IMG/VR virus record: IMGVR_UViG_3300011422_000009
Span: 1-41,554 of that record
Length of the DNA stretch: 41,554 bases
DNA from: a virus
Taxonomy: Duplodnaviria; Caudoviricetes
Reading direction: 5' to 3' (one strand)
Shown here: piece by piece, positions 1 through 41,554 of the stretch
Position numbering within the stretch: position 1 is the first letter of the stretch
How the letters are laid out: the number at the start of each line of letters is the position of its first letter
Position numbers and translations under genes: made by a program
Notes under the pieces: generated by a model
Database searches by the model: none
What the model was told of the DNA's origin: nothing
What the model saw: the letters and a program-made list of their open reading frames with translations, nothing else

Positions 1-81
1 CAGCAACGCAGCAACGCAGCGGGGTATAGGTTTGTGGTTAAACGCAGTACATAACATTACATAACAAAAAGGGGTTTTACA

Positions 82-576
82 ATGGCAAGCAAGGCAACAA
101 TTACACAGTTACAAAACGTTTTACTGGCAACCCGCAATTTTAAGTTGCAACCTTTAACCCGCGCACAGCGCATAAACTTTTACCGCGCCGCACGCAACCC
201 GTACGCAGTACGGTATAGCGCAACGGGTAACCCTACGGGGTTACCCGTAGGGTTAACGTTTGTAGGGTTTGTACAGGGGTATACGGTATTGCGCAACCCT
301 AACAAACGGGGTTATACAATTGTACGGGTATACAGTACGGGGTACGCAGCAACCCCGTTTTACAGCGCAACCCGCAAGGGTATACCCGCTGCAATAGCGT
401 ACAAACTTGCGTACGGCGCAGCAATGCGCAGTACAAACCATAGTGCATGGCAAATAGGGTACAAATACCCTGCGCCGTTGCAAGCACAGGTACAGCGCGC
501 AGCGCGTACCGCTGCGCGTATGCAGTTGCTTGCGTTGCAAGCACAAATTGCAGCGGGTATACCCGTTGTAGCGTAG
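82..576 (+). CDS. hypothetical basic protein lacking Asp/Glu (164 aa)
   Basis: ATG preceded by AAAAAGGGG SD-like site, TAG stop, non-repetitive protein-like sequence, flanked by intergenic hairpins like the neighbouring genes. Confidence 0.75.
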   Translation: MASKATITQLQNVLLATRNFKLQPLTRAQRINFYRAARNPYAVRYSATGNPTGLPVGLTFVGFVQGYTVLRNPNKRGYTIVRVYSTGYAATPFYSATRKGIPAAIAYKLAYGAAMRSTNHSAWQIGYKYPAPLQAQVQRAARTAARMQLLALQAQIAAGIPVVA

Positions 577-581
577 GTTAC

Positions 582-670
582 GTTAAAGGCGTACGGTTAC
601 CCCGCTGCGTTGCGCAAGGCAACACAACGCAGCGCAGCGCAGCGCAGCGGGGTATACGTTTGTTTTTAAC
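582..670 (+). repeat. long intergenic inverted repeat with GCGCA/CGCAG units
   Basis: TACCCCGCTGCG pairs with CGCAGCGGGGTA, and outer GTTAAAGGC pairs with GTTTTTAAC. The 3' half resembles positions 15-60. Confidence 0.7.
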
Positions 671-703
671 TATACATAATACGTACACAGCAAGGGGTAC
701 ATA

Positions 704-1141
704 ATGGGGTTAACAAATAGCACAGCAACAAAAGTTGCAAACGCAAGGCATAAGCAAAAGGTAGCAAGGTTTAACGCAACGCAAACCCGCAAACTAGCAA
801 GCACAAAACCCGCACAGCGCGCACAAGGCGCAGCAATGCGCAAACCTGCGCAGCGGGGTAACCCACAACCCAAACTTAAAAAGTTACCTATAAAAATAGG
901 GTTGTGCGGGGTTGCCTTGCTAGGTTACCCGCACAATATATGGCATATGCAAAGCAATATGTACATAAATACCGTGTTGCAAATACGCGCGTACGCCTTA
1001 CATACGCTACCAAACGGTTACATATGGTTTTACGTACCCGCAAAAGGTAGCAAACCCGCGTACCATATTAAGGCGCACAGTAACCCCGCTACCTTTACAG
1101 CGGGTATACAACAATTTTACATAATAAAGTGGTTAAAATAG
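704..1141 (+). CDS. hypothetical basic protein lacking Asp/Glu (145 aa)
   Basis: AAGGGG SD-like site before ATG. K/R-rich N-terminus and aromatic, globular-looking C-terminus. Confidence 0.75.
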   Translation: MGLTNSTATKVANARHKQKVARFNATQTRKLASTKPAQRAQGAAMRKPAQRGNPQPKLKKLPIKIGLCGVALLGYPHNIWHMQSNMYINTVLQIRAYALHTLPNGYIWFYVPAKGSKPAYHIKAHSNPATFTAGIQQFYIIKWLK

Positions 1142-1143
1142 GT

Positions 1144-1226
1144 TACATATAGGCAACACAAACCCCGCGCCGTACGGCGCAACCTACGGGGTTTGTGTTG
1201 CTTGTTATGTACACTATGGTACATAA
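1144..1226 (+). promoter_or_regulatory. double-hairpin intergenic element, copy 1
   Basis: Perfect stem GCAACACAAACCCCG/CGGGGTTTGTGTTGC, then overlapping short hairpin TTATGTAC-actatg-GTACATAA. Confidence 0.7.
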
Positions 1227-1265
1227 AACACAACTTTACATAACCAAGAAAGGTTATAACTTACC

Positions 1266-1655
1266 ATGCAAAACAATACCGCAACCCTTACCCCTATTGT
1301 TAAAAACAATGCTTTAGGGCAATTTGCACACTATGCGCAAGCACAGGCGCAAAAGGCGCAAGCACAGGCGCAACGCCTTGCAAACGCAACCTACGTACTT
1401 GTTAAACCTAGCAAGGCAAACATTACACGTAACAAGCAAGGGGTTACCGCACAGCAACAAGCACAGGTTAACGCAAACCTTGCTGCAACGCTTGTATTGC
1501 AACTGTACCCTTTAGTTGCGCAAAGTGGTTTAACCCCTGCGCAGCAAGCACAGGTACAGCAACACTTGTTGCAAAGTGTATATACATTGCAGCAAGTTAC
1601 AACGCTACCCGCAAGCAAGTACGCAGTACAGTTACAGTTACCGCCAAACCCATAA
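1266..1655 (+). CDS. hypothetical Gln/Ala-rich protein lacking Asp/Glu (129 aa)
   Basis: AGAAAGG RBS at 1247-1253, helical Q/A/L-rich sequence, TAA stop. Confidence 0.75.
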   Translation: MQNNTATLTPIVKNNALGQFAHYAQAQAQKAQAQAQRLANATYVLVKPSKANITRNKQGVTAQQQAQVNANLAATLVLQLYPLVAQSGLTPAQQAQVQQHLLQSVYTLQQVTTLPASKYAVQLQLPPNP

Positions 1656-2165
1656 CCCGCGCCGCAAGGCGTACCCCGCAAGGCAACGCAAACCCGTACC
1701 GCACAGCGCAGCGCAACCCGCTGCGCAGCGGTACGGGGTTGCGGCGCACAGCAACGCAGCGTACCCCGCAAGTATAGGTACGCTGCGTTGCTGTACCCCG
1801 CAAACACAGCGCAAGGTACAGCGCAACCCCTACGCAACACAGCGCAGCGCAACGGCGCAAGGCGCAAACGTACGGGTAACCCGCAAGGCAACACAAACCC
1901 GCAAGGCGCAGCGCAGCGCAGCGCAGCGCAGCGCAGCGCAGCGTACCCGCAAGGCGTACCCCGCTGCGCCGCAAGGCGCACAGCGCAACGGCACAAGCAT
2001 ACCCGCGCGTATACGCGTACGCGTATGTACCCGTACCCGCGCTTATGTGCGCGTACGCGTACCCGCGTATGTGCGTACCTGCGCGCACGCGTACCCGTAC
2101 GCAAGGGTACGGCGCACAGTACAGCGTTGCAACACGGTAACCCGTTGCAAAATTGTACTGTGCGC
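1656..2165. repeat. non-coding repeat/palindrome-rich tract
   Basis: Contains (GCGCA)7 at 1906-1940, a perfect 18-bp inverted repeat (1748-1765/1777-1794), repeated CCGCAAGG, alternating purine-pyrimidine runs at 2004-2094, and an inverted repeat at 2112-2165. Confidence 0.85.
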
Positions 2166-2172
2166 AGAAATT

Positions 2173-2312
2173 GCAAAACAAATCTCGCTACAGAAAATGC
2201 AAAACAAATCTCGTGGGCAAAAAACAGCCACAAAATCTGGTAGCAAAAAATAACCACAAAATCTGTAGCAGTTTTTGCAAAACAAATCTAGCAGTTTTAC
2301 CAACACAAATCT
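2173..2312 (+). repeat. array of six AAATCT-core direct repeats (iteron-like)
   Basis: AAATCT at 2180, 2206, 2233, 2259, 2284 and 2307, with 23-27 bp spacing. Three copies read GCAAAACAAATCT. Confidence 0.8.
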
Positions 2313-2328
2313 CATAAAGGGGCAAAAC

Positions 2329-2565
2329 ATGAAGCGAAAAAATATGTACGTAGGCAAACAAGTTCAGATTAATGTTAACGGCACATTAACTACAGGTATA
2401 ATCTCACACCTATACCCTAACCTTAAATCTGAACTACAGCAACAGGTAGAAATAGATGTACTGCATAATGGGCAATTCTTAAGCCTAACATTGTACGCCT
2501 ATCAAATCTACGCTGTGCCACATATTACCACCAACAAATTTGACCCATACGTACAAATTGCCTAA
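2329..2565 (+). CDS. hypothetical protein (small beta-rich, possibly SH3-like)
   Basis: Start moved to ATG 2329 after the AAAGGGG RBS. Sequence VGKQVQINVNG..TGII suggests a small beta-barrel (inference). Confidence 0.7.
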   Translation: MKRKNMYVGKQVQINVNGTLTTGIISHLYPNLKSELQQQVEIDVLHNGQFLSLTLYAYQIYAVPHITTNKFDPYVQIA

Positions 2566-2573
2566 CAACAATC

Positions 2574-2636
2574 TGCAAACTAGGCAGCATAAGCAAAACA
2601 AATCTTGTGCTGCATAGTGTGCAAATCTGTTGCACA
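2574..2636 (+). promoter_or_regulatory. double-hairpin intergenic element, copy 2
   Basis: TGCAAACTAGGCAGCATAAG pairs with CTTGTGCTGCATAGTGTGCA, then TGTGCAA-atctg-TTGCACA. Confidence 0.75.
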
Positions 2637-2666
2637 ATAAACCAAAATCAAATCGGAGGTAACAAA

Positions 2667-2939
2667 ATGCAAGACGGGCGCAACTACAGCGGTTTAAGCG
2701 AAAGCGAAATAAGCACGCTACTAGATCTGAGGGATAGGGTATACGAAGATCATGGTTGCATAACGCATAGCCAAAACCACCGTATTCTGATTAACCTATG
2801 CTACCATATGATGTGGGAAATAACCACAGCATTATCTGAAGAGGGTGGTAGCTGGCAAGAAGATGAGGCGTTTTTGCAAACACACGAAAAGTTGGTACAG
2901 TTGCTCAACTATACCCGCCCCGTATATTCCGAAGACTAG
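2667..2939 (+). CDS. hypothetical protein
   Basis: GGAGGT RBS before ATG 2667. Confidence 0.75.
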   Translation: MQDGRNYSGLSESEISTLLDLRDRVYEDHGCITHSQNHRILINLCYHMMWEITTALSEEGGSWQEDEAFLQTHEKLVQLLNYTRPVYSED

Positions 2940-2959
2940 CATAAAACAAAACAACAATC

Positions 2960-3020
2960 TGCAAACTAGGTTGCACAAACAAGAAGGTTTGTGCAACATA
3001 GTGTGCAAATCTGTTGCACA
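2960..3020 (+). promoter_or_regulatory. double-hairpin intergenic element, copy 3
   Basis: 21-bp stem TGCAAACTAGGTTGCACAAAC/GTTTGTGCAACATAGTGTGCA with 2 mismatches, then TGTGCAA-atctg-TTGCACA. Confidence 0.75.
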
Positions 3021-3052
3021 TAAAATACCAACACGATCAGAAAGGCACAACA

Positions 3053-3535
3053 ATGTTTATGGATACATGGGTTGCTACCGATGGGATTACTACGGTACGC
3101 TTTTCCGACCTGCAAAGCGCAGAAATATATTGCGCCCAAACAGGATGGCAAACATCTGACCTTTGGTGTATACGGCAGCAACTAATCGTAACACCAGATG
3201 GGGAAAGCGCAATAGTAGAACCCTGGTGCAATCGGATGGACCCAGATGTAGATACAGAAGTACAAGGTACGTGGCTAGATCATGTGTTTGTACCGCCTGC
3301 AAATTCTGTAGCCAACGGTACAAGCGAAGATGATGTACCTGTAACCTACAGTTCTGAATATCTACGCCAGCTAGGTAGTATTTCAGAGCGGCTAAGGTGG
3401 GATTTTCGTGACCTAGCTGCAACAGAACCCACTATTTATAACAATCTAGTGGCTTACGTTAAAAAGTGCGATGCAAAGGGCAAGAAACCTACCCTAAAAG
3501 AAGCAGAAAAAATTGTGGGTAGGTACGCCAACTAA
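3053..3535 (+). CDS. hypothetical protein
   Basis: AGAAAGG RBS before ATG 3053. Confidence 0.75.
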   Translation: MFMDTWVATDGITTVRFSDLQSAEIYCAQTGWQTSDLWCIRQQLIVTPDGESAIVEPWCNRMDPDVDTEVQGTWLDHVFVPPANSVANGTSEDDVPVTYSSEYLRQLGSISERLRWDFRDLAATEPTIYNNLVAYVKKCDAKGKKPTLKEAEKIVGRYAN

Positions 3536-3541
3536 TCTGGT

Positions 3542-3611
3542 TTGCAAGCAAAGGGTACGGCCCATCATCAGATGGGTGGGCCGTTACCTTTACTTACAAT
3601 CTGGTAAGTAA
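3542..3611 (+). promoter_or_regulatory. double-hairpin intergenic element, copy 4
   Basis: AAAGGGTACGGCCCATC pairs with GGTGGGCCGTTACCTTT, then TTACTTAC-aatctg-GTAAGTAA. Confidence 0.7.
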
Positions 3612-3644
3612 CACACAAAACAAAGTTCAGAAAGGACTTATAAA

Positions 3645-4124
3645 ATGCCTTCTCCAAGTAAGCGTACTCAGATTGCCGCTATCTTAAAGCAGCAATATGG
3701 CAATCAAGTAGATACGCCAACGGTAAAGCAACAAGCGAATTACGAAGCGCACAAAGCTGTATCAGAATACTCACATGGCTATTATCAGGATTGGGGTGTT
3801 CTGGTAGGTATGTACGCAGGGTACTACGTAATTCAGCTTGACAGAAATGTAAGAACAGATCGGGATGCCAACGAAAATCTGTATGTTGCTTTCCGACTTT
3901 ACTACAACATCTATAGCTTTACCCATGAAAATGAAATTTGCTATATCCCGCAACATAGCAATGGGGTCGGAGGCCAAACGCTAGATGACTGCCTAAATGC
4001 AATCTGCTATCATATTGCCCACAACGCAGCTTATCGCAGCGCAAACACAGGATTGTGGCAACGTAGGCTTCCAGTTCATTTACAGCAACTTCCCAACGTA
4101 CCTAATCGGTTCGGAGTAAGCTAG
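3645..4124 (+). CDS. hypothetical protein
   Basis: AGAAAGGA RBS, 159-aa ORF. Confidence 0.8.
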   Translation: MPSPSKRTQIAAILKQQYGNQVDTPTVKQQANYEAHKAVSEYSHGYYQDWGVLVGMYAGYYVIQLDRNVRTDRDANENLYVAFRLYYNIYSFTHENEICYIPQHSNGVGGQTLDDCLNAICYHIAHNAAYRSANTGLWQRRLPVHLQQLPNVPNRFGVS

Positions 4125-4126
4125 GT

Positions 4127-4180
4127 TGCACATAGGCTGCATAAACAAGATTTGTGCAGCTTATTGTGCAGATTGGCACA
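4127..4180 (+). promoter_or_regulatory. double-hairpin intergenic element, copy 5
   Basis: TGCACATAGGCTGCATAAA pairs with TTTGTGCAGCTTATTGTGCA (G-U pairs), then TGTGC-agattg-GCACA. Confidence 0.72.
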
Positions 4181-4219
4181 GCAAGCAAACAAAGCAAAGT
4201 TCAGAAAGGCTTTATACAA

Positions 4220-4495
4220 ATGTCAGAATATCCATTGGTTGCCGTACCCCACTTACATGAAGATCAATTCATGGAAGGGGATGGGGATATGGGTTTTGCC
4301 GTACATCCGATGGCTGGCTATGGTACAATCATAGTTAGCGTGGATGGATGGGATTGCCCGTTGCAATTCTTCCGAGTAGACGGCATGGGTAGCTATCAGG
4401 TTTACGAATACGTAAACGAAGAAGATGGTGTAATCTGTTACATGGTTAATCCATCAGAGTTTGCCACTGTAGTACCTGTATCGCAAGAAGTGTAA
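4220..4495 (+). CDS. hypothetical acidic protein
   Basis: AGAAAGG RBS before ATG 4220. Confidence 0.75.
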   Translation: MSEYPLVAVPHLHEDQFMEGDGDMGFAVHPMAGYGTIIVSVDGWDCPLQFFRVDGMGSYQVYEYVNEEDGVICYMVNPSEFATVVPVSQEV

Positions 4496-4499
4496 TCAC

Positions 4500-4562
4500 G
4501 CACACGATACGGCATAACCCCCACAATCTGTTGTGCCGTATAGTGTACAGGATTGCTGTACA
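4500..4562 (+). promoter_or_regulatory. double-hairpin intergenic element, copy 6
   Basis: ACACGATACGGCATAAC pairs with GTTGTGCCGTATAGTGT, then TGTACAG-gattg-CTGTACA. Confidence 0.7.
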
Positions 4563-4601
4563 GTAATCGTCCTATGAAATCTCCAGAAAGGGATACATGA
4601 A

Positions 4602-4832
4602 ATGAAGTACATATTGCTAGTACGTAAAGATGGCGAGGAAGCACGACCAATAGAATGGGGTGCAAGAGAACGCCTACGTACTTTCCAGCTAGGCTACAAA
4701 CATGGTCTTTTGGATCAGGGTTGGAAGAGCTATGCCACTTATCAAAAAGATTATTACAATTTGGTAGATGGCAAAGGTAAACACATCCAACTATATATTC
4801 TGACCGAGCAAGAATGGAAAGACGAGAACTAA
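4602..4832 (+). CDS. hypothetical protein
   Basis: AGAAAGGGA RBS, 76 aa. Confidence 0.7.
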   Translation: MKYILLVRKDGEEARPIEWGARERLRTFQLGYKHGLLDQGWKSYATYQKDYYNLVDGKGKHIQLYILTEQEWKDEN

Positions 4833-4833
4833 C

Positions 4834-5115
4834 ATGCACTATGTAATGTACAAAGAAGCTGACGGCAACAGTGAACCGGAAGTTCTGTTTGCTGGCAATA
4901 GAGACAAGGCTATCGGTTACTACGAAGGCTTTGTAGATGCAATCCAAAGAATGGGCAACCATACACCAGATTTTAGGGGTGGCATGAAAGACCCAGATAT
5001 TGATTTACGGATCGCACGCATACACTTCTATCGTAACGATAATCCTGGTTACGCTTTCAACTTATGGGTTAAGAATTTACAACTTCCGAGAGCTTATAAC
5101 TACAAAGAAAGATAA
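4834..5115 (+). CDS. hypothetical protein (paralogue of 7738-7998)
   Basis: Abuts the upstream gene. Shares E-x-LFAG...Y...DAI and F-x-LW motifs with 7738-7998. Confidence 0.75.
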   Translation: MHYVMYKEADGNSEPEVLFAGNRDKAIGYYEGFVDAIQRMGNHTPDFRGGMKDPDIDLRIARIHFYRNDNPGYAFNLWVKNLQLPRAYNYKER

Positions 5116-5121
5116 ACAACC

Positions 5122-5199
5122 ATGTTGCACGTAGAACCAGAATTTGCCATTATCGCAATTGTGTTCTTACTGTGTCTATTGTGGGGCCGTAAGGTTTAG
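5122..5199 (+). CDS. possible 25-aa hydrophobic peptide
   Basis: MLHVEPEFAIIAIVFLLCLLWGRKV with AGAAAG upstream. Fills the gap before the next hairpin element. Confidence 0.4.
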   Translation: MLHVEPEFAIIAIVFLLCLLWGRKV

Positions 5200-5200
5200 G

Positions 5201-5260
5201 CGCAAACTAGATGCTATCACCTGATTAGATGGTAGCATTTAGTGTGCGAATAGACGCACA
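5201..5260 (+). promoter_or_regulatory. double-hairpin intergenic element, copy 7
   Basis: CGCAAACTAGATGCTATCA pairs with TGGTAGCATTTAGTGTGCG, then TGTGCG-aataga-CGCACA. Confidence 0.72.
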
Positions 5261-5297
5261 ATATCTTATTAGCTAGGTTTCAAGAAAGGAACCAAAC

Positions 5298-5801
5298 ATG
5301 AACGCCAACACCACCACGATCAAGTTCCCCCGCTTCAAGAAGGATGGGATCATTGCCAATGCCGTTAAAAACCATGAAGATTATATGGCTCGGCAGAAAG
5401 CACGTTTCACCTTCATCAAGCAAGCGGCACGCATGATCGATGAGAGCTGGTTGCCTGAAGATAGCCGTTTCTACGTAGAAACCTACGGTATGACCATCTA
5501 CATTCCTTGGTCAAAGGCTAATCTTATTAAGGCACGCAAGGCTATCGGAGCTGGCTGGAAGTACGATAGCCAATACCAGAACGATAATGGTACGCTGACC
5601 AAGAATTATCACACATACTTGGAAAGCGAATACATTAGCTTGACTCTGGTAATGGATGCAGAGAAGTTGGTCGAAGGTACTTGCAAGAAGGTCTTAGTGG
5701 AAAGCAAGACCGAGATGGTGCAAGTCACACGGCAGACCTATAAGGTCATCTGCGAAGATGGCACAGAAATGATGGAAGTAGAAACAGAACGCAACGTGTA
5801 G
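5298..5801 (+). CDS. hypothetical protein
   Basis: AGAAAGGA RBS, 167 aa. Confidence 0.8.
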   Translation: MNANTTTIKFPRFKKDGIIANAVKNHEDYMARQKARFTFIKQAARMIDESWLPEDSRFYVETYGMTIYIPWSKANLIKARKAIGAGWKYDSQYQNDNGTLTKNYHTYLESEYISLTLVMDAEKLVEGTCKKVLVESKTEMVQVTRQTYKVICEDGTEMMEVETERNV

Positions 5802-5884
5802 TGCAGAGGACGGCACACCCATGATCTTGTGGGTGGGCCGTAATGCGCCTTCCACTCGGAAGCTGGTTCCAAGTCCAGGCACAT
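5796..5884 (+). ncRNA. twister-like self-cleaving ribozyme (circularly permuted, type-P5-like)
   Basis: GCA-GAG-GA-[P1 CGGC..GCCG]-UAA-UGC-GC-[P3 CUUCC/GGAAG]-[P4 CUGG-UUCCAAGU-CCAG]. Both pseudoknot pairings (GA:UC and GC:GU) are satisfied. Confidence 0.82.
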
Positions 5885-5905
5885 TATTACCCAGAAAGGT
5901 ATAAC

Positions 5906-6160
5906 ATGAAAGAAGAAGAAGGTACGTATCTTCTGCAATTCCAGTTCGATGAGGCAATAGACATGGAAACAGAATGGTTCTACCATCTGCAACATGCGTT
6001 GGTGCGCCTTACGTATCTGAGCCAAATCCACCCCGACTATCTGGTAGCTTGTATCTTATTCCAGGCTAGGGATGGTGCGCTGTTCGATGTGTGTGAATTT
6101 AACATTCGGATAGGCTATGGTTTTGAAACAGATAGGATCCCCTATGCTACGGAATTGTAG
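5906..6160 (+). CDS. hypothetical protein
   Basis: AGAAAGG RBS before ATG 5906. The longer track start overlaps the ribozyme. Confidence 0.7.
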   Translation: MKEEEGTYLLQFQFDEAIDMETEWFYHLQHALVRLTYLSQIHPDYLVACILFQARDGALFDVCEFNIRIGYGFETDRIPYATEL

Positions 6161-6425
6161 TGCAGATACTTTGTACGGCAAAGCAGATGATAGGCTTTCT
6201 CGCATTACGTCTGCCTTACTACATCTAGCGCAAGAAAAGCAAGAAAGCTGGGAAGATTGCGTACTGTGGTCTGCTCCTACAGAGTGCTGGAAGCAGATCG
6301 AAGATACGCATGATCGCAAGAAAAGCCTAGTTCTCTTCTATGTAGGTATGGATGAAACCGAATGGCTTGCTGCCGTAAGAGAACGCACCAGTGAACGATG
6401 GGTCTATTACAACTTACCATTTTAG
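6144..6425 (+). CDS. hypothetical protein
   Basis: AGGA before ATG 6144, short overlap with the upstream gene. Confidence 0.65.
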   Translation: MLRNCSADTLYGKADDRLSRITSALLHLAQEKQESWEDCVLWSAPTECWKQIEDTHDRKKSLVLFYVGMDETEWLAAVRERTSERWVYYNLPF

Positions 6426-6437
6426 GAGATTACGATC

Positions 6438-6719
6438 ATGGCAGAAGTACAGGAAATGGATCAGTGGGAACGGGATGAGTTACGAAAAGCAGCTCGTCAA
6501 GAGTACGAGAATAATATTCTCAAGAATCTACGGGATGCAGTAGCAGATGCCTACGTACCTCTCTTCCCGCCGATGGCCCCGACCAATGTAAGCCCGAAAA
6601 TCGAAAGATTGCTGGCTTACCTTACCTATGCGATCACCTTGCACTTAGATGATCATGAGGATGGTTGGTGGGAAGATGAGGATACCATTCAGGAATTTGA
6701 CACGTTGTTTTTAGGATAA
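6438..6719 (+). CDS. hypothetical acidic protein
   Basis: AGGAG RBS, 93 aa. Confidence 0.75.
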   Translation: MAEVQEMDQWERDELRKAARQEYENNILKNLRDAVADAYVPLFPPMAPTNVSPKIERLLAYLTYAITLHLDDHEDGWWEDEDTIQEFDTLFLG

Positions 6720-6740
6720 TCAAGAAAGGATACGAGAATC

Positions 6741-6878
6741 ATGTTAGTTGTCTATATATCTATATGGTTGATCAGTCGCTTAATCTATGTTGTGCTGATA
6801 GCCAACCAAAGATCTGTTCCAATCCCAGTTCCAAAGAAGAACTATACTCCTGTTTCTAGCCCACGCTGGCCTGAATAG
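6741..6878 (+). CDS. small putative membrane protein (45 aa)
   Basis: AGAAAGGA RBS and hydrophobic N-terminus MLVVYISIWLISRLIYVVLIA. Below the ORF-track size cut-off. Confidence 0.55.
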   Translation: MLVVYISIWLISRLIYVVLIANQRSVPIPVPKKNYTPVSSPRWPE

Positions 6879-6884
6879 GGTAGA

Positions 6885-6980
6885 ATGCAGAGTCCGGCAG
6901 CACATCCTAAAAGATGTGTTTGCCGTAATGCAGGTCTCGTGGTATAATGAGTCTACGGGACAAGGTGACAACTCCTTAAG
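6885..6980 (+). ncRNA. second twister-like ribozyme (type-P5-like)
   Basis: GCA-GAG-UC-[P1 CGGC..GCCG]-UAA-UGC-AG-[P3 GUCUCGUGG/CUACGGGAC]-[P4 AAGG-UGACAACU-CCUU]. Pseudoknots UC:GA and AG:CU covary with the first copy. Confidence 0.82.
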
Positions 6981-7017
6981 AAGCATAGTCTTAGCTAGTT
7001 TCAAGAAAGGAACTAAA

Positions 7018-7338
7018 ATGTTTAATCCCAAAATCCAAAAGTTAATTAAGGATCAAATGGCTGCGGATGATCATCTTCCTGCCTACGCATGGCCTGGAGG
7101 CTATCCATTGTTTTATATGGATGAGGAGAACAATGTTCTCTGCCCCAGATGTGCCTTCAAGGATAAGGATGATGAGTATCGCATCATTACAGATTACGAG
7201 ATTAACTGGGAGGATTACAATCTTCGTTGCGATGAATGCAATGATTTCATCGAATATGCTTACGGCAGCGATGGAGATGAGGATGCAGAGCGGGAACGTC
7301 AGGTCATGTTAAATGATCAGGAGGAAGATGAGGAATGA
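7018..7338 (+). CDS. hypothetical protein with CxxC...CxxC (Zn-binding) motif
   Basis: AGAAAGGA RBS before ATG 7018. Motifs AWPGGYP, CPRC and CDEC, with an acidic tail. Confidence 0.8.
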   Translation: MFNPKIQKLIKDQMAADDHLPAYAWPGGYPLFYMDEENNVLCPRCAFKDKDDEYRIITDYEINWEDYNLRCDECNDFIEYAYGSDGDEDAERERQVMLNDQEEDEE

Positions 7339-7751
7339 GAAAAGTCATCATCCACCCGACCTACAAGCAAATGACGGATGCACAACTTAAAGAGTACATC
7401 CGCCACAAACTTGAATCCCATCCACATTGGGCAAGACGTGCCTTGCTTGCGCTATATGATGAGCAAACGGATAACGAGAAGGAAGATCCCACCGTCCACG
7501 AAAGTAACGGTTACGGATTCTCCCCACAGGATCAGGAATTTCTCACATCCCTAGCGCAGCAAGCGTTACGAGAGCAAACCTTCTCGATGAAGCAGTTGGG
7601 TTGGCTCTACACTCTTCTTCCTAAGTATTCGGGTCAGTTGGTAAAACTGATACGGCAGCAACAAACGGAAGAAGAAATCTCCATCGACTTAAAACGTGAA
7701 CAACAATGGGAACAGGAAGAAGAAGACGAGGACGTAGATGTCGAGTTCTAA
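7335..7751 (+). CDS. conserved phage hypothetical protein
   Basis: ATGA overlap with the upstream gene. The W..RAL..Y..QT..E...NG.GF...D...L.S pattern is recalled from phage proteins of unknown function. Confidence 0.8.
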   Translation: MRKVIIHPTYKQMTDAQLKEYIRHKLESHPHWARRALLALYDEQTDNEKEDPTVHESNGYGFSPQDQEFLTSLAQQALREQTFSMKQLGWLYTLLPKYSGQLVKLIRQQQTEEEISIDLKREQQWEQEEEDEDVDVEF

Positions 7752-7998
7752 AAAGGTTTTTGAAGTGCTAACAAAGTCAGACAGAGATGATAGTACAGAA
7801 ACTCTGTTCGCGGGAAGTTGGCGAGCTTGTTGCATCTATTTGCAAGCCTATATAGATGCCATTGTAGCTCTCACAGATTATAAGTATCTAACTGAAGGGG
7901 ATGCAAAAATCCCCACAGAATACGATGTAGTGTTGATGTTCCGTTCACCCCTTGTATCACAACCTGACTTCTTCCTTTGGATAGACCAGGCAGCATAG
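7738..7998 (+). CDS. hypothetical protein (paralogue of 4834-5115)
   Basis: GAGG RBS. ETLFAGSWRACCIYLQAYIDAI matches EVLFAGNRDKAIGYYEGFVDAI. Confidence 0.7.
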   Translation: MSSSKKVFEVLTKSDRDDSTETLFAGSWRACCIYLQAYIDAIVALTDYKYLTEGDAKIPTEYDVVLMFRSPLVSQPDFFLWIDQAA

Positions 7999-8001
7999 TT
8001 C

Positions 8002-8053
8002 CACATAGGTTGCATCAGGATCTGGTGCAACTTATTGTGTAGATATGCTACAC
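8002..8053 (+). promoter_or_regulatory. double-hairpin intergenic element, copy 8
   Basis: CACATAGGTTGCATCAG pairs with CTGGTGCAACTTATTGTG, then GTGTAG-atatg-CTACAC. Confidence 0.72.
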
Positions 8054-8092
8054 GATAATCTATTTAGTTGGTTTCAAGAAAGGAACTACATC

Positions 8093-9124
8093 ATGGCACA
8101 CAATCTTTTCAACGAACGCTTCTACTCCCTTCGCCAACCTGCTTGGCACGGACTAGGGAAGATCGGTGAAGAGGAACAGACGGCAACGGAGATCTTCAAT
8201 GGGATGCAACCATACATTGTGACTCTGGAACCTGTCTTCACTAAGGTTGGCAACATCAAGTTGGAGTTGCCTAATCGTGTGATCACTCGCCACCCGCTTC
8301 CTGACGACAACAATTTCCGCAGTTTTGGGATTGTTGGGCCGGAGTACACAATGGTAGATCCACTTCGCACTTGTGAAATCTGGGACGAATCTACCAAGAA
8401 GCCCGTTGAAACGCTCGGTGTTCTGGGGCAAGGTGAGAGCATCTTCATCACCACAAAGCTACCCTCTTTCCAGATCATGGGAAATGGTAGCGTAGCGGAT
8501 GATGTGGATAGCTATCTTCTGTTGCACAGTCCATACGGTGATGGCGCAATTCAAGTTCGTGTTACGCCAGTACGTGTGGTCTGCCAGAATACGTTGATTG
8601 CAGCGAAATCTGCCAGCACCGAGAGTTTCAGGATCATCCACGATAAGGACGTAGAAACACGTCTGTCTGGTTGGATGGAGGGCATTGTGCAACGTGCCGA
8701 AAAGAAGAGCGAGTATCTAGCCGAATGCTTCAATTACATGGCTTCCACTACCATCGATGATGAGCAAGCAGAAGATGCTCTCAAGCGTATCTATGTGGAT
8801 CCCCGTAAGCCTTCTTATGTTCCTGACCAGTCGGTTATGGAACGGCGAGAAAAGGCTTACGAAGCCAATCTAAAAGCGAACATCGGCTGGCGGGAGCGTG
8901 TTATGGAAGATTGGCAAGGTGAGGGCATGGGCATGGACTCAGACGTGCTGAAGGGTACGGTATGGGGTCTGTATAATGCTGTAGTGGAGATTGAAGACTA
9001 TCGTCCTACAGTTGGCCCTATCGGGGACAGTCGTCAGTGGAATACGCTTTTTGGGGATCGTAGTAAGACCAAAGAGCTGGCTTACGAGCAACTGTTCCAG
9101 TATTCCATCGAGTCGAATACCTAA
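8093..9124 (+). CDS. DUF932 / TIGR03299-type phage/plasmid protein
   Basis: Family-typical motifs MAH..., PAWHGLG, ETLGVL..G..IF, TPVRVVCQNTL and GTVWGLYNAVVE..D. AGAAAGGA RBS before ATG 8093. Confidence 0.85.
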   Translation: MAHNLFNERFYSLRQPAWHGLGKIGEEEQTATEIFNGMQPYIVTLEPVFTKVGNIKLELPNRVITRHPLPDDNNFRSFGIVGPEYTMVDPLRTCEIWDESTKKPVETLGVLGQGESIFITTKLPSFQIMGNGSVADDVDSYLLLHSPYGDGAIQVRVTPVRVVCQNTLIAAKSASTESFRIIHDKDVETRLSGWMEGIVQRAEKKSEYLAECFNYMASTTIDDEQAEDALKRIYVDPRKPSYVPDQSVMERREKAYEANLKANIGWRERVMEDWQGEGMGMDSDVLKGTVWGLYNAVVEIEDYRPTVGPIGDSRQWNTLFGDRSKTKELAYEQLFQYSIESNT

Positions 9125-9125
9125 T

Positions 9126-9383
9126 ATGCCACGCTCAGGAACCCCACCACGCAAAAGTCACTACAGTCCACTAGAAATCAAGTACAAGTATGTCTTGGCT
9201 TGGTGCGTATTCGTGGATTCTCATGACTACTTTATCAAAAAGCAACTTACGGCAGCAGAGGAATCTAATGCGCCGAAGGATGCTTATTCACAACGTCCGG
9301 ATGGTACATGGCGCACATTAGATGAGATGCCTGACCAAAAGACGGCACAAGCTCTCAAGGAATGGGCTGCTTACGTCAAATAG
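9126..9383 (+). CDS. hypothetical protein
   Basis: ATG 9126 lies immediately after the DUF932 stop. The longer track start overlaps that gene. Confidence 0.65.
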   Translation: MPRSGTPPRKSHYSPLEIKYKYVLAWCVFVDSHDYFIKKQLTAAEESNAPKDAYSQRPDGTWRTLDEMPDQKTAQALKEWAAYVK

Positions 9384-9393
9384 TTTGTAAGTT

Positions 9394-9450
9394 CAAACAG
9401 ATAGCTCTCATGAAAATGGGAGCTATTTGTTTGCACTATACAATGTGCAA
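9394..9450 (+). promoter_or_regulatory. double-hairpin intergenic element, copy 9
   Basis: CAAACAGATAGCTCTCAT-gaaa-ATGGGAGCTATTTGTTTG, then TTGCAC-tatacaat-GTGCAA. Confidence 0.7.
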
Positions 9451-9597
9451 ATTACAGCGTAGGGTATAGGCAAAACACCTGTTTTAAGGTTTTATACGCC
9501 TATAGTGTACGCTGTAAAAACACCTATACCCCATTACAGGTACTACCCCACACAAAACACCTATACAACGTTTTGCAAGGGTAGTACAGCCACCCAA
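9422..9597. other. GA/TC-free intergenic island with inverted and direct repeats
   Basis: No GA or TC for about 176 bp. Inverted repeat TTACAGCGTA..TATAGGC/GCCTATA..TACGCTGTAA at 9452-9517. AAAACACCT at 9472, 9517 and 9554. Confidence 0.8.
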
Positions 9598-9615
9598 GAA
9601 AGGTCAAGATATGAG

Positions 9616-10542
9616 ATGAAGCTCATCCGGGATCGCTGGATGCCTATGTTTCAGCTTGCTAGAGAATTGGAACCCAAAGTAGATAAACTCTACAAAGGGG
9701 ATCCAGAATACTCTAAGGCTTTCGTAAAGAAAGCAGAGCAAGGCATGAAAGCGGACTATCGTGCGGCAGAAGCCTTGATGGCAATATCTGAAACTATTGT
9801 GCTGCCATCCAGCATTATGCTGGATTTAGTTCACAATATCGACAGAATCGACACCACAGGATGGATTAAACTGCCGTATCCCTACGTTACCATTCAGTTC
9901 ACCCACCCTATTTTAGAAACTGAGATCATGCTCCATGAGGAAAAGAATGACCTCATGACCAGATTTGGTTTAGAAAATGATACGGTGGAAGGAATCATCC
10001 TTGGTAACGCAGATCAGGATCAACGTCCTTTTCCACCACAGCATGTTTTCAACATGATGAATTGCTGCATACTGTTCAACTCAACAAGTGTGAACAGAGT
10101 AGCGTGGATAGGGACGAGCAGTCCGGCAAGACCTCACTGGCAGAACAGCATGTTCCGTGAAAGTGAGATGCCATACAAATCTAGGGAAAATAAGTACAGG
10201 ATGATCAAGTTATGTTATGCGATTAACCTGTTCTTAAATGCTCCCAACGTCATCGTAGTAAAAGAGAAGCCAGATCCCCACGTTAATGCAAAGCGTGAAC
10301 GTAAGGGGAAGGCTATCCTGCCGGAATACCATACGGTGACAATTCAGAAGATACAAGTGAAATACGCAGAACCTAGCGGGAAAACGGGAACGGCCCACAC
10401 ACGTATGTATCCTGTGCGTGGTCACTTCCGTAAACTTGCACAGTTTGAAGACCCAATCTGGGTGCATAATCACTTCCGTGGACTCAAACATGGCGAAGAA
10501 AGCCTCGTCAAAGAGATCTACAGAGTTGCGCCCAAGAAGTAG
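9616..10542 (+). CDS. hypothetical protein with C-terminal VRGHxR...W...H.RG motif
   Basis: Start moved to ATG 9616, since the upstream part of the track ORF is the non-coding island. The basic C-terminal His/Arg motif is recalled from phage proteins of unknown function. Confidence 0.8.
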   Translation: MKLIRDRWMPMFQLARELEPKVDKLYKGDPEYSKAFVKKAEQGMKADYRAAEALMAISETIVLPSSIMLDLVHNIDRIDTTGWIKLPYPYVTIQFTHPILETEIMLHEEKNDLMTRFGLENDTVEGIILGNADQDQRPFPPQHVFNMMNCCILFNSTSVNRVAWIGTSSPARPHWQNSMFRESEMPYKSRENKYRMIKLCYAINLFLNAPNVIVVKEKPDPHVNAKRERKGKAILPEYHTVTIQKIQVKYAEPSGKTGTAHTRMYPVRGHFRKLAQFEDPIWVHNHFRGLKHGEESLVKEIYRVAPKK

Positions 10543-10570
10543 GTAATAGCGGATTGGTCGGTACGGAAAT

Positions 10571-10599
10571 TTGCCTTGCCGACCCATTCGTGTTACAAT
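10571..10599 (+). promoter_or_regulatory. sigma70-type promoter
   Basis: TTGCCT, 17-bp spacer, TACAAT, with extended -10 TG. Confidence 0.65.
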
Positions 10600-10650
10600 A
10601 AATCGTGTAGTTATTGCAGTCCCCACACAAACCAAGAAAGGTTTTACATC

Positions 10651-11688
10651 ATGGAAGACCAAGTTCAGCCCAGCATCGCCAGTCAAATCGAGGCCCTCGT
10701 TGCCGCTAAGAATGCGGAAGGTGAGTACGTCACCGTCCGTACCGTATCCAAGCAACTGGGAATCAAGCAAGCCGATGTACGGCCAAACCTTCCGGCAGGA
10801 GCTACGCTTCTTCCCTCCAAGAATGGGACAATCGGCGAAAGCCGTATTCAATTGTCAACTGGAGAGGAGGAAGAGTATGTAGACGCAGATACTCTGCCCT
10901 CTACTGACTCCAGCAACGAAGAGGAAGTCGTTCAGTTAATGCTACCAAGAAAGACGAGGCGTGTTAAAGTGGAAACTGAACCGAAGGTACAAGAGCTCGA
11001 TGAGCAGGGCAACCCCATTCCGGAAGCGGAAAAGGTAATCTGCACCATCTGCGGAAATCCCGTTCGCAAGAATACCATTGTGCGACGTGGGATTTGTCCT
11101 CTCTGCTTCCGTCAGCTTGCCAAGAATGTAGGCATGAATGCTACGAAGTTGGAAAGCCTTACGGATGAGGAGTTTGACATCGTAACTGGTGAAGAGCTGA
11201 GCCGTCGTCGCACGTTGGAAGAATACAAAGCAGGACGTATTCTTACCGATGAGCAGTTCAAGGCGATGGAAGGCACGATTATCCCCGTTAAGGAAGTCTT
11301 TGCTGCCGCTAAAGCTGCGGGATACGGGCCTGGTCGTGTCGCTCAAGCAATGGGTGGCGATCGCTTCCGGCACGAGCCTCTGGGTGGTTTTGACTCGGTG
11401 TGGACGCCCTACTTCGTAGGCGCACGCAAGGGATGGTACTTCAACATCGATATTCTCAATCACTTCGATGACCTTGCCAAGCCTGTGAAGAAAAAGAAAG
11501 CCAAGAGCGCAGGAACCCGTTCGGCAGGAGCAGGTCGTAAGGGAGCTCGTGGTGCAGCCATGACGCAAGTCGTGGAGAGTGATGAGGAAGCCACGCAAAT
11601 GATGGATTCCACCAATCCAGAAGAGGATGAGTTTTACGAAGAAGAGCAGGATGAGGATTACATCGACGAAGTAGAAGAGCAGGTTTAA
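10651..11688 (+). CDS. putative DNA-binding protein (HTH-like N-terminus, Zn finger, basic patch, acidic tail)
   Basis: AGAAAGG RBS before ATG 10651. Features VRTVSKQLGIKQADV, CTICG..CPLC, KKKKAK and a D/E-rich C-terminus. Confidence 0.75.
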   Translation: MEDQVQPSIASQIEALVAAKNAEGEYVTVRTVSKQLGIKQADVRPNLPAGATLLPSKNGTIGESRIQLSTGEEEEYVDADTLPSTDSSNEEEVVQLMLPRKTRRVKVETEPKVQELDEQGNPIPEAEKVICTICGNPVRKNTIVRRGICPLCFRQLAKNVGMNATKLESLTDEEFDIVTGEELSRRRTLEEYKAGRILTDEQFKAMEGTIIPVKEVFAAAKAAGYGPGRVAQAMGGDRFRHEPLGGFDSVWTPYFVGARKGWYFNIDILNHFDDLAKPVKKKKAKSAGTRSAGAGRKGARGAAMTQVVESDEEATQMMDSTNPEEDEFYEEEQDEDYIDEVEEQV

Positions 11689-11704
11689 TCTTCGCACTAA
11701 ACTG

Positions 11705-11738
11705 GAATCCCTGGAGCAATCCAGGGATTTCTTTATTT
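11705..11738 (+). terminator. intrinsic terminator
   Basis: GAATCCCTGGA-GCAA-TCCAGGGATTT followed by CTTTATTT. Confidence 0.8.
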
Positions 11739-11807
11739 GTAGGGCAAATTGCCCATCTTAACTTTCTTGACCAGAGCAAGTCGTAAAACTGCTCAGGAGA
11801 ATCTACC

Positions 11808-12032
11808 ATGAATTGCAATTTTGACATCCTGATCAACCAGCTTGAGAAGCGTGCTGCCGAGTCCCGAGCGCAGATTGGCAAAACCCGCACTAAGTTGGAA
11901 AGTCATGAGCTGAAGGGCGAAGTCTATGCCATCAACGAGGTGATCTACATGGTCAAGGAATTTGCCAAAGCACAGGAGAACAGTAATGGATCCGCAGATC
12001 AGGTGGAACCTGTGGATGCTGCTGCATCTTAG
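11808..12032 (+). CDS. hypothetical helical protein
   Basis: AGGAG RBS, 74 aa. Confidence 0.7.
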   Translation: MNCNFDILINQLEKRAAESRAQIGKTRTKLESHELKGEVYAINEVIYMVKEFAKAQENSNGSADQVEPVDAAAS

Positions 12033-12087
12033 TCTTCTAGTCGGGTTGGCCGTAATCGTTCTTTTGAAGCTATGGAGTGGATCATGA
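11986..12087 (+). CDS. possible 33-aa membrane peptide
   Basis: AGGAG RBS. MDPQIRWNLWMLLHLSLLVGLAVIVLLKLWSGS, ATGA-coupled to the next ORF. Confidence 0.5.
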   Translation: MDPQIRWNLWMLLHLSLLVGLAVIVLLKLWSGS

Positions 12088-12251
12088 ACAAAGAAGAGCA
12101 GAAGAAACTGCTAGAGGAACTGGAAAAGCGTAAAGCTGATATTCTGGCAGAGCAGATCAACGAAACTTTCGCTTACAAGAAAGGCTTGAACACAGGAGCT
12201 ATCCTTGGAATCAATGATGCCATTAAATTGATCAAGGAAGCAACTAAGTAA
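12084..12251 (+). CDS. hypothetical 55-aa protein (resembles 11808-12032)
   Basis: GGAG RBS. MNKEEQKKLLEELEKRKADILAEQ...GINDAIKLIKEATK. Confidence 0.6.
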   Translation: MNKEEQKKLLEELEKRKADILAEQINETFAYKKGLNTGAILGINDAIKLIKEATK

Positions 12252-12264
12252 AGTCCGGCCCCAC

Positions 12265-12295
12265 ATCCCCAGGAGCAATCCTGGGGATTTTTTTT
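12265..12295 (+). terminator. intrinsic terminator at the convergent junction of early and late operons
   Basis: ATCCCCAGGA-GCAA-TCCTGGGGAT followed by a T run. Confidence 0.88.
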
Positions 12296-12299
12296 GATC

Positions 12300-12497
12300 T
12301 TATCCTATTAGAATGAATCCTGGGGTACTGATAGGAAAGTCGATAAGACCTAGAAGGCTCAGAAGCCATAAGATCAGAACCAAGACCACAATCCCCAATG
12401 ATATCAGACGCCAGGGTGGGGGAAATCCACGAGAGAGATACTCGATTCCCGTCACCAATAAGATTCCGATAATGATGTAAATAATCCAGTTCCCCAT
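12300..12497 (-). CDS. small two-TM membrane protein (holin-like candidate)
   Basis: Two hydrophobic helices, last gene of the late operon. Confidence 0.65.
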   Translation of the reverse strand: MGNWIIYIIIGILLVTGIEYLSRGFPPPWRLISLGIVVLVLILWLLSLLGLIDFPISTPGFILIG

Positions 12498-12593
12498 AGC
12501 AGATTTCCCCTATCAGATCAGCAACTTCACAACTTCAGATCTTGAGATCTTGACCATTCAGACGAATCCGTAAAGCAGATTTTGATGTTGAGA

Positions 12594-12980
12594 TCACGGT
12601 GGAGGTCCTTCCTCTTCCTGAGCTTTCCCTTGCGGTGGTGCAGATGTAGGAGCCACCAAGACCTCAGGTTCTACAGGCCAGATGTTTGTGAGAAGTGGAA
12701 ACCATTTGGTCACAAAAGTTTGGATTGCGCCAGCGGCAGAAGCTGGATTCTCAGCCCAGGGATCAAACTTCACCGTCCAATCATAATCTGCTATGATGGT
12801 CTGAGGAAAGAAGAAAGTCTCTGGCTGCTTGATGACACGAGACATCAGTTCCTTATTAGGATCTTCTGCCGTAAGGCTTTCTGCCGCATCCAATCCTTGC
12901 TTCTTTACTTCCGCATCTACTTGATTGCGAAATTCTTCTGAGTTGGAAAAGGCTTTCTGTTGCAAACTATTGATGGGCAT
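12594..12980 (-). CDS. hypothetical protein
   Basis: 128 aa, TAATG-coupled to the upstream gene. Confidence 0.7.
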   Translation of the reverse strand: MPINSLQQKAFSNSEEFRNQVDAEVKKQGLDAAESLTAEDPNKELMSRVIKQPETFFFPQTIIADYDWTVKFDPWAENPASAAGAIQTFVTKWFPLLTNIWPVEPEVLVAPTSAPPQGKAQEEEGPPP

Positions 12981-13291
12981 TAGTTCCCCCCGATACCAAT
13001 AGAGCGTGCCGTAGCCGGATCAGCTTCATGGATAAGACCGTTGAGCATCATGAGCGCACCCGTAGTACGTTGGATTTGCTCTTCTACTTGCTTGAGCCTT
13101 TCCTGGATAGCCTCACGGTCAGCCTTGATGCCATTAAGATCAGATAGTAGTTCTTTACGCTTTTCCACGAACGCATCAATATCCATAGTTGCTGTCTTCT
13201 GTGCCGTACTTGCTGTTTGTTCCACGATCATATCCCCTGCGTTCCTCTCCGAGTGATTCTGATTGTTGCGGATTGTGGCTTCAGCTTCCAT
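12980..13291 (-). CDS. hypothetical coiled-coil protein (possible fibre chaperone)
   Basis: AAGGAG RBS, heptad pattern, directly downstream of the fibre gene. Confidence 0.7.
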   Translation of the reverse strand: MEAEATIRNNQNHSERNAGDMIVEQTASTAQKTATMDIDAFVEKRKELLSDLNGIKADREAIQERLKQVEEQIQRTTGALMMLNGLIHEADPATARSIGIGGN

Positions 13292-13311
13292 TGTAATTCT
13301 CCTTGCGATAG

Positions 13312-16300
13312 TTAAATAGTGTAGATAAAGTAACCAGAAATAAACGTGTTATTGGAGAAACTAGCATTAGTTACTTGTGACATAGATGCTGCACCCGCTG
13401 CCGGAGCAGCGAAGAAGCGTGCGGAATTGCTTCCTGCTATGCCACGTAGAACCATTGATGAGAAGGTAGTTACACTAAGATTAAGATAATTTACTGATCC
13501 CCCAACTGTATTGTCTGGTACAACGAAAGGGAAACTAGCTAACTCAGCAGCACCAGATGATAGTGACCCTTTGTTCATCAAGGATACTTCATACATAATA
13601 ACAACAAGATTACCTATACGTATCCAAGAACCCGACCTAGATTGATAAGTTACTCCGGCAGCACTATTAGCGAATCGTACATCTGGAGTATAGACTCCAC
13701 TCTCAAAGTAGGTAAGAGTGCTTTGTCCGAAATTGATACCTGCGCTGGCAGTTATAAGACCAGTTGCTCTAAGAGTACCTGTAACTTCTAGCTTGTACGC
13801 AGGAGCAATATTTCCAATACCGACGTTTCCGGCAGCAAGGATAGTTAAGCGATCAAGTGCATTTGTACGTAAGCTAAGATCATGATTGCTCCATGATCCT
13901 ATATAGTTGTTGCCGTTACTATGGGCGAACATACCCATTTCTTGCCCAAGTGAGTTTTTAAGATGGATACTGGCAACACTAACATTTGGAGAAATCTGTA
14001 TACCACCTGTATAGAAACTAACTGCTCCTACAGTTCCTGGCCCCACATGAAGTAATGCTCCTGGAGCCGTATTGTTGATCCCCATATAACCAGTAGTCTT
14101 TATGGTGGCTCCTGTTACTGAGGAAAGATCTGTAGAGGGGGAGATGGCGAAAGCATCAGCCAATGAACCGTCAATTCCTATTGTCCAGTTGGTCGTCTGT
14201 TGTGTAAATTGTAGACGTGCATCCCCTGCTCCTGCTTGCTGTATCTTCAAACCAACGGCAGAGATAGCCGTAGAATTATCATAGATATGCAAACTATGAT
14301 CAGGGTTGGTTGTGCCGATGCCGATGTCTCCCGTTGATTCTATTCTCATCCTCTCGACGTTACTCGTGCCAAAAATAAGATCATGAGCATTGACAGTACG
14401 GATGACAAGACGAGCAGCATTAGCAGCGAGCGAGACGTCACCATTGGTTAACGGCCCCGACGTTCCCCACCCGCTACCCATCATACCGAATACACCCGAA
14501 GTCCCTGCCACACCACGTACCGCCACTTGCGCCAACGCTCCTGCTCCCGTCGAAAGATTCTCCATCATCAACGTAGTTGAAGTCGCCTGATCTTTCTTGA
14601 TATGGACATAGTAAGCAGGAGCAGCAATTCCGAAGCCAAGATCTCCTGCCGCCGTTATTCTCATCTCCTCTACATTGTTGGTAGCGAAGATCATGTCATT
14701 AGCACCAATGGTGCGGAGTACCAACCGTGTAGAACCACCTGTGATATAAGCATCTCCACTGGTCATCGGCCCTGTTACGCCGTAGCCGCTACCGAGAACA
14801 CCCATTGTAGCAGATGCAGCACCACTACGAGCAGAGAGTGAAGCGACGGCCCCTGCTGCTGTGGATGGATTCTCAGAAGTAATATTGGTTACTGCTCCTT
14901 GGGATTTAGAAACGTGTAGCAGATAGATAGGAGTATCCGTACCGATACCAACTTCACCCGTTTCTACAATCCTCATCCATTCAGTACCGCCATTGCTATT
15001 TGTATATCGCAAACCGCCACCCTGCAAGCCACGAATTTGAGCTAAGGCAGCGGGAGTCGTCCCTTTATAAAAGATGAGATAGGGTTCCACCCCTACGGCA
15101 TCACTTGTGCGTGAAATGCGAATACCGGCGGCTGCACCTTCAACATGAAGCAGAGCTCCAGGACTTATCGTGCCGATGCCGACGTTACCATCGTTATGGA
15201 CACGCATAGCCTCGACACCATCGATGTAGGAGATGACATGACTACCAGAAAGATTCAATGGATAGTAGAGCAAATTGTTATCGTTGTAGGAGTTTAGAGT
15301 AGTCGAAGTAGCACTCACGCTCCAGTCAGAGCGCAAGTTAGGATGCGTCCCACGTCCTAATCTTATAGTGCTGACTGAGCCACCCCGAAATTCAGCGACA
15401 GCAGTAGAAGGGATAATCGTAGTTGTACCTACACCAAGTTGATGTGCTATGTAAGTAAGATCATCTCGTATGAAGGCAGCAGTTTCGGATCTTGTGGTTG
15501 CTACGTTGCCGCTTCCGAAGTAAGCTCCCGTAGAATCTAACCAAATATTGGAAGCTACTGTGGTCGTAGAGTTGATTCCGGCAAGTCTAACGGCCCCACG
15601 AGTATACGAATCATGGGATAAGCCGTAGCTAAAGATCTCTGCAACGGAATAAGCAAGACCACCTACCGTCTTCTTGTCTAGCCCAACTGTTCCACGCTTT
15701 TTAGAGGGGAAGGTTGTGATGCCATCCCCCATTTCTTCATACCAACCAATAGAATTGTATTCTGCTGAACCGAATTTCATACTAATTCCACGTACTTTAT
15801 CAATTGTAAAGATTGTATTTTGTGATTGATAAAGTCGGAAATCTACATTCCATAACTTTATGCCGTTCTTCACCCCTCCGTTGGCTACGCTCCCTGTCAC
15901 CATTGCAATCCCACTCAAACCATCAGCGGGTGACTTGGTAAGATCATCTGCGGCAGCAAAGCCAAAGCCATCCGAGAGATCACCCCATCCTGCCAAACTT
16001 CCCATGCTGACCACAGGAACGGTATCATTCCAAAGTGCAGTAGCGGAACGAGAGTAAACGGTGATAGTAGGGCCAATCTTGCCATGCAAGGTAGTAAGAC
16101 TAGATAGATCTATATAGCCATCACCGACGTTCTTACCAAGACTTACAATAGCATCCCCAGATTGCCATGCGGTCGTAGGCCCACCATCTACATTACGAGT
16201 TACAGACCAGCGATAGCCATCTGTAATGACCGTATGAGTTGTAGATGTAATCTTTAGAGCTTCTTGTTGCGGCAGCGAAGTAGTAGGATTTAAGCCTTCC

Positions 16301-19300
16301 ATATACAGATAAGTATTCTGGAACCAGGAAGCCCTCATATCGTGTTTTACATCTATTGTACCCGCACCACTAGCGGCAGCAAGATCAGCAATAAGATTAC
16401 TGGTGGGTGCAATCATCACACGGCCACCAATCGTAGCCATGACCGATGAAGCCACCAATGTTTCTACATAGAGTTCTGAAGCATAAAGACTACGCCATTT
16501 ACGATTATAATAGCCTATGTCAATCTTACCAGAACTCGTAGGTAACATCTTGGCATAAGGTGCTATAAGATTACCAGGATTGATGACTAGATCACCACCT
16601 GAATTGATGCTGAGGATAGTAGCCGCAGGTGATGTAATCTTCCTTGCGCCACCTATGAAGTTTAGATCACCGCTAATCTGTGGATTTGTATTGAAGGTAT
16701 AGACGCCAGTGTTGAACTGCGCTCCGGCACTCATATATACCATCGCATTGAAAGTAGCGGTCTGCGCCCAACTTTGGATTCCAGTCCAATCGAAGGCATA
16801 GGCACGATTCACGGCCACACCATTAGGATCTACTGTAATTCCCTGATAAGGCTTTACAGATACTCCCGTAGCCCCTACCAGAATACCGTTATCTTCCTTA
16901 ACCCAAACACCCAAAGTATCTGAGATAATACCATGATAAGGTTTAACATCTACTGTGTTTGCCGTTACTAAGATCCCATTTCCTGGCCCTACGTCAAATC
17001 TCATAGGAGTAGCCAGTGTGCCACCACCCGTAAGACCATCTCCTGCGGTGATAGTATAATCTGTAGTGAGTACCTTACTAAAATCTAGCGATAACTCAAG
17101 ATCACCCGTTAACGGCCCACCACCTATAAGACCACCCGTAGGTGGAGTTAAGATTTGGAGATCTGTACGTACTACAGTATCATCTACCGTTAAGCTGGGA
17201 TTCGTACTGATGGGTGCGCCACCCTGGATGCCACCATTAAGAGGTGTAACAATAAGAGCAGAAGCTCTTGCGACTTGGGTGAAATCTACAGCCAGTGTTA
17301 CATCACCCGTTAATGGCGCACCACCTGTAAGACCACTTCCCGCTAAGGTCTTGATCTGTGTAGTTGTAGATACAACATCATCGAAGTCTACGGCTAAAGT
17401 ACGGTTGGCTGTAAGATTACCACCCCCCGTAAGACCGCTTCCCGCATTAGTGAAGAAAGTGATCGCGCTACGAGCAATGGTATTGTCTACATCCATGATC
17501 TTATTGGTCATAATAAGACCAAGACCAGCGATGCTATCGCTAATCCATAGATCATTATTTACATCAAAAGCCAAACCAGAATAGGGTGCAGCCAACTGGA
17601 TGCCAAGAGTACGTGTGGCCGCAAGAGTCCCGCCACCGTACATCCCATTTCCAGGTAAAATAGACGTTGCGGCAAGAGCAACATAGGCAGGATCAATGTT
17701 CATAATCTTGCCAGGAGCCATGTCAAGCCCTGTTCCGGCAAGCGCATCATTAAGGAATATACCACTGGCACTCACGGTAAGACCACTACCAGATTGCGTT
17801 AAGGCTTGGATGAGGATGTCGGGGCCAGCTAACGTCCCACCTCCTGTAAGACCATTCCCTGCCGTAATCGTGGTCGTGGTACGAGCTACAGAAGCATTGA
17901 CGCTGATGTTACTACCAGCCAGGATAATACCATCTCCTGCTGTGAATCCCGTTGGCGGCGGAGAACCAGAGGCACTAAATCCTGGAATTGTGACTTGTCC
18001 TGTACTAGGATCAAAGGTAAAGAAATCATTAGTGCCTAATCGTTCACTGGCAGATATCCTAAACTTTCTGGGAAAGGTACTATCAATTCCTATAGAATAC
18101 CACTGATCCGACATAAAGACCGGATAGTTGTCGGGATCATATTGGTGCATTCTGAAATGCAGTACGGCATCACCGATTGCACCACCACCTGGATCCCATG
18201 TGCCTTGCTGCTCAATCGTGACGCCAACTTTACGACCAGTTTCAGTACCCGCATTAGTGATATTAAGCTGCGATGAGCTTATGTGATCACTGAAACCTAT
18301 ATGAACATTACGACCTAGCTTCACTTCTTCAGCCATCAAACTAGCTACTTCCCCATATACACCAGTAGATAGCATAGATTTAGTGCTAAGATTTAGTGAA
18401 GCAAATACTTCATCGTAATAATTTGCCGCTTGTAGGGATATAGAAGCTTCCTCAACTAGCTCTGAGGAAGTCATCATGGTCATACCTAACTCACGTACAA
18501 GATGACCACCACCTCTATCCCAAAAAGCCGCAGTAATAAAAGCGGCTGGATAAAAGCCCTCAGTAGGTGGATTAGCTATATCATCATACCAAGTAATATT
18601 TCTTAATGGATCATTTCCGGCTAACGAATCAAAGCGCATTGAGATACCAGTATCTCGCTTGACTATCAAGCTCTCAATGCTACCTTGATACATCGTTAAA
18701 TTAGTATCGTAGAAGTCAGCACCATCTTCGTTAATAGATATACCGATGAAGCCATCTCCAGGAACCTTCGCCAAACTGTTTCCGGCAGCCAATCCATAGG
18801 TATCTGTAGTGTTTCCTAACACTCCATTAAGATTACCCATCCTCACTTTATTGAGGAAGTGCGGTGCATTTCCAGCTATTGCATCAAAGGTCTGTACTTG
18901 GATGTACGGGCCTTTATTGGGATGAAACAAACTCGTCGCATAGACCACACCTTGACCGTGAGGTTCTTCAACAGTAGGTGGTTGGCCGAAGTCAACACCT
19001 GTTTCACCCTTATGGATGAAAGCACCTGTGAAGCCACCTTCCCTACGCTTGAGCCGCCATAACTGACGTGACGGCCTTTCATCTTCGGGTGTCTGTGTTA
19101 CTCGATTAACATAATCATTAACGCCAGCATCTATTACAATGAAGTTTACGGTTTGGATTACTAGATTAGTTTCCCAATCAATTGTGCGGAACTGTATCCA
19201 GTTATCTACCAAGAATAACTTGTGGCCGTCTAGACCAGGAGCTTCCTCAAACCATACATCTACATTAGCATTGATGGCCGGAACTTCAAAAGTTGTTTCT

Positions 19301-20634
19301 ACAATACCATAGCTTCTGGTTAGGAACCATTCTCCCCGCTGAACACGAGCTTCATCTGCTACAAACTTACGAGCATAAAGATTATCTACCAACAATTCGG
19401 AGATGGTAAGTTGGCTCTTATAGCCACCCATCCACGCTATTTCCCAACCATCGATACCAGAAATCATATTCTGTGCATTGGATGTACGTAGCACCTGATC
19501 ATCGGGGAACATAATGTTCTTACGGGGAACAGGTGGATTTAGATCATCCCATACATAACCAGTAGGTGTGGATTCTATATAAAGATTACCCTTTGGTTTG
19601 ATCTTAAGATCATGTGTACTGATGATGTTATAAACGCCATTGATGAAGTTAATATCACCACGTAAATCTAAAGTCTTTAGTCCTAATTTTCCTAGTGAAC
19701 TATGCAATAAGATGTTCGCTGCGCTGACACTAACATCTGCTGAAGATGCTACGTCATGAGTATGTCCTACATTGCCTGTGCCGCCTTTGAAGTTTACAGA
19801 ATCAAAAGTTAATGTATCAGGATCATTCATTGCGATCCCGTTGACATTAGTCTGTAAACCGCCAGCGGGATCTATTTTTACTTGAATCTTGTTTGTTGCA
19901 CCAACTTCACTAAGCCCTTTATTGGTATCTATAATATCCGTAACATCTACCCTTACACTGGTAGATAATACATCAATTCCTTGCCCACCCCCAATCCCAA
20001 GTCCAAGCGTACTCGTACTCATACCACTTGGATTCTGCAAAAAGATATGTAGACCTGGAGGTCCGGCAGCAAGACCACCATCTAAACTGGCACGAACTCC
20101 AATACCAGTAGCATCTATTAAGATAGCTCTATCTGTATTGGATTTAGCCGAAATAATGTTATCTACGGATATATTGATACCGAGTCCTGCGGTATATGTT
20201 CCACCACCCCCACCACCACCCGTAGGAGGGAAGACAGGCTTGAATGTAGAAGTAGCTGCATCCCATGTAGGTACTTCACCTGTATCCCAACCTGTAGATT
20301 GTACGTTGGTGAGATCAAACATTGACATGGGAGCAGGAGGAATTGGATCACCTGTACGATAGGCAGCAGCTTCATAGATAACAAGCTCACCGTTTTCACG
20401 GCGCATCCTCACTTGCTGTCCTACCACCATCGCAACATCTACTCTATCTTTAGCGATGGTTACACCCTGATCCGCACGATCTCCCATAGTCACATGCACA
20501 TAGCCAGGACGTCCCACAACAGGGATAGCGTCTGGAGTCTGCTCCATCAACCCCAAACGTCCTATGATGGCAGTACGTATATTACTACGTTCCCAGATGC
20601 GATCAAAAGCTCTAAGAATCTCTGATTCGCTCAT
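13312..20634 (-). CDS. very large tail fibre / receptor-binding protein (2440 aa)
   Basis: Follows the hub gene. Contains GxGLTGGG repeats and MRI..GxVGIGT..P repeats, with a fibre-type C-terminus (YTP...TY..RSGSWIRIGNLV). Confidence 0.85.
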   Translation of the reverse strand: MSESEILRAFDRIWERSNIRTAIIGRLGLMEQTPDAIPVVGRPGYVHVTMGDRADQGVTIAKDRVDVAMVVGQQVRMRRENGELVIYEAAAYRTGDPIPPAPMSMFDLTNVQSTGWDTGEVPTWDAATSTFKPVFPPTGGGGGGGTYTAGLGINISVDNIISAKSNTDRAILIDATGIGVRASLDGGLAAGPPGLHIFLQNPSGMSTSTLGLGIGGGQGIDVLSTSVRVDVTDIIDTNKGLSEVGATNKIQVKIDPAGGLQTNVNGIAMNDPDTLTFDSVNFKGGTGNVGHTHDVASSADVSVSAANILLHSSLGKLGLKTLDLRGDINFINGVYNIISTHDLKIKPKGNLYIESTPTGYVWDDLNPPVPRKNIMFPDDQVLRTSNAQNMISGIDGWEIAWMGGYKSQLTISELLVDNLYARKFVADEARVQRGEWFLTRSYGIVETTFEVPAINANVDVWFEEAPGLDGHKLFLVDNWIQFRTIDWETNLVIQTVNFIVIDAGVNDYVNRVTQTPEDERPSRQLWRLKRREGGFTGAFIHKGETGVDFGQPPTVEEPHGQGVVYATSLFHPNKGPYIQVQTFDAIAGNAPHFLNKVRMGNLNGVLGNTTDTYGLAAGNSLAKVPGDGFIGISINEDGADFYDTNLTMYQGSIESLIVKRDTGISMRFDSLAGNDPLRNITWYDDIANPPTEGFYPAAFITAAFWDRGGGHLVRELGMTMMTSSELVEEASISLQAANYYDEVFASLNLSTKSMLSTGVYGEVASLMAEEVKLGRNVHIGFSDHISSSQLNITNAGTETGRKVGVTIEQQGTWDPGGGAIGDAVLHFRMHQYDPDNYPVFMSDQWYSIGIDSTFPRKFRISASERLGTNDFFTFDPSTGQVTIPGFSASGSPPPTGFTAGDGIILAGSNISVNASVARTTTTITAGNGLTGGGTLAGPDILIQALTQSGSGLTVSASGIFLNDALAGTGLDMAPGKIMNIDPAYVALAATSILPGNGMYGGGTLAATRTLGIQLAAPYSGLAFDVNNDLWISDSIAGLGLIMTNKIMDVDNTIARSAITFFTNAGSGLTGGGNLTANRTLAVDFDDVVSTTTQIKTLAGSGLTGGAPLTGDVTLAVDFTQVARASALIVTPLNGGIQGGAPISTNPSLTVDDTVVRTDLQILTPPTGGLIGGGPLTGDLELSLDFSKVLTTDYTITAGDGLTGGGTLATPMRFDVGPGNGILVTANTVDVKPYHGIISDTLGVWVKEDNGILVGATGVSVKPYQGITVDPNGVAVNRAYAFDWTGIQSWAQTATFNAMVYMSAGAQFNTGVYTFNTNPQISGDLNFIGGARKITSPAATILSINSGGDLVINPGNLIAPYAKMLPTSSGKIDIGYYNRKWRSLYASELYVETLVASSVMATIGGRVMIAPTSNLIADLAAASGAGTIDVKHDMRASWFQNTYLYMEGLNPTTSLPQQEALKITSTTHTVITDGYRWSVTRNVDGGPTTAWQSGDAIVSLGKNVGDGYIDLSSLTTLHGKIGPTITVYSRSATALWNDTVPVVSMGSLAGWGDLSDGFGFAAADDLTKSPADGLSGIAMVTGSVANGGVKNGIKLWNVDFRLYQSQNTIFTIDKVRGISMKFGSAEYNSIGWYEEMGDGITTFPSKKRGTVGLDKKTVGGLAYSVAEIFSYGLSHDSYTRGAVRLAGINSTTTVASNIWLDSTGAYFGSGNVATTRSETAAFIRDDLTYIAHQLGVGTTTIIPSTAVAEFRGGSVSTIRLGRGTHPNLRSDWSVSATSTTLNSYNDNNLLYYPLNLSGSHVISYIDGVEAMRVHNDGNVGIGTISPGALLHVEGAAAGIRISRTSDAVGVEPYLIFYKGTTPAALAQIRGLQGGGLRYTNSNGGTEWMRIVETGEVGIGTDTPIYLLHVSKSQGAVTNITSENPSTAAGAVASLSARSGAASATMGVLGSGYGVTGPMTSGDAYITGGSTRLVLRTIGANDMIFATNNVEEMRITAAGDLGFGIAAPAYYVHIKKDQATSTTLMMENLSTGAGALAQVAVRGVAGTSGVFGMMGSGWGTSGPLTNGDVSLAANAARLVIRTVNAHDLIFGTSNVERMRIESTGDIGIGTTNPDHSLHIYDNSTAISAVGLKIQQAGAGDARLQFTQQTTNWTIGIDGSLADAFAISPSTDLSSVTGATIKTTGYMGINNTAPGALLHVGPGTVGAVSFYTGGIQISPNVSVASIHLKNSLGQEMGMFAHSNGNNYIGSWSNHDLSLRTNALDRLTILAAGNVGIGNIAPAYKLEVTGTLRATGLITASAGINFGQSTLTYFESGVYTPDVRFANSAAGVTYQSRSGSWIRIGNLVVIMYEVSLMNKGSLSSGAAELASFPFVVPDNTVGGSVNYLNLSVTTFSSMVLRGIAGSNSARFFAAPAAGAASMSQVTNASFSNNTFISGYFIYTI

Positions 20635-22532
20635 ACGGTTCCTTCCTCAGGGACGTCCGGCCACAAGATCACAGTGTTTGCCGGAAAGCCGGACGTTTCC
20701 ATTTCCCAATGTATACTTACGTCACGAGTAACACCCGTAGATTCATAGGTATATTCTGTGGTCATTTCCGTAACAATACCCCGTACTTCATCAAAGCCAA
20801 TAGCTTCACGAATAGGACTATTCGCATCGGAGAACGTGAGCTTCAACCATTTGGCTTCTGCCGGATCAACCCACTGAGATACAAGATCTCTTGGTGCAAC
20901 AATCGTAAAGGGCTGGAACTTAGCGTTTAATTTAGCGAAGCGATTACCTTCTTCGTCATTAAGATTACTTTGCCCTAAAGATATGCGCTCACCAACTTCC
21001 ATGAACTGCTCACCTTGCCCATGCTCTGTACCAGGAGCAACACAAGATATGACTTCCAGTTCTTCTCTGCCGTCTACTATAATAAAATCATTAGTAGATA
21101 TTAAAGATTTGGTTTGGATAATCCCGATAGTAGATTGGTGAGAATAAGCCCATGTGATGCTAGTCCAACGGCTATCATCTAGGGTATCCATTATGTCATC
21201 CAGATTATTTGGGCGATCTACTACCCGCATAATATTAAGATCAGGAACCATCTTTAACTGACCCAGGCGATTGCAAGACATCCTATAGCTAGGACTTAAT
21301 CTGCCACCAAGATCTTGTATCTGTGCGTTCAAATTTTGCTTATCACTACCTAAAATTGCAAACTTAAATATAGATAAGCTATGCGTATAATCAAAGAAAT
21401 CAGCTACTTCCAATACTGTAGAGTGCATGTGCAACATGAACCATATGTAGTAGAGCATATTGCCCCACAAGGTAAGAGACCAATCCACTCCCACTGTAGT
21501 AGCATACTTCATAACTACAGTGAAGCCAGGTAACATCGTCAATCTTTTACCTGCGTCAAAGAAGGTTAGTCTTGTCGTATTGGTGGTTGCCGTTGGTTCG
21601 GCACGAATCGCTATATCATCAGCTTGATGCCAACCTATGAACTGCATTTGATACCGAAATTCTGGAAAATAAGCAACGGCATCATCCCACATCATCATTA
21701 GAAAGCCATCATAATATTGCTCTCTTGGAAAATCTTTATACATCTCTATTGTTAGTTCTTGCCCTATTTGGTCATGCAAATGGGATACTATATTGAATTG
21801 TGTAGTAGATAGATCATTAGCAGGATCACGAGCGAAAATAGGAATCTTCTGCGTTCCTGTATGATAAACTCCCAAATTATCGACATGAAGGTATACATAG
21901 TGAAATCCAGGAGCAAAATTTAGAACAACTCTAGATGTTGTGTTGCTTCCCCCTACTAGGGTTGCTCCAGCACTCCATTCCCATCTAAAGTTATTGGGAA
22001 CAGAAATAGGTGGTGATGCAGCTAAATCAAATACAAAGCTCTCGGCATTGAACTCAACTTGCAACAATCCCGTTGCAGGATTTATATCTCCTGCGGCTCC
22101 TGGCCCACCATTAGGAACAGGTTCAGGCTTTCCATTGTTAAGTTCAGAACCTATATCTGTATCTTTCCACATAGCTGCACCAGCGAAGACGGGAATCTTA
22201 GCCCATACTCTATATTCTTCTAATACTGTGATATAGGAATTATCTACGATATTAGCTTCACCAATACCTATACCACGAGAATAGCGAGCAACGTGCATCT
22301 GAACTAGCGGAAAATCAGGATCCATATATCTATATCTAAGTGTACCATAATCATTTTTATCCGGCGCAGAACCTAACAGCACCGTCATACTTTCTTTTAG
22401 GAGAGAAGTATTTCCTACAGTTACGGTATCAAAATTTATAATTTCCTGTGGATAGGGTAAAGTCGTACCGTTCATATTCACTCTGGCACGCATGATGACT
22501 TTAGGTTTGTTGATATACATACGTAGAGTCAT
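20631..22532 (-). CDS. baseplate hub / minor tail protein
   Basis: 633 aa, syntenic position between the Dit-like gene and the fibre. Confidence 0.6.
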   Translation of the reverse strand: MTLRMYINKPKVIMRARVNMNGTTLPYPQEIINFDTVTVGNTSLLKESMTVLLGSAPDKNDYGTLRYRYMDPDFPLVQMHVARYSRGIGIGEANIVDNSYITVLEEYRVWAKIPVFAGAAMWKDTDIGSELNNGKPEPVPNGGPGAAGDINPATGLLQVEFNAESFVFDLAASPPISVPNNFRWEWSAGATLVGGSNTTSRVVLNFAPGFHYVYLHVDNLGVYHTGTQKIPIFARDPANDLSTTQFNIVSHLHDQIGQELTIEMYKDFPREQYYDGFLMMMWDDAVAYFPEFRYQMQFIGWHQADDIAIRAEPTATTNTTRLTFFDAGKRLTMLPGFTVVMKYATTVGVDWSLTLWGNMLYYIWFMLHMHSTVLEVADFFDYTHSLSIFKFAILGSDKQNLNAQIQDLGGRLSPSYRMSCNRLGQLKMVPDLNIMRVVDRPNNLDDIMDTLDDSRWTSITWAYSHQSTIGIIQTKSLISTNDFIIVDGREELEVISCVAPGTEHGQGEQFMEVGERISLGQSNLNDEEGNRFAKLNAKFQPFTIVAPRDLVSQWVDPAEAKWLKLTFSDANSPIREAIGFDEVRGIVTEMTTEYTYESTGVTRDVSIHWEMETSGFPANTVILWPDVPEEGTV

Positions 22533-22900
22533 GGAAGTAACTTTAGATCCCTAATAATAATCACCATATTACGAATAAAATAGTTTTCCCAAGTAGCCTC
22601 TGGTTGGATGGCCGTACCCGTATATCTTTTATATTGATAAAGTGGATTGCGGGTATAGATAGTAACGGTAGCAGATGGCAAAGATTGGATTCCCAACGGT
22701 GTTAAGATCGTAGTGAGTTGGGCCGGAGTTTCCACCATACTATAAATCCATTCCACATAAAGCCCCTCATCCAGCACACTACCATTTCCCAAGAATATAC
22801 GTCTGGTAGCTTTAAGACCAGGACTAGTAGGTTGTGGATTTATTACCGTTAAGGAAGCTAAAGCTACATTACTTCCTACAGCCGCACGATAGTCGCTCAT
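22529..22900 (-). CDS. distal tail (Dit-like) protein
   Basis: 123 aa directly after the tape measure, ATGA coupling. Confidence 0.55.
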   Translation of the reverse strand: MSDYRAAVGSNVALASLTVINPQPTSPGLKATRRIFLGNGSVLDEGLYVEWIYSMVETPAQLTTILTPLGIQSLPSATVTIYTRNPLYQYKRYTGTAIQPEATWENYFIRNMVIIIRDLKLLP

Positions 22901-25900
22901 CCTGATGCCGCCACTTTGTTAAGTAAGGTCAAAAGTTTAGAATCAAATTCTGCATAGATACTAGCCGCTGACATCCCAGGAGGTGCATTGATTACGATAG
23001 CACCCGCATCTACTCTTATGTTTGATGTCTTCACTGTATTACCGCCCATCCCAGTTATAGAACCTGGAATTACTTTATCATAGACTCCGCCTTCGCCCCT
23101 GACAGTAGGACTGAATCCGGCAGCAGATGGCCCACCCGTACCAATCCTAACAATCACATCTTCTGGCTTTGGTAGTGCATCTATAATACCTTGCTGCGTT
23201 TCTATCGAATCACCGATTGCTTCTATCGCCTCATTAGTGGTCTTTAGTGCATCTTGTAAAGGCCCAAGATCCTCACCTGTAAAGGCGGCATCAGCGATCT
23301 TTTCCTCGATAATAGCCTTACGAGCATTAGCCCGAAGAAGCTTATCTTCCAATAAATACTTTTTATGTTCCTCAAGCGCAATAGCAGTTGCACGATTCTC
23401 AGCTTCCTGCCAAGCAGAATTAGCGAAGTTAAGATCAATCATTCGTTGATTGTGCGCCGTATTCAAAGCAGTGAGTTCTGCCGTAGCATGTTCACCAATT
23501 TGCGTAATACGTTCACCATGCACCCGATTCATCTCCAAGAGTTGTGCATTGTGATGGGTTTCATCCTTACCCAACCGTATCCCACGATCAATATCTTCTT
23601 CTGATTGCCTAAGAATATGAGCATCCTTCATATCCTGCAAGCGTTCAGCATCCTCAAGCCCTTGTTCTTCCAATCGATCTGCGGCAGCAGCTTGTTGATC
23701 TGCAAGTTGTAGAGCATGAGCTTCATTAGCATCTGCTACACGTTCCAGATGCGCTTTGTTTTGCTCTTCGATTTCTTCTTTAAGATTTTCCTGTATCTCG
23801 GCCAGCAACTTATCTTGAGCTTCTTTGTTTTCTACAAGTTGCTCATCTAACTTTTCTTTTTCCTTCTCAACTGCTATCTTCTTATCTTCTTCTGCTTGCC
23901 GTTGCTTTCTTGCAAAATCACGTTGTTCTTGGTATACGGCAGCAGCATCTAATCTAGAAGCAGCATCTAGGATGGCATCATTATGATCCTCTGCCGCCCT
24001 TTTCTGTTGCTTCTTAAAATCTTCTTCAATTTCCAAGATGCGTTTGGCAGAGTCTTCACGAGCTTCAAGTTGCTTCTCATTAAAGTCTTCAATAGCATCT
24101 TCGGTTCGCTTACGAGCTTGCTTATTAGCATCTGCTATGCTTTCCTGAAGATCTTCAGCATACTCTGCAAGTCTACGATTATGATCCCTGGTCATCCTAG
24201 CTATATCATCAGCTAAGTCTTCCTGAGCTTTTAATCTATCCTTCGCCATATCTTGTTCGGCTCTGGCGAGATCGGCAGCAAAGTGTGCGTTATCACGAGC
24301 ACGCTTCCTAGCAAAGTCAGCCGCTTCCTCAGAAACCTGTTCCTGATAGTCTCGTTCTACTCTAGCCCGTTCCCTAAAGTAGCTACGATTCTCATCCAGT
24401 ATAGCTTGATCAGCATCAGCCGTGATTCTTCTTCGTTCCGCAGCAAAAGATACCATTTCATCTATCTGGTCTGCTGTTGGTCCCACATCACGAGTACTCC
24501 CTGTGGGATCTGGTCCAGAATAGTCCAGATTAAGACCTTGCTCCATGACTCGTGCTGCGTTCAGAGCAATCACAGAGTTGGTAGCCGCCTTGAGCATTAC
24601 GTTCACTTCTGCAAATTCTTGCGCTATCCTCTCGGCTGTAGGCTCAATCCCCAACATTGCTGTACTGAACTTCCCTGCTTCCATATTAGCTTTCGTCATC
24701 TCCAAGCCTAGCTGGATTGATCTGGCTTGTCCTAGACTATGACGATTCTTATCATCTTTTCCCCAAATCCCACCTTCTACATCCCCCATACGTGTAAATT
24801 GATCAGGAGATTTTCTATTTATTTCATCGAAGAACTCGGTTGCTGATTCTGCAGCAATCGTAAATCTTTTAGCCAGAAAATCTATTGGCCCACCAACGCT
24901 CTCTGAGATCGCTAAACCAAGATTATCATAAGCCGCAGCAAGTCTTTCTACTTCTGTAGCTTGTCCTGCCGCACTATCGGCAAGAGCACCATAACGTTCC
25001 ATAGCATGATCTAGTACCGCATTTTGATAGGCTTGCTGTTTTGTGAGAGAACTATTAGCCGCCATCAACTCGTTAGTTTTCTTGCGTACTACATCATATT
25101 GTAAGCCTAACTGATCTAGACGCTGTCCACGTTGCGTGAACATCTCTAATATCAAGTCATTCTCTACTGCATCTTGCGGTCTACCTGTAGCTAATGAAAT
25201 ACCACGAATGGATTTAGCCGCTTGCTCAATTTCTTTTGCGCTATCGGCAAAGCCTACACTAAGTAATTTTGTGACGCCTTCCAGTTGCTGCTGCTTACTG
25301 AGAACACCACCAGTGGCTTCCGAATATACTTGCAGTAGTTCATTAACTTCCCCTTGACTACCAGCTAGACTCCTTGCCGCTACAGCTTGACGAGAATAGG
25401 CGGCGGTTACTGTATCGGCAGCAGCAGCCGCATCCGTAAGATTCTTTACAACGGCTGTGATCTGCCCTACAATCGCACCCCCTGCAAAGCTCCCCGCACC
25501 TAATCCAACTAAGCCACCCAACAGTCCGGCCCCACCACCCCCACCTAACGCCTTACCAACCGTACCCAAACCCTGCAAAAGTCCGCTAGTACCCCATGCC
25601 GCACCCCAACCGCCTTGACCGCCGCCTTGCCTTGCTGTGCGTCCCGCTTGCCTCTGTTGCAGCAACATCATACGGTTCTGTTGCTGGAACGCTGCCATCG
25701 CAATACGTTGCTGATGATTCTGCGATGATAGATTCGCTGCCGCAGCCGCTTGAGCAGCTTTGCTATTGGAGCTTATGATCGCAGCTTGTACCTTGCCCGT
25801 TGCTGTCACAGCCGCTTGGATTTGCTTCTGTGCCGCTACTGCAACTTTCGCATTAGCTGTGTGTGCCGCTTGCGAAGCCTTTGATGCTTGCATCTGCTGT

Positions 25901-26361
25901 TGATGCACAATCATCGAGCTTTGCAAGATTTGCTTGTTAGCAGTAATCGTGTTACTTACACGGATTGCCGTATTCGCTTTATTGGTCTGAGTAAGACGCT
26001 TTTGATGTTGTTCCAGTTTAACTAGAGCTTGCTCAGATAAATCTATCTTTATCTTAGCTTCTGCTCTAGCAACAGAAACATCTACACCTTTCTTGGTTTC
26101 AGCCCGAATGATACGGGTTCTAGAATCTGCTTGTGCTTTGGCCGTCGCCGCTTTTAGCTGCTCAAGATTACTACGAGCATTGGCAACCATCACAGACAAA
26201 CTTTGGGACACCAGCTTTATTGAAGCATCGGCATCCTTCATACTTGCCTTGACGCTCTGACCTAAAGCCGTCATGTCAATGATGGCTTTTTTAGAGTCAG
26301 AAGTGTCAATTATAAATTTGATTTCGGGATTGTCGCCACTACCGCCAGGAAGATCGCTCAT
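22897..26361 (-). CDS. tape measure protein
   Basis: 1154 aa, A/Q/E-rich helical sequence with a Gly-rich hydrophobic segment, after the tail chaperones. Confidence 0.88.
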   Translation of the reverse strand: MSDLPGGSGDNPEIKFIIDTSDSKKAIIDMTALGQSVKASMKDADASIKLVSQSLSVMVANARSNLEQLKAATAKAQADSRTRIIRAETKKGVDVSVARAEAKIKIDLSEQALVKLEQHQKRLTQTNKANTAIRVSNTITANKQILQSSMIVHQQQMQASKASQAAHTANAKVAVAAQKQIQAAVTATGKVQAAIISSNSKAAQAAAAANLSSQNHQQRIAMAAFQQQNRMMLLQQRQAGRTARQGGGQGGWGAAWGTSGLLQGLGTVGKALGGGGGAGLLGGLVGLGAGSFAGGAIVGQITAVVKNLTDAAAAADTVTAAYSRQAVAARSLAGSQGEVNELLQVYSEATGGVLSKQQQLEGVTKLLSVGFADSAKEIEQAAKSIRGISLATGRPQDAVENDLILEMFTQRGQRLDQLGLQYDVVRKKTNELMAANSSLTKQQAYQNAVLDHAMERYGALADSAAGQATEVERLAAAYDNLGLAISESVGGPIDFLAKRFTIAAESATEFFDEINRKSPDQFTRMGDVEGGIWGKDDKNRHSLGQARSIQLGLEMTKANMEAGKFSTAMLGIEPTAERIAQEFAEVNVMLKAATNSVIALNAARVMEQGLNLDYSGPDPTGSTRDVGPTADQIDEMVSFAAERRRITADADQAILDENRSYFRERARVERDYQEQVSEEAADFARKRARDNAHFAADLARAEQDMAKDRLKAQEDLADDIARMTRDHNRRLAEYAEDLQESIADANKQARKRTEDAIEDFNEKQLEAREDSAKRILEIEEDFKKQQKRAAEDHNDAILDAASRLDAAAVYQEQRDFARKQRQAEEDKKIAVEKEKEKLDEQLVENKEAQDKLLAEIQENLKEEIEEQNKAHLERVADANEAHALQLADQQAAAADRLEEQGLEDAERLQDMKDAHILRQSEEDIDRGIRLGKDETHHNAQLLEMNRVHGERITQIGEHATAELTALNTAHNQRMIDLNFANSAWQEAENRATAIALEEHKKYLLEDKLLRANARKAIIEEKIADAAFTGEDLGPLQDALKTTNEAIEAIGDSIETQQGIIDALPKPEDVIVRIGTGGPSAAGFSPTVRGEGGVYDKVIPGSITGMGGNTVKTSNIRVDAGAIVINAPPGMSAASIYAEFDSKLLTLLNKVAASG

Positions 26362-26739
26362 TAGTTTGGCTTATACTCCCATTTCTTAACACCGCTACCT
26401 TGCTGTCCGGCCAGAGCCAAAACAGTAGCAAGACCCTCCCCTGAGAATGGATCATTGCTACGCTTCTTAGCTTCTTCTTCTTTGTCCATTGGAAGCTTGA
26501 ACTTATCATCTAGTAATTGATGAATCGTATACTTTTGCTTCCATTCCTTCTTGTCACCCATCCCTACTTCTATACGTTCATGTACGGCATTCTCAATTAC
26601 ATTACCAAAGGTCACAACGGCAGCATCGAATAGATAAGCTACCAAAGGATCTTTAACGCCTAGAAGATCAGACGGTCGGCTGTGGGTCTGCTGCACCGTT
26701 TGCCACAACGTCCACATCTGACGGCGGTTGGTAACGAAA
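26361..26739 (-). CDS. tail assembly chaperone, downstream (GT-like) segment, probably reached by frameshift
   Basis: Overlaps the upstream chaperone in the +1 frame, has no clear RBS, and lies just before the TMP. Confidence 0.6.
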
Positions 26740-27150
26740 CCTGGACAATGCTTCGGAAGGTGCGAACACCAGCCGGAAGATGTAAGCACGATCAGCTATT
26801 TCAATGTCATCAATACTTATTTCATTGTCCAGAGTTGGATTATCTACAACCTTCGGTTCCACCATTCCGGCCACACACACTACACGTAAGGATTCCAGCA
26901 TGTCTGCTGCCGCATCGGGCGTTTCGTTCTCGGTCAAGAATCGCTGAAACTTATCTTCATCACCCTTGTCATATATCATCTCTAAGACAAGTGTAGATAA
27001 CACTTGCGGTATCTTACCCAACTTTAGAAGCTGATCCGGCAACACGGTACGAATCCTTACGATGTAACCGCTATAGGGGAGTTGAATTAACTCCCCTTGC
27101 TCACGCTTCTTACGCCACTCTAATCCTGAACTTACGGGCAAAGTTTCCAT
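26668..27150 (-). CDS. tail assembly chaperone (G-like)
   Basis: Start moved to METLPV (27150), just after the major tail stop. Canonical syntenic position. Confidence 0.75.
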   Translation of the reverse strand: METLPVSSGLEWRKKREQGELIQLPYSGYIVRIRTVLPDQLLKLGKIPQVLSTLVLEMIYDKGDEDKFQRFLTENETPDAAADMLESLRVVCVAGMVEPKVVDNPTLDNEISIDDIEIADRAYIFRLVFAPSEALSRFRYQPPSDVDVVANGAADPQPTV

Positions 27151-27152
27151 GA

Positions 27153-27722
27153 TTAGGGGTTCGCCACGATTCCAGCGGGCGGGAACGCTGTAATAGGCAC
27201 ATCGGTTGGATGCGTGATTACATTGATAGAACCCCAACTGGCATCATCCACCACTTGCATTGTGACTTCAGGGATGGTGAACGTACCGTATTCCATCTGC
27301 GCCAGCGTGAAGCCGCTAAGGATTTTGCACTTCGGCAGAAACAGCCAGGTATCTCCAGCTTCCGCTGAAAGTGCTTTTAGGATGATCCCAACATAAGGCA
27401 TCTTCTGACCACCACCAATGCGTAGACTCTTAATACTGGCAGAAGTAGCGATGCTTTTTCCAGTTAAGATACCAAGTGTATCTAGATTCAAACCACCCCA
27501 ACGCATCTGTAACGTACCGCCAATCGCATTTGCTGCGATGGCAGTTTGGGTATCATCACCCGTTAGAATGGCAGAGATGATTTCCATCGCCACCGAACCC
27601 ATCTGGATGGACATGATGTCACTTCCAGAGGGAGGATTGTACGTCGGAGGGCTTCCTGCTTGCCAAGTAGAAATTTTTGCATCATTAAGACCGTATTGTG
27701 GTGCTCCCTGATCGAACGGCAT
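27153..27722 (-). CDS. major tail (tube) protein
   Basis: AGAGGAAG RBS, 189 aa, beta-rich, upstream of the chaperones and TMP. Confidence 0.8.
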   Translation of the reverse strand: MPFDQGAPQYGLNDAKISTWQAGSPPTYNPPSGSDIMSIQMGSVAMEIISAILTGDDTQTAIAANAIGGTLQMRWGGLNLDTLGILTGKSIATSASIKSLRIGGGQKMPYVGIILKALSAEAGDTWLFLPKCKILSGFTLAQMEYGTFTIPEVTMQVVDDASWGSINVITHPTDVPITAFPPAGIVANP

Positions 27723-27723
27723 C

Positions 27724-28128
27724 TTATTCTTCCTCTCCTAATGTTACAAGACCCAACCTTGCGATTCTCTTCAAAGATTGCAATATTCTTGGTCCCCAGA
27801 AATCTTTTGCGGGAACTAGAATAGAGTAACGTCCTTGATGTGCTAATTCCAACCAGATAGTATAGTGTAAAGATGGATCGTGCTGTAGCACAATCGTACC
27901 AATGGGACCGCTAGTAGGATCTACCCAAGCCTTCAAACCTTGTCTGGCTTTTGTAGTTCTGTCCTTCCAAGGAGCATTATCCTTTGCCCATTGCTCCATT
28001 TCTGCTGCTTGCCGTATCGCTACATTCCTACCTGACTGGAAAGTTGCTTGCAAGAATAGTTCTGTGGTCTCCCCCATTCTGGTAAGGGAAGCTGGATTCT
28101 TTACGTATACCCCTGATTGATTCGCCAT
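27724..28128 (-). CDS. HK97 gp10-like neck/tail-completion protein
   Basis: Motifs AKDNAPWKDRT..ARQGL and Y.IWLELAH.GRY.IL.PA. Confidence 0.8.
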   Translation of the reverse strand: MANQSGVYVKNPASLTRMGETTELFLQATFQSGRNVAIRQAAEMEQWAKDNAPWKDRTTKARQGLKAWVDPTSGPIGTIVLQHDPSLHYTIWLELAHQGRYSILVPAKDFWGPRILQSLKRIARLGLVTLGEEE

Positions 28129-29176
28129 CTAATACTCCCTCATCGTGCAATAACTCTATCATTCCGGCGGCAGCATCCTGCCAAGTCTGATTGCCAGATA
28201 ACCACGCTCTTGCCTTCTTGCCCCTGGTCAAAGCCTGATCAGGTTCATTGTAGCAATAGAGCATTGCATCTGCTAATCGTTGGATATCGGCTATCATCCA
28301 TTCCCCGCAAGATCTACTTCCTCTCCTGCCAGGAGGGATTGGTGTCATCTTACCACCACCCACGATGTAAGCCCACTTATCCAAATGACCGTCGTCCATG
28401 CCGGAGAACTTCTGCGTAAGAACTTCCAATCCCATCATAGCTGCTTCACGGTGCGGCATCCCCCATCCCTCACATCTCGAGGGAATGGCGAAGCAATCAC
28501 CTTTGTTAAAGAAGTCAGACATATCATCATAGATGTTACGCTCAACAGATATCCTAGGATCCATGTCTTTTGCCCTAGCAATAAGATCCACTATACGATT
28601 GCTCTTGGGCAAGCTCTTGATGATTAAACGTACATCCTTTATCCCATCTGTCTTGCTGCCGAAGGCTTTGTAGAAGGCATAATATACTTCCTGCCATCCT
28701 TTACGATCCCCTCTGTCAGACAGAGCTAGGAACGTATAAGGTCGTGAATTATCTACCGTCCTCATAGGAAATTCTTCAGGATCTGTTCCTAACGGCACAA
28801 CCTTAATAGGAATCTTAACACCACTATCTTCATATACATCCTTACAAAACTGCGACGGCACAAGAATAAGCTCTACGCCACATTTATGGATTGCCTTGAC
28901 TAAGGCTTTGGATATTTGACTTCCCTCACACATCGTATAGAGCCAGTGTTTCCCTTTAACTTTAGGAACATTAAAAGGTTGATGACAGGTGATCGAAAGA
29001 TTATTCCAATCTACCCGCATCTGATCTAGCATCCATTTAGGTTTCTCAGTATCCTCTACGGTTATCGGCAGCACATCCAATCCAAACTCTTGCATCTGCT
29101 TCACTAAGCGTGCCGAGAATCTACCGTAGCCATCATAGTGTGCGTAATAACTAATCCAGTTAATCGTCATGCCCAT
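28028..29176 (-). CDS. GT-B fold glycosyltransferase (GT4-like)
   Basis: Motifs DGYGR, VPSQFCKDVY, RKGWQE and D.FAIPSRCEGWGMPHREAAMMG (ExxG-x3-E). Confidence 0.9.
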   Translation of the reverse strand: MGMTINWISYYAHYDGYGRFSARLVKQMQEFGLDVLPITVEDTEKPKWMLDQMRVDWNNLSITCHQPFNVPKVKGKHWLYTMCEGSQISKALVKAIHKCGVELILVPSQFCKDVYEDSGVKIPIKVVPLGTDPEEFPMRTVDNSRPYTFLALSDRGDRKGWQEVYYAFYKAFGSKTDGIKDVRLIIKSLPKSNRIVDLIARAKDMDPRISVERNIYDDMSDFFNKGDCFAIPSRCEGWGMPHREAAMMGLEVLTQKFSGMDDGHLDKWAYIVGGGKMTPIPPGRRGSRSCGEWMIADIQRLADAMLYCYNEPDQALTRGKKARAWLSGNQTWQDAAAGMIELLHDEGVLDGESIRGIRKESSFPYQNGGDHRTILASNFPVR

Positions 29177-29658
29177 CGCAACTTTCGTGTGATGTAATCT
29201 GAACGCATCATGGAAGCTCCGTTCAAACTACCTGGATCAGTAAGAAGACCTGTTGTATACATCCAGTTGATTGGATAGTAATCTGGAAACTTATGATTCT
29301 GTAACAAAGTAAATAGAAAGTTATCCATTACTTCGATAAGATCATAACCTACCCATTGATACATCCAAAATTCTACTACCCTGGTTAATCCAATTACACG
29401 TTCTTCAGGATCCATGATAGCAGGATTAGGGATTGGTGAACGGGCTTTGATAATAAGGATCGGCAGCAAATAGCCATCAACATCATAAGCTGCGGGTGTA
29501 GAATCACGGTGTATACCTTGATGCCCTAATGAGCTAAAGGCGTAGATACCACCAGTAGCGATAGCGACTAGCGCAGCATCACCTTGCAGATAGTTTAAGA
29601 ACATACCCTCAATGGTAATGGGTGGAGCTATGATATTAGGAGTTGGTATTGCGCTCAT
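29167..29658 (-). CDS. tail terminator-like protein
   Basis: Start at MSAIPT. L..DAALVAIATGGIY pattern and syntenic position. Confidence 0.6.
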   Translation of the reverse strand: MSAIPTPNIIAPPITIEGMFLNYLQGDAALVAIATGGIYAFSSLGHQGIHRDSTPAAYDVDGYLLPILIIKARSPIPNPAIMDPEERVIGLTRVVEFWMYQWVGYDLIEVMDNFLFTLLQNHKFPDYYPINWMYTTGLLTDPGSLNGASMMRSDYITRKLRWA

Positions 29659-29809
29659 TATCCCCATCCAGCATAGCTTGTACAAAAGCAATAAGATCCT
29701 TGATATACTTATCCGTAACTACAAAGCCATAATCCCGCTCTATCTTTTCACGGATAAGATCTATATCCTTACTCTCCACTAAGATCTCTAGCTTCTGCCG
29801 TTTCGCCAT
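29636..29809 (-). CDS. small hypothetical protein
   Basis: Start MAKRQK is TAATG-coupled to the upstream stop. Confidence 0.55.
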   Translation of the reverse strand: MAKRQKLEILVESKDIDLIREKIERDYGFVVTDKYIKDLIAFVQAMLDGDNERNTNS

Positions 29810-30192
29810 TATCCAGTAGCTTCCCAAACACCTTGAATCTCACCTCTGGTCGTAATAACATCTACACACTTGTACTCATCACCTTCATATACAAACACAT
29901 AACCTTCCTTCATATCAGTATTTGGTAATGTAGGATGGTTCTTAATGCCGTATATAATGACCTTGCGTACAGGTGCGCTTCCTGCTGTGCTTTCTCCAGG
30001 TGTTGCCGTGTTGTCACTCTCAATCCTTACGGTTTGCGAAGCGAGTCTTGTACCATTGGGAGTACGGAATACTGCCTGAGATGGTCTTGCGGAGATCCTC
30101 CGCAATGCCTCTGCCGCTTTCATCCCAGTATCGATCTCGTTCGATCTCGTAGTTTTGGATAGCTTCGAAATCCAGGTCGAGAGATCTACCAT
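29809..30192 (-). CDS. head closure / stopper-like protein
   Basis: Beta-rich C-terminus (DMKEGYVFVYEGDEYKCVDV), located after the adaptor. Confidence 0.6.
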   Translation of the reverse strand: MVDLSTWISKLSKTTRSNEIDTGMKAAEALRRISARPSQAVFRTPNGTRLASQTVRIESDNTATPGESTAGSAPVRKVIIYGIKNHPTLPNTDMKEGYVFVYEGDEYKCVDVITTRGEIQGVWEATG

Positions 30193-30569
30193 ACATAGCC
30201 TCTTGGATATTCTTTAACTCTAGGAGGGTTCTGCATAGGCTTCCCGGATCTGACCGCTCCCGCTTCGGCGGAGACGGCGTCCTCAAGCAAGTTCTCCCAT
30301 CTACGCAGTTCACGCACGAGATGATCGTATCTTTGGGATGCTTTCTCGGTTGTGTTGTTCTGCGTATAATCTACTTCATTAGCCGCTTGCATCACCATGC
30401 GCCGCAACGTTATCACGCGAGTGCTAATCAAGATAGAAGTAGGATCACCAAACCTCTCCCCTGCTTCTACGAAGATAGCATCTATGGTTGCATCAGATAG
30501 CGAGAGAACGTCATCCGGCGCAAAGCCTACATCCATACGAAGCCGTTGCTGCTCTAGTGCTGTAGCCAT
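30186..30569 (-). CDS. head-tail adaptor
   Basis: First gene after the capsid gene, helical, LRMDVG...LSDATID pattern. Confidence 0.65.
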   Translation of the reverse strand: MATALEQQRLRMDVGFAPDDVLSLSDATIDAIFVEAGERFGDPTSILISTRVITLRRMVMQAANEVDYTQNNTTEKASQRYDHLVRELRRWENLLEDAVSAEAGAVRSGKPMQNPPRVKEYPRGYVW

Positions 30570-30577
30570 ATGTCCTC

Positions 30578-31588
30578 TTAGACAGGCCAGGTAATCTCTT
30601 CAACGGAACGCAGCGGATTGGCATAGATCCCCAACCACACATCCCATACGATTTGATCCATAATGAAGCGGCTCACATCAGCGTTACCTTGTGCTGATTC
30701 TAGCGGTTGCTTCACCAGAGAAACAAAGTCATCCGAGCGATACGTGGTGCTGATGAGGTAAGATTTGCCAAGCGTCACCCCAGGATAGGTAACTGTCTTC
30801 TTACCACGAGTACCAGACCAGCCACTATACCCGATGACCGCCCCGATCTGTGAGGAAGCCGATGAATCCAGCGCAAAGCCTTCCTGCGGTACACGATTCA
30901 ACATACGTTGGATCATGAACATCTGTGCAGGATGACACAAGAGTACATACGGGCCTGGTCGTGGATTCACGGTGTCAGCTTGTGCCGCCACAATTGCGCT
31001 TTCCAAAGTAAGGAACCAATCTTCAGTCGTCGTAACACCTGTCGTCACGGCAGCAGATTGGTTGGCAGCAAGATACGTATAGTTCAGGATTGGCTGCAAG
31101 TGCATGTGATTGAGCAGCGCATTGTGCGCTTCCCCAACAGCACGCTCGATGCGAGCAATCTGCCAAAGCTGATTGAACATCATCAGCTTCTTGCTATACT
31201 CTAGCCCAACGCCGAACTGACGTTGTGAAACAGATACTTCCGCTGTGGTGATGTGTCCAAACTTAACTTCACCACCTTCGAAGACTTCCTCGAATACGAA
31301 GCCACCTGGCCCCCAATTCTTAAGATTAAGGGTTTCCGGCAGCGAACTATCTACGATGATGTCATAGATTGGTTCGTATACTGTAGGAACACGAGTACGG
31401 CCAGCATTAACTTCGTAGGTAATGCGGGTGTACCAGTCGGCAGCAAAATCATCTGAGCCAATGAACTCATAAACTGTCTGTCCATTGACACGCACTTCCT
31501 TGAGGCTTTTGCCGAGATCAAAGCCCTTCTCAAATTGATAATACGGTAGCTCCTTGCGAGCATTAGCCCCGTTGTAGATTACGCCCAT
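30578..31588 (-). CDS. major capsid protein
   Basis: 336 aa, strong RBS, downstream of the scaffold and cement genes. EEVFEGGEVKFG-type HK97-fold segment. Confidence 0.85.
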   Translation of the reverse strand: MGVIYNGANARKELPYYQFEKGFDLGKSLKEVRVNGQTVYEFIGSDDFAADWYTRITYEVNAGRTRVPTVYEPIYDIIVDSSLPETLNLKNWGPGGFVFEEVFEGGEVKFGHITTAEVSVSQRQFGVGLEYSKKLMMFNQLWQIARIERAVGEAHNALLNHMHLQPILNYTYLAANQSAAVTTGVTTTEDWFLTLESAIVAAQADTVNPRPGPYVLLCHPAQMFMIQRMLNRVPQEGFALDSSASSQIGAVIGYSGWSGTRGKKTVTYPGVTLGKSYLISTTYRSDDFVSLVKQPLESAQGNADVSRFIMDQIVWDVWLGIYANPLRSVEEITWPV

Positions 31589-31628
31589 TTCTTCCTCTCC
31601 TATAAAACTATTGTGAATGAGTTGCGAA

Positions 31629-32009
31629 CTACGAAGCTAATGAGTTGGCAGCGAGCAATCTACCAATCACAACATTGTTGGCGTCTTTGGCTTCCATCGC
31701 CTTGAAGAACGCCACGATCCCTGCTCCTGGAGCAAGAACATACGCTGCATCCTGCGGAGTGTGACCAGTCACCGAAGCCAGTGTAAGATACACGATGGTT
31801 CCCTTCGGTACGGCCAGCGCAGCAGGAACAGTAATCTGATAGGCACGATCATCAATAGCAATGGCAATAGTTTCACCGATTGCCCCTGCACTTTCAGCGA
31901 TACCTACCCATCCTTGTGCGACTACAACTTGCCCCTTAGCGACCGCAGCCGTAAGAGTGACATTGACAGCCTTGCCATCATTGTCAAAGTATGAAAGTAA
32001 TCCGGACAT
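31629..32009 (-). CDS. capsid cement/decoration protein (DUF2190-like)
   Basis: DGKAVNVT..AAVAKGQVVVA.G.VGIA...GAIGE pattern, located between scaffold and capsid. Confidence 0.75.
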   Translation of the reverse strand: MSGLLSYFDNDGKAVNVTLTAAVAKGQVVVAQGWVGIAESAGAIGETIAIAIDDRAYQITVPAALAVPKGTIVYLTLASVTGHTPQDAAYVLAPGAGIVAFFKAMEAKDANNVVIGRLLAANSLAS

Positions 32010-32044
32010 TTTTCTTCTCTCCCTGTATCTATTGAACTACCGTT

Positions 32045-33187
32045 CTAGTTGCTTGCCGCATTCTGTGAGGGTGGAAGAACAAACCATTTGCCCTTCATCT
32101 TCGGGTCTGTTCCTGCCGTAGTCCCACTTTGGTTCTGAATAGGTGTGGTCTGGTTTGGCCCCATGCTCTCTTGCAATGCCAGATCAAGAGCTTTCTTCAC
32201 TGAAGGCTTTTCCAAGACTTCAGCGTAAGCCTTCTCTGCATCTGCCACTGTGAGCGGATTCTTGGCTTCCACCATGTCGATGACCATTTCCCGCACAGCC
32301 TCAATCTTGATTGCCTTGTCGCCCGTAGTAGCCATCTCAGTAATACGGGATGATACCGCTGCTTTCTCACGAGCAGCGTCCTTTGCCTGGATGCTTTTTA
32401 CCGCATCCAAGATGTTCCCGTCTGTCAAGCCAAGAGCTTCCTTGATTTCCTTAGAGTACTCTTGGATGATAGCGGCACGAACTGATTCCGGCAGCACACT
32501 AGCATCTGCTGCTGTCATCTCCAACATGGCTTGCTTCTTTTCTTCTTCTGTCACTTTCTTACTCTCCTTGATTGGTCTAACAACAATGATGCCACTTTGT
32601 GTAGCCATCTCTTGTGTTAGCAACGGTACGGCAGACAGATCCGATATTCCTGCTCTATCAGCGGGTGCAATATCAATCTGATTAAGCACCAACGTAGAGG
32701 CTATCATCTTGTAAGCCCCCAACTGCTCACTCCAGACGCCATCACCTCTAGCGTCTATACTGGTAGCAATCTTCTTCTGAGTTGCACGATACCTCTGCAA
32801 CCTGTTACGGCTATCACCCGAAGGCACATAGCCCTTTCCTATAAGATATTCCTTGACTCGCATTGTACCAATCCAATGCACAGCTTCGGCAGGGAAAGCA
32901 AAAGCACGATCACTTTCAGAAAGATGCCCCATCAATCCTATGGGCTTGTTATCACGAACTTGCTTTTCCAATTCGGTAATGAAGGCTTCATCGTAGAACC
33001 TTTGGTTCCCTGATTTAGCATTTGCTTTACCGATTGGTAATGTGACGAAGATAGGTTTATCTTCTCCGCCTGTAAGTTCCCTGAGGTCAATGTCCCTGAA
33101 AATAGGCACTTCAGGAAATGCACCTGTGAACTCCGAGATGAGCAAAGTATCATGAAAACTTCCCTTGAGCTCTTCTCCATCTTCCAT
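32045..33187 (-). CDS. prohead protease / scaffold fusion
   Basis: N-terminal SGNQRFY...MGH...TSI...ID protease-like domain and a helical A/E/K-rich C-terminal scaffold. Confidence 0.75.
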   Translation of the reverse strand: MEDGEELKGSFHDTLLISEFTGAFPEVPIFRDIDLRELTGGEDKPIFVTLPIGKANAKSGNQRFYDEAFITELEKQVRDNKPIGLMGHLSESDRAFAFPAEAVHWIGTMRVKEYLIGKGYVPSGDSRNRLQRYRATQKKIATSIDARGDGVWSEQLGAYKMIASTLVLNQIDIAPADRAGISDLSAVPLLTQEMATQSGIIVVRPIKESKKVTEEEKKQAMLEMTAADASVLPESVRAAIIQEYSKEIKEALGLTDGNILDAVKSIQAKDAAREKAAVSSRITEMATTGDKAIKIEAVREMVIDMVEAKNPLTVADAEKAYAEVLEKPSVKKALDLALQESMGPNQTTPIQNQSGTTAGTDPKMKGKWFVLPPSQNAASN

Positions 33188-33195
33188 AGCCCCTC

Positions 33196-33723
33196 CTACT
33201 GTGTAGGTCGTACCTGACGTGGTGGCGTGGAAGTAGAAGTCGATGAGCGTCCTTGTTGTTCACGTTGCTCACGCTGCTTCCTCTGCTCATCGGTTTCTGG
33301 CTTGCTCTCAGCAGATTCCACTTCGGCGTCTGACTTCTCTTGCGCTTCCTTTTGCTTCTGTTCTTCCGTCTTAGGATTGTTTGGGTCTTCCGGCACAGGC
33401 GTCACAGGTGGCTTGATTGTGCTGGGATCTACAGGTTCAGCTTCTTCTTCTGCTGCGGCTTCCGCTACCGTCTTGCCTTCTGCCGGAACCACAGGTGGTT
33501 CAATCGTACCTTCTGGAAGTTCTGCTTCTGGCTTGATTGCATAAGGTTGTGCAGATGATGCCATAGGTTCTGCTTCTGGTTTTGGCAAACGTACATCCTT
33601 TGCTCTATCACCCAAGAGCGCATTAACTTTCGCATCCAAAGCGGCTACTGCATTTTGCACACGAACCAATCGCTGTTCCAGCTTAACATTTTCTTTTGAT
33701 ACAGTCATTTCTTCCCCCTCCAT
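33196..33723 (-). CDS. hypothetical protein (coiled-coil N-terminus, P/E-rich disordered tail)
   Basis: TAATG-coupled to the portal gene. Confidence 0.7.
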   Translation of the reverse strand: MEGEEMTVSKENVKLEQRLVRVQNAVAALDAKVNALLGDRAKDVRLPKPEAEPMASSAQPYAIKPEAELPEGTIEPPVVPAEGKTVAEAAAEEEAEPVDPSTIKPPVTPVPEDPNNPKTEEQKQKEAQEKSDAEVESAESKPETDEQRKQREQREQQGRSSTSTSTPPRQVRPTQ

Positions 33724-35219
33724 TAAACTAATAATTCCAATTCTTCTTTTAGAGACTCATCCATTTCACCTAACTTCTTCCCGCCATTGGGTGTTGGGCC
33801 AGGATCTGGGGCGTTCTCCTTTTGCATCTTCATCTGTCTTTCCATCTTGGCTTCGTCATTTACTTGCCGCTTTTCCGCATCCCGCTTTGCTTGCTTCAGC
33901 ACTTCATCGGGATTCTCTATATCAATTGGAAGAAGGGTAAGTGCTGTCTTCTCATCCAGCAAGCCTTCCCCGAAAGCCCAATTCACCGCATCCAATACCA
34001 TACGGCCATTCTGTGTGAGCTTGTTCCATTGCAATATGGGATCCTCTCGCCGTTCAGGGGAGATGATTTCCTCATACGCCTGTACAATACGGCACACCTC
34101 TAGAATCCAGGGAGTGCAGCTTTTCTGCCTTGCCGTTATGAAGACTTCAAACACTGGCATTTGTGTTTCGGCAGAAGCCTTACTTCCCTCAATTGCATTA
34201 CCGAACACGAACTCTGGCACTTCCAGATGCTCAATGATAAGGTAGAACAATAATCCCAGAATCCTTACAGCATCATCCGCAAAACTTCCTGGACTTTTGT
34301 AATCCATCGTAGCCCCCGAAAGCGTTAGAACATCGCTCATGTCGATGCTAATACTCTCGGATTCCCTCGTTGTCCCATCGGGTAGCTTTGTAGAAGCCTT
34401 GCTGCCGTATCGACGCCAGAAAGCATTAAGATCTTGCACCGTGTTAAAAGCAATCACAGGTGTTGGTCTACCTTGCAAGATGTTCCCCTCCACTGAGGCT
34501 TCCAAGATTTGTCCGTAACGATGTAGCAAATCAAGAAGAGCCTCAGCTTCAGGATGCCCGAACTGCTCACCTTCCCCAGGATGATTTGCTACGTGAACTA
34601 CGGGAATGATTCCTATAAGATTGGGGTAAGTTTTCGTTCGGATTGTGCCGTTGGAAAACTCTTCTCTATGCACTCGTCTATCTATATAGTACTCATCCGT
34701 TACGGTCATCTTTAGCGATCCGTCCTCAGGATGGGCGAACACTTGACGAATGCGCCAGCCTACTCGTTTGCCGTAGTCATCAGGAGCAACGATGGGATCT
34801 ACGCAGTTAGGCGGCACAAGAGTCACACTACGATCTGCGTTGATTACGAAGAAAGCGTCACCATGCTTCAAAGATCCTTCATAAGCACGCATTATATCTT
34901 CATGATGCAGGGAAAACCATTCATCTAACTTCTTCTGCGTTCGCTTGCTTTTAAGCAAGAACACGGGAAGGCTCCCCAACACCCATGCGGGTATCTTATG
35001 CACGATAGGTCTGATAAAGAGACCGGAGACTTCGAGTCCGGCCACCTTACAGTAGTATGCTCTAGTCCAGAAGTCATAGTCACTACGTCCCCAACTATAA
35101 GTAGGGGTTCGCCAGATTGTAGAACTTCTGCGGATGATAAGGCTGAAACTACGTCCCAAGTCACGGGAGACGTCAGCGAATATCTCATAGAATCTATCCC
35201 AAATTTTCGGTAGGCGCAT
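33723..35219 (-). CDS. portal protein
   Basis: 498 aa following TerL. HGDAF, YPNLIGIIPVVHVAN...FG.PE motifs are SPP1-portal-like. Confidence 0.88.
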   Translation of the reverse strand: MRLPKIWDRFYEIFADVSRDLGRSFSLIIRRSSTIWRTPTYSWGRSDYDFWTRAYYCKVAGLEVSGLFIRPIVHKIPAWVLGSLPVFLLKSKRTQKKLDEWFSLHHEDIMRAYEGSLKHGDAFFVINADRSVTLVPPNCVDPIVAPDDYGKRVGWRIRQVFAHPEDGSLKMTVTDEYYIDRRVHREEFSNGTIRTKTYPNLIGIIPVVHVANHPGEGEQFGHPEAEALLDLLHRYGQILEASVEGNILQGRPTPVIAFNTVQDLNAFWRRYGSKASTKLPDGTTRESESISIDMSDVLTLSGATMDYKSPGSFADDAVRILGLLFYLIIEHLEVPEFVFGNAIEGSKASAETQMPVFEVFITARQKSCTPWILEVCRIVQAYEEIISPERREDPILQWNKLTQNGRMVLDAVNWAFGEGLLDEKTALTLLPIDIENPDEVLKQAKRDAEKRQVNDEAKMERQMKMQKENAPDPGPTPNGGKKLGEMDESLKEELELLV

Positions 35220-36765
35220 GGACAGCCCTCGTTGATGTTCTGATTACCCGTACAGTACGAGTAAAATTAGATTGCCCACGCCGCACAGTAGATACGGCCC
35301 CAACAGGTATTTCATCCCCCACAGGTTCCATTTCTGGTGCAGCACGTCGCCCCTCAACATGAGCAGAGGCCATCATCACGTCCCCACCGAGAATGATGAT
35401 GCGAGCACACTGAGCCAGCGCAAAGCTCGTAGCTCTGTCGTCATGCTCATGTTCAGGGGCTTTTAACGTGCTACCGACTATGGAGGCGAGTTGTTGATAA
35501 GTCGAAAAAGCATGTACAATCGCGTCTTTTTCCTGTATAACCTTTGTACAATGTGTATACATTATAGCCTTTCCCTTAGTGGTATTGAGCCACCCAGGAC
35601 GGCTATCCATGCCATTCATCGTACCTTCAAAGCCATCCTCTGCCAGCTTGAGCAGCACAGCATGACCATGATTGTTGCGCTCTACCAAGACACTAGCTTC
35701 ATTATAGAAGCCAGCTAACTTCTCAATGTAATCTGCAAAGGTGTTCGGTTGCAGCCGTTCGGCTAACAACGCTACTTCCTCGCCTGTAGCCACATCCATA
35801 ACAGTTGCAGAGCTATCATCTGAGTTAGGATTTCCTTCTGCAGGATCCGCCCCAATGACATAAATGTGGCCGTCTTCAGGTCGCTTAAACACAGTAAGAC
35901 CAGGAAGCCCAATATTATCATCCCCCTCAAGCTCCTCGTAAACTGCCGCAAGCCATTCATAGGGAATCCTCTTATCCAAGGAACGGGGTTTTAACGCCTC
36001 AGAATCGGTTGCTGGATATTGCTCGTACAGGTCATCCAGGGAACCTGTACGAGATTCAATATCCACCTTCTCCTTCTCATACCATTCCGGAGTCCTGCGA
36101 GGATGGACGTACCAGGGCAAGAAGATGTGCGCCCAAGCCGTCTTGCCAGCTTTGGCGTCAATGTATATCTTTTTGAAGTCAGAGATGGGCTTGTCTTTAT
36201 CGGCACGAGATAGCAGTATCATTTTCCCACCATTTGCGATAGTGGGTTTAACTGCTCGGAGAAGCGAGTTTAGGTCAGGAGAGAGATCAGCCTCGTCGAC
36301 AATAGCCAGAGTAGCAGTATAAGAATCCCCAGCAGAAGTAGGAAAACTTCGGGCTGTGCTTTCATTCTCCATACTCCACTCATGGGCATTGTCAGTGAAG
36401 ACTGTGTGACCGCCCTTCATCCATTCCGGCAAGCGGTCATACATCCCACGAAGGCGGTCTTCGGAGAGCAGGTAGATTGCATCTATGTCCCGCTTACTAA
36501 ATATCAACACAGATGCAATCGGCCTGAAAATCATGCACCATAAAGCATACGCAAGAACAAGCCAGGTGAGACCAATCTGCCTTGCCTTGAGTACGATGGA
36601 TAGCTGATTACTATGTATGATGTCCAATGCGGCCATTTGAGCGGGCCACAAAGTGAAGGGAACCCAACCTCCCTCTACAGTATCGTAGATATGACAATAT
36701 TTGTTTATGAAGTAGGCAGGACTATTGTAACACTTCCCCAGTTCCTCTGCTTCCATCTCCGTCAT
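35194..36765 (-). CDS. terL: terminase large subunit
   Basis: Walker A VLKARQIGLTW, Walker B AIVDEAD, nuclease IGADPAEG and HDDRATS. Start uncertain (36765 vs 36756 or 36825). Confidence 0.95.
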   Translation of the reverse strand: MTEMEAEELGKCYNSPAYFINKYCHIYDTVEGGWVPFTLWPAQMAALDIIHSNQLSIVLKARQIGLTWLVLAYALWCMIFRPIASVLIFSKRDIDAIYLLSEDRLRGMYDRLPEWMKGGHTVFTDNAHEWSMENESTARSFPTSAGDSYTATLAIVDEADLSPDLNSLLRAVKPTIANGGKMILLSRADKDKPISDFKKIYIDAKAGKTAWAHIFLPWYVHPRRTPEWYEKEKVDIESRTGSLDDLYEQYPATDSEALKPRSLDKRIPYEWLAAVYEELEGDDNIGLPGLTVFKRPEDGHIYVIGADPAEGNPNSDDSSATVMDVATGEEVALLAERLQPNTFADYIEKLAGFYNEASVLVERNNHGHAVLLKLAEDGFEGTMNGMDSRPGWLNTTKGKAIMYTHCTKVIQEKDAIVHAFSTYQQLASIVGSTLKAPEHEHDDRATSFALAQCARIIILGGDVMMASAHVEGRRAAPEMEPVGDEIPVGAVSTVRRGQSNFTRTVRVIRTSTRAVHAPTENLG

Positions 36766-37195
36766 GGAGTAGCTTGGGGACTGTGAAAAGTTCGCCTTCC
36801 TCAACAATGTCATCTTCTTGGACATCTATAGCCTTTGTGCCGTTCCGCATTGCAGCAATGAGCGAGCGAGCATCCACGTTGACTTGCACGTTATTGTTCG
36901 TTGTAAGGGTCTTGGAAGTATCGTAACCACGATCCTTCGCTTGGGTTCTGAGGAAGAACATCAAAAGACCTGGCTCTGTTTCCATCTGAGAAACCAAAAG
37001 ATCTTCAGCATGATCCTTAATGGCTTCTTTGACCTGTATCCTAGCGTCCATTACGGCAGGATGGTGTACCATGTAATCCATAAGCTCGCCACGAGAAAGA
37101 CCAAGCTCTTTAGCGGCCAGCCCCATATTCCCCATTTGATTGCGAATGGCGAGGATTACTATACTTTCTTCCAGATATTCTGCCTGATTTATCAT
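36722..37195 (-). CDS. terS: terminase small subunit
   Basis: HTH (GNMGLAAKELGLSRGEL) and FFLRTQAKDRGY motif, directly upstream of TerL. Confidence 0.8.
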   Translation of the reverse strand: MINQAEYLEESIVILAIRNQMGNMGLAAKELGLSRGELMDYMVHHPAVMDARIQVKEAIKDHAEDLLVSQMETEPGLLMFFLRTQAKDRGYDTSKTLTTNNNVQVNVDARSLIAAMRNGTKAIDVQEDDIVEEGELFTVPKLLHDGDGSRGTGEVLQ

Positions 37196-37227
37196 CTAGG
37201 ATTCCTTGCGATGAATGTGTTAGGTTT

Positions 37228-37256
37228 AGCCTAACACAACATAACGTATTTGTAAA
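37228..37256 (-). promoter_or_regulatory. sigma70-type promoter for the structural operon
   Basis: On the - strand: TTTACA, 17-bp spacer, TAGGCT, with extended -10 TG. Confidence 0.55.
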
Positions 37257-37292
37257 GCAGCAATAACCGTATATTGTGGGCATATACCCAAT

Positions 37293-37321
37293 TTGCAGCC
37301 TAGCGGCGGCTGTGCTATACT
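37293..37321 (+). promoter_or_regulatory. sigma70-type promoter for the replication operon
   Basis: TTGCAG, 17-bp spacer, TATACT, with extended -10 TG. Confidence 0.7.
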
Positions 37322-37382
37322 GCTAAATACGTTATGCGCCCAAGCATAATAAAATATTACAGCCGAGAAAGGCCAAGACAGA

Positions 37383-39071
37383 ATGCCAGAAAAGCAATCG
37401 CCAGCTCCAGATGTTGGCAGAGTAACCTTCCTACCAGAGACAAAGCAAGACTTTTTCTTCTTCATCCCCACCAAAGTTAATCCCACCCTTAAACTGCTAG
37501 ACGGTAGCATGTGGTTCATAGCCAACAATCCTACGTTGGGTTTGTGCTATCGTGCTACAACTTCGTTGGAAGCTCTACACTGGTTACGTGATAGCTTAGG
37601 CCCACTGATGCTTGCGCCGGATGTAGCAAAATGGCGCAGAGAAGTTACCTTCGTTAACCCTATCCCAGAAATACGTAATCTACCTTTGTTCCCTTTCCAG
37701 CGTGAGGCTATTAGCTTTCTAGCTGACCGTCAGCGTGCCATGCTATCGCTTAGTCCAGGATTAGGTAAAACGATTTGCAGCATTACGGCAGCGAACCTAC
37801 TCGAGGATGTGGATACTGTACTGGTCATAGCTCCGCTTTCCCTACTGTATATGTGGAAAAGCGAAATAGAAAAATGGGAACAGTTCCTACCTCGTAAGAG
37901 CAATGTGATTATCTATCACGGCAAGAAAGCCACATTGCAGGAAATGAACAATAAGGTACGCAATCGCATGACCTGGGTAATTACTAATCCAGAAACCGCT
38001 ATAAAAATTGTACCGACCTTGCTGACCAAACACTTTGACCTCATGGTACTAGACGAAAGCATCCTATACAAAAGTCGAACTTCGCTACGCACCAAAGGTG
38101 TAGTAAGATTAGCTAAGGGTATCCCCAGAGTATGGGAATTGACAGGCGCACCAGCCAACCGCATGATAGATGACATATGGTCACAGTTCAATATCCTAAA
38201 GCCCAAAGCCTACAGTTCCTATTGGCGGTTTGCCCAAGAGTATTGCATGGTGAATCCTACACCCTGGGGCAATCAAGTAGTTGCTAACAAAATGGATGCT
38301 GAATACGTCATAAAGAAACGCTTTGAAGATATATACTTTGCTCGTAGTCAAAGCGAAGTGTTAGATATACCAGAGTGGATTTTTGAGGAAATAGATATAC
38401 CCATGAAGCCTAAGCAAGAAAAGGCTTATCATGAGATGGCTGTAGACTTAGCCACTACGCTAGAGCAGGAAGACGATAGCGGCAACGTCACGGCCAGCAC
38501 GAAGATCACAGTAGAGAACCATCTCAGTAAAGTAACCAGATTAATCCAACTAGCCAGCAATCCAATGCTGCTAGACGGTACAAACGAAAGCGGTAAATGG
38601 GATGCTCTGCCGGAGCTAATGGAAATATACGATGGCCCCTGGCTCGTATGGGTGAGCTTCACACGTACCGCCTACTATCTTGAAGAGTTCCTGGCCCGTA
38701 AGGTAGATCAGCGTATCGGTAAAATCATTGGAGCTACTGATACAGAAGAGCGTAACAATTGGATACGTAAGTTCCAAGAAGGCGAAACAAAGATTCTCAT
38801 CCTAAACATGCAAACAGGTAGCTTCGGCCACACCCTCACGGCAGCAAGGACAGCCTTCTACCCTGAAAGAAATTATGATAGCAACTACTTTCAGAGTCTT
38901 CATCGTTTCCGCCGCATCGGTACAGTTCATGCTCCTAACGTGGTTCATCTACGATCTGTGTACCAAGACGGTTCACCTACTATTGACCATCTGGTTCACG
39001 GTCTTTTAGACTATAGAGTTGGGATGATCAAAGATTTAACTACTGGCATGTTAAAGGATATACTTAAATGA
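37383..39071 (+). CDS. SNF2-family (SF2) helicase/ATPase
   Basis: LFPFQREA Q-motif, SPGLGKT, VLDES, ELTGAP, GHTLTAA and QSLHRFRRIG. Confidence 0.93.
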   Translation: MPEKQSPAPDVGRVTFLPETKQDFFFFIPTKVNPTLKLLDGSMWFIANNPTLGLCYRATTSLEALHWLRDSLGPLMLAPDVAKWRREVTFVNPIPEIRNLPLFPFQREAISFLADRQRAMLSLSPGLGKTICSITAANLLEDVDTVLVIAPLSLLYMWKSEIEKWEQFLPRKSNVIIYHGKKATLQEMNNKVRNRMTWVITNPETAIKIVPTLLTKHFDLMVLDESILYKSRTSLRTKGVVRLAKGIPRVWELTGAPANRMIDDIWSQFNILKPKAYSSYWRFAQEYCMVNPTPWGNQVVANKMDAEYVIKKRFEDIYFARSQSEVLDIPEWIFEEIDIPMKPKQEKAYHEMAVDLATTLEQEDDSGNVTASTKITVENHLSKVTRLIQLASNPMLLDGTNESGKWDALPELMEIYDGPWLVWVSFTRTAYYLEEFLARKVDQRIGKIIGATDTEERNNWIRKFQEGETKILILNMQTGSFGHTLTAARTAFYPERNYDSNYFQSLHRFRRIGTVHAPNVVHLRSVYQDGSPTIDHLVHGLLDYRVGMIKDLTTGMLKDILK

Positions 39072-39469
39072 AAATGCAAGAGATGACTACAGAAGGTTTA
39101 CAACGCTTAGAAAATCCAAAGTTCCACAAAGCCTTTTGCGGCAAACCTGGATTCCGCCTACAAGCCCTGAAAGCCTATGCGGAGAAGGTAGAATTTATTA
39201 CGGACGGTTACAGCACGGATGTTAATGAGTTAGCGATGCAGGTGAATACCAACCTCGCTACTTTTAATCCCCAAGAAGATTGCTTGATTCCGGCAGGGAC
39301 TGGCATCATTAACATCATGGTAGGTTATTATCTAGCTAATCACTTCCCTAAAGAATCCATAGCTGTGGCGTTCTTTCAGCGTGAGATTACAAAACATGAT
39401 AGAACGGTAATTCCAGAAAACTATGAGTTCTACCGTTTCTATCCCAATGCCCTTCTGGGCCTGATGTAA
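39068..39469 (+). CDS. hypothetical protein
   Basis: ATGAAAATGCAAGAG at 39068 and TAA at 39467-39469 read on the + strand, ATGA-coupled to the helicase. The track's '-' label is inconsistent with the sequence. Confidence 0.75.
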   Translation: MKMQEMTTEGLQRLENPKFHKAFCGKPGFRLQALKAYAEKVEFITDGYSTDVNELAMQVNTNLATFNPQEDCLIPAGTGIINIMVGYYLANHFPKESIAVAFFQREITKHDRTVIPENYEFYRFYPNALLGLM

Positions 39470-39559
39470 GGAGGCAACATGGCGTGCAGATCACCGCCGA
39501 TAAAAACATACAACGTTGTGTAAACCCGCATTCGTAGAAGTGAAACAGGAGATAAACTA

Positions 39560-40336
39560 ATGGCAGATCCCGCAGAGAGGATCGCACAACCACCTTCCCT
39601 TGCAAGGGATATACCCTTCGGTACTTGGGATGATACTACAGCAGAAGATAAGGGTTGGAAAATACTTGTCTATGGCGACAGCGGTAGTGGTAAGACCTAC
39701 TTCGCTGGTACTTTCCCTGATCCACTCTTCCTTGACTTAGAAGATGGTATGCGCTCACTTCTACCATTAAAGCGTAACATCAAACGATACCCCAAGAGTC
39801 CGGCCCAACAGATCACAACTTTGGATGAGGTGAAAGCCTTCTACCAAATTGTGAAGAAGATCAAACCAGAAGATGCACCATTCAAGACTATTGTAATAGA
39901 TAGCTTGAACGAACTGCAAATTCTGGTGTTAGAGAATTCGGTGAAGACTAATCCAGCTCAGCGAATCTACGATGATCAACCTACGATGCAAGATTACGGA
40001 AAGTTAGCCCGTGACATGCAGACCTTAGTGCGATTGTTCATCAAGCTACCCTACAACATCATCTTCGTTGCGGGATGCAAGGAACGTGAATTTCCTGAAG
40101 ATAAGTTGCTGCCGTTGTTTTCCGGCAAGAAGACTGGGCCTGACGTCAGAAGGATCATTGAGCAAATCGGCTATTGCTATACTAAGCAAGCGGCGAAAGA
40201 CCAACCCGCTGAGCATCTTATAGCATTTGCAGATACTCCGGCCTATATAGCCAAAGACCGGACGGGGAAGTTAAGCAGACCAATTCGTAACACCTATGAA
40301 GCATTGATGAGTGTAATCAACAAGGGGAAAGAATAA
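39560..40336 (+). CDS. AAA_24 / Sak4-like ATPase (ssDNA-annealing recombinase)
   Basis: KILVYGDSGSGKT, FLDLEDG, TIVIDSLNE and AKDRTG, next to an SSB gene. Confidence 0.88.
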   Translation: MADPAERIAQPPSLARDIPFGTWDDTTAEDKGWKILVYGDSGSGKTYFAGTFPDPLFLDLEDGMRSLLPLKRNIKRYPKSPAQQITTLDEVKAFYQIVKKIKPEDAPFKTIVIDSLNELQILVLENSVKTNPAQRIYDDQPTMQDYGKLARDMQTLVRLFIKLPYNIIFVAGCKEREFPEDKLLPLFSGKKTGPDVRRIIEQIGYCYTKQAAKDQPAEHLIAFADTPAYIAKDRTGKLSRPIRNTYEALMSVINKGKE

Positions 40337-40338
40337 CC

Positions 40339-40848
40339 ATGAAAATCGATCTAGAGCGTTCAACACTGTTGGCTGACGGCATTTACAAAGTGCGTATTAT
40401 GGAGACCGAAGACCGCACAAGTGCCGCTGGCAATCCTTACGTCAATCTTACCTGTGACGTATTGGACGAAGCAGGGAAGTCCACTGGCAACACCATCTGG
40501 CACACATTAACCATGACTCCAAAAGCTAAGTTCATGGTTGGTCGATTCCTGGATGCGGTGGGTGCGCCCCTCACGGGTAGCCTGAATTCCCGCAGCCTGA
40601 AGAACAAGACCCTGTGGGCAAAGATCGGCAAGGACACCTATCAAGGCAAGAGCAAGAATGTAATCGTCGAACCGCTTACCCCAGAACAAGCAGGCAAGGA
40701 TGCGGAAAGCGTCAACAATGTTTTTAATCTGGGTGACGATGCAGACACCAGCAACGGCTTTGAGGATGATATTGCCAGTTGGGAGAATGAGGAAGACGAT
40801 TCCTTAGCAAATGTTCCCGACGAGATGAGTGAAGATTCCCGCTTCTAG
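40339..40848 (+). CDS. single-stranded DNA-binding protein (DUF669-like)
   Basis: GIYKVRI...SAAGNPYVNL OB-fold pattern and an acidic tail ending in F, adjacent to the Sak4-like gene. Confidence 0.82.
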   Translation: MKIDLERSTLLADGIYKVRIMETEDRTSAAGNPYVNLTCDVLDEAGKSTGNTIWHTLTMTPKAKFMVGRFLDAVGAPLTGSLNSRSLKNKTLWAKIGKDTYQGKSKNVIVEPLTPEQAGKDAESVNNVFNLGDDADTSNGFEDDIASWENEEDDSLANVPDEMSEDSRF

Positions 40849-40855
40849 TTAATCC

Positions 40856-40879
40856 AGGGGGTGCAGAAATGCACCCCCT
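40856..40879 (+). terminator. GC-rich hairpin (weak terminator or mRNA stabiliser)
   Basis: AGGGGGTGCA-GAAA-TGCACCCCCT with a poor U-tract. Confidence 0.5.
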
Positions 40880-40899
40880 TATCTATGGGAGACCAAGAA

Positions 40900-41292
40900 A
40901 TGGTGAGCATCAGCCGTATACTAGCCTTTGATCCTGGTGAAAGCACAGGCATTAGTTTTGTGCAAGACGGTGAATTTGTGTGGGGGATGGTGTGTCGTCC
41001 CGAAGCATTTGATAAGGAAGACTTCATCTTTGCGCTTACTAAGATGACAAAGCCTACCACCATCGTCATAGAATCACCACCCAACAGCACCCTCTTCTTC
41101 AACCAAGACCAGTTCCATATCTACGCTACACTGTGCCATTGCTATGAGACCGCTGGCTACAATGTAGTGAAGATTACCCCTGGTCAGTGGAAGAAGTTAA
41201 TAGACCGCACCAAAGTAGATAGCGTTGACATTAAAGATGCCGCTGACATGGCTCGTATGCAGTACAGAATCGAGACCAAACGTGGAACCTGA
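40900..41292 (+). CDS. RuvC-like Holliday junction resolvase
   Basis: ILAFDPGESTG, IVIES, ITPGQWKK and DAADMA. Confidence 0.8.
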   Translation: MVSISRILAFDPGESTGISFVQDGEFVWGMVCRPEAFDKEDFIFALTKMTKPTTIVIESPPNSTLFFNQDQFHIYATLCHCYETAGYNVVKITPGQWKKLIDRTKVDSVDIKDAADMARMQYRIETKRGT

Positions 41293-41554
41293 TATCACCA
41301 TAATCGGCGGCGGTTTAAGTGCGATTTACGCCTATTGGGGTTGCCGTGACGCTGGCTATGAAGCTGACCAGATAGAGGTATTAGCAAGTAAGATGGCCCT
41401 TCCCATCGGCGCTATCTTCATGTACGAAACGCCAATCCCCTGGGTAGCTACACCCATCACCAGCATCCTGTTAGGTACGGCAGACCTGTACTCCATGAAC
41501 CAATGGACAAAGGTAGTGAAGACTAGCGCACATACACGCTTCAACAACAGCCAG
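41282..41554 (+). CDS. FAD/NAD-binding oxidoreductase (truncated by window end)
   Basis: Open frame from GTG 41282 reads DITIIGGGLSAIYAY, a Rossmann GxGxxA motif. No stop before 41554, and absent from the ORF track. Confidence 0.7.
   Translation, partial: MEPDITIIGGGLSAIYAYWGCRDAGYEADQIEVLASKMALPIGAIFMYETPIPWVATPITSILLGTADLYSMNQWTKVVKTSAHTRFNNSQ

Follow-up and report, generated by a model that had tools for sequence, protein, structure and literature searches.

Described phages with modified thymidine or guanine offer the closest comparison for the locus studied here. In the Pbunaviruses F8 and 14-1, about a quarter of T carries a sugar-alcohol or pentose derivative in TG context, according to the available text of a preprint (PMC12191111); that text does not name the modification genes. 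Hypermodification of 5-hmdU has been reported at TG/TC in M6, ViI and phiW-14 (PMC6449724) and at TG then TC in SH-Ab 15599 (PMC13458397), by pathways treated in PMC8989533; the available portions of these three sources describe no motif-free regions. DpdA acts at GA and GGC in CAjan (PMC7544227) and at GA in iggy (PMC10484667), as given in the accessible parts of both papers.

In the present study, we analysed 41,554 bp of a tailed-phage genome (the window), whose first 2,166 bp and two internal patches avoid GA and TC. Like the Pbunaviruses, this clade of uncultured phages encodes a ThyX variant with a THQLVRTR motif and enzymes of HAD and MazG/dUTPase type, together with an FAD protein that may be related to theirs in fold, and restriction palindromes with the context dinucleotide are spared. 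Unlike them, it has TC as its predicted context with an exemption for TCNG, and its genome is of siphovirus type with PolA; F8 has no motif-free island, that is, none free of TG/CA. As in the 5-hmdU phages, the predicted dinucleotide context includes TC and restriction protection is suggested; unlike in those phages, no ThyA-type dUMP hydroxymethylase and no HMUDK_hel match was found among the proteins scanned, and TG/CA is not avoided. The DpdA phages share the same dinucleotide, read from the other strand, but no DpdA/Que genes were found here, and the longest GA/TC-free gap of CAjan is 81 bp. Motif avoidance in first-injected DNA is a feature of the T5 first-step-transfer segment and the T7 leading end. 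It is also described for Murciavirus against a type I R-M system in the available part of PMC12455610. The present locus likewise lacks its motif in an early, putatively leading region (about 8-9% of the genome) with small variable genes; unlike in those cases, the avoided motif is a dinucleotide, its loss costs all Asp and Glu, and it is also missing at internal predicted promoters. To our knowledge, a bare dinucleotide is not the site of any R-M system. The avoided TC/GA seems to be where the phage places a mark of its own, and not what a host enzyme targets. The genome architecture failed the tests for known kinds; a real modification chemistry would most likely be a form of the thymidine hypermodification already described. 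Searches for motif-free islands, the gene module, Onyinye and Chloroflexi phages found no description in the open-access literature covered.

The GA/TC-free block and its genes

Positions 1-2166 contain no TC, where base composition gives an expectation of 109.0, and one GA, where 155.8 are expected. These counts agree with an earlier sequence-only reading of the window, whose total expectation of about 200 has to be raised to about 265. Every other dinucleotide pair leaves gaps of at most 225 bp in the window (dinucleotide gap scan), and no GA/TC-free gap longer than 75 bp arose in 200 shuffles of the bulk. When three block proteins were recoded with the phage's bulk codon usage, the mean number of GA/TC was 38, 32 and 27 and the minimum in 1000 draws was 24, 21 and 10, against 0 seen. 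These draws rule out low complexity or amino-acid bias as the cause and, together with 843 bp of non-coding DNA in the region, confirm the earlier claim that the rule acts on the nucleic acid and not on the protein. UV-dimer avoidance was ruled out because TT is raised (O/E 1.67), and an RNA-level target was ruled out for this clade because GA and TC are both missing from the sense strand, also upstream of predicted promoters.

The zero of the block ends sharply at 2167, as had been noted before, but the return of GA/TC is gradual over 3-4 kb: in 700-bp steps, O/E is 0.63, 0.60, 0.70, 0.85, 0.92 and 1.02. This transition zone opens with AAATCT repeats about 26 bp apart. The edge is bridged with 0 differences by a contig (1994-2831) from run X2, a sequencing run of a different study from the possible source run X1, whose contigs do not cover 1-1950; further X2 contigs (349-692, 712-1525 and 1501-1897) also show 0 differences each. 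Contig L149 is identical to the window over a 1,954-bp overlap and adds 2,801 bp upstream without GA/TC. The full block in the window's phage is at least 4,967 bp, positions 1-2166 are its 3' part, and the region does not begin at base 1 as first supposed. Read support had been named as the way to expose a chimera or artefact; an assembly chimera is ruled out by the X2 contig across the edge, the L149 identity and the presence of the block in relatives. No terminal repeat of the block was found in the window. Contig depth was flat in the sequencing runs, which carries no information on modification, and no RNA run was among those listed as containing the sequence.

Eight diverged relatives have such a block (seven strict, one relaxed), 4.6-5.4 kb long where complete, and the purge is thus conserved in related phages, where normal GA/TC would have spoken against it. 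The GA/TC-free run is 4,624 bp in G001 (3 exceptions), 4,721 bp in G002 and 4,783 bp in G003 (0 exceptions each) and 5,364 bp in L150 (1 exception), with partial runs in L152, L153, L155 and L160. These blocks have a G+C content of 45-60%, raised TT and AA in several cases, and little DNA similarity outside ORF 1266. A conserved motif stands at the left edge in G001-G004 and G015, and in a variant form in L150; contig L157 starts 2 nt behind it and three contigs read through it. The 16-nt pattern also matches 6 of 10 unrelated loci without a block, so that the pattern alone is not specific. A leading, first-entering position of the block is plausible.

Thirteen block ORFs from four phages encode 1,993 residues with 0 Asp and 0 Glu, against 12% in bulk genes. 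ORF 1266-1655 is the best-conserved block gene (55-73% in G001-G003); it has no family and no ESM Atlas match, and its protein is the prime candidate for a pioneer factor. Neither of the other two ORFs has a family match: homologues of ORF 704-1141 reach 34% in G002 and 52% in L150, with another in the L155 block, and ORF 82-576 has a homologue among the block genes of G003, with 40-42% over 69-81 aa, a first search for relatives with this ORF having given none. Among the block proteins scanned, none resembled a known nuclease inhibitor. The single GA, at position 1248, lies in the AAGAAAGG ribosome-binding site of ORF 1266-1655 and is kept in G001; the other block genes have GA-free sites such as AAAGGGG. 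The conserved Asp/Glu-free proteins and the kept Shine-Dalgarno exception point to selection, and the cost of the purge is extreme, with several genes without any Asp or Glu and with rewritten ribosome-binding sites and -35 boxes.

Features of the window discussed in the text
Feature	Position	Strand	Support or occurrence
GA/TC-free block, 3' part	1..2166	.	Counts, relatives and L149
Asp/Glu-free basic protein, 164 aa, pI 11.2	82..576	+	Homologue in G003 block
Asp/Glu-free basic protein, 145 aa	704..1141	+	Homologues in G002, L150 and L155 blocks
Ribosome-binding site AAGAAAGG, sole GA of 1-2166	1246..1253	+	
Gln/Ala-rich Asp/Glu-free protein, 129 aa	1266..1655	+	Homologues in G001-G003
Block end, non-coding, repeat-rich (GCGCA arrays, hairpins)	1656..2166	.	
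Transition zone, GA/TC O/E from about 0.6 to 1	2167..6000	.	Sliding O/E
GA/TC-free patch, intergenic, ahead of AcrVA2-like gene	9421..9597	.	Gap scan
AcrVA2-like protein (PF26125), 308 aa, first gene behind patch	9616..10542	+	ESM Atlas features
GT4 (GT-B) glycosyltransferase among head-tail genes	28028..29176	-	Present in G001-G005
GA/TC-free patch, two predicted divergent sigma70-type promoters	37214..37364	.	
FAD-dependent enzyme, 5' fragment cut by contig end, opens module	41285..41554	+	

Internal patches, tolerated context and restriction palindromes

The rest of the window had been thought to use GA/TC freely, and the two patches at 9421-9597 and 37214-37364 correct this. The first is also found in G005, G019, G028 and L150 (162-179 bp), and from its position, without a consensus match, we infer a promoter role. 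The AcrVA2-like call for the gene behind it has an ESM Atlas score of 0.98, the family being present on 13-51% of cluster members. In the second patch, a rightward promoter, TTGCAG (37293)-17-TATACT (37316), is predicted to serve the helicase/replication operon, and a leftward one, TTTACA (37257)-17-TAGGCT, the terminase operon. The -35 and -10 boxes of this terminase/helicase divergence were aligned in 7 sequences, the aligned -35 boxes avoid the GA of TTGACA, and the patch recurs in 6 relative lineages (142-172 bp); the internal patches overall measure 142-179 bp. A generic sigma70 scan found no excess of promoters over shuffles.

In the G004 block, TC occurs almost only as TCNG (59 of 65; TCNGC in 54 of 65), and the same two exempt contexts lie within the promoter spacer of G004. 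The exemption is common to both, and one rule governs block and patch. In each of the 7 loci tested, TCNG also makes up 41-51% of the TCs of the transition zone, while its share in the bulk is about 20%; in the first 1.4 kb past the edge of the window, it accounts for 44 of 104 TCs.

Restriction palindromes were counted outside the block for the 51 of 64 6-bp palindromes with at least 3 expected copies. In the window bulk, 18 of 39 palindromes without GA/TC have zero copies, against 0 of 12 with GA/TC (Fisher p 0.004); the figures for the G002 bulk are 11 of 35 and 0 of 14, and among palindromes with four G+C, 10 of 13 and 0 of 6 are strongly depleted. All these palindrome counts come from related genomes, and G+C content confounds them in part. 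The TG/CA class shows no such sparing in the bulk (9 of 16 depleted), and TG/CA is common in the block. In the F8 control, the spared class was that with TG/CA (zero copies in 0 of 14, against 8 of 36 others; p 0.09), and in G007, which has GT4 and no ThyX match, no GA/TC class was spared (4 of 15 against 9 of 36). The sparing of GA/TC palindromes in the bulk would be expected if GA/TC were modified. The window block keeps TGCGCA (10), CGTACG (9) and CGCG (21), which are purged from the bulk (0 of 16, 0 of 12 and 4 of 57 expected), a point against the reading proposed below. The block in turn shows a harder purge than the bulk of CCGG (0 of 7 expected) and AGCT (0 of 6); the corresponding values are 0 of 16 for CCGG and 0 of 37 for CGCG in the G002 block, and 6 of 74 for GGCC in the G001 block.

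Candidate modification genes

In the relatives, the FAD enzyme is followed by dUTPase and HAD, an Nmad-like protein, the ThyX variant, PolA and primase. The synthase of the clade is of ThyX type (PF02511), and the variant has the THQLVRTR motif in common with F8 gp59 (hhalign 98.6%), RTR replacing RHR; F8 gp57 is of HAD type and gp49 of MazG type. The FAD enzyme was modelled with pLDDT 97, an earlier 6-sequence AlphaFold model having reached pLDDT 43 with an uninformative fold search. Its third viral fold match is a 280-aa protein of Pbunavirus PA5 (E 1.6e-10, TM 0.45, 13% identity), which by its length and position corresponds to a PA5 gene with 91% identity to F8 gp65. In a direct hhalign comparison with gp65, no more than 19 columns at the N terminus aligned (30%); gp65 was missed by the family HMM, and sequence searches of the PDB gave nothing significant; the models suggest a link to gp65 at fold level only. 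The nucleotide genes point to a modification of thymidine, of pyrimidine type, in which the ThyX variant would serve; ThyX and dUTPase could also serve ordinary dTMP supply.

Several searches proposed by the sequence-only reading were carried out. Those for thymidylate-synthase-like and glycosyltransferase genes led to the ThyX variant in relatives and the GT4 gene in the window, and those for dpdA/queC/folE and hydroxymethylase genes found none among the proteins scanned. TGT/DpdA (PF01702) matched 0 of 5 records (the window and G001-G004, partial records which jointly cover the clade gene order) and 14 of 14 controls. There was no folE, queD, queE or queC among 49 window and 26 relative proteins, nor among 47 proteins in NCBIfam. 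PF18723 (5-hmdU kinase) matched 0 of 5 records in a search whose control responded in 1 of 14, none over the cut-off, and Pfam scans gave no match for 5-hmdU kinase and aGPT-PPlase.

The GT4 enzyme is a candidate for a sugar-adding step or for virion glycosylation. GT4 alone was rejected as the cause, since among homologues in 61 loci none outside the clade has a gap above 91 bp; the near-complete carriers G006-G011 are without an island, the 120-bp gap of G006 being a coding repeat, and so is KellEzio with its distant GT4. A PAPS-reductase (DndC-like) gene was likewise rejected, being present only in G001 among the loci tested. The module is not sufficient, since no island on one or both strands was seen in three carriers: the complete Onyinye, G029 (41 kb, 67% complete) and Wentworth, over the 44 of 68 kb covered. 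In G033, the complete genome of a distant phage that has the module, one strand lacks TC altogether over 1,365 bp (58 expected) where a gene block begins; the non-coding stretch preceding the first gene is included, with 0 TC and 14 GA in 219 bp. A likeness by eye between the first G033 island gene and window ORF 10651-11688 was dropped, as tblastn gave no support.

Proposed explanation and alternatives

With moderate confidence, we propose from the sequence pattern that these phages decorate their own DNA at TC, most probably on thymine, and that the block, with its early genes, and the patches at predicted promoters are kept TC-free on both strands as plain DNA which host RNA polymerase can read as infection begins. 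The module of ThyX variant, dUTPase-HAD, Nmad-like protein and FAD enzyme would make a modified thymidine in Pbunavirus style, in TC instead of TG context and with TCNG as a poor substrate, and the GT4 enzyme may enlarge it. Such a mark would shield restriction sites yet hinder sigma70-type initiation, hence the bare patches, which are about two polymerase footprints long. The block would enter and be read ahead of all other DNA, from the conserved motif on, which may be the genome end; one basic block protein would then make the modified remainder usable, and the fading purge downstream may reflect the lag before this happens. According to the available text of PMC4838386, bulky groups in the major groove stop bacterial RNA polymerase chiefly when it initiates, and elongation shows no defect; polymerase blocking is therefore a better account of the patches than of 5 kb of coding DNA. 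Self-modification with a bare segment had already been favoured before our analysis; it gains indirect support from the relatives, the promoter patches and the spared palindromes, and it loses its CAjan precedent, as TGT/DpdA is missing in the 5 records and CAjan has no GA-free island.

A fuller version is more tentative, and we regard it as possible rather than probable. The chromosome would have two chemistries, with a new sugar-bearing thymidine made at TC in the bulk by the ThyX-variant/FAD-enzyme pathway together with the glycosyltransferase, and with a TC-free pioneer end and promoters; the ORF 1266-1655 protein would reprogram host RNA polymerase or strip the mark. If this is true, motif-free islands are a sequence-only readout of modification context and strand, down to the TCNG exemption. 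The clade offers a testable answer, written in sequence, to the question of how transcription by host RNA polymerase is initiated on hypermodified phage genomes. The pattern predicts the modification context (TC, not TCNG), the candidate enzymes are common to therapeutic Pbunaviruses, whose pathway is not assigned in the available text of PMC12191111, and modified phages and their promoters could be found from assemblies alone.

The rival which survives best, and which we consider unlikely, also has self-modification at TC. The block would be bare mainly so that the DNA which enters first escapes modification-dependent nucleases (type IV, END) for as long as block proteins have not yet inhibited them, and only the patches would be for RNA polymerase. 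END nucleases attack many hypermodified phage DNAs and Pbunaviruses encode inhibitors, as the accessible text of PMC12191111 states. Hiding from nucleases accounts for the gradient past the edge, for small, fast-evolving basic genes and for a purge that takes in coding DNA, where modifications may be compatible with elongation. Some 4-bp palindromes are also more strongly depleted in blocks than in the bulk, as would be expected of bare DNA facing restriction. However, a base-sensing nuclease should ignore the strand, while G033 purges only one; no block protein scanned resembles a known inhibitor, and two causes are needed for one rule.

It is still less probable that a host enzyme (a TC-specific deaminase, a DarT-like ADP-ribosyltransferase or a nuclease) hits unmodified first-entering DNA and open promoters before counter-measures are in place. 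The gradient past the edge suits such a time-limited threat, the purge of the sense strand alone in G033 would fit an enzyme that attacks displaced single-stranded DNA, and the lineage-specific exemption in G004 could follow a host change. This explanation does not predict the sparing of GA/TC palindromes in the bulk; moreover, the patches are far wider than a transcription bubble, and the G033 purge includes non-coding DNA ahead of the first gene. DarT targets TNTC and Dnd targets GAAC/GATC, and neither would need the loss of every TC. A host GA/TC system was the second idea of the sequence-only reading, to be weakened by an internal position. The conserved internal patches at 9421 and 37214 do weaken it, as do tolerated GA/TC sites elsewhere and the 5'-TCNG exemption; the plausible leading position of the block remains in its favour.

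We think it very improbable that the modification is carried by G (or by A) in GA and is made by a phage or host enzyme that escaped recognition, on the pattern of the 7-deazaguanine phages, with islands for the same purpose. GA is the DpdA motif of CAjan and iggy, and the G033 template strand would then be GA-free, the strand where adducts would stall polymerase. Against this, no TGT/DpdA and no Que/FolE match was found among the proteins scanned, the nucleotide genes are of pyrimidine type and CAjan is without an island. The least probable explanation is that the islands lie out of the modifying enzyme's reach (occupied by polymerase, terminase or replication proteins), so that a motif which a phage-made or host nuclease cuts when unmodified must be absent, or that they reflect a local mutational bias without selection; patch size fits protein footprints, and the raised TT and AA fit a TC-to-TT change, but occlusion of five kb of coding sequence is improbable, the blocks vary in G+C content and are not A+T-enriched, and the conserved Asp/Glu-free proteins with the kept Shine-Dalgarno exception indicate selection.

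Conservation of the GA/TC-free block

In window positions 1-2166, TC was not found (109 expected) and GA was found once (156 expected), within the ribosome-binding site of ORF 1266-1655, which bears out the near-total absence described in the sequence-only reading. The three ORFs of this part (164, 145 and 129 aa) lack Asp and Glu, because the codons of both residues start with GA. Amino-acid content was rejected as the cause of the purge, since recoding of the three proteins with the codon usage of the bulk (the genome outside the block) gave 38, 32 and 27 GA/TC, and 843 bp of this part do not code for protein. Hence, the Asp/Glu loss is a consequence of the purge and not its cause, and the rule acts beyond the protein level, as had been claimed. 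The edge at 2167 was bridged with 0 differences by sequencing run X2 (freshwater sediment per record), from another study than X1, the possible source; this disposes of the assembly artefact considered earlier. The edge described as sharp does end the zero-stretch, but GA/TC use then takes 3-4 kb to recover, as seen in each of the four phages tested, and its supposed free use in the rest of the window does not hold, as two internal patches are also GA/TC-free (Table).

Over 1,954 bp, the metagenome contig L149 shows no difference from the window, and its further 2,801 bp upstream are also without GA/TC; thus, in the window's phage, the block extends over 4,967 bp or more and holds a single exception. 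In the uncultured relatives, the blocks are internal to contigs, make up 8-9% of the genome, have a G+C of 45-60% and share little DNA except ORF 1266 (55-73% identity in G001-G003), which as query gave 13 metagenome loci including the window itself. Thirteen block ORFs from four phages (1,993 residues) contain no Asp and no Glu, residues that make up 12% in bulk genes. The block is conserved and has been kept by selection. The three window block proteins had no match in Pfam or PHROGs, nor above cut-off in NCBIfam, and the ORF 1266 protein had none in the ESM Atlas. At the left edge, five genomes carry a conserved motif ending GGATC, followed by ATGCC..AAGTAC.TA, a candidate packaging or genome-end signal; one contig (L157) begins 2 nt behind this GGATC, which hints weakly at a genome end. 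In G001-G004, the 2-3 kb directly upstream of the block have the highest GA/TC density (O/E 1.2-1.4), so that the profile is saw-toothed at this edge.

The window covers part of the genome of a tailed phage, and a 57,344-bp contig on record carries the same proteins. No close cultured relative was found (terminase below 28% identity among the best 25 matches); the helicase is 73-90% identical between the window and G001-G005. The part missing from the window has in G001-G005 the order FAD enzyme, dUTPase+HAD fusion, a protein which we take to be Nmad-like, ThyX, PolA and primase, then an M23 endolysin, few small genes, the block and window-type early genes. A Caldilineaceae genome bin contains a homologue (47%) of the window glycosyltransferase (GT4), which points weakly to a putative Chloroflexota host.

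Features of the window, its relatives and the compared phages
Feature	Genome or contig	Position	Remark
Small early genes	window	to ~12 kb	+ strand
Structural genes	window	from 37.2 kb downward	- strand
Replication operon	window		+ strand; cut by contig end
Block, complete	G001		4,624 bp; 3 exceptions
Block, complete	G002		4,721 bp; 0 exceptions
Block, complete	G003		4,783 bp; 0 exceptions
Block, complete	L150		5,364 bp; 1 exception
Block, partial	L152, L153, L155, L160		L160 matches L150
Left-edge motif	L028; L029; L030; L031; L118; L150	5940-6010; 5835-5900; 4780-4850; 2480-2545; 55-135; 1020-1090
GA/TC-free patch	window	9421-9597	ahead of AcrVA2-like gene; also in G005, G019, G028, L150
GA/TC-free patch	window	37214-37364	142-172 bp in six relative lineages
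GA/TC-free patch	G001-G003, G015, L150	just upstream of block	166-172 bp
AcrVA2-like gene	window	9616-10542	own upstream patch; 59-79% identity in G001 and G002; then gene for 345-aa zinc-finger protein
Tail fibre-like protein	window	13312-20634	2,440 aa; PHROG match central only
GT4	window	28028-29176	among head-tail genes
TC almost only as TCNG(C)	G004 (L031; L020)	1-2500; 9832-9950	block and predicted promoter patch
AAATCT repeats	window	2167-2320	about every 26 bp, right of edge
CCAGATCNGA short repeats	G002 (L029); L155	10570-10700; 3220-3420	right of edge; every copy in tolerated context
Hairpin-like inverted repeats	window	2566-2666; 2940-3052; 3536-3644; 4125-4219	mutually related; between small early genes
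PAPS-reductase gene	G001 (L028)	3805-4827	lineage-specific, near endolysin or helicase
ParB-like gene (by eye)	G015 (L118)	1770-2450	lineage-specific, near endolysin or helicase
Homing-endonuclease-like genes (by eye)	G004 (L020; L031)	11665-12099; 2643-3062	lineage-specific, near endolysin or helicase
One-strand stretch	G033 (L171)	69767-71131	1,365 bp
Module parts (FAD enzyme/HAD/ThyX variant)	Onyinye; Wentworth; Gordonia phages; F8	54049-61168; 33620-42035;; gp49-gp65	cultured phages

Internal patches, transition zone and bulk palindromes

In shuffled sequence, GA/TC-free gaps never exceeded 75 bp. The patch at 37214-37364 holds two divergent, aligned sigma70-type box pairs (TTGC..-17-TA.ACT and TTTACA-17-TA.G.T), both of which dispense with the GA of TTGACA. 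The patches are predicted from sequence to be promoters, and a generic sigma70 scan found no excess of promoters over shuffles. The purge rule of the block acts also at these internal control regions. Past the block edge, TCNG makes up 41-51% of the first-appearing TCs (seven loci) against about 20% in the bulk, and other NCNG in the same zones 18-23%. In G004, whose helicase is 85% identical to that of the window, the block is relaxed: TCNG accounts for 59 of its 65 TCs, and for every exception in the predicted promoter patch of this phage. Because the TCNG exemption is common to both, block and patches were shaped by one agent with a sequence preference. The G004 lineage offers a natural comparison for the specificity of the putative modifying enzyme. 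The short repeats right of the edge could be an operator, iteron or entry-pause array. The inverted repeats among the early genes (with 83% similarity between 2564-2641 and 2950-3024) are possibly RNA-processing sites.

Of the six-base palindromes, 18 of the 39 that lack GA/TC had no copy in the window bulk, against 0 of the 12 that contain it (p 0.004; 13 of 64, with fewer than 3 copies expected, left out). The counts were 13/41 and 0/13 in G001, 11/35 and 0/14 in G002, 8/31 and 0/13 in G003 (p 0.08) and 11/33 and 0/12 in G004, these five being kin genomes. G+C-rich words are avoided more; with four G+C the difference was 10/13 against 0/6, and with two it was uninformative (1/16 against 0/8). 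As controls, the test picked the published class in the Pbunavirus F8 (TG/CA 0/14 against 8/36, p 0.09), went in the right direction without significance in CAjan, a DpdA phage (0/14 against 7/41), and was blank in phage G007. In the pooled bulk, TCCGGA, which combines two TCNG, had an O/E of 0.30; only one of the 16 GA/TC palindromes was lower. From these word counts, GA/TC looks protected outside the block. The palindrome profile of the block itself goes against a simple protection picture, as TGCGCA, CGTACG and CGCG are common in 1-2166 and purged from 2167-41554 (TGCGCA likewise in G002 and G004), and CCGG and AGCT are absent from the window block; our guess is that the block changes rapidly and follows the current host.

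Candidate modifying enzymes

Profile search found DpdA/TGT in 0 of 5 records, which removes the 7-deazaguanine precedent proposed earlier, and HMUDK_hel in 0 of 5. The candidate is the module of FAD enzyme, dUTPase/HAD, Nmad-like protein and ThyX variant. Its ThyX carries RTR in place of the usual RHR and is matched best, among cultured phages, by Onyinye, by Streptomyces phages of cluster BN and by 291 records of Pseudomonas phages. At E 0.001, 156 relatives of the FAD enzyme were found; it occurs, with the HAD phosphatase, also in Onyinye and Wentworth. Its model (pLDDT 97) has the fold of a flavoprotein, close to those of styrene monooxygenase and UDP-galactopyranose mutase, and matched in fold search a 280-aa protein of Pbunavirus PA5, from length and position the gene 91% identical to F8 gp65; sequence profiles join the FAD enzyme and gp65 at the N-terminus only. 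F8 and 14-1 have a sugar-type thymidine modification at TG (excerpt of the preprint PMC12191111), and TC is a known context for thymidine hypermodification (excerpts of PMC6449724 and PMC13458397). The tie of the module to Pbunavirus-type thymidine modification is circumstantial.

The island is absent in three module carriers (G029, Onyinye and 44 kb of Wentworth), and GT4 was found in many phages without islands; among the genomes examined, module and GT4 occur together in the block clade only. The GT4 family is widespread in sediment phages; the window copy has 57-58% identity to G001/G005, the upstream head-tail genes 92-96%, and it may glycosylate the virion. G033, a complete 75-kb phage distant from the window, has the module and no GT4 match. 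Its one-strand stretch, adjoining divergent terminase-side genes, has on the + strand 0 TC (58 expected) and 72 GA, and its non-coding 219 bp have 14 GA and 0 TC; such a form escapes joint GA/TC scans. It is speculation that a smaller mark matters on one strand, as in G033, and a sugar-enlarged one on both. The DNA of the cultured module carriers may also contain modified pyrimidines.

Readings of the purge and known systems

The purge is real and selected, and is probably a footprint of self-modification. Over all readings together, self-modification in some form is likely. We lean, with some reserve, to a modified thymidine at TC, which would shield the bulk from restriction and hamper the host polymerase, so that islands stay bare for it; the block may be bare for first-round reading. 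It is chiefly initiation by the B. subtilis and E. coli polymerases that bulky major-groove groups block, and elongation showed no defect (excerpt of PMC4838386); this accounts well for the patches and less so for the 5-kb block. That the block would rather hide from nucleases that sense modified DNA, END among them, until inhibitors have been produced, is an unlikely but serious second. A host enzyme targeting unmodified TC would fit the gradient past the edge and the one-strand purge of G033, but it leaves the spared bulk palindromes unexplained and is clearly less probable. A purine mark is improbable, and occlusion or mutation bias slightly more so.

T5 and T7 offer the comparison for leading-region motif avoidance. 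The window clade differs in the defining features tested from DpdA phages, the 5-hmdU kinase pathway and leading-region restriction avoidance. Our literature search found no description of dinucleotide-free islands, and the excerpts available of PMC10484667, PMC7544227, PMC8989533, PMC12686479 and PMC13326640 do not mention them. The window phage works as if context-specific hypermodification and leading-region motif avoidance (excerpt of PMC12455610) were joined.

Follow-up and report, generated by a model that had tools for sequence, protein, structure and literature searches.

Three consecutive genes of a long-tailed phage were found to be written with an alphabet of 18 residues that lacks aspartate and glutamate. 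These genes are conserved, and their restricted alphabet is forced by a purge of the dinucleotides GA and TC at the DNA level, for which a sequence-context rule can be defined. The purge acts on double-stranded DNA, as it affects both strands and extends over coding and intergenic sequence alike. The preliminary description of this DNA, which reported the three open reading frames (ORFs) and their missing codons, overlooked that the constraint lies on double-stranded DNA, that it is also present at distant putative promoters, and that it has a context in which TCNG is spared.

The window, i.e., the whole stretch of 41,554 nucleotides that was analysed, is the entire record G000, a fragment of a phage of a siphophage clade. 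Its gene content, assigned by Pfam and PHROGs, includes a portal, terminase, capsid, major tail protein, SNF2 helicase, Sak4, SSB, and RuvC-like protein. Relatives were gathered via the capsid gene, record searches, and the ORF3 profile. The phage records are classed as linear fragments; G000 and its relative G001 overlap at both ends and jointly close a circle of about 56-57 kb, and the longest ORF1-carrying contig is 57,344 bases. A close relative was not found among cultured phages, for which the best identities were 24-27% for the terminase and 23-28% for the polymerase. The features of the window are listed here.

1..2166 (no strand): right part of the GA/TC-free zone, with 1 GA and 0 TC in 2166 bases.
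82..576 (plus strand): ORF1, 164 aa, no Asp or Glu, net charge about +20; an accessory zone gene with one significant homologue.
577..700 (plus strand): long intergenic hairpin (z = -7.8; arms 582-615/637-670) and the G-run ribosome site of ORF2, CAAGGGG.
704..1141 (plus strand): ORF2, 145 aa, no Asp or Glu; 22 related proteins among 24 profile hits.
1142..1265 (plus strand): intergenic hairpin (z = -7.5) and the ribosome site of ORF3, AAGAAAGG, where the zone has its sole GA (position 1248).
1266..1655 (plus strand): ORF3, 129 aa, no Asp or Glu, Gln/Ala-rich, mildly basic; the most conserved zone gene.
1656..2166 (no strand): non-coding, repeat- and palindrome-rich zone end, GA/TC-free, with inverted repeats at 1687-1743, 1739-1803, 2004-2075, and 2112-2165.
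2167..6200 (no strand): gradient of TCNH/DNGA, whose density climbs from about 41 per kb to about 120 per kb, with TCNG/CNGA steady near 30 per kb.
9421..9597 (no strand): 177-bp GA/TC-free intergenic window that ends at the ribosome site preceding a gene located at about 9613-10542.
28028..29176 (minus strand): GT4-type glycosyltransferase gene in the head-tail module (Pfam/PHROGs).
37214..37364 (no strand): 151-bp GA/TC-free intergenic window that precedes the helicase/replication operon and contains an extended -10-like sequence, TGTGCTATACT.

The density of GA and TC was 0.126 per base in the remainder of the window. The single GA within positions 1-2166 belongs to AGAAAGG, the ribosome site of ORF3, and the 843 intergenic bases of the zone contain this one GA and no TC, compared with about 106 expected. 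Contig L038, which is 100% identical to the window across positions 1-1954, extends the zone by 2801 GA/TC-free bases upstream. The window and the overlapping L038 together thus give a zone of at least 4967 bp with one exception in this phage. Zones of similar size were detected in relatives: 4623 bp with three exceptions in G001, 4720 bp with none in G003, at least 4782 bp with none in G004, and 5363 bp with one in L039. ORF3 was present in eight lineages, and each copy lay within GA/TC-free DNA. Because the intergenic sequence is purged as well, the cause lies at the DNA level; the proteins are acid-free because the zone DNA is GA/TC-free, and the acid-free, basic proteome is a by-product of the DNA rule.

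Other words were also unevenly represented. TG/CA was not depleted (observed/expected about 1.2-1.6 in four zones), and AA/TT was elevated within the zones. Further missing words differed by lineage, with AGCAG absent from the zones of G001, G003, and G004 and CCGG absent from those of this phage, G003, and L039. CGCG occurred at 6 per kb in this zone versus 0.1 per kb in the rest of the genome, and its commonness is not predicted by a simple picture in which an unprotected zone avoids restriction sites. A sigma-70 promoter scan of L038 returned 5 sites versus 5.3 expected. A further conserved zone gene of the same phage was located upstream (L038 2472-2762, E 5e-13 to G004). Two other candidates from this part were discarded: pairing the ORF at L038 2173-2370 with window 2329-2562 as in-zone and out-of-zone paralogues was unsupported (E 22), as was homology of the same L038 ORF to L039 3688-3900.

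The three ORFs encode 164, 145, and 129 aa, 438 aa in total, with 0 Asp and 0 Glu, as originally reported, and the restricted codon usage was confirmed: serine is encoded only by AGY (15/15), phenylalanine only by TTT (10/10), and the stop codons are TAG, TAG, and TAA. Each ORF is preceded by a Shine-Dalgarno site (AAAAAGGGG for ORF1 and those listed above for ORF2 and ORF3); AGAAAGG serves most downstream genes. The hairpins at 577-700 and 1142-1262 were more stable than all 200 shuffled sequences, and three downstream intergenic hairpins had z scores of -4.1 to -5.5, in agreement with the described resemblance to downstream genes. Judged from sequence comparison, all three are real protein-coding genes on a restricted alphabet, with saturated synonymous sites and conserved proteins, the case being weakest for ORF1. 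It is close to inconceivable that they are spurious frames produced by stop-codon scarcity, the condition under which the preliminary description would have given them up. The zone does contain long overlapping ORFs, such as one of 288 aa on the minus strand, but none of 2000 third-order Markov simulations gave three non-overlapping ATG-initiated ORFs of at least 129 aa, and cysteine accounted for 0.2% of residues in the three ORFs versus 6.9% in six frames. Together with the saturated homologues, these results refute a spurious origin for ORF2 and ORF3; for ORF1 the argument comes from one homologue.

Glutamine, asparagine, and threonine had been described as abundant in these proteins, as if they replaced glutamate and aspartate. 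The abundance was clear for glutamine (10.7% versus 4.0% in other genes and 5.3% in the six frames), of which 25 of 47 residues are located in ORF3; it was mild for asparagine (6.2% versus 4.6% and 4.0% in the six frames of the zone) and missing for threonine (8.0% versus a six-frame level of 8.2%). The replacement itself was not supported: P0034 is the single homologue with acidic residues, the window protein has Asn or Gln at none of its nine acidic columns, and in the family a minority of these columns have them. The description of the proteins as very basic applies to ORF1 and ORF2 (net charge about +20 and +22), not to ORF3 (about +8, with 8 Lys and Arg), and the basic charge arises largely because of the DNA rule. 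No PHROG or Pfam family was found for ORF1, ORF2, or ORF3, and single-protein searches with ORF1 and ORF2 among viral contigs gave no match. The ORF1 homologue, in the zone of G004, shares 39% identity over 82 aa (pairwise E 2e-11). A candidate in L039 was not significant (pairwise E 0.59), and phmmer with ORF1 recovered only itself among 80 candidates.

For ORF2, two of the profile hits (P0043 and P0044) were dropped as repeat proteins. Protein-guided alignments, from which pN and pS were calculated as raw proportions, gave a pN of 0.31 and a pS of 0.73 between ORF2 of the window and L039, and a ratio of 0.10 between G003 and L046. The fold predicted by AlphaFold2 (pLDDT 87) consists of a basic N-terminal helix with the conserved pattern K-x-K-Q-A-x-A-R, a Pro/Lys linker, and a five-stranded SH3-like barrel (residues 66-145). 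The best VIA match, in a comparison that covered Foldseek's list of structures, was to ribosomal-subunit chains (Z 6.0, rmsd 3.4, 65 aligned), and an SH3 domain scored Z 5.0. The barrel thus aligns with SH3-like small beta-barrels, i.e., ribosomal L19-type chains and SH3 domains, at Z 5-6 and an rmsd of about 3; however, with Z below 8 and identity below 10%, this is a common fold below the level of kinship. Foldseek with the ORF2 model returned nothing at E <= 0.001 in PDB or BFVD, the ESM Atlas gave no usable ORF2 match, and no hit below E 0.02 was obtained when PDB sequences were searched with the profiles of ORF2 and ORF3. Nucleic-acid binding, which had been suggested for all three proteins, is plausible for ORF2 only, on the basis of the modelled basic helix and barrel and the weak fold matches; according to this model, ORF2 likely binds nucleic acid or a polymerase.

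ORF3 showed the strongest conservation. Its family contains a single Asp in 2820 residues (21 clusters). All nine comparisons with the window copy gave a pN of 0.14-0.33 versus a pS of 0.64-0.83, and between the close strains G003 and L046, 11 of 126 synonymous sites had changed, compared with 9 of 380 replacement sites. The GA in its ribosome site recurs in G001, at 31313, and the site is respelled without GA, as G-runs or AAAGG, in six of eight lineages. The AlphaFold2 model of ORF3 was poor (pLDDT 49), mostly helical, and unreliable. An NCBIfam hit of ORF3 to XopN was rejected as an artefact of Gln/Ala composition (18 bits against a cut-off of 1000).

The two edges of the zone differed. The left edge is sharp and lies at a motif common to five phages, TATCGGRGATGGGTCGGATC, followed about 25 bases further by AATGCCGCAAGTACCTA. 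Of the contigs compared, only L046 begins 3 bases inside this edge; the ends of others fall at different places in the zone, and an X1 contig crosses the start of L038. The motif and the L046 start suggest a packaging end, that is, a physical end of the genome. Entry of the phage chromosome likely begins with the zone, and the three ORFs, by their position at this likely end, are probably the earliest genes. The right edge is graded. In all six right flanks, TCNH/DNGA started at 34-59 per kb and within 4-5 kb reached about 100-140 per kb, with TCNG/CNGA staying near 30. The context difference was significant (Fisher p 8e-4 to 2e-11, the tests being non-independent given the relatedness of the flanks) and was seen on each of the two strands, and five control dinucleotides showed no comparable shift in these flanks. 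The rule is strict for TCNH/DNGA; TCNG escapes it in the flank and in G002, one of the relatives. The zone of G002 follows the relaxed rule, as CNGA makes up 85% of its 73 GA compared with 19% elsewhere. A similar pattern was seen in P0049, the sole ORF2 relative that contains acidic residues: 7 of its 10 Asp and Glu follow Ala, Thr, or Pro, giving CNGA (p = 0.025). The locus of this acid-bearing homologue (P0034/P0049) was not found, so the CNGA context was deduced from the protein.

The same rule was detected far from the zone. GA/TC-free runs of 150-180 bp occur at three intergenic sites outside it, the chance of one 150-bp run being about 1e-5 per genome. The window at 9421-9597 has orthologous 178-bp windows in G005 and L039 (three loci in total) and is broken in L044. 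The one before the helicase operon was found at seven loci; it spans 151-171 bp in G001, G003, G004, G005, L051, and L056, and six aligned windows have diverged to 54-90% identity. The third site is directly left of the zone edge and was found at four loci. G002 retains the helicase-operon and left-edge windows under the relaxed rule, the former with 116 bp under relaxed TCNH. Since the zone and the windows relax together in G002, one agent governs both. From their position, we infer that these windows are promoters.

The zone also behaves as a unit in evolution. Where the window and L039 encode the same residue, their codons differ in 45-48% of cases for ORF2 and ORF3 versus 4-17% for six outside genes. 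Among close G003 strains, differences in the zone numbered 0 in 4720, 90 in 4714, and 33 in 3453 positions, compared with 3-8% in the flanks. This pattern of divergence indicates that the zone is exchanged as a whole and does not hypermutate.

Genes that could supply a DNA modification were identified by sequence. In G001-G004, a cluster beside polymerase A contains a ThyX-like gene, a dUTPase-like/NT5C fusion, a flavin-oxidoreductase-like gene, and a small phrog_1485 gene. The 273-aa flavin-oxidoreductase-like protein had Atlas features of 0.91-0.97 to NAD/FAD-binding families, which fewer than half of the proteins in the top clusters carry. The phrog_1485 gene (116-143 aa, function category unknown) is one that we take, from its motif, to be DUF1599-like. 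The 273-aa protein and a 309-aa protein had no match among cultured phages. The GT4 gene is present in all five relative records and in three further loci with 53-61% identity; it is a candidate post-replicative DNA modifier but may instead glycosylate the virion. Relatives of the oxidoreductase, NT5C, and ThyX-like genes occur in two cultured phages, Onyinye and Wentworth, whose GA/TC-free runs are no longer than 61 bp, and CAjan, which is modified at GA, has no such run longer than 80 bp, indicating that neither the gene cluster nor GA-context modification suffices for a zone.

Known modifications provide partial parallels. GA-context modification has been described for Pseudomonas phage iggy and Escherichia phage CAjan (PMC10484667), and the GA step of their DpdA-dependent 7-deazaguanine is the same as that purged here. 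In contrast, the present clade has no homologue of DpdA/TGT, FolE, or QueC: the TGT family PF01702 was found in 0 of 5 records, a search of six frames of nine contigs with CAjan DpdA, FolE, and QueC gave a best E of 0.37, and CAjan lacks a GA/TC-free zone. DpdA-type modification was excluded because its genes are missing; between them, G000 and G001 span the whole circle. Pseudomonas phage M6, Salmonella phage ViI, and Delftia phage phiW-14 carry thymidine hypermodification in the dinucleotide contexts TG and TC (PMC6449724). The shared features are the TC context and a nucleotide-metabolism cluster around a thymidylate-synthase-like gene. The differences are that TG is unpurged here, so that the combination of TG and TC was not observed, and that the rule is TCNH; moreover, the synthase is ThyX-like, and families of 5-hmU kinases and amino-acid transferases were not found in Pfam and PHROGs comparisons of the ORFs scanned, of which small ones and three large ones (309-370 aa, 133 aa) had no family. 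The accessible text of the same report mentions no motif-free zones.

We lean towards the view that the zone is a cassette that likely enters first and that the phage keeps both it and the promoters clear of a base modification of its own at TC steps. The virion DNA would be modified at TC steps genome-wide, strongly at TCNH and weakly at TCNG. The modified base would most likely be thymine, in the form of a thymidine analogue from the ThyX-like, dUTPase-NT5C, and flavin-oxidoreductase cluster that is finished on the DNA by a further enzyme. Such a modification could shield the bulk of the genome but hinder the host RNA polymerase or attract modification-dependent nucleases. Target sites would be kept out of the DNA read before any phage protein exists, i.e., the leading 5 kb, as well as out of promoters used later, and the unmodified zone would also lose lineage-specific restriction-like words. 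Zone products, chiefly ORF2 and ORF3, would lift the block as a polymerase read-through factor or a nuclease inhibitor, and from then on a site would become less and less costly over the next 4-5 kb. A modification made by the phage itself would explain why the windows exist, why they follow the rule of the zone, and why further words were lost. The more specific version, in which the phage's own enzyme decorates TCNH and blocks host transcription and in which ORF2 and ORF3, built from the 18-amino-acid set, convert the polymerase or disarm modification-dependent nucleases, is put forward tentatively.

A host defence that acts at TCNH/DNGA in unmodified DNA, such as a frequent cutter or a DNA-modifying toxin, is the main alternative, though a rather unlikely one; the leading region would escape it and encode inhibitors, and the rest of the genome would enter later. 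The sharp left and graded right edges and the lineage-specific loss of further words fit this alternative as well as they fit avoidance of the phage's own modification, and the cassette exchange between the window and L039 is also accounted for. Precedents are available in the T5 first-step DNA and in murciaviruses (PMC12455610, PMC10644984). Host defence leaves unexplained, however, why the same rule holds for windows at putative internal promoters that lie 7 kb and 35 kb from the zone. A two-base core site would also oblige the host to protect about 1 in 8 positions of its own DNA, and we know of no defence system with such a site. Self-protection during two-step entry seems improbable. According to this idea, host DNA is attacked at TC/GA by an enzyme that is carried in the virion or encoded in the zone, the remaining phage DNA stays in the capsid meanwhile, and the palindromic zone end acts as an injection stop; the palindrome-rich non-coding end at 1656-2166 and the degradation of host DNA that accompanies T5 first-step transfer (PMC10644984) are consistent with it. 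However, no nuclease or deaminase family was found among the zone proteins, acid-free proteins are poor candidates for metal-dependent nucleases, and a hard stop predicts neither the gradient nor the internal windows.

The remaining explanations are much less probable. Selection at the protein level for basic, acid-free sequence, with the DNA pattern as a secondary effect, would suit the strongly basic ORF1 and ORF2 and the nearly acid-free families, but it is largely refuted by the 843 purged intergenic bases, by the absence of TC, of cross-codon GA, and of TCN, TTC, and ATC codons, and by the homologue that regains Asp and Glu mainly in the spared context; we regard it as very doubtful. We give just as little credence to a mutational purge by a TC-specific cytosine deaminase on exposed DNA. 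TC is a known deaminase context and AA/TT is elevated in the zones, yet TC to TT changes showed no excess near the zone (33/176 versus 201/878 far from it) and the zone is less variable than its flanks in the G003 strains, which largely refutes this purge. Escape from an mRNA-level toxin has still less to recommend it. CmdT ADP-ribosylates GA in single-stranded RNA, and the report on it deems escape from a GA motif implausible (10.1101/2024.02.24.581662). This GA specificity and the ribosome sites respelled without GA speak for such a toxin, but TC on the coding strand is purged as fully as GA, with mirror-image context, and promoter DNA that is not transcribed is purged too, refuting it as the sole cause.

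Among known early regions, the closest resemblance is to the first-step-transfer region of T5 and BF23 and to the early region of Murciavirus facing type I Mme2I, which are likewise variable, sub-genomic, probably first-entering, composed of small early genes, and motif-purged. As in a T5-type region, the motif was absent from the zone and present elsewhere. Here, unlike in T5 and Murciavirus, the motif is a dinucleotide, is purged over 5 kb and on both strands at the cost of two amino acids, and its absence recurs at internal promoters. A long terminal repeat and two-step injection belong to the T5 type; for the present phages, contig depth is flat by construction. Known motif avoidance in early phage DNA concerns restriction sites of 4-13 bp, and a two-base purge over 5 kb reflects a far stronger pressure at the DNA level. 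The literature searched described neither phage zones of kilobase length that lack GA/TC nor phage genes without acidic residues, with most subscription papers and supplements outside the search. New in this work are the intergenic windows purged by the rule of the zone, the strictness of TCNH/DNGA with TCNG spared, and the sharp left and graded right edges. These findings extend the avoidance of motifs in leading regions, and they possibly amount to a new principle if the reading of own modification holds; in that case, sequence alone, through the purged words, would reveal what a DNA-modifying enzyme recognises. The pattern of the purge (TCNH strict, TCNG spared, promoters included) predicts the chemistry and specificity of a modification or defence enzyme. 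The zone also offers a short candidate list of first-acting host-takeover factors and an example of natural, long-diverged, folded proteins on an 18-letter alphabet (fold predicted for ORF2).

Sequence of the window was present in metagenomes from freshwater sediment and groundwater, with at least half of its words in 2 of 24 runs, one of which may be the source of the record; no RNA data set was among those listed. Exact-letter copies of zone and ORF sequence were detected in contigs of run X2 and as short pieces in X3 and X4.

The zone, the stretch of about 5 kb free of GA/TC on both strands, differed from the rest of the phage in its word content. CGCG was near-absent outside the zone (0.1 per kb in window 2167-41554), whereas it was common inside (6 per kb); none was present in the zones of the relatives G001, G003, and L039. 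The CGCG contrast suggests that the zone of this phage was derived from a phage of a different host. In window 1-1243, eight copies of TACATAA were detected on the plus strand (region 48-1243; also in the overlapping contig L038), often directly 5' of the conserved Asp/Glu-free genes of the zone, and just two copies occurred past the zone with both strands counted. TACATAA is possibly a promoter or regulator site.

A two-part motif was conserved at the left zone edge of related phages, and is a candidate packaging site (cos or pac).

G001 27720-27800, two-part motif
G003 24120-24190, two-part motif
L039 1010-1090, two-part motif
G004 about 4830-4900, two-part motif
G002 about 2490-2560, two-part motif
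G002 2643-3104, minus strand, extra gene of 153 aa

The extra gene was inserted between the zone edge and the short intergenic run to its left, which in G002 is purged under a relaxed GA/TC rule (G002 oriented); its GA/TC content was normal, and its start was GIY-YIG-like.

Long hairpins were repeated between the early genes, the base common to the copies being CTGCAAACTAG ... TAGTGTGCAAATCTG. Folding of three of them gave z values of -4.1 to -5.5, and the hairpins look like RNA-processing sites in a polycistronic transcript of the early genes.

Window 2566-2660, 2945-3045, 4110-4215, about 4500-4560, and 5198-5260, intergenic hairpins
Window 8045-9124, plus strand, DUF932/TIGR03299-like gene closing the early region
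Window 13312-20634, minus strand, tail-fibre-like protein of 2440 aa, with the family match limited to residues 1808-2019

The clade and cultured actinophages shared a nucleotide-metabolism module consisting of an oxidoreductase, an NT5C phosphatase, a small helical gene, and a ThyX-like gene with RTR where the ThyX motif has RHR. No test of the module's product was apparent in the literature searched.

G001 15680-18928, module, with equivalents in G002-G004
Onyinye genes 78-86, module
Wentworth genes 47-56, module

A C-rich GA/TC-free run was also found in the tail region of G005, where it codes for a Gly-rich linker.

G005 13202-13325, run of 124 bp

This run is probably a composition effect rather than a promoter. 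Its counterpart near window 25505-25616 was TCNH-free, the relaxed form of the rule that spares TCNG, over 112 bp.

Follow-up and report, generated by a model that had tools for sequence, protein, structure and literature searches.

Nine intercistronic elements in the early operon of an uncultured phage were found to be RNA hairpins with two mutually exclusive folds. The pairs covary, the elements lie between a stop codon and an SD on the + strand, and they share one sequence register. These elements are probably processing signals for host RNase III, after which the downstream message is predicted to refold its own protective 5' hairpin. Two twister-type ribozymes occupy the same series of spacers.

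The window analyzed was a 41,554-nt contig (IMGVR_UViG_3300011422_000009, Caudoviricetes), estimated by CheckV to be about 50% complete, and elements were examined on its + strand. An independent DNA run (X2), in which 17/17 contigs were 99% or more alike, supports the window sequence where covered.

Nine intercistronic hairpins and their relatives

Each element consists of a long stem (P1) and an alternative pairing (P2), as follows.

Element 1: 1139..1226, + strand; P1 1139-1216, P2 1205-1226; predicted cut at ~1205-1208 (the least certain); SD at 1248
Element 2: 2566..2636, + strand; P1 2566-2632, P2 2618-2636; predicted cut before 2618
Element 3: 2952..3021, + strand; P1 2952-3016, P2 3001-3021; predicted cut before 3002
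Element 4: 3531..3611, + strand; P1 3531-3609, P2 3590-3611; predicted cut before 3589
Element 5: 4120..4181, + strand; P1 4120-4177, P2 4164-4181; predicted cut before 4165
Element 6: 4492..4562, + strand; P1 4492-4556, P2 4544-4562; predicted cut before 4544
Element 7: 5194..5260, + strand; P1 5194-5255, P2 5243-5260; predicted cut before 5243
Element 8, ahead of a DUF932 gene: 7992..8058, + strand; P1 7992-8049, P2 8032-8058; predicted cut before 8036
Element 9: 9385..9452, + strand; P1 9385-9443, P2 9429-9452; predicted cut before 9430; no close SD
Tenth strong intergenic hairpin, behind the first ORF: 582..670, + strand; z -7.2; no convincing P2; doubtful member

All nine elements listed in the initial annotation were recovered as stable structures, with P1 at -26.6 to -45 kcal/mol (z -4.4 to -8.2) and 0/200 shuffles equally stable. 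At 9/9 sites the 3' base arm was able to pair alternatively, as had been proposed, forming a P2 of 6-11 bp with the lower 3' arm of P1 as its 5' strand. The stem was long and imperfect as described; its size had been given as 17-25 bp, whereas P1 comprises about 23-31 pairs, since the presumed P2 'loop' (atctg, gattg, atatg) is itself base-paired with sequence on the upstream side, as a basal helix. P1 is thus laid out as an upper helix, a fixed mismatch, a middle helix, an internal loop and the basal helix. AATCTG/CAGATT was considered as a DNA motif and dropped, as it is this basal helix. The sixth copy, placed at 4500, is real but starts at 4492. An RBS was found within tens of nucleotides of most copies as claimed, except for the copy reported at 9394, where the next SD is about 145 nt downstream past an island free of GA/TC. 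The list of nine structured elements was correct but lacked the hairpin at 582-670 and the pair of twister-type ribozymes that share this series of spacers. A separate 2.1-kb block without GA/TC dinucleotides was also observed.

The hairpin family was hand-curated to 70 copies from nine related phage loci. Curation was anchored on the SD and replaced a generic two-hairpin detector, which was dropped as too noisy (227 candidates, many within coding DNA). P2 pairing is perfect by definition in the curated copies, and counts over the family are not independent because the copies are related. Pairs were counted in alignment A3, a chosen in-register subset of 26/70 copies; two other alignments were excluded from pair counts, as sub-classes were out of register in A2 (MAFFT, 42 copies) and P2 was not in one register in A5.

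Within this family P1 starts -12 to +20 nt from the upstream stop codon in 56/70 copies, in agreement with the reported start shortly after a stop. The wide divergence noted earlier was also evident, with pairwise identities of 49-84% across the nine window copies. U-tracts were absent as stated: at least five T in the 8 nt after P2 were detected in only 3/64 copies, and after P1 in 1/70.

Covariation, wobble pairs and predicted refolding

Both pairings were found to be retained despite this divergence, as the initial annotation had held. In P1, 14/17 pairs vary on both sides and 87% of cells are paired (A3, 26 copies), giving a covariation score of 0.678 compared to 0.195 for shuffled and at most 0.155 for slid alignments. 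In addition, DNA contigs of runs X3-X5 carried compensatory variants in element 2 at 2585/2612 and 2586/2611. The reported excess of G-U on the + strand was borne out by a G-U to A-C ratio of 32:2 in the upper stems of 61 distinct copies, and of 91:44 over the whole of P1.

A P2 of -4 kcal/mol or better was found in 63/70 copies, compared to 6/70 when the 5' arm was put through the mirror-image test and 15.6% with shuffled downstream sequence. Overall, 64/70 copies have a lower 3' arm able to refold as a 5'-terminal hairpin, and the remaining six have no P2. The median predicted probability of P2 rose from 0.155 in uncut RNA to 0.99 in cut RNA (n=60); in 20/60 copies it already exceeded 0.5 before cutting. 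For the window copies at 2566 and 2952, P2 was weak (0.04 and 0.13) when the downstream ORF start was included. No Rfam family matched the hairpins of the window and eight related loci, the check proposed in the initial annotation; weak miRNA/sRNA-type matches were far below cut-off.

A register that fits RNase III

The start of P2 was found 14 nt from the apical loop in 23/64 copies and 12-17 nt from it in 51/64, with at least 10 pairs above this point in 63/64 and below it in 59/64. The hairpins are thus about two helical turns in size with about 11 bp or more from cut to loop, and E. coli RNase III requires a helix of 11 bp (PMC1540722). When the cut was set at the first base of P2, A-U/U-A pairs occupied three proximal-box positions in 72/78 tests, compared to 48 for the next-best register (A3); a cut 4 nt inside P2 was rejected (4/78). 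In the same alignment the lower half-site is invariant and the upper is retained in 20/26 copies, U.G peaks at position -11 (8/26, with C-G in 14 more), and positions -4 and -3 are unpaired in 17/26 and 11/26 copies between fully paired columns -5 and -1. This agrees with the RNase III preference for A-U/U-A at positions 2 and 4 of the proximal box and for U.G in the distal box. The G-C of E. coli at proximal-box position 1 was found in only 5/26 copies, the box rules being borrowed from E. coli. Upper position 2 is G-C, an E. coli antideterminant, in 4/9 window copies. RNase III boxes have been described as degenerate (PMC3867540).

The elements lie on the coding strand between early-operon genes, and model R1 of the family matched early regions only, with no match in 12 other loci. 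Thus, covariation, G-U bias, geometry and box register agree with the main suggestion of the initial annotation, that these are RNase III-type sites whose 3' product refolds; cleavage itself is a prediction. The presence of RNase III in the host is assumed.

Proposed cut-and-refold pathway

A long early transcript would be made by host RNA polymerase. P1 is expected to form before P2, because the 3' strand of P2 is transcribed last. RNase III would then cleave the 3' arm at the nucleotide that opens P2, about 14 nt from the apical loop, and the mismatch 3-4 nt above the cut may disfavour a second cut, leaving a single nick. The 3' hairpin would stay on the upstream message and guard it against 3' exonucleases. 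The freed strand is predicted to snap into P2, with 0-1 unpaired 5' nucleotides and 10-30 nt before an open SD, and P2 at the new 5' end would shield the message from 5'-end-dependent decay.

Twister-type ribozymes in the same operon

Two further spacers of the operon carry candidate self-cleaving ribozymes.

Twister-P5 ribozyme 1 (RF02684): 5802-5878, + strand (5802..5885 with partner); predicted self-cut before 5842
Twister-type ribozyme 2: 6886-6977, + strand (6886..6987 with partner); predicted self-cut before 6927; GCAT partner at 6983-6986

Ribozyme 1 scored 36.9 bits (E 3e-4) against RF02684, just under the cut-off of 37.6, and copies in related phages scored 41.4-50.1 bits. Ribozyme 2 had no Rfam match in the window; its orthologue in a related phage (L037:5768-5847) scored 40.8 bits for RF02684, and its core is invariant in alignment A6. 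Taken together, twister copies of the relatives scored 40.8-50.1 bits, and Twister-P5 was above the Rfam cut-off at 6 places in these phages. CAGAG and TAATGC are invariant in 16/16 twisters, and the CAA loop is present in 15/16 aligned rows. A sigma70-type promoter match lies inside ribozyme 2 at 6920-6948.

A downstream GCAT was found in 13/16 twisters compared to 0.95 expected. The twisters would do the same job as the hairpins through self-cleavage, with the downstream GCAU(U) re-pairing the AAUGC end of the product. At ribozyme 1, 5878-5885 is able to pair with 7 of the first 8 nt of the predicted product; the sixth pair of GCAU re-pairing holds in only 10/16 twisters. Alternatively, the GCAU strand could act as an inhibitor of the ribozyme.

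Members of one gene family are preceded by a twister in three loci (the window, L004 and L030) and by a hairpin in three others (L035, L037 and L003); the members in the window and L035 are 47% identical (E 9e-17). It may be, at slightly less than even odds, that this phage clade uses one design, to cut and then hide the new 5' end, with two chemistries (the RNase III hairpin, and the twister with a GCAUU capture strand) as interchangeable gene leaders.

Alternative explanations

The same cut and refolding might be carried out by a non-canonical cutter, such as Mini-III, another host endonuclease or a phage enzyme, or by self-cleavage of the hairpin, which we consider unlikely. Twisters are indeed found in spacers of this kind, the upper stem of one hairpin class resembles ribozyme 1 in sequence (3542 compared to 5802), the match to the E. 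coli box is partial, and a phage nuclease could be missing because the contig is only about half complete. However, the hairpins have no invariant single-stranded core, the invariant A3 columns being mostly paired A-U, and no ribozyme family matches them. Both the box register and the 11-bp geometry on either side of the cut are as expected for RNase III, and no RNase III domain was found in this partial contig.

An uncut conformational switch, an alternative offered by the initial annotation, has little probability in our estimation. A ribosome terminating at a stop codon that overlaps or abuts P1 would melt its base and flip the RNA to P2, tuning downstream translation or pausing. The closeness of the upstream stop to the P1 start in those 56/70 copies would suit such a switch, as would the near-isoenergetic folds of 20/60 copies. 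Yet it was found to have no output: the SD lies 10-30 nt beyond P2 with a predicted accessibility of 0.67 in both states. It also leaves the RNase III register and the minimum upper-stem length unexplained.

The initial annotation had further proposed recombination sites that shuffle gene cassettes, with breakpoints at the elements as a check. Gene swaps do end at the elements: identity between the window and L004 is lost at start codons (2662 and 3647) and regained at the next elements (2955 and 4115), with a similar pattern in L030, gene content between elements differs across the nine loci, and orthologous slots can carry the sequence of another copy. A mainly DNA-level role for the elements, in the style of integron attC or T4-type PeSL, is nevertheless very improbable, and any such role appears secondary. 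The strong + strand G-U bias argues against it, attC R boxes (RYYYAAC, GTTRRRY) were found in 0/70 copies and promoter-like motifs in 4/70, and no integrase was detected among the 47 ORFs of this partial genome. Moreover, the copies are just 49-84% alike, P2 would have no role in recombination, and selection alone would likewise keep the flanks of variable ORFs conserved.

The elements are hardly credible as terminators, whether intrinsic or factor-dependent, or as hairpin promoters that act on single-stranded DNA during its entry. They do directly follow stop codons, and A-rich flanks give some copies a weak minus-strand U-run (at least five A before P1 in 19/70). However, + strand U-tracts are absent, a stem of about 25 pairs broken by internal loops does not resemble a terminator, the annotation lists no virion RNA polymerase and the G-U bias lies on the coding strand.

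Distribution and significance

A pattern scan of viral contigs returned 22 loci, of which only 3 were real, all known relatives, and a second scan returned 0 loci. Among 8 further candidate loci only L010 matched the window, and over 31 further loci model R1 detected clade members only plus one weak match. No relative was found in GTDB genomes, capsid matches to Clostridioides and Bacillus phages were just 30-35%, and a host look-up in Atlas returned viral taxa. The literature searched contained no description of the hairpin family or of the twister capture strand, which is weak evidence of absence, older papers being sparsely covered.

RNase III punctuation of phage early mRNA has long been known from T7 and SP82/SPO1, so that the hairpins taken by themselves add a new sequence family to an old device. 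Their combination with twisters is what gives the finding its value. In a 2019 review (PMC6765202), a role of self-cleaving ribozymes of bacteria and phages in polycistronic transcript processing is described as suggested yet undefined. Here, ribozymes and hairpins share slots and precede homologous genes, and the ribozymes keep a conserved strand that would pair the cleaved 5' end, which makes such a role testable with single-base cut predictions. If the two-chemistry design is true, phage twisters would gain a defined job, the making of stable monocistronic mRNAs, and the escape of the 5'-OH product from 5' exonuclease would be explained. The 70 natural variants could also serve as ready-made compact mRNA insulators whose ends are protected.

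Comparison with known systems

Integron attC sites and T4-type PeSL cassettes are likewise imperfect inverted repeats after stop codons that flank exchangeable genes; the phage hairpins differ in their lack of R boxes (0/70), few promoter-like motifs (4/70) and RNA-type wobble bias.

Rfam RF02684 (type-P5 twister) compares with the ribozymes only, not with the nine hairpins. The sites at 5802 and 6886 and 14 counterparts keep its CAGAG and UAAUGC core, six being above cut-off, whereas the Rfam model has neither the downstream GCAU(U) re-pairing strand nor the promoter inside the second copy.

The T7 early mRNA sites (R0.3, R0.5, R1, R1.1, R1.3) resemble the hairpins in size, in position between genes and in the pairs Y-G at -11 and A-U at -5 relative to the cut, present in 5/5; the T7 cuts fall on the 3' side of each internal loop. 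By contrast, the G-C at -6 of T7 sites is not kept in the phage hairpins, and T7 shows no systematic 5' refold (R1.1 -5.8, R0.5 -4.8, the other three above -1 kcal/mol). The T7 early operon, the model put forward initially, is a less close precedent than SPO1: only R1.1, and weakly R0.5, of its five sites refolds.

The SPO1/SP82 Bs-RNase III sites RS-A to RS-D (GenBank AF031901) are early-region intercistronic hairpins with an upper stem, an internal defect and a lower stem, and in them a new 5'-terminal hairpin, formed with the lower 3' arm, starts 12-13 nt from the loop and lies just before the SD. In SPO1, 6/6 motif stems refold into a paired 5' end, four of them being the annotated RS-A to RS-D. 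For SP82, one report (PMC1935012) describes a single cut in the targets, on the downstream side. The candidate new family has no Rfam match; a new kind of system would be too strong a framing, because RS-A to RS-D show the same design. The sequences differ: model R1 picks up none of the SPO1 sites (its best match, E 0.32, lies elsewhere), and the SPO1 core (GCTAG ... CATGGAGC, TGGAGC) is absent from alignments A2 and A3. P2 of the phage hairpins is longer than its SPO1 counterpart (6-11 bp, no bulge), and a small mismatch replaces the 3-nt bubble of SPO1. Finally, the window phage belongs to an unrelated siphophage-like clade and has its nine hairpins within a single operon whose spacers also carry twisters.

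Genome layout and related loci

By CheckV, the window is a partial genome (50% complete); the phage is tailed and uncultured. Its minus strand encodes terminase, portal, capsid, major tail protein and a GT4 glycosyltransferase, its right end carries helicase, Sak4, SSB and RuvC-like genes, and its left part holds small + strand genes, mostly without known function (DUF932 among these); from this layout we infer that the left arm is the 'early' region. One relative carries in addition DNA polymerase A, primase, ThyX and a dUTPase/NT5C-like gene. The 24 listed runs that contain the window region are all DNA runs and come from sediment or groundwater. Related phage loci were collected by protein-guided searches, and nine non-redundant loci were used (the window, L003, L004, L025, L030, L035, L037, L038 and L045), the marker protein of the chosen relatives being 55-94% identical to that of the window; L031, L043, L044, L023, L024, L034, L010 and L027 were omitted as redundant.

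Conserved hairpins between early genes

The nine sites proposed as hairpins (window 1139..9452, + strand) were all found to fold into a long hairpin, P1, far better than their own shuffles. In a full P1, the upper helix is followed by a defect whose position is fixed, then by the middle helix, a loose internal stretch and, at the bottom, the basal helix. The initial annotation had described a second hairpin formed by alternative pairing; this pairing (P2) stood, but the 'loop' assigned to it is actually one strand of the P1 basal helix. The 5' strand of P2 is the lower 3' arm of P1, and P1 and P2 are thus mutually exclusive.

Across the nine loci, 70 elements were hand-picked from folds anchored on Shine-Dalgarno (SD) sites; twisters, coding-region folds, two four-way-junction elements and two irregular spacers were dropped. 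In 64/70 elements, a P2 was present that begins 9 nt or more below the loop and has a folding energy of -3 kcal/mol or lower. The best P2 reached -4 kcal/mol or better in 63/70, compared to 6/70 for a mirror control (5' arm paired with upstream sequence) and 15.6% for shuffled sequences. Individually, P2 was significant (p<0.05) in 49/70 copies; in four copies the control run settled on another partner, located further up the stem.

P2 columns show several pair types (one position is G-C in 30 and A-U in 28 copies), the pairing being perfect by the definition used. For P1, 26 of the 70 copies were aligned (alignment A3), chosen because MAFFT holds these in register. In A3, 87% of P1 cells are paired, both sides have changed in 14/17 pairs, and the covariation score is 0.678 compared to 0.195 shuffled and 0.07-0.16 slid, figures inflated by the relatedness of the copies; the proposal that pairings are kept while sequences diverge is borne out for P1. 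In upper stems G-U outnumbers A-C by 32 to 2, an excess that indicates + strand RNA, as had been suggested. A covariance model built from A3 placed copies on the + strand solely in early regions of the window's clade, to which its reach is limited; these hairpins also gave weaker mirror matches on their minus strand. The model recovered 6/9 window copies and found no match in 12 other loci. The hairpins had no matching family in an Rfam search; this check and the covariance model had both been proposed initially. We conclude that the nine elements are real, conserved RNA elements.

Predicted cleavage and refolding

P2 starts 12-17 nt below the apical loop in 51/64 copies (14 nt in 23/64), and this start is flanked on either side by about 10 pairs or more. 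According to passages of PMC1540722 and PMC3867540, E. coli RNase III requires an 11-bp helix, and its preferences are A-U/U-A at positions 2 and 4 of the proximal box and, in the distal box, U.G; a passage of bioRxiv 2023.03.12.532304 gives similar box preferences for B. subtilis. Eleven registers were scanned on A3 with three A-U tests each, using E. coli rules, which may differ from those of the host. With the 3' product beginning at the first base of P2, 72/78 tests passed (runner-up register, 48) and U.G peaked at -11. The box fit is incomplete, as G-C at -6 is rare in the hairpins and -5 is G-C in 4/9 window copies. The lower half-site is invariant in A3 and the upper is interrupted by a mismatch, which we read as favouring a single nick on the 3' arm.

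RNase III would nick the P1 3' arm once, at the first base of P2, and the downstream product would refold into P2 with its new 5' end paired. The predicted product has 0-1 unpaired 5' bases in 63/64 copies, and the median modelled probability of P2 (n=60) rises from 0.155 uncut to 0.99 cut. In the models P2 already exceeds 0.5 in uncut RNA for 20/60 copies, and two products from the window show a low value once the downstream ORF start is included; predicted SD accessibility is the same before and after the cut. According to PMC3997798, hairpins at the 5' end have a stabilising effect on mRNA, and RNase J1 degrades ribozyme products as well, despite their 5'-OH. Box register and modelled refolding agree with the RNase III reading first put forward, and we regard it as probable that the elements are cut-and-refold signals of this enzyme, the most likely of the functions considered.

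Much less probably, the hairpins are DNA cassette or recombination sites; variable genes are indeed swapped between retained elements across loci, but attC boxes are absent or rare at the elements, and in our reading the gene exchange is a side effect of having leaders that are repeated and under selection. Promoters are likewise absent or rare, as are U-tracts, in keeping with the original description.

Twister ribozymes and other structured elements

Two twisters per locus were found in 9/9 loci. The first in the window (5802-5878) matches type P5 slightly below the Rfam cut-off; six type-P5 copies in relatives lie above it. Sixteen copies from eight loci were aligned (L030 was omitted because it is near-identical to the window), with the cut site presumed to be U^A, as is usual for twisters. 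Directly past the ribozyme, GCAT complementary to product bases 2-5 occurs in 13/16 twisters (0.95 expected); twister 1 of the window is without an exact GCAT, its downstream strand pairing 7/8 bases. A sixth pair with this putative capture strand is formed in 10/16, using five pair types. The GCAT strand is in competition with P2 of the ribozyme itself and may therefore act as an inhibitor instead. One gene family lies behind a twister in three loci and behind a hairpin in three others; the gene has moved between slots, which indicates compatibility of both elements with the family and not an element swap. The twister parallel and the single-base cut predictions are additions to known RNase III punctuation.

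Within twister 2 (window 6886-6977), positions 6920-6948 match a sigma70-type promoter (TTGCCG-17-TATAAT, with TG), and TGnTAYAAT occurs in the inserted hairpin loop of 8/8 second twisters compared to 0/8 first twisters. A different hairpin-plus-promoter element (10545-10600, TTGCCT-17-TACAAT) lies ahead of a conserved zinc-finger-like gene (10576-11688), likewise in several relatives. In L025 (3712-3802) and L035 (2217-2295), a leader slot before one gene family is filled by an RNA that folds as a four-way junction and has a conserved hairpin, CG-TAAAGT-CG. This RNA had no Rfam match, one viral scan returned L025's contig alone, and it is a candidate undescribed structured RNA or ribozyme.

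GA/TC-free blocks and islands

Window 1-2165 is nearly devoid of GA and TC dinucleotides, with one GA (1248, within an SD) compared to about 265 expected; its ORFs consequently contain no Asp or Glu. The rule holds in six relatives, with 0-3 exceptions:

L003 1-3790, GA/TC-free left-end block
L025 1-1736, GA/TC-free left-end block
L030 1-1395, GA/TC-free left-end block
L037 1-2364, GA/TC-free left-end block
L038 1-1070, GA/TC-free left-end block
L045 1-1609, GA/TC-free left-end block

The L003 block obeys the rule yet hardly aligns with that of the window. Among the genes of this clade are the GT4 glycosyltransferase and those of a ThyX/dUTPase/NT5C cluster. As candidate explanations, the block may be a first-entering region without restriction sites or a region without sites for phage DNA modification. 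CGCG is frequent in window 1-2160, unlike 9600-41554, where it is strongly avoided (observed/expected 0.06), as are many palindromic hexamers.

The end of the block (1670-2165) has GC-rich palindromes, GCGCA tandem repeats and several hairpins of very high stability, with z as low as -10. Directly after it, window 2165-2310 holds ~6 diverged copies of a ~26-nt unit with CAAAACAAATCT, possibly a protein-binding or promoter array; similar arrays are present in L003 and L004. Two GA/TC-free islands of 150-180 nt (9420-9598 and 37213-37365) are kept in most relatives. In L035 and L045, the first lies within the loop of the hairpin that corresponds to element 9 (window 9385-9452); the second is situated between the late operon and the divergently oriented replication operon and has a promoter match, TTGCAG-17-TATACT, at 37293-37321.

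Comparison with T7, SP82 and SPO1

The T7 analogy drawn initially holds in part. At the presumed T7 cut positions, which fall at internal loops, Y-G at -11 and A-U at -5 occur in 5/5 sites, but a systematic 5' refold does not: unlike the window elements, only R1.1 and, weakly, R0.5 refold, and T7 is for this reason the weaker precedent. Sharp and Bechhofer reportedly worked on the SP82 5' stabiliser in 2005. Portions of the literature describe SP82 targets as cut once, on the downstream side (PMC1935012), and SP82 sites as known RNase III substrates (PMC4838370), and a passage of PMC7509114 cites SP82 5' stabiliser work (Hue 1995).

A TGGAGC core is common to six stems of SPO1, of which four carry an annotation as RNase III sites (RS-A to RS-D; AF031901, mapped onto NC_011421 through gene-coordinate offsets); RS-E and RS-F are absent among the six. 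Stems with this core at about 5839 (+) and 12239 (-) of NC_011421 lie ahead of genes 44 and 57 and have no RNase III site annotation in AF031901. In predicted folds, 6/6 SPO1 stems refold, with the first base paired in a hairpin 12-13 nt from the loop. By this analogy, the window elements would work in the same way as the SPO1 RS sites while belonging to a different sequence family.

Follow-up and report, generated by a model that had tools for sequence, protein, structure and literature searches.

The window analysed here, the whole 41,554-nucleotide stretch of the virus record IMGVR_UViG_3300011422_000009, carries on its + strand a real type-P5 twister ribozyme (twister 1), confirmed at positions 5803-5878 by comparison of its sequence with a covariance model, a structural descriptor, and orthologues. 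We propose that it processes an early polycistronic mRNA into protected units, a reading to which we assign a probability of roughly two in three. In all of the related phages found, twister 1 stands behind one and the same upstream gene, and its core is followed by a conserved 3' tail that is complementary to the cut strand.

The record (41.5 kb, completeness estimated at about 50%) encodes terminase, portal, capsid, tail, helicase, and Sak4-like proteins and therefore represents a tailed phage, the terminase of which had 24-27% identity to those of annotated phages among the matches listed. Both runs with most of the 41.5-kb stretch were freshwater sediment metagenomes, one of which may be its source, and a contig from run X2, an independent assembly, was identical to the window over 5200-5883. 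A search of genome contigs for a prophage relative with capsid and DUF932 queries found none. Positions 82-12250 form a + strand block of small genes, nearly all without a known family; one gene carries DUF932, and terminator-like hairpins at 11704 and 12265 bring the block to an end. The label early, used here for this block, is suggested by the gene layout. Positions 1-2160, which include three ORFs, contain one GA and no TC dinucleotide in 2160 bases, compared to 789 and 558 in the region 2161-13000. GA was also nearly absent on both strands in L067 (1-3000), L069 (1-4000), and L001 (about 1500-6000), and the scarcity of GA and TC was kept in two relatives over 3-4.5 kb, after which GA+TC density climbs gradually. 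This striking stretch looks like first-entering DNA cleared of host-defence targets. Elsewhere in the window, a tail assembly chaperone ORF (PHROGs) overlaps the next ORF ahead of a 1154-aa gene (26668-27237 and 26361-26789, - strand), the usual place of a programmed frameshift.

Identity and architecture of twister 1

The gene upstream of twister 1 (5298..5801, + strand, 167 aa) has no PHROGs or Pfam family, and none of its 27 homologues has a functional name. Its TAG stop codon (5799-5801) lies 4 nt before the GAG of the ribozyme. Downstream, a small hairpin in the consensus fold (5888..5908, + strand) holds a Shine-Dalgarno-like AGAAAGG (5893-5899), followed by the ATG at 5906 of an 84-aa gene without a known family. 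The element is thus placed between stop codon and ribosome site, as the initial annotation had described, and the downstream gene varies among relatives. AGAAAGG sites usually lie inside a small hairpin with a loop of 5-6 bases and compensatory change among relatives; in the window, such sites stand ahead of 1266, 3645, 4220, 4602, 5298, 5906, 7018, 8093, and 10651, and common translational control through them is possible.

A covariance-model search, suggested by the initial annotation as a check, returned a match of Rfam Twister-P5 (RF02684) to 5802-5878, but at 36.9 bits it fell under the gathering score of 37.6, so that the gathering-threshold scan of the window was empty. The missing 0.7 bits reflect the scoring of P3 and of the long P1 as insertions. 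E values were 3e-4 for the window against 4227 families and 7.1e-8 for a single family in one genome, and none of 14 control genomes exceeded the Twister-P5 cut-off. A descriptor demanding P1, P2, P4, and both pseudoknots, run on both strands of the window, found two sites, twister 1 and 6887-6977, compared to a chance level over 40 dinucleotide shuffles of 0.05 on average in its loose form and 0 in its strict form. P1, P2, and P4 are in twister arrangement according to the descriptor, pair counts, and consensus fold, and alignment to model positions 1-58 showed the type P5 layout, in which the chain ends at P5 and P1 is closed by a loop. Rfam match, descriptor, and orthologue pairing together bear out the earlier identification as a permuted twister with a hairpin-closed P1, a layout that corresponds to type P5. 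Twister-sister (RF02681) was considered for both twister 1 and the double hairpins described below and was rejected, having no match in the phage's own genome at E <= 10.

Searching viral contigs at the protein level yielded two relatives by single sequence and three by profile, and the twister follows the same stop codon in all three of the latter. Pattern scans added 23 viral and 36 metagenome stretches. The descriptor gave 78 distinct cores, of which two were dropped, an obviously wrong pick in L039 and a second register for one core in L036, leaving 76 cores at 40 loci, some on overlapping or near-identical contigs. Because the search patterns prescribed the UAAUGC strand and were biased towards the subtype, core counts describe this subtype rather than twisters at large; the UAA and the catalytic G and A were likewise demanded by the scans, a demand from which the protein-found L001 and L002 are free. 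Twelve distinct sequences follow homologues of gene 5298-5801 at 36-98% protein identity, and such homologues precede the twister at 12/12 aligned loci; a thirteenth, L044, is nearly identical to L023 and was left out of the alignment. In this alignment, 99.2% of 240 cells were paired, compared to 28-37% in slid controls. Two-sided changes occur in 11 of the 20 pairs, among them one pair of T2 and both of the variable pairs of T1; the shuffle control is inflated by the relatedness of the orthologues. RNAalifold recovered the nested fold P1-P4 from the 12 orthologues unprompted. Eleven orthologues (the aligned set excluding L045) were scanned with Rfam: six passed with 43.0-50.1 bits (L001, L034, L040, L047, L051, L058), the window and L037 were below the cut-off, and L002, L023, and L049 were missed. 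The Rfam cut-off therefore misses this subtype in 5/11 orthologues and in the second twister of the window genome.

All parts of twister 1 lie on the + strand. The P2 5' strand (GCA, 5803..5805) pairs with 5844-5846, with 94% of cells paired and the outer pair broken in 2/12 orthologues; within the 12, P2 shows no covariation, and different pair types are seen in L009, L018, and further loci. The L1 strand (5806..5810) comprises the GAG, invariant in 12/12, and the T1 strand 5808-5810, and its G5806 is the predicted general base, a role taken from PMC11662667. P1 with its closing hairpin occupies 5811..5840 (pairs 5811-5814/5837-5840, three of four changing on both sides), and the P1 hairpin 5810-5841 folds at -19.6 kcal/mol. 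The UAA (5841..5843), also invariant in 12/12, contains the predicted scissile bond U5841/A5842 and the invariant A5842, which by class would be the general acid. Next come the P2 3' strand (5844-5846) and the T2 strand (5847-5848), together 5844..5848; the first T2 pair among orthologues is A-U, G-U, U-A, or G-C, and T2 of the window consists of G-U plus C-G. The P3 hairpin (5849..5862; 5849-5853/5858-5862), with four of five pairs changing on both sides, adjoins P4 directly without a linker. P4 (5863..5878; 5863-5866/5875-5878) is paired in 100% of cells with one pair changing on both sides, and its 8-nt loop L4 (5867-5874) holds the partners of T1 and T2.

Several details of the earlier description could be refined. 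Both pseudoknots are indeed present, but T1 has 3 bp rather than 2, including G5808-C5870, the third T1 pair being G-C in 75/76 cores and A-U in 1/76. The elements assigned to the span 5796..5884 are in place, although the conserved core is narrower (5803-5878) and the outer pairing is not conserved: a P5 stem 5796-5799/5879-5882 appears in the single-sequence fold and is absent from the consensus fold of the 12 orthologues. The 3-bp P2 was read correctly, as 62/76 cores have the same length; an alternative 4-bp register would break T2 and had no support. About 2,600 natural twisters have been tested, about 94% of which cleaved, and P2 length was unlinked to cleavage, G-U was tolerated in the 2-bp pseudoknot, and changes of the general acid or base were harmful (PMC11662667). 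Since a 3-bp P2 is common among the cores and P2 length did not matter for cleavage in that study, the short P2 is no defect. G5806 and A5842 are intact in the window and invariant in the 12 orthologues, and with the UAA intact the cut predicted earlier at 5841/5842 holds by class; both the chemistry and the cut site of twister 1 would follow the class assignment of G base and A acid (PMC5408937). A 2-nt insertion at 5801, which L037 and X4 and X5 contigs lack, allows P2 to extend by 2 bp into T2 bases in the window copy alone, which could slow folding in the window strain.

A conserved 3' tail complementary to the cut strand

A 3' tail (5879..5887, + strand) is complementary to the cut strand 5840-5848 with one mismatch, its core CAUU (5882-5885) standing opposite AAUG (5842-5845). 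CAUU is kept in 12/12 orthologues, 3-9 nt after P4, and the tail pairs in register with the cut strand at 6-8 of 9 positions in all 12; it was part of neither search pattern. In MAFFT columns, the tail pair adjoining T2 is A-U in five orthologues, G-C in three, G-U in one, and unpaired in three. The duplex was better than with shuffled tails (p <= 0.05) in 10/12 orthologues, the window (p = 0.09) and L037 (0.056) falling short of significance. Over all cores, 22/76 reached p <= 0.05, none of them in the L016/L017 array, and since these arrays lack the tail, it is not needed for the array layout.

Nested folding suggests two possible consequences of this complementarity. In the 3' product, the 5' end lies on the tail with a probability of at least 0.5 in 7/12 orthologues and below 0.5 in 5/12; for the window product, the tail-capped fold has a probability of 0.71, compared to 0.22 with shuffled tails. 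In the precursor, the added tail drops native P2 below 0.5 in 8/12, two of which were already low without the tail, while in the window native P2 keeps a value of 1.00 when the tail is included. In four precursors, the 5' strand rather than the cut strand is the preferred partner of the tail, and in 12/12 orthologues the tail pairs in addition with U(-1), the nucleotide preceding the cut. Given these models, the tail could cap the downstream product, switch the ribozyme off, or both. The novelty may lie in this conserved tail, which might cover or block the site of cleavage.

Gene-gap elements and the proposed role

The descriptor's second site is a second twister in the same early block (6887..6977, + strand), which scored 35.5 bits against a model built from twister 1 orthologues and was missed by the Rfam search of the window. 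Capping by its tail was mixed, with product pairing of at least 0.5 in 3/8. Twister 2 also holds a sigma-70-like promoter, with the -35 in the P1 3' strand (6920) and an extended -10 in the P3 loop (to 6948), a layout found in 8/76 cores, all in the twister 2 slot; a promoter-like site at 10571-10599 has the same TTGCC -35 start and extended -10. The twister 2 tails of the window, L001, L002, L023, and L049 each look like the ribozyme's own 5' strand, except that another base takes the place of the catalytic G.

Nine gaps of at least 90 nt occur between 2329 and 9383, two with twisters and seven with long imperfect hairpins between stop codon and ribosome site (2570-2635, 2955-3020, 3545-3612, 4128-4190, 4500-4562, 5198-5262, and 7996-8058), so the earlier observation that the twister occupies a slot type otherwise held by double hairpins is correct. 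The 3' arm of the long hairpin can refold into a second hairpin. The 36 double-hairpin elements compared have 19-30 predicted pairs and only two alignment columns at >= 90% identity, that is, the long imperfect stem without a fixed sequence core that is expected of RNase III-type targets. None scored above an Rfam cut-off; twister-sister or another Rfam ribozyme was rejected for lack of a match and of an invariant core, and twister model R1 matched only the ribosome-site hairpins. An expected bias of G-U pairs towards the + strand of the double hairpins was not borne out, the + strand being more stable in 20/36. As candidates, the double hairpins fit RNase III-type substrates better than a small ribozyme. 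A four-way-junction RNA-like element was observed in an early-gene gap of relatives (L069 6127-6263, L040 1677-1803, and L044 about 4150-4280, - strand), with a six-base loop common to the three; Rfam scans of L069 and L040 gave no match for it, and it is a candidate uncatalogued motif.

One of the non-twister hairpins has sequence in common with twister 1: the exact 11-mer 5831-5841 of P1 recurs at 3574 and in hairpins of three relatives. The chance expectation is 0.04 in 90 kb, and the matching hairpins may descend from one or two events; the P1 sequence differs in eight other orthologues. This sharing suggests an exchange of parts between twister and hairpins, in either direction. We also looked among relatives for slots that switch between twister and hairpin and saw none. 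Beyond these relatives, unrelated contigs (L016/L017, L018/L026, L063-L065, L020, L021, L009, L057, and L028) carry type-P5 twisters in arrays of 3-9, with a single copy in each gene gap. L017 and L018 have eight and nine Rfam-passing type-P5 twisters in 8 kb and share no early gene with the window, and L052 also has a type II hammerhead. A stop codon (of an ORF of at least 35 aa) lies within 12 nt of the GAG in 66/76 cores, compared to 297 of the 3879 GAGs located elsewhere on these strands.

From the observed sequence, covariation, position, and conservation, we infer cleavage of twister 1 in vivo, the folds of its products, and its purpose as follows. Self-cleavage at U5841/A5842 would divide the early transcript immediately behind one gene and shortly before the following one. 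Since P1 is hairpin-closed in the P5 permutation, the upstream product would keep the P1 hairpin at its 3' end, a stable terminus with a 2',3'-cyclic phosphate; in all 76 cores this hairpin is predicted at -5 kcal/mol or better. The downstream product would start with a 5'-hydroxyl, keep P3, P4, and the tail, and refold with its first bases on the tail, presenting a paired 5' end before the ribosome-site hairpin. In many bacteria, RNA decay is slowed by a 5'-hydroxyl end and by helices at the termini. Small early genes, singly or in pairs, could in this way be given separate protected mRNAs, each with a stability and a rate of translation particular to it, and the seven long hairpins probably do the same job in the other gaps, by analogy with the early RNase III sites of T7. 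Counting against a processing role, the window and 5/11 scanned orthologues are below the Rfam cut-off or missed, and the P2 extension could impair the window copy. The tail results that fell short (significance in the window and L037, capped product folds in 5/12, presence in the L016/L017 arrays) and the lack of any observed switch between twister and hairpin also weigh on this side.

The same features can be read in other ways. The ribozyme might be active but gated, cleaving mainly when the upstream gene is untranslated: a ribosome at the stop codon would cover the strand of P2 and the GAG during synthesis of the tail, the tail would capture the cut strand, and the mRNA would stay whole. 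The pairing of the tail with U(-1) in 12/12 orthologues matters only before cleavage and therefore counts for this reading, as do the drop of native P2 in 8/12 precursors under nested-only folding and the stop codons close to the GAG. However, native P2 of the window is unaffected by the tail, the folding ignores pseudoknot energy, the four precursors in which the tail prefers the 5' strand do not fit, and tight gene packing alone would explain the stop-codon proximity; we consider such gating unlikely. Cleavage might instead expose the early mRNA to host exonucleases and so damp or time out downstream early genes. RNase J can attack 5'-hydroxyl ends in some hosts, which would favour this outcome. 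A precedent is glmS, the one understood bacterial case, which destabilises its own mRNA (PMC6765202) and to that extent counts against a protective role. Yet both predicted products of twister 1 end in helices, the P1 hairpin of all cores and the tail helix, and arrays in which almost all genes are preceded by a twister and have strong ribosome sites favour expression over silencing; destabilisation appears quite improbable.

Two further readings make cleavage incidental or absent. Twister or hairpin plus ribosome site could form look-alike modules for swapping small early genes, a view that gains from the variable downstream gene and from the P1 sequence common to non-twister hairpins; the catalytic bases and both pseudoknots, kept with compensatory change, would however be unneeded for DNA recombination, and we regard mere cassette borders as very improbable. 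That the window copy is a dead or misfolded remnant, or resembles a twister by chance, could be argued from its score below the Rfam cut-off and from the 2-bp P2 extension competing with T2 in the window strain, but all catalytic and pseudoknot positions are intact, strict descriptor matches were absent from 40 shuffles, and the identical sequence was recovered in the independent assembly X2, which leaves this the hardest of the readings to credit. Processing into protected units remains our preferred reading. A bolder reading, which we hold to be less likely than not, is a twister subtype with a built-in fifth strand, in which the tail caps the new 5' end or holds the ribozyme off while a ribosome is on the stop codon, working beside enzyme-cut hairpins with which it exchanges parts. 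If true, this would be a natural translation-gated twister, and the early operon would combine processing modules that need no protein with others that depend on the host, both assembled from a common set of parts.

Relation to known systems

Type-P5 twisters (RF02684) belong to the class of Roth et al. 2014, as cited in PMC5408937 and PMC11662667. Both the class and its occurrence between genes of phages have already been published, and the subtype may already be in the Roth 2014 or Weinberg 2015 alignments; added here are the conserved 3' tail and the P1 hairpin shared with neighbouring non-ribozyme hairpins. A literature search covering few subscription journals found no primary study on a twister tail or on phage-operon processing by twisters. 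Twisters cluster near phage genes, and PMC6765202 and PMC10085705 treat their purpose as unresolved. With the role of twisters in bacteria and phages still open (PMC6765202), this locus offers a small, self-contained system for testing: the orthologous twisters keep their place behind a single gene throughout a phage family, both pseudoknots come in natural variants, the conserved tail offers two opposite testable predictions, and the neighbouring non-ribozyme hairpins are built-in comparators.

Twister 1 has the P1, P2, and P4, the optional P3, the T1 and T2, and the GAG/UAA of L1 that define type P5, and like that type it ends at P5. In contrast to RF02684, it has a 3-bp P2, a P3 abutting P4, a long P1 hairpin, no conserved P5 stem, and a conserved 3' tail, differences that cost bits and place the window copy below the Rfam cut-off. 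The predicted self-cleavage ahead of a bacterial-type coding sequence has a parallel in glmS (PMC6765202), whereas glmS is ligand-gated and lowers expression and twister has no known ligand site. The early RNase III sites of T7, such as R1.1 (PMC6121014), are similarly structured cut sites between early genes of a polycistronic transcript; there, a host enzyme is needed, while twister would need none and would leave a 5'-hydroxyl. The clustered hammerheads of prophages offer a further parallel. According to Perreault et al. 2011 (PMC3088659), they flank single prophage genes, cleave in vitro and in E. coli, and are proposed to act in processing, and a halovirus early transcript has its 5' end within 3 nt of a hammerhead cut. 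As here, self-cleaving RNAs stand between single genes or short blocks, their neighbours are not constant, and the processing proposed yields gene-length mRNAs; the phage described in this study differs in using another ribozyme class, and in having ribozymes in two of nine wide gaps and long hairpins in the rest.

Follow-up and report, generated by a model that had tools for sequence, protein, structure and literature searches.

A type-P5 twister ribozyme with a conserved promoter-like motif inside it in a tailed phage and its relatives

Introduction

The closest described counterpart of the element reported here is the type-P5 twister ribozyme (Rfam RF02684), with which it shares the order of strands, the U^AA cleavage site, the general-base G, stems P2 and P4, the AA of loop L4 and both pseudoknots. 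It differs from that family in its long P1, its 28-nt P3, its T1 pseudoknot (GUC:GAC), its T2 pseudoknot (AG:CU as against a consensus of GC:GC) and in a promoter motif embedded within it. Twister architecture is laid out in passages of PMC6154101. In the portion of PMC11662667 (McKinley et al.) on which we draw, approximately 94% of the natural twisters tested were active, a figure that refers to type-P1 forms; P1, P2 and P4 were tolerant there, and the pseudoknots, L1 and the two A residues after the cut were sensitive.

According to passages of PMC6765202, it is an open question what purpose self-cleaving ribozymes serve in the genomes of phages and bacteria; a role of phage ribozymes in mRNA processing is suggested there and left unresolved. 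Hammerhead ribozymes flank genes in prophages, where they are clustered, and passages of PMC3088659 propose that they process transcripts into operon-length or shorter mRNAs and demonstrate their cleavage in vitro and in E. coli. As in the phage described here, several ribozymes bracket single genes or short blocks in those prophages. The ribozyme class is a different one, however, and the promoter-related passages of PMC3088659 mention no ribozyme with a promoter inside it. Segmentation by phage ribozymes was thus proposed earlier (2011; PMC3088659 and PMC6765202, in the parts considered here) and is not a new idea.

Cleavage in a leader that resets the 5' end of the downstream message is also described for the glmS ribozyme in passages of PMC6765202. 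In contrast to the phage element, glmS is ligand-gated. Synthetic ribozyme insulators, e.g., RiboJ, are placed downstream of a promoter, cut the promoter's own transcript and reset its 5' end. In the element studied here the promoter instead lies inside the ribozyme, and only read-through RNA could cut. The element is a twister variant that is missed by Rfam and that likely doubles as a promoter.

Results

The window, as we call the whole 41,554-nt stretch of DNA that was analysed, is a fragment of a tailed dsDNA phage. Its terminase, portal, capsid and tail genes are encoded on the minus strand, with a GT4-type glycosyltransferase gene at 28028-29176 (minus strand) inside this virion gene block, and helicase and Sak4/SSB-like genes occupy the right end. 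On the plus strand, the first 12.3 kb hold a run of small unknown genes and DUF932, for which the layout suggests the label 'early'. Close to the end of this run, the segment 12247-12295 resembles the start of P1 of the second twister and precedes a terminator-like hairpin that ends the plus-strand region; it also occurs in another contig (L059). GA and TC dinucleotides are nearly absent from positions 1-2160, even within ORFs: GA occurs at 0.5 and TC at 0.0 per kb, and the values elsewhere are 45-80 and 37-69 per kb. The stretch may be the first to be injected and may avoid motifs recognized by restriction or other defence systems. The DNA runs with the phage are freshwater sediment and groundwater metagenomes, 2 of 24 containing at least half of its sequence words.

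Two twisters lie in the early run, both on the plus strand: copy 1 at 5803..5878 and copy 2, the subject of this study, at 6887..6977. Together they bracket a segment of four ORFs (5842-6926, 1085 nt). The ORF upstream of copy 2 (6741..6878, plus strand) encodes 45 amino acids with a hydrophobic N-terminus, and its stop codon is located 8 nt 5' of the ribozyme. The downstream ORF (7018..7338, plus strand; 106 amino acids, weak PHROG hits) is the first gene of a block that reaches DUF932, and its ribosome-binding site was assigned to 7003..7010 (plus strand) from sequence and position. No terminator-like site was found on the plus strand from 5260 to 7089.

Copy 2 was recognized by a descriptor match, by parsing of its strands and by covariation in relatives. 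Its strands follow the order of a type-P5 twister, i.e., P2', GAG, T1 strand, P1, U^AA, P2, T2, P3, P4 and L4. According to the RF02684 alignment, transferred via copy 1, the 5' part at 6887..6894 consists of P2' (GCA, 6887-89), the general-base G6890, A6891 and the T1 strand GUC (6892-94). A 12-bp P1 hairpin with one bulge is predicted at 6895..6925 and is followed by the cleavage site at 6926..6928, with the cut predicted, at the consensus position, between U6926 and the general-acid A6927, ahead of A6928. The segment 6929..6933 provides P2 (UGC, 6929-31) and the T2 strand AG (6932-33), which pairs with CU at 6972-73. P3 is a 28-nt stem-loop (6934..6961) whose upper stem and loop contain an extended -10 box. 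The 3' part at 6962..6977 is formed by P4 (6962-65 with 6974-77) enclosing L4 (6966-73), which reads U, T1 GAC, AA and T2 CU, with GAC at 6967-69 pairing with GUC at 6892-94.

Stems P1, P2 and P4 and the L4 form N-NNC-AA-NN are all present. Copy 2 is open at the P5 position, its ends lying, as in RF02684, at P2' and just past P4; inspection of the relatives by eye showed no conservation of a true P5 stem between the flanks. The folding z-score is -3.0, and P1-P4, the nested stems, form with pair probabilities of 0.94-1.0 in an ensemble computed for 6880-6985. The value for P4 drops to 0.43 once the ribosome-binding site is included in the fold, because P4 can pair with that site. A conserved switch based on this pairing was considered and rejected, since the letters of P4 differ in 3/5 copy-2 orthologs.

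Residue numbers of the twister core were taken from passages of PMC9901934 and PMC7026644. Mapped in this way, A1 corresponds to 6927 (general acid), A2 to 6928, G39 to 6890 (general base), the A22-A40 pair to 6970-6891 and U18-A23 to 6966-6971, and all of the mapped catalytic and tertiary residues are present in copy 2. None of the types of harmful defect named in the consulted parts of PMC11662667 occurs in it. Judged by its sequence, copy 2 is a genuine type-P5 twister, ordinary as a ribozyme, and we predict with high confidence that it is active. Just after P4, at 6982-6990, the motif AGCAYAGT is invariant in 5/5 copy-2 orthologs and resembles the linkers of the double hairpins described below.

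The descriptor, a twister pattern that left the pseudoknot letters free, returned two loci in the window, namely copy 1 and copy 2, both on the plus strand, and 8 hits in 150 dinucleotide-shuffled controls. With P1 set to at least 5 bp there was no hit in the 150 shuffles. Rfam gave no hit anywhere in the window at gathering score. At E<=10, copy 1 matched RF02684 at 36.9 bits, just below the cut-off of 37.6, which is a database threshold and not a structural feature, and two of its orthologs exceed this cut-off with 47.9 and 47.4 bits. Copy 2 is unmatched at E<=10 and does not reach the RF02684 gathering score, and its other four orthologs have no match to RF02684 at E<=0.5. The likely reasons are that a long P3 hardly fits a model of 58 positions and that this model expects the consensus pseudoknot letters. 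P5 twisters in which P3 is long and the pseudoknots are swapped thus escape Rfam.

The first-pass annotation of this DNA had assigned one architecture to both copies, with T1 read as UC:GA in copy 2 versus GA:UC in copy 1, T2 as AG:CU versus GC:GU, and P3 and P4 differing in sequence yet still pairing. Our parse of the sequence agrees on each of these points. The cut that it placed at 6926/6927 coincides with the consensus position, and the residues concerned are invariant in all ten twister copies of the family. It had further regarded the changes between the two copies as strong support for function; the conclusion that covariation supports a ribozyme stands, but comparison across genomes supports it far more strongly than the comparison of two copies.

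Pattern and protein scans yielded four related phage contigs (L002, L003, L028/L057 and L061), each with both twisters at the same two places. The metagenome scan covered 9 of 64 parts and gave one relative, and the viral scans gave the same three relatives. No relative came from a protein scan of bacterial genomes, and INPHARED phages contained no DNA match and only terminases of ~25% identity. The family set accordingly comprises ten twister copies from five genomes, copy 1 and copy 2 from each.

In these ten copies, the U^AA site (U6926 A6927 A6928) and the general-base GAG (6890-92, on the opposite L1 strand) are each invariant (10/10). The variable T1 pairs hold in 20/20 cells (shuffle mean 8.8; reached by 0 of 20000 shuffles), the T2 pairs in 20/20 (mean 12.1; 1 of 20000) and the P4 pairs in 30/30 (mean 22.8; 5 of 20000). 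For the five copy-2 rows alone, the core positions are invariant at 16/16, and 0 of 500 shuffles reach any measure of the covariation count. The five sequences are related, three of them being ~80% identical, so that these shuffle P values overstate independence. T1 occurs in the family as GUC:GAC, GUU:AAC, GGA:UCC, GUG:CAC and GAG:CUC, and T2 as AG:CU, UC:GG, CC:GG, GC:GC, GC:GU, AC:GU and UC:GA. Pairing exceptions are confined to one P2 mismatch (L002, copy 1) and to proximal P1 pairs lost in L061 copy 2. P3 appears only 60% paired in the MAFFT alignment because three rows are out of register; folded one by one, 5/5 copy-2 orthologs have it. Contigs from 4 runs show one substitution and one 2-base gap at copy 1.

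Within 5842-5892, the new 5' end that cleavage of copy 1 would create can pair with the strand just 3' of P4 in predicted folds of 5/5 orthologs, a pairing that in these models possibly releases the product or shields the end. The corresponding end of copy 2 pairs with the downstream strand in one of five predicted folds and is unpaired in the other four.

Similar pseudoknots were also found outside the family. Of 33 loci retrieved by a pattern search, 8 are credible twisters with T1 GUC:GAC, 5 of these coming from four unrelated phages, and a wider core set contains five T1 types among 20 credible cores out of 176 loci. Phage twisters ordinarily vary in their pseudoknot letters. At the second T2 pair, the window and L002 have G-C, as against C-G in the other 8/10 copies; the long-P3 pattern, run on 57/64 parts, fixed a G after the AA of L4 and is blind to the rarity of such a flipped T2.

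The unrelated phage P5 twisters (G004, G005, L006, L011 and further cores) resemble copy 2 in lying between a stop codon and a ribosome-binding site, number up to 6 per genome and vary in their T1 and T2 letters. Two unrelated complete phages contain 6 and 5 P5 twister matches within ~4 kb each (G004 28997-33184 and G005 9919-14036). A further contig (L083, 135-480) has, in two consecutive intergenic gaps, a hammerhead-like motif, recognized by eye, and then a P5 twister, each followed by the same ribosome-binding sequence.

A sigma-70-type promoter-like site at 6920..6948 (plus strand) was detected within copy 2 by a consensus scan and by its conservation in 5/5 orthologs. It consists of a -35 element TTGCCG (6920-25) within P1, a 17-nt spacer, TG at 6940-41 and a -10 element TATAAT (6943-48) at the top of P3, with 10/12 matches plus TG to the consensus of a sigma-70/sigma-A extended -10 promoter. 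From the spacing, transcription is predicted to start near A6955, about 7 nt past the -10 box. A loose promoter scan of the region gave 20 matches with 19.7 expected, no better than chance, so the case for a promoter rests on conservation.

The motif TTGCCG-17-TGG-TAYAAT is present in 5/5 copy-2 orthologs and in 0/5 copy-1 twisters. In the copy-2 orthologs, 13/14 promoter positions are invariant compared with 13/61 of the other non-core positions, and the extended -10 is invariant at 7/8 positions versus 3/20 for the remainder of P3. Insertions and deletions occur in P1 and P3 on either side of the spacer and never inside it. L061 has lost two proximal P1 pairs and has retained TTGCCG; the equivalent hexamer of copy 1 is free to covary and takes 4 forms in five sequences. 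A strain allele, found in contigs of two runs when 4 runs were aligned, has three changes in the P3 stem that leave the pairs intact and turn TATAAT into TACAAT. At copy 2, this allele is identical to that of L002, and TATAAT/TACAAT is the sole change across all copy-2 promoter motifs. L003 and L028 have a longer P3, in which some of the TG-extended -10 is paired. A hairpin of the ACGGC...GCCGT type recurs in the double hairpins, and the conservation of the -35 could therefore be inherited in part.

In its strict form, the motif occurs twice in the 41.5 kb, in copy 2 and before ORF 10651. The latter site (10571-10599) is found in 4/4 genomes whose sequence extends that far, again with the T/C swap, and its -35, like the one in the copy-2 ribozyme, belongs to the 3' arm of a hairpin. 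A third site, with TATACT, is located at 37293-37321 before the helicase operon. The pattern widened after this site had been seen gives three sites in the window, all of them sense and intergenic, with a shuffle mean of 0.16. By the criterion chosen, 0/19 credible cores from unrelated phage twisters carry the promoter motif. A fixed-register pattern retrieved 18 viral loci, 3 from this family and 15 without a twister, and 54 loci in genomes with no credible twister among them; one descriptor hit of 140 nt (L210) was dropped as noise. On these comparisons, the overlap of promoter and ribozyme looks specific to this phage family, and we consider it probable that the promoter inside copy 2 is functional. 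In the literature on ribozymes and promoters, of which the coverage is incomplete, we found no report of such an overlap.

Further gaps of the early run contain double hairpins (2566-2645, 2950-3025, 3540-3612, 4125-4185, 4496-4570, 5197-5265 and 8000-8060), in which two abutting helices lie between a stop codon and a ribosome-binding site. They covary across the relatives and have no notable match in Rfam; in a set of 14, chosen by eye among ~25, 16/20 pairs have changes in both partners. As sigma-70 promoters they were rejected: some contain TAYAAT, with no consistent -35 spacing by eye. The first-pass annotation had treated ribozymes and double hairpins as interchangeable, but no swap at a syntenic slot was found in the five genomes. 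The slot after the ORF-5298 gene and the copy-2 slot are each occupied by a twister in 5/5 genomes, and the slots before ORF 5298 and before DUF932 by double hairpins, again in 5/5 each. Of the 14 gene clusters shared by two or more genomes (element types classed by eye), the ORF-5906 family alone is found behind both types: it follows twisters in some genomes and, at a non-syntenic place, a double hairpin in another. With 1/14 and 2/15 mismatches, the arms of P1 in copy 1 nearly match the first hairpin of an L057 double hairpin; they also resemble the double hairpin at 3552-3590 of the window. Parts thus seem to be shared, and whole elements were not seen to swap.

Discussion

We propose that copy 2 combines a twister with a conserved promoter, so that read-through RNA cuts between U6926 and A6927 and host RNA polymerase also starts near A6955; we give this reading a probability of roughly 60%. 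Early read-through RNA from upstream would fold the twister and cut at 6926/6927, leaving the upstream four-gene message with P1 as a 3'-terminal hairpin and the downstream message with a 5'-OH end 91 nt before the ATG at 7018. The internal promoter would give RNA with a triphosphate end ~28 nt further downstream than the cut end. Since RNA started at A6955 lacks the 5' half of the ribozyme and the cut site, it cannot cut. Both routes would provide the block from 7018 to DUF932 with nearly the same leader, independent of whichever gene precedes the block, and the element would thereby be a self-insulating promoter cassette that needs no terminator. At copy 2, the downstream block is kept and the upstream gene is of three kinds in the five genomes; copy 1 stays with its upstream gene and is followed by four kinds of gene. 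This fits a copy 2 that serves a downstream start and a copy 1 that serves an upstream end.

The cutting of a long early transcript into units by ribozymes is plausible. The fate of the 5'-OH product, used or destroyed, would depend on host nucleases, for which glmS is a precedent (passages of PMC6765202). RNase J has a role in degradation after glmS cleavage. If a host 5' exonuclease destroyed the 5'-OH product, the ribozyme would be a substitute for a terminator and the block would be expressed only from the internal promoter, a scenario we rate as unlikely. It would agree with the degradation that follows glmS cleavage in passages of PMC6765202, with a new 5' end that is paired in copy 1 and unpaired in copy 2 in most predicted folds, and with an internal promoter that is most useful where read-through is lost. 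On the other hand, the P3 and P4 hairpins begin 7 nt from the new end, and many promoter-less twisters of unrelated phages directly precede a ribosome-binding site, which makes translation of their 3' products probable. The 5842-6926 segment, which would have 5'-OH and cyclic-phosphate ends, could in principle be circularised; we found nothing that indicates it.

Could copy 2 be an ordinary intergenic twister, its promoter-like match being a by-product of descent or the mark of a protein-binding RNA loop? That only five related sequences are known, that loose promoter matches occur at chance level and that TTGCCG-like hairpin arms are found in other elements would all be in keeping with this. 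The retention of the exact 17-nt spacing with TATAAT/TACAAT as the sole change, a -35 that outlasts the loss of its pairing partner in L061 and the likeness to the phage's other conserved promoter-like sites argue against it, and we hold it to be quite improbable. The converse, a slow or dead ribozyme relic kept only as promoter DNA, we regard as very unlikely indeed. The failure of Rfam on 5/5 copy-2 orthologs, the flipped T2 pair and the capacity of P4 to pair with the ribosome-binding site might suggest such a relic, but T1, T2, P3 and P4 show compensating changes that a promoter would not need, and most natural twisters, at least the type-P1 forms tested in the cited parts of PMC11662667, are active. 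For the double hairpins, cut RNase III sites in T7 early RNA offer an analogy. That they and the twisters are interchangeable cutting devices of one segmentation system appears improbable to us: both types lie between stop codon and ribosome-binding site, the double hairpins covary, one of them has a first hairpin that nearly matches P1 of copy 1 and the ORF-5906 family stands behind either type, yet no syntenic slot swaps in the five genomes, the cleavage of double hairpins is putative and copy 2 has a promoter that is absent in this form from them.

In a broader reading, which we put forward tentatively and with more doubt than belief, copy 2 is a natural self-insulating promoter whose ~90 nt are selected for catalysis as RNA and for promoter function as DNA, and it is one member of a modular set of intergenic cassettes. 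Besides the twister with a promoter, this kit would contain a plain twister and a covarying double hairpin, so far uncatalogued, which would share the P1 module of the twister and itself be a processing site. With an element like copy 2, the fate and use of a ribozyme-made 5'-OH message would be directly testable, as single-base changes in the catalytic G or A on the one hand and in the -10 box on the other would switch its two inputs off separately. If the broader reading is true, the kit lets this phage family shuffle its early genes while the message ends of each block stay fixed.
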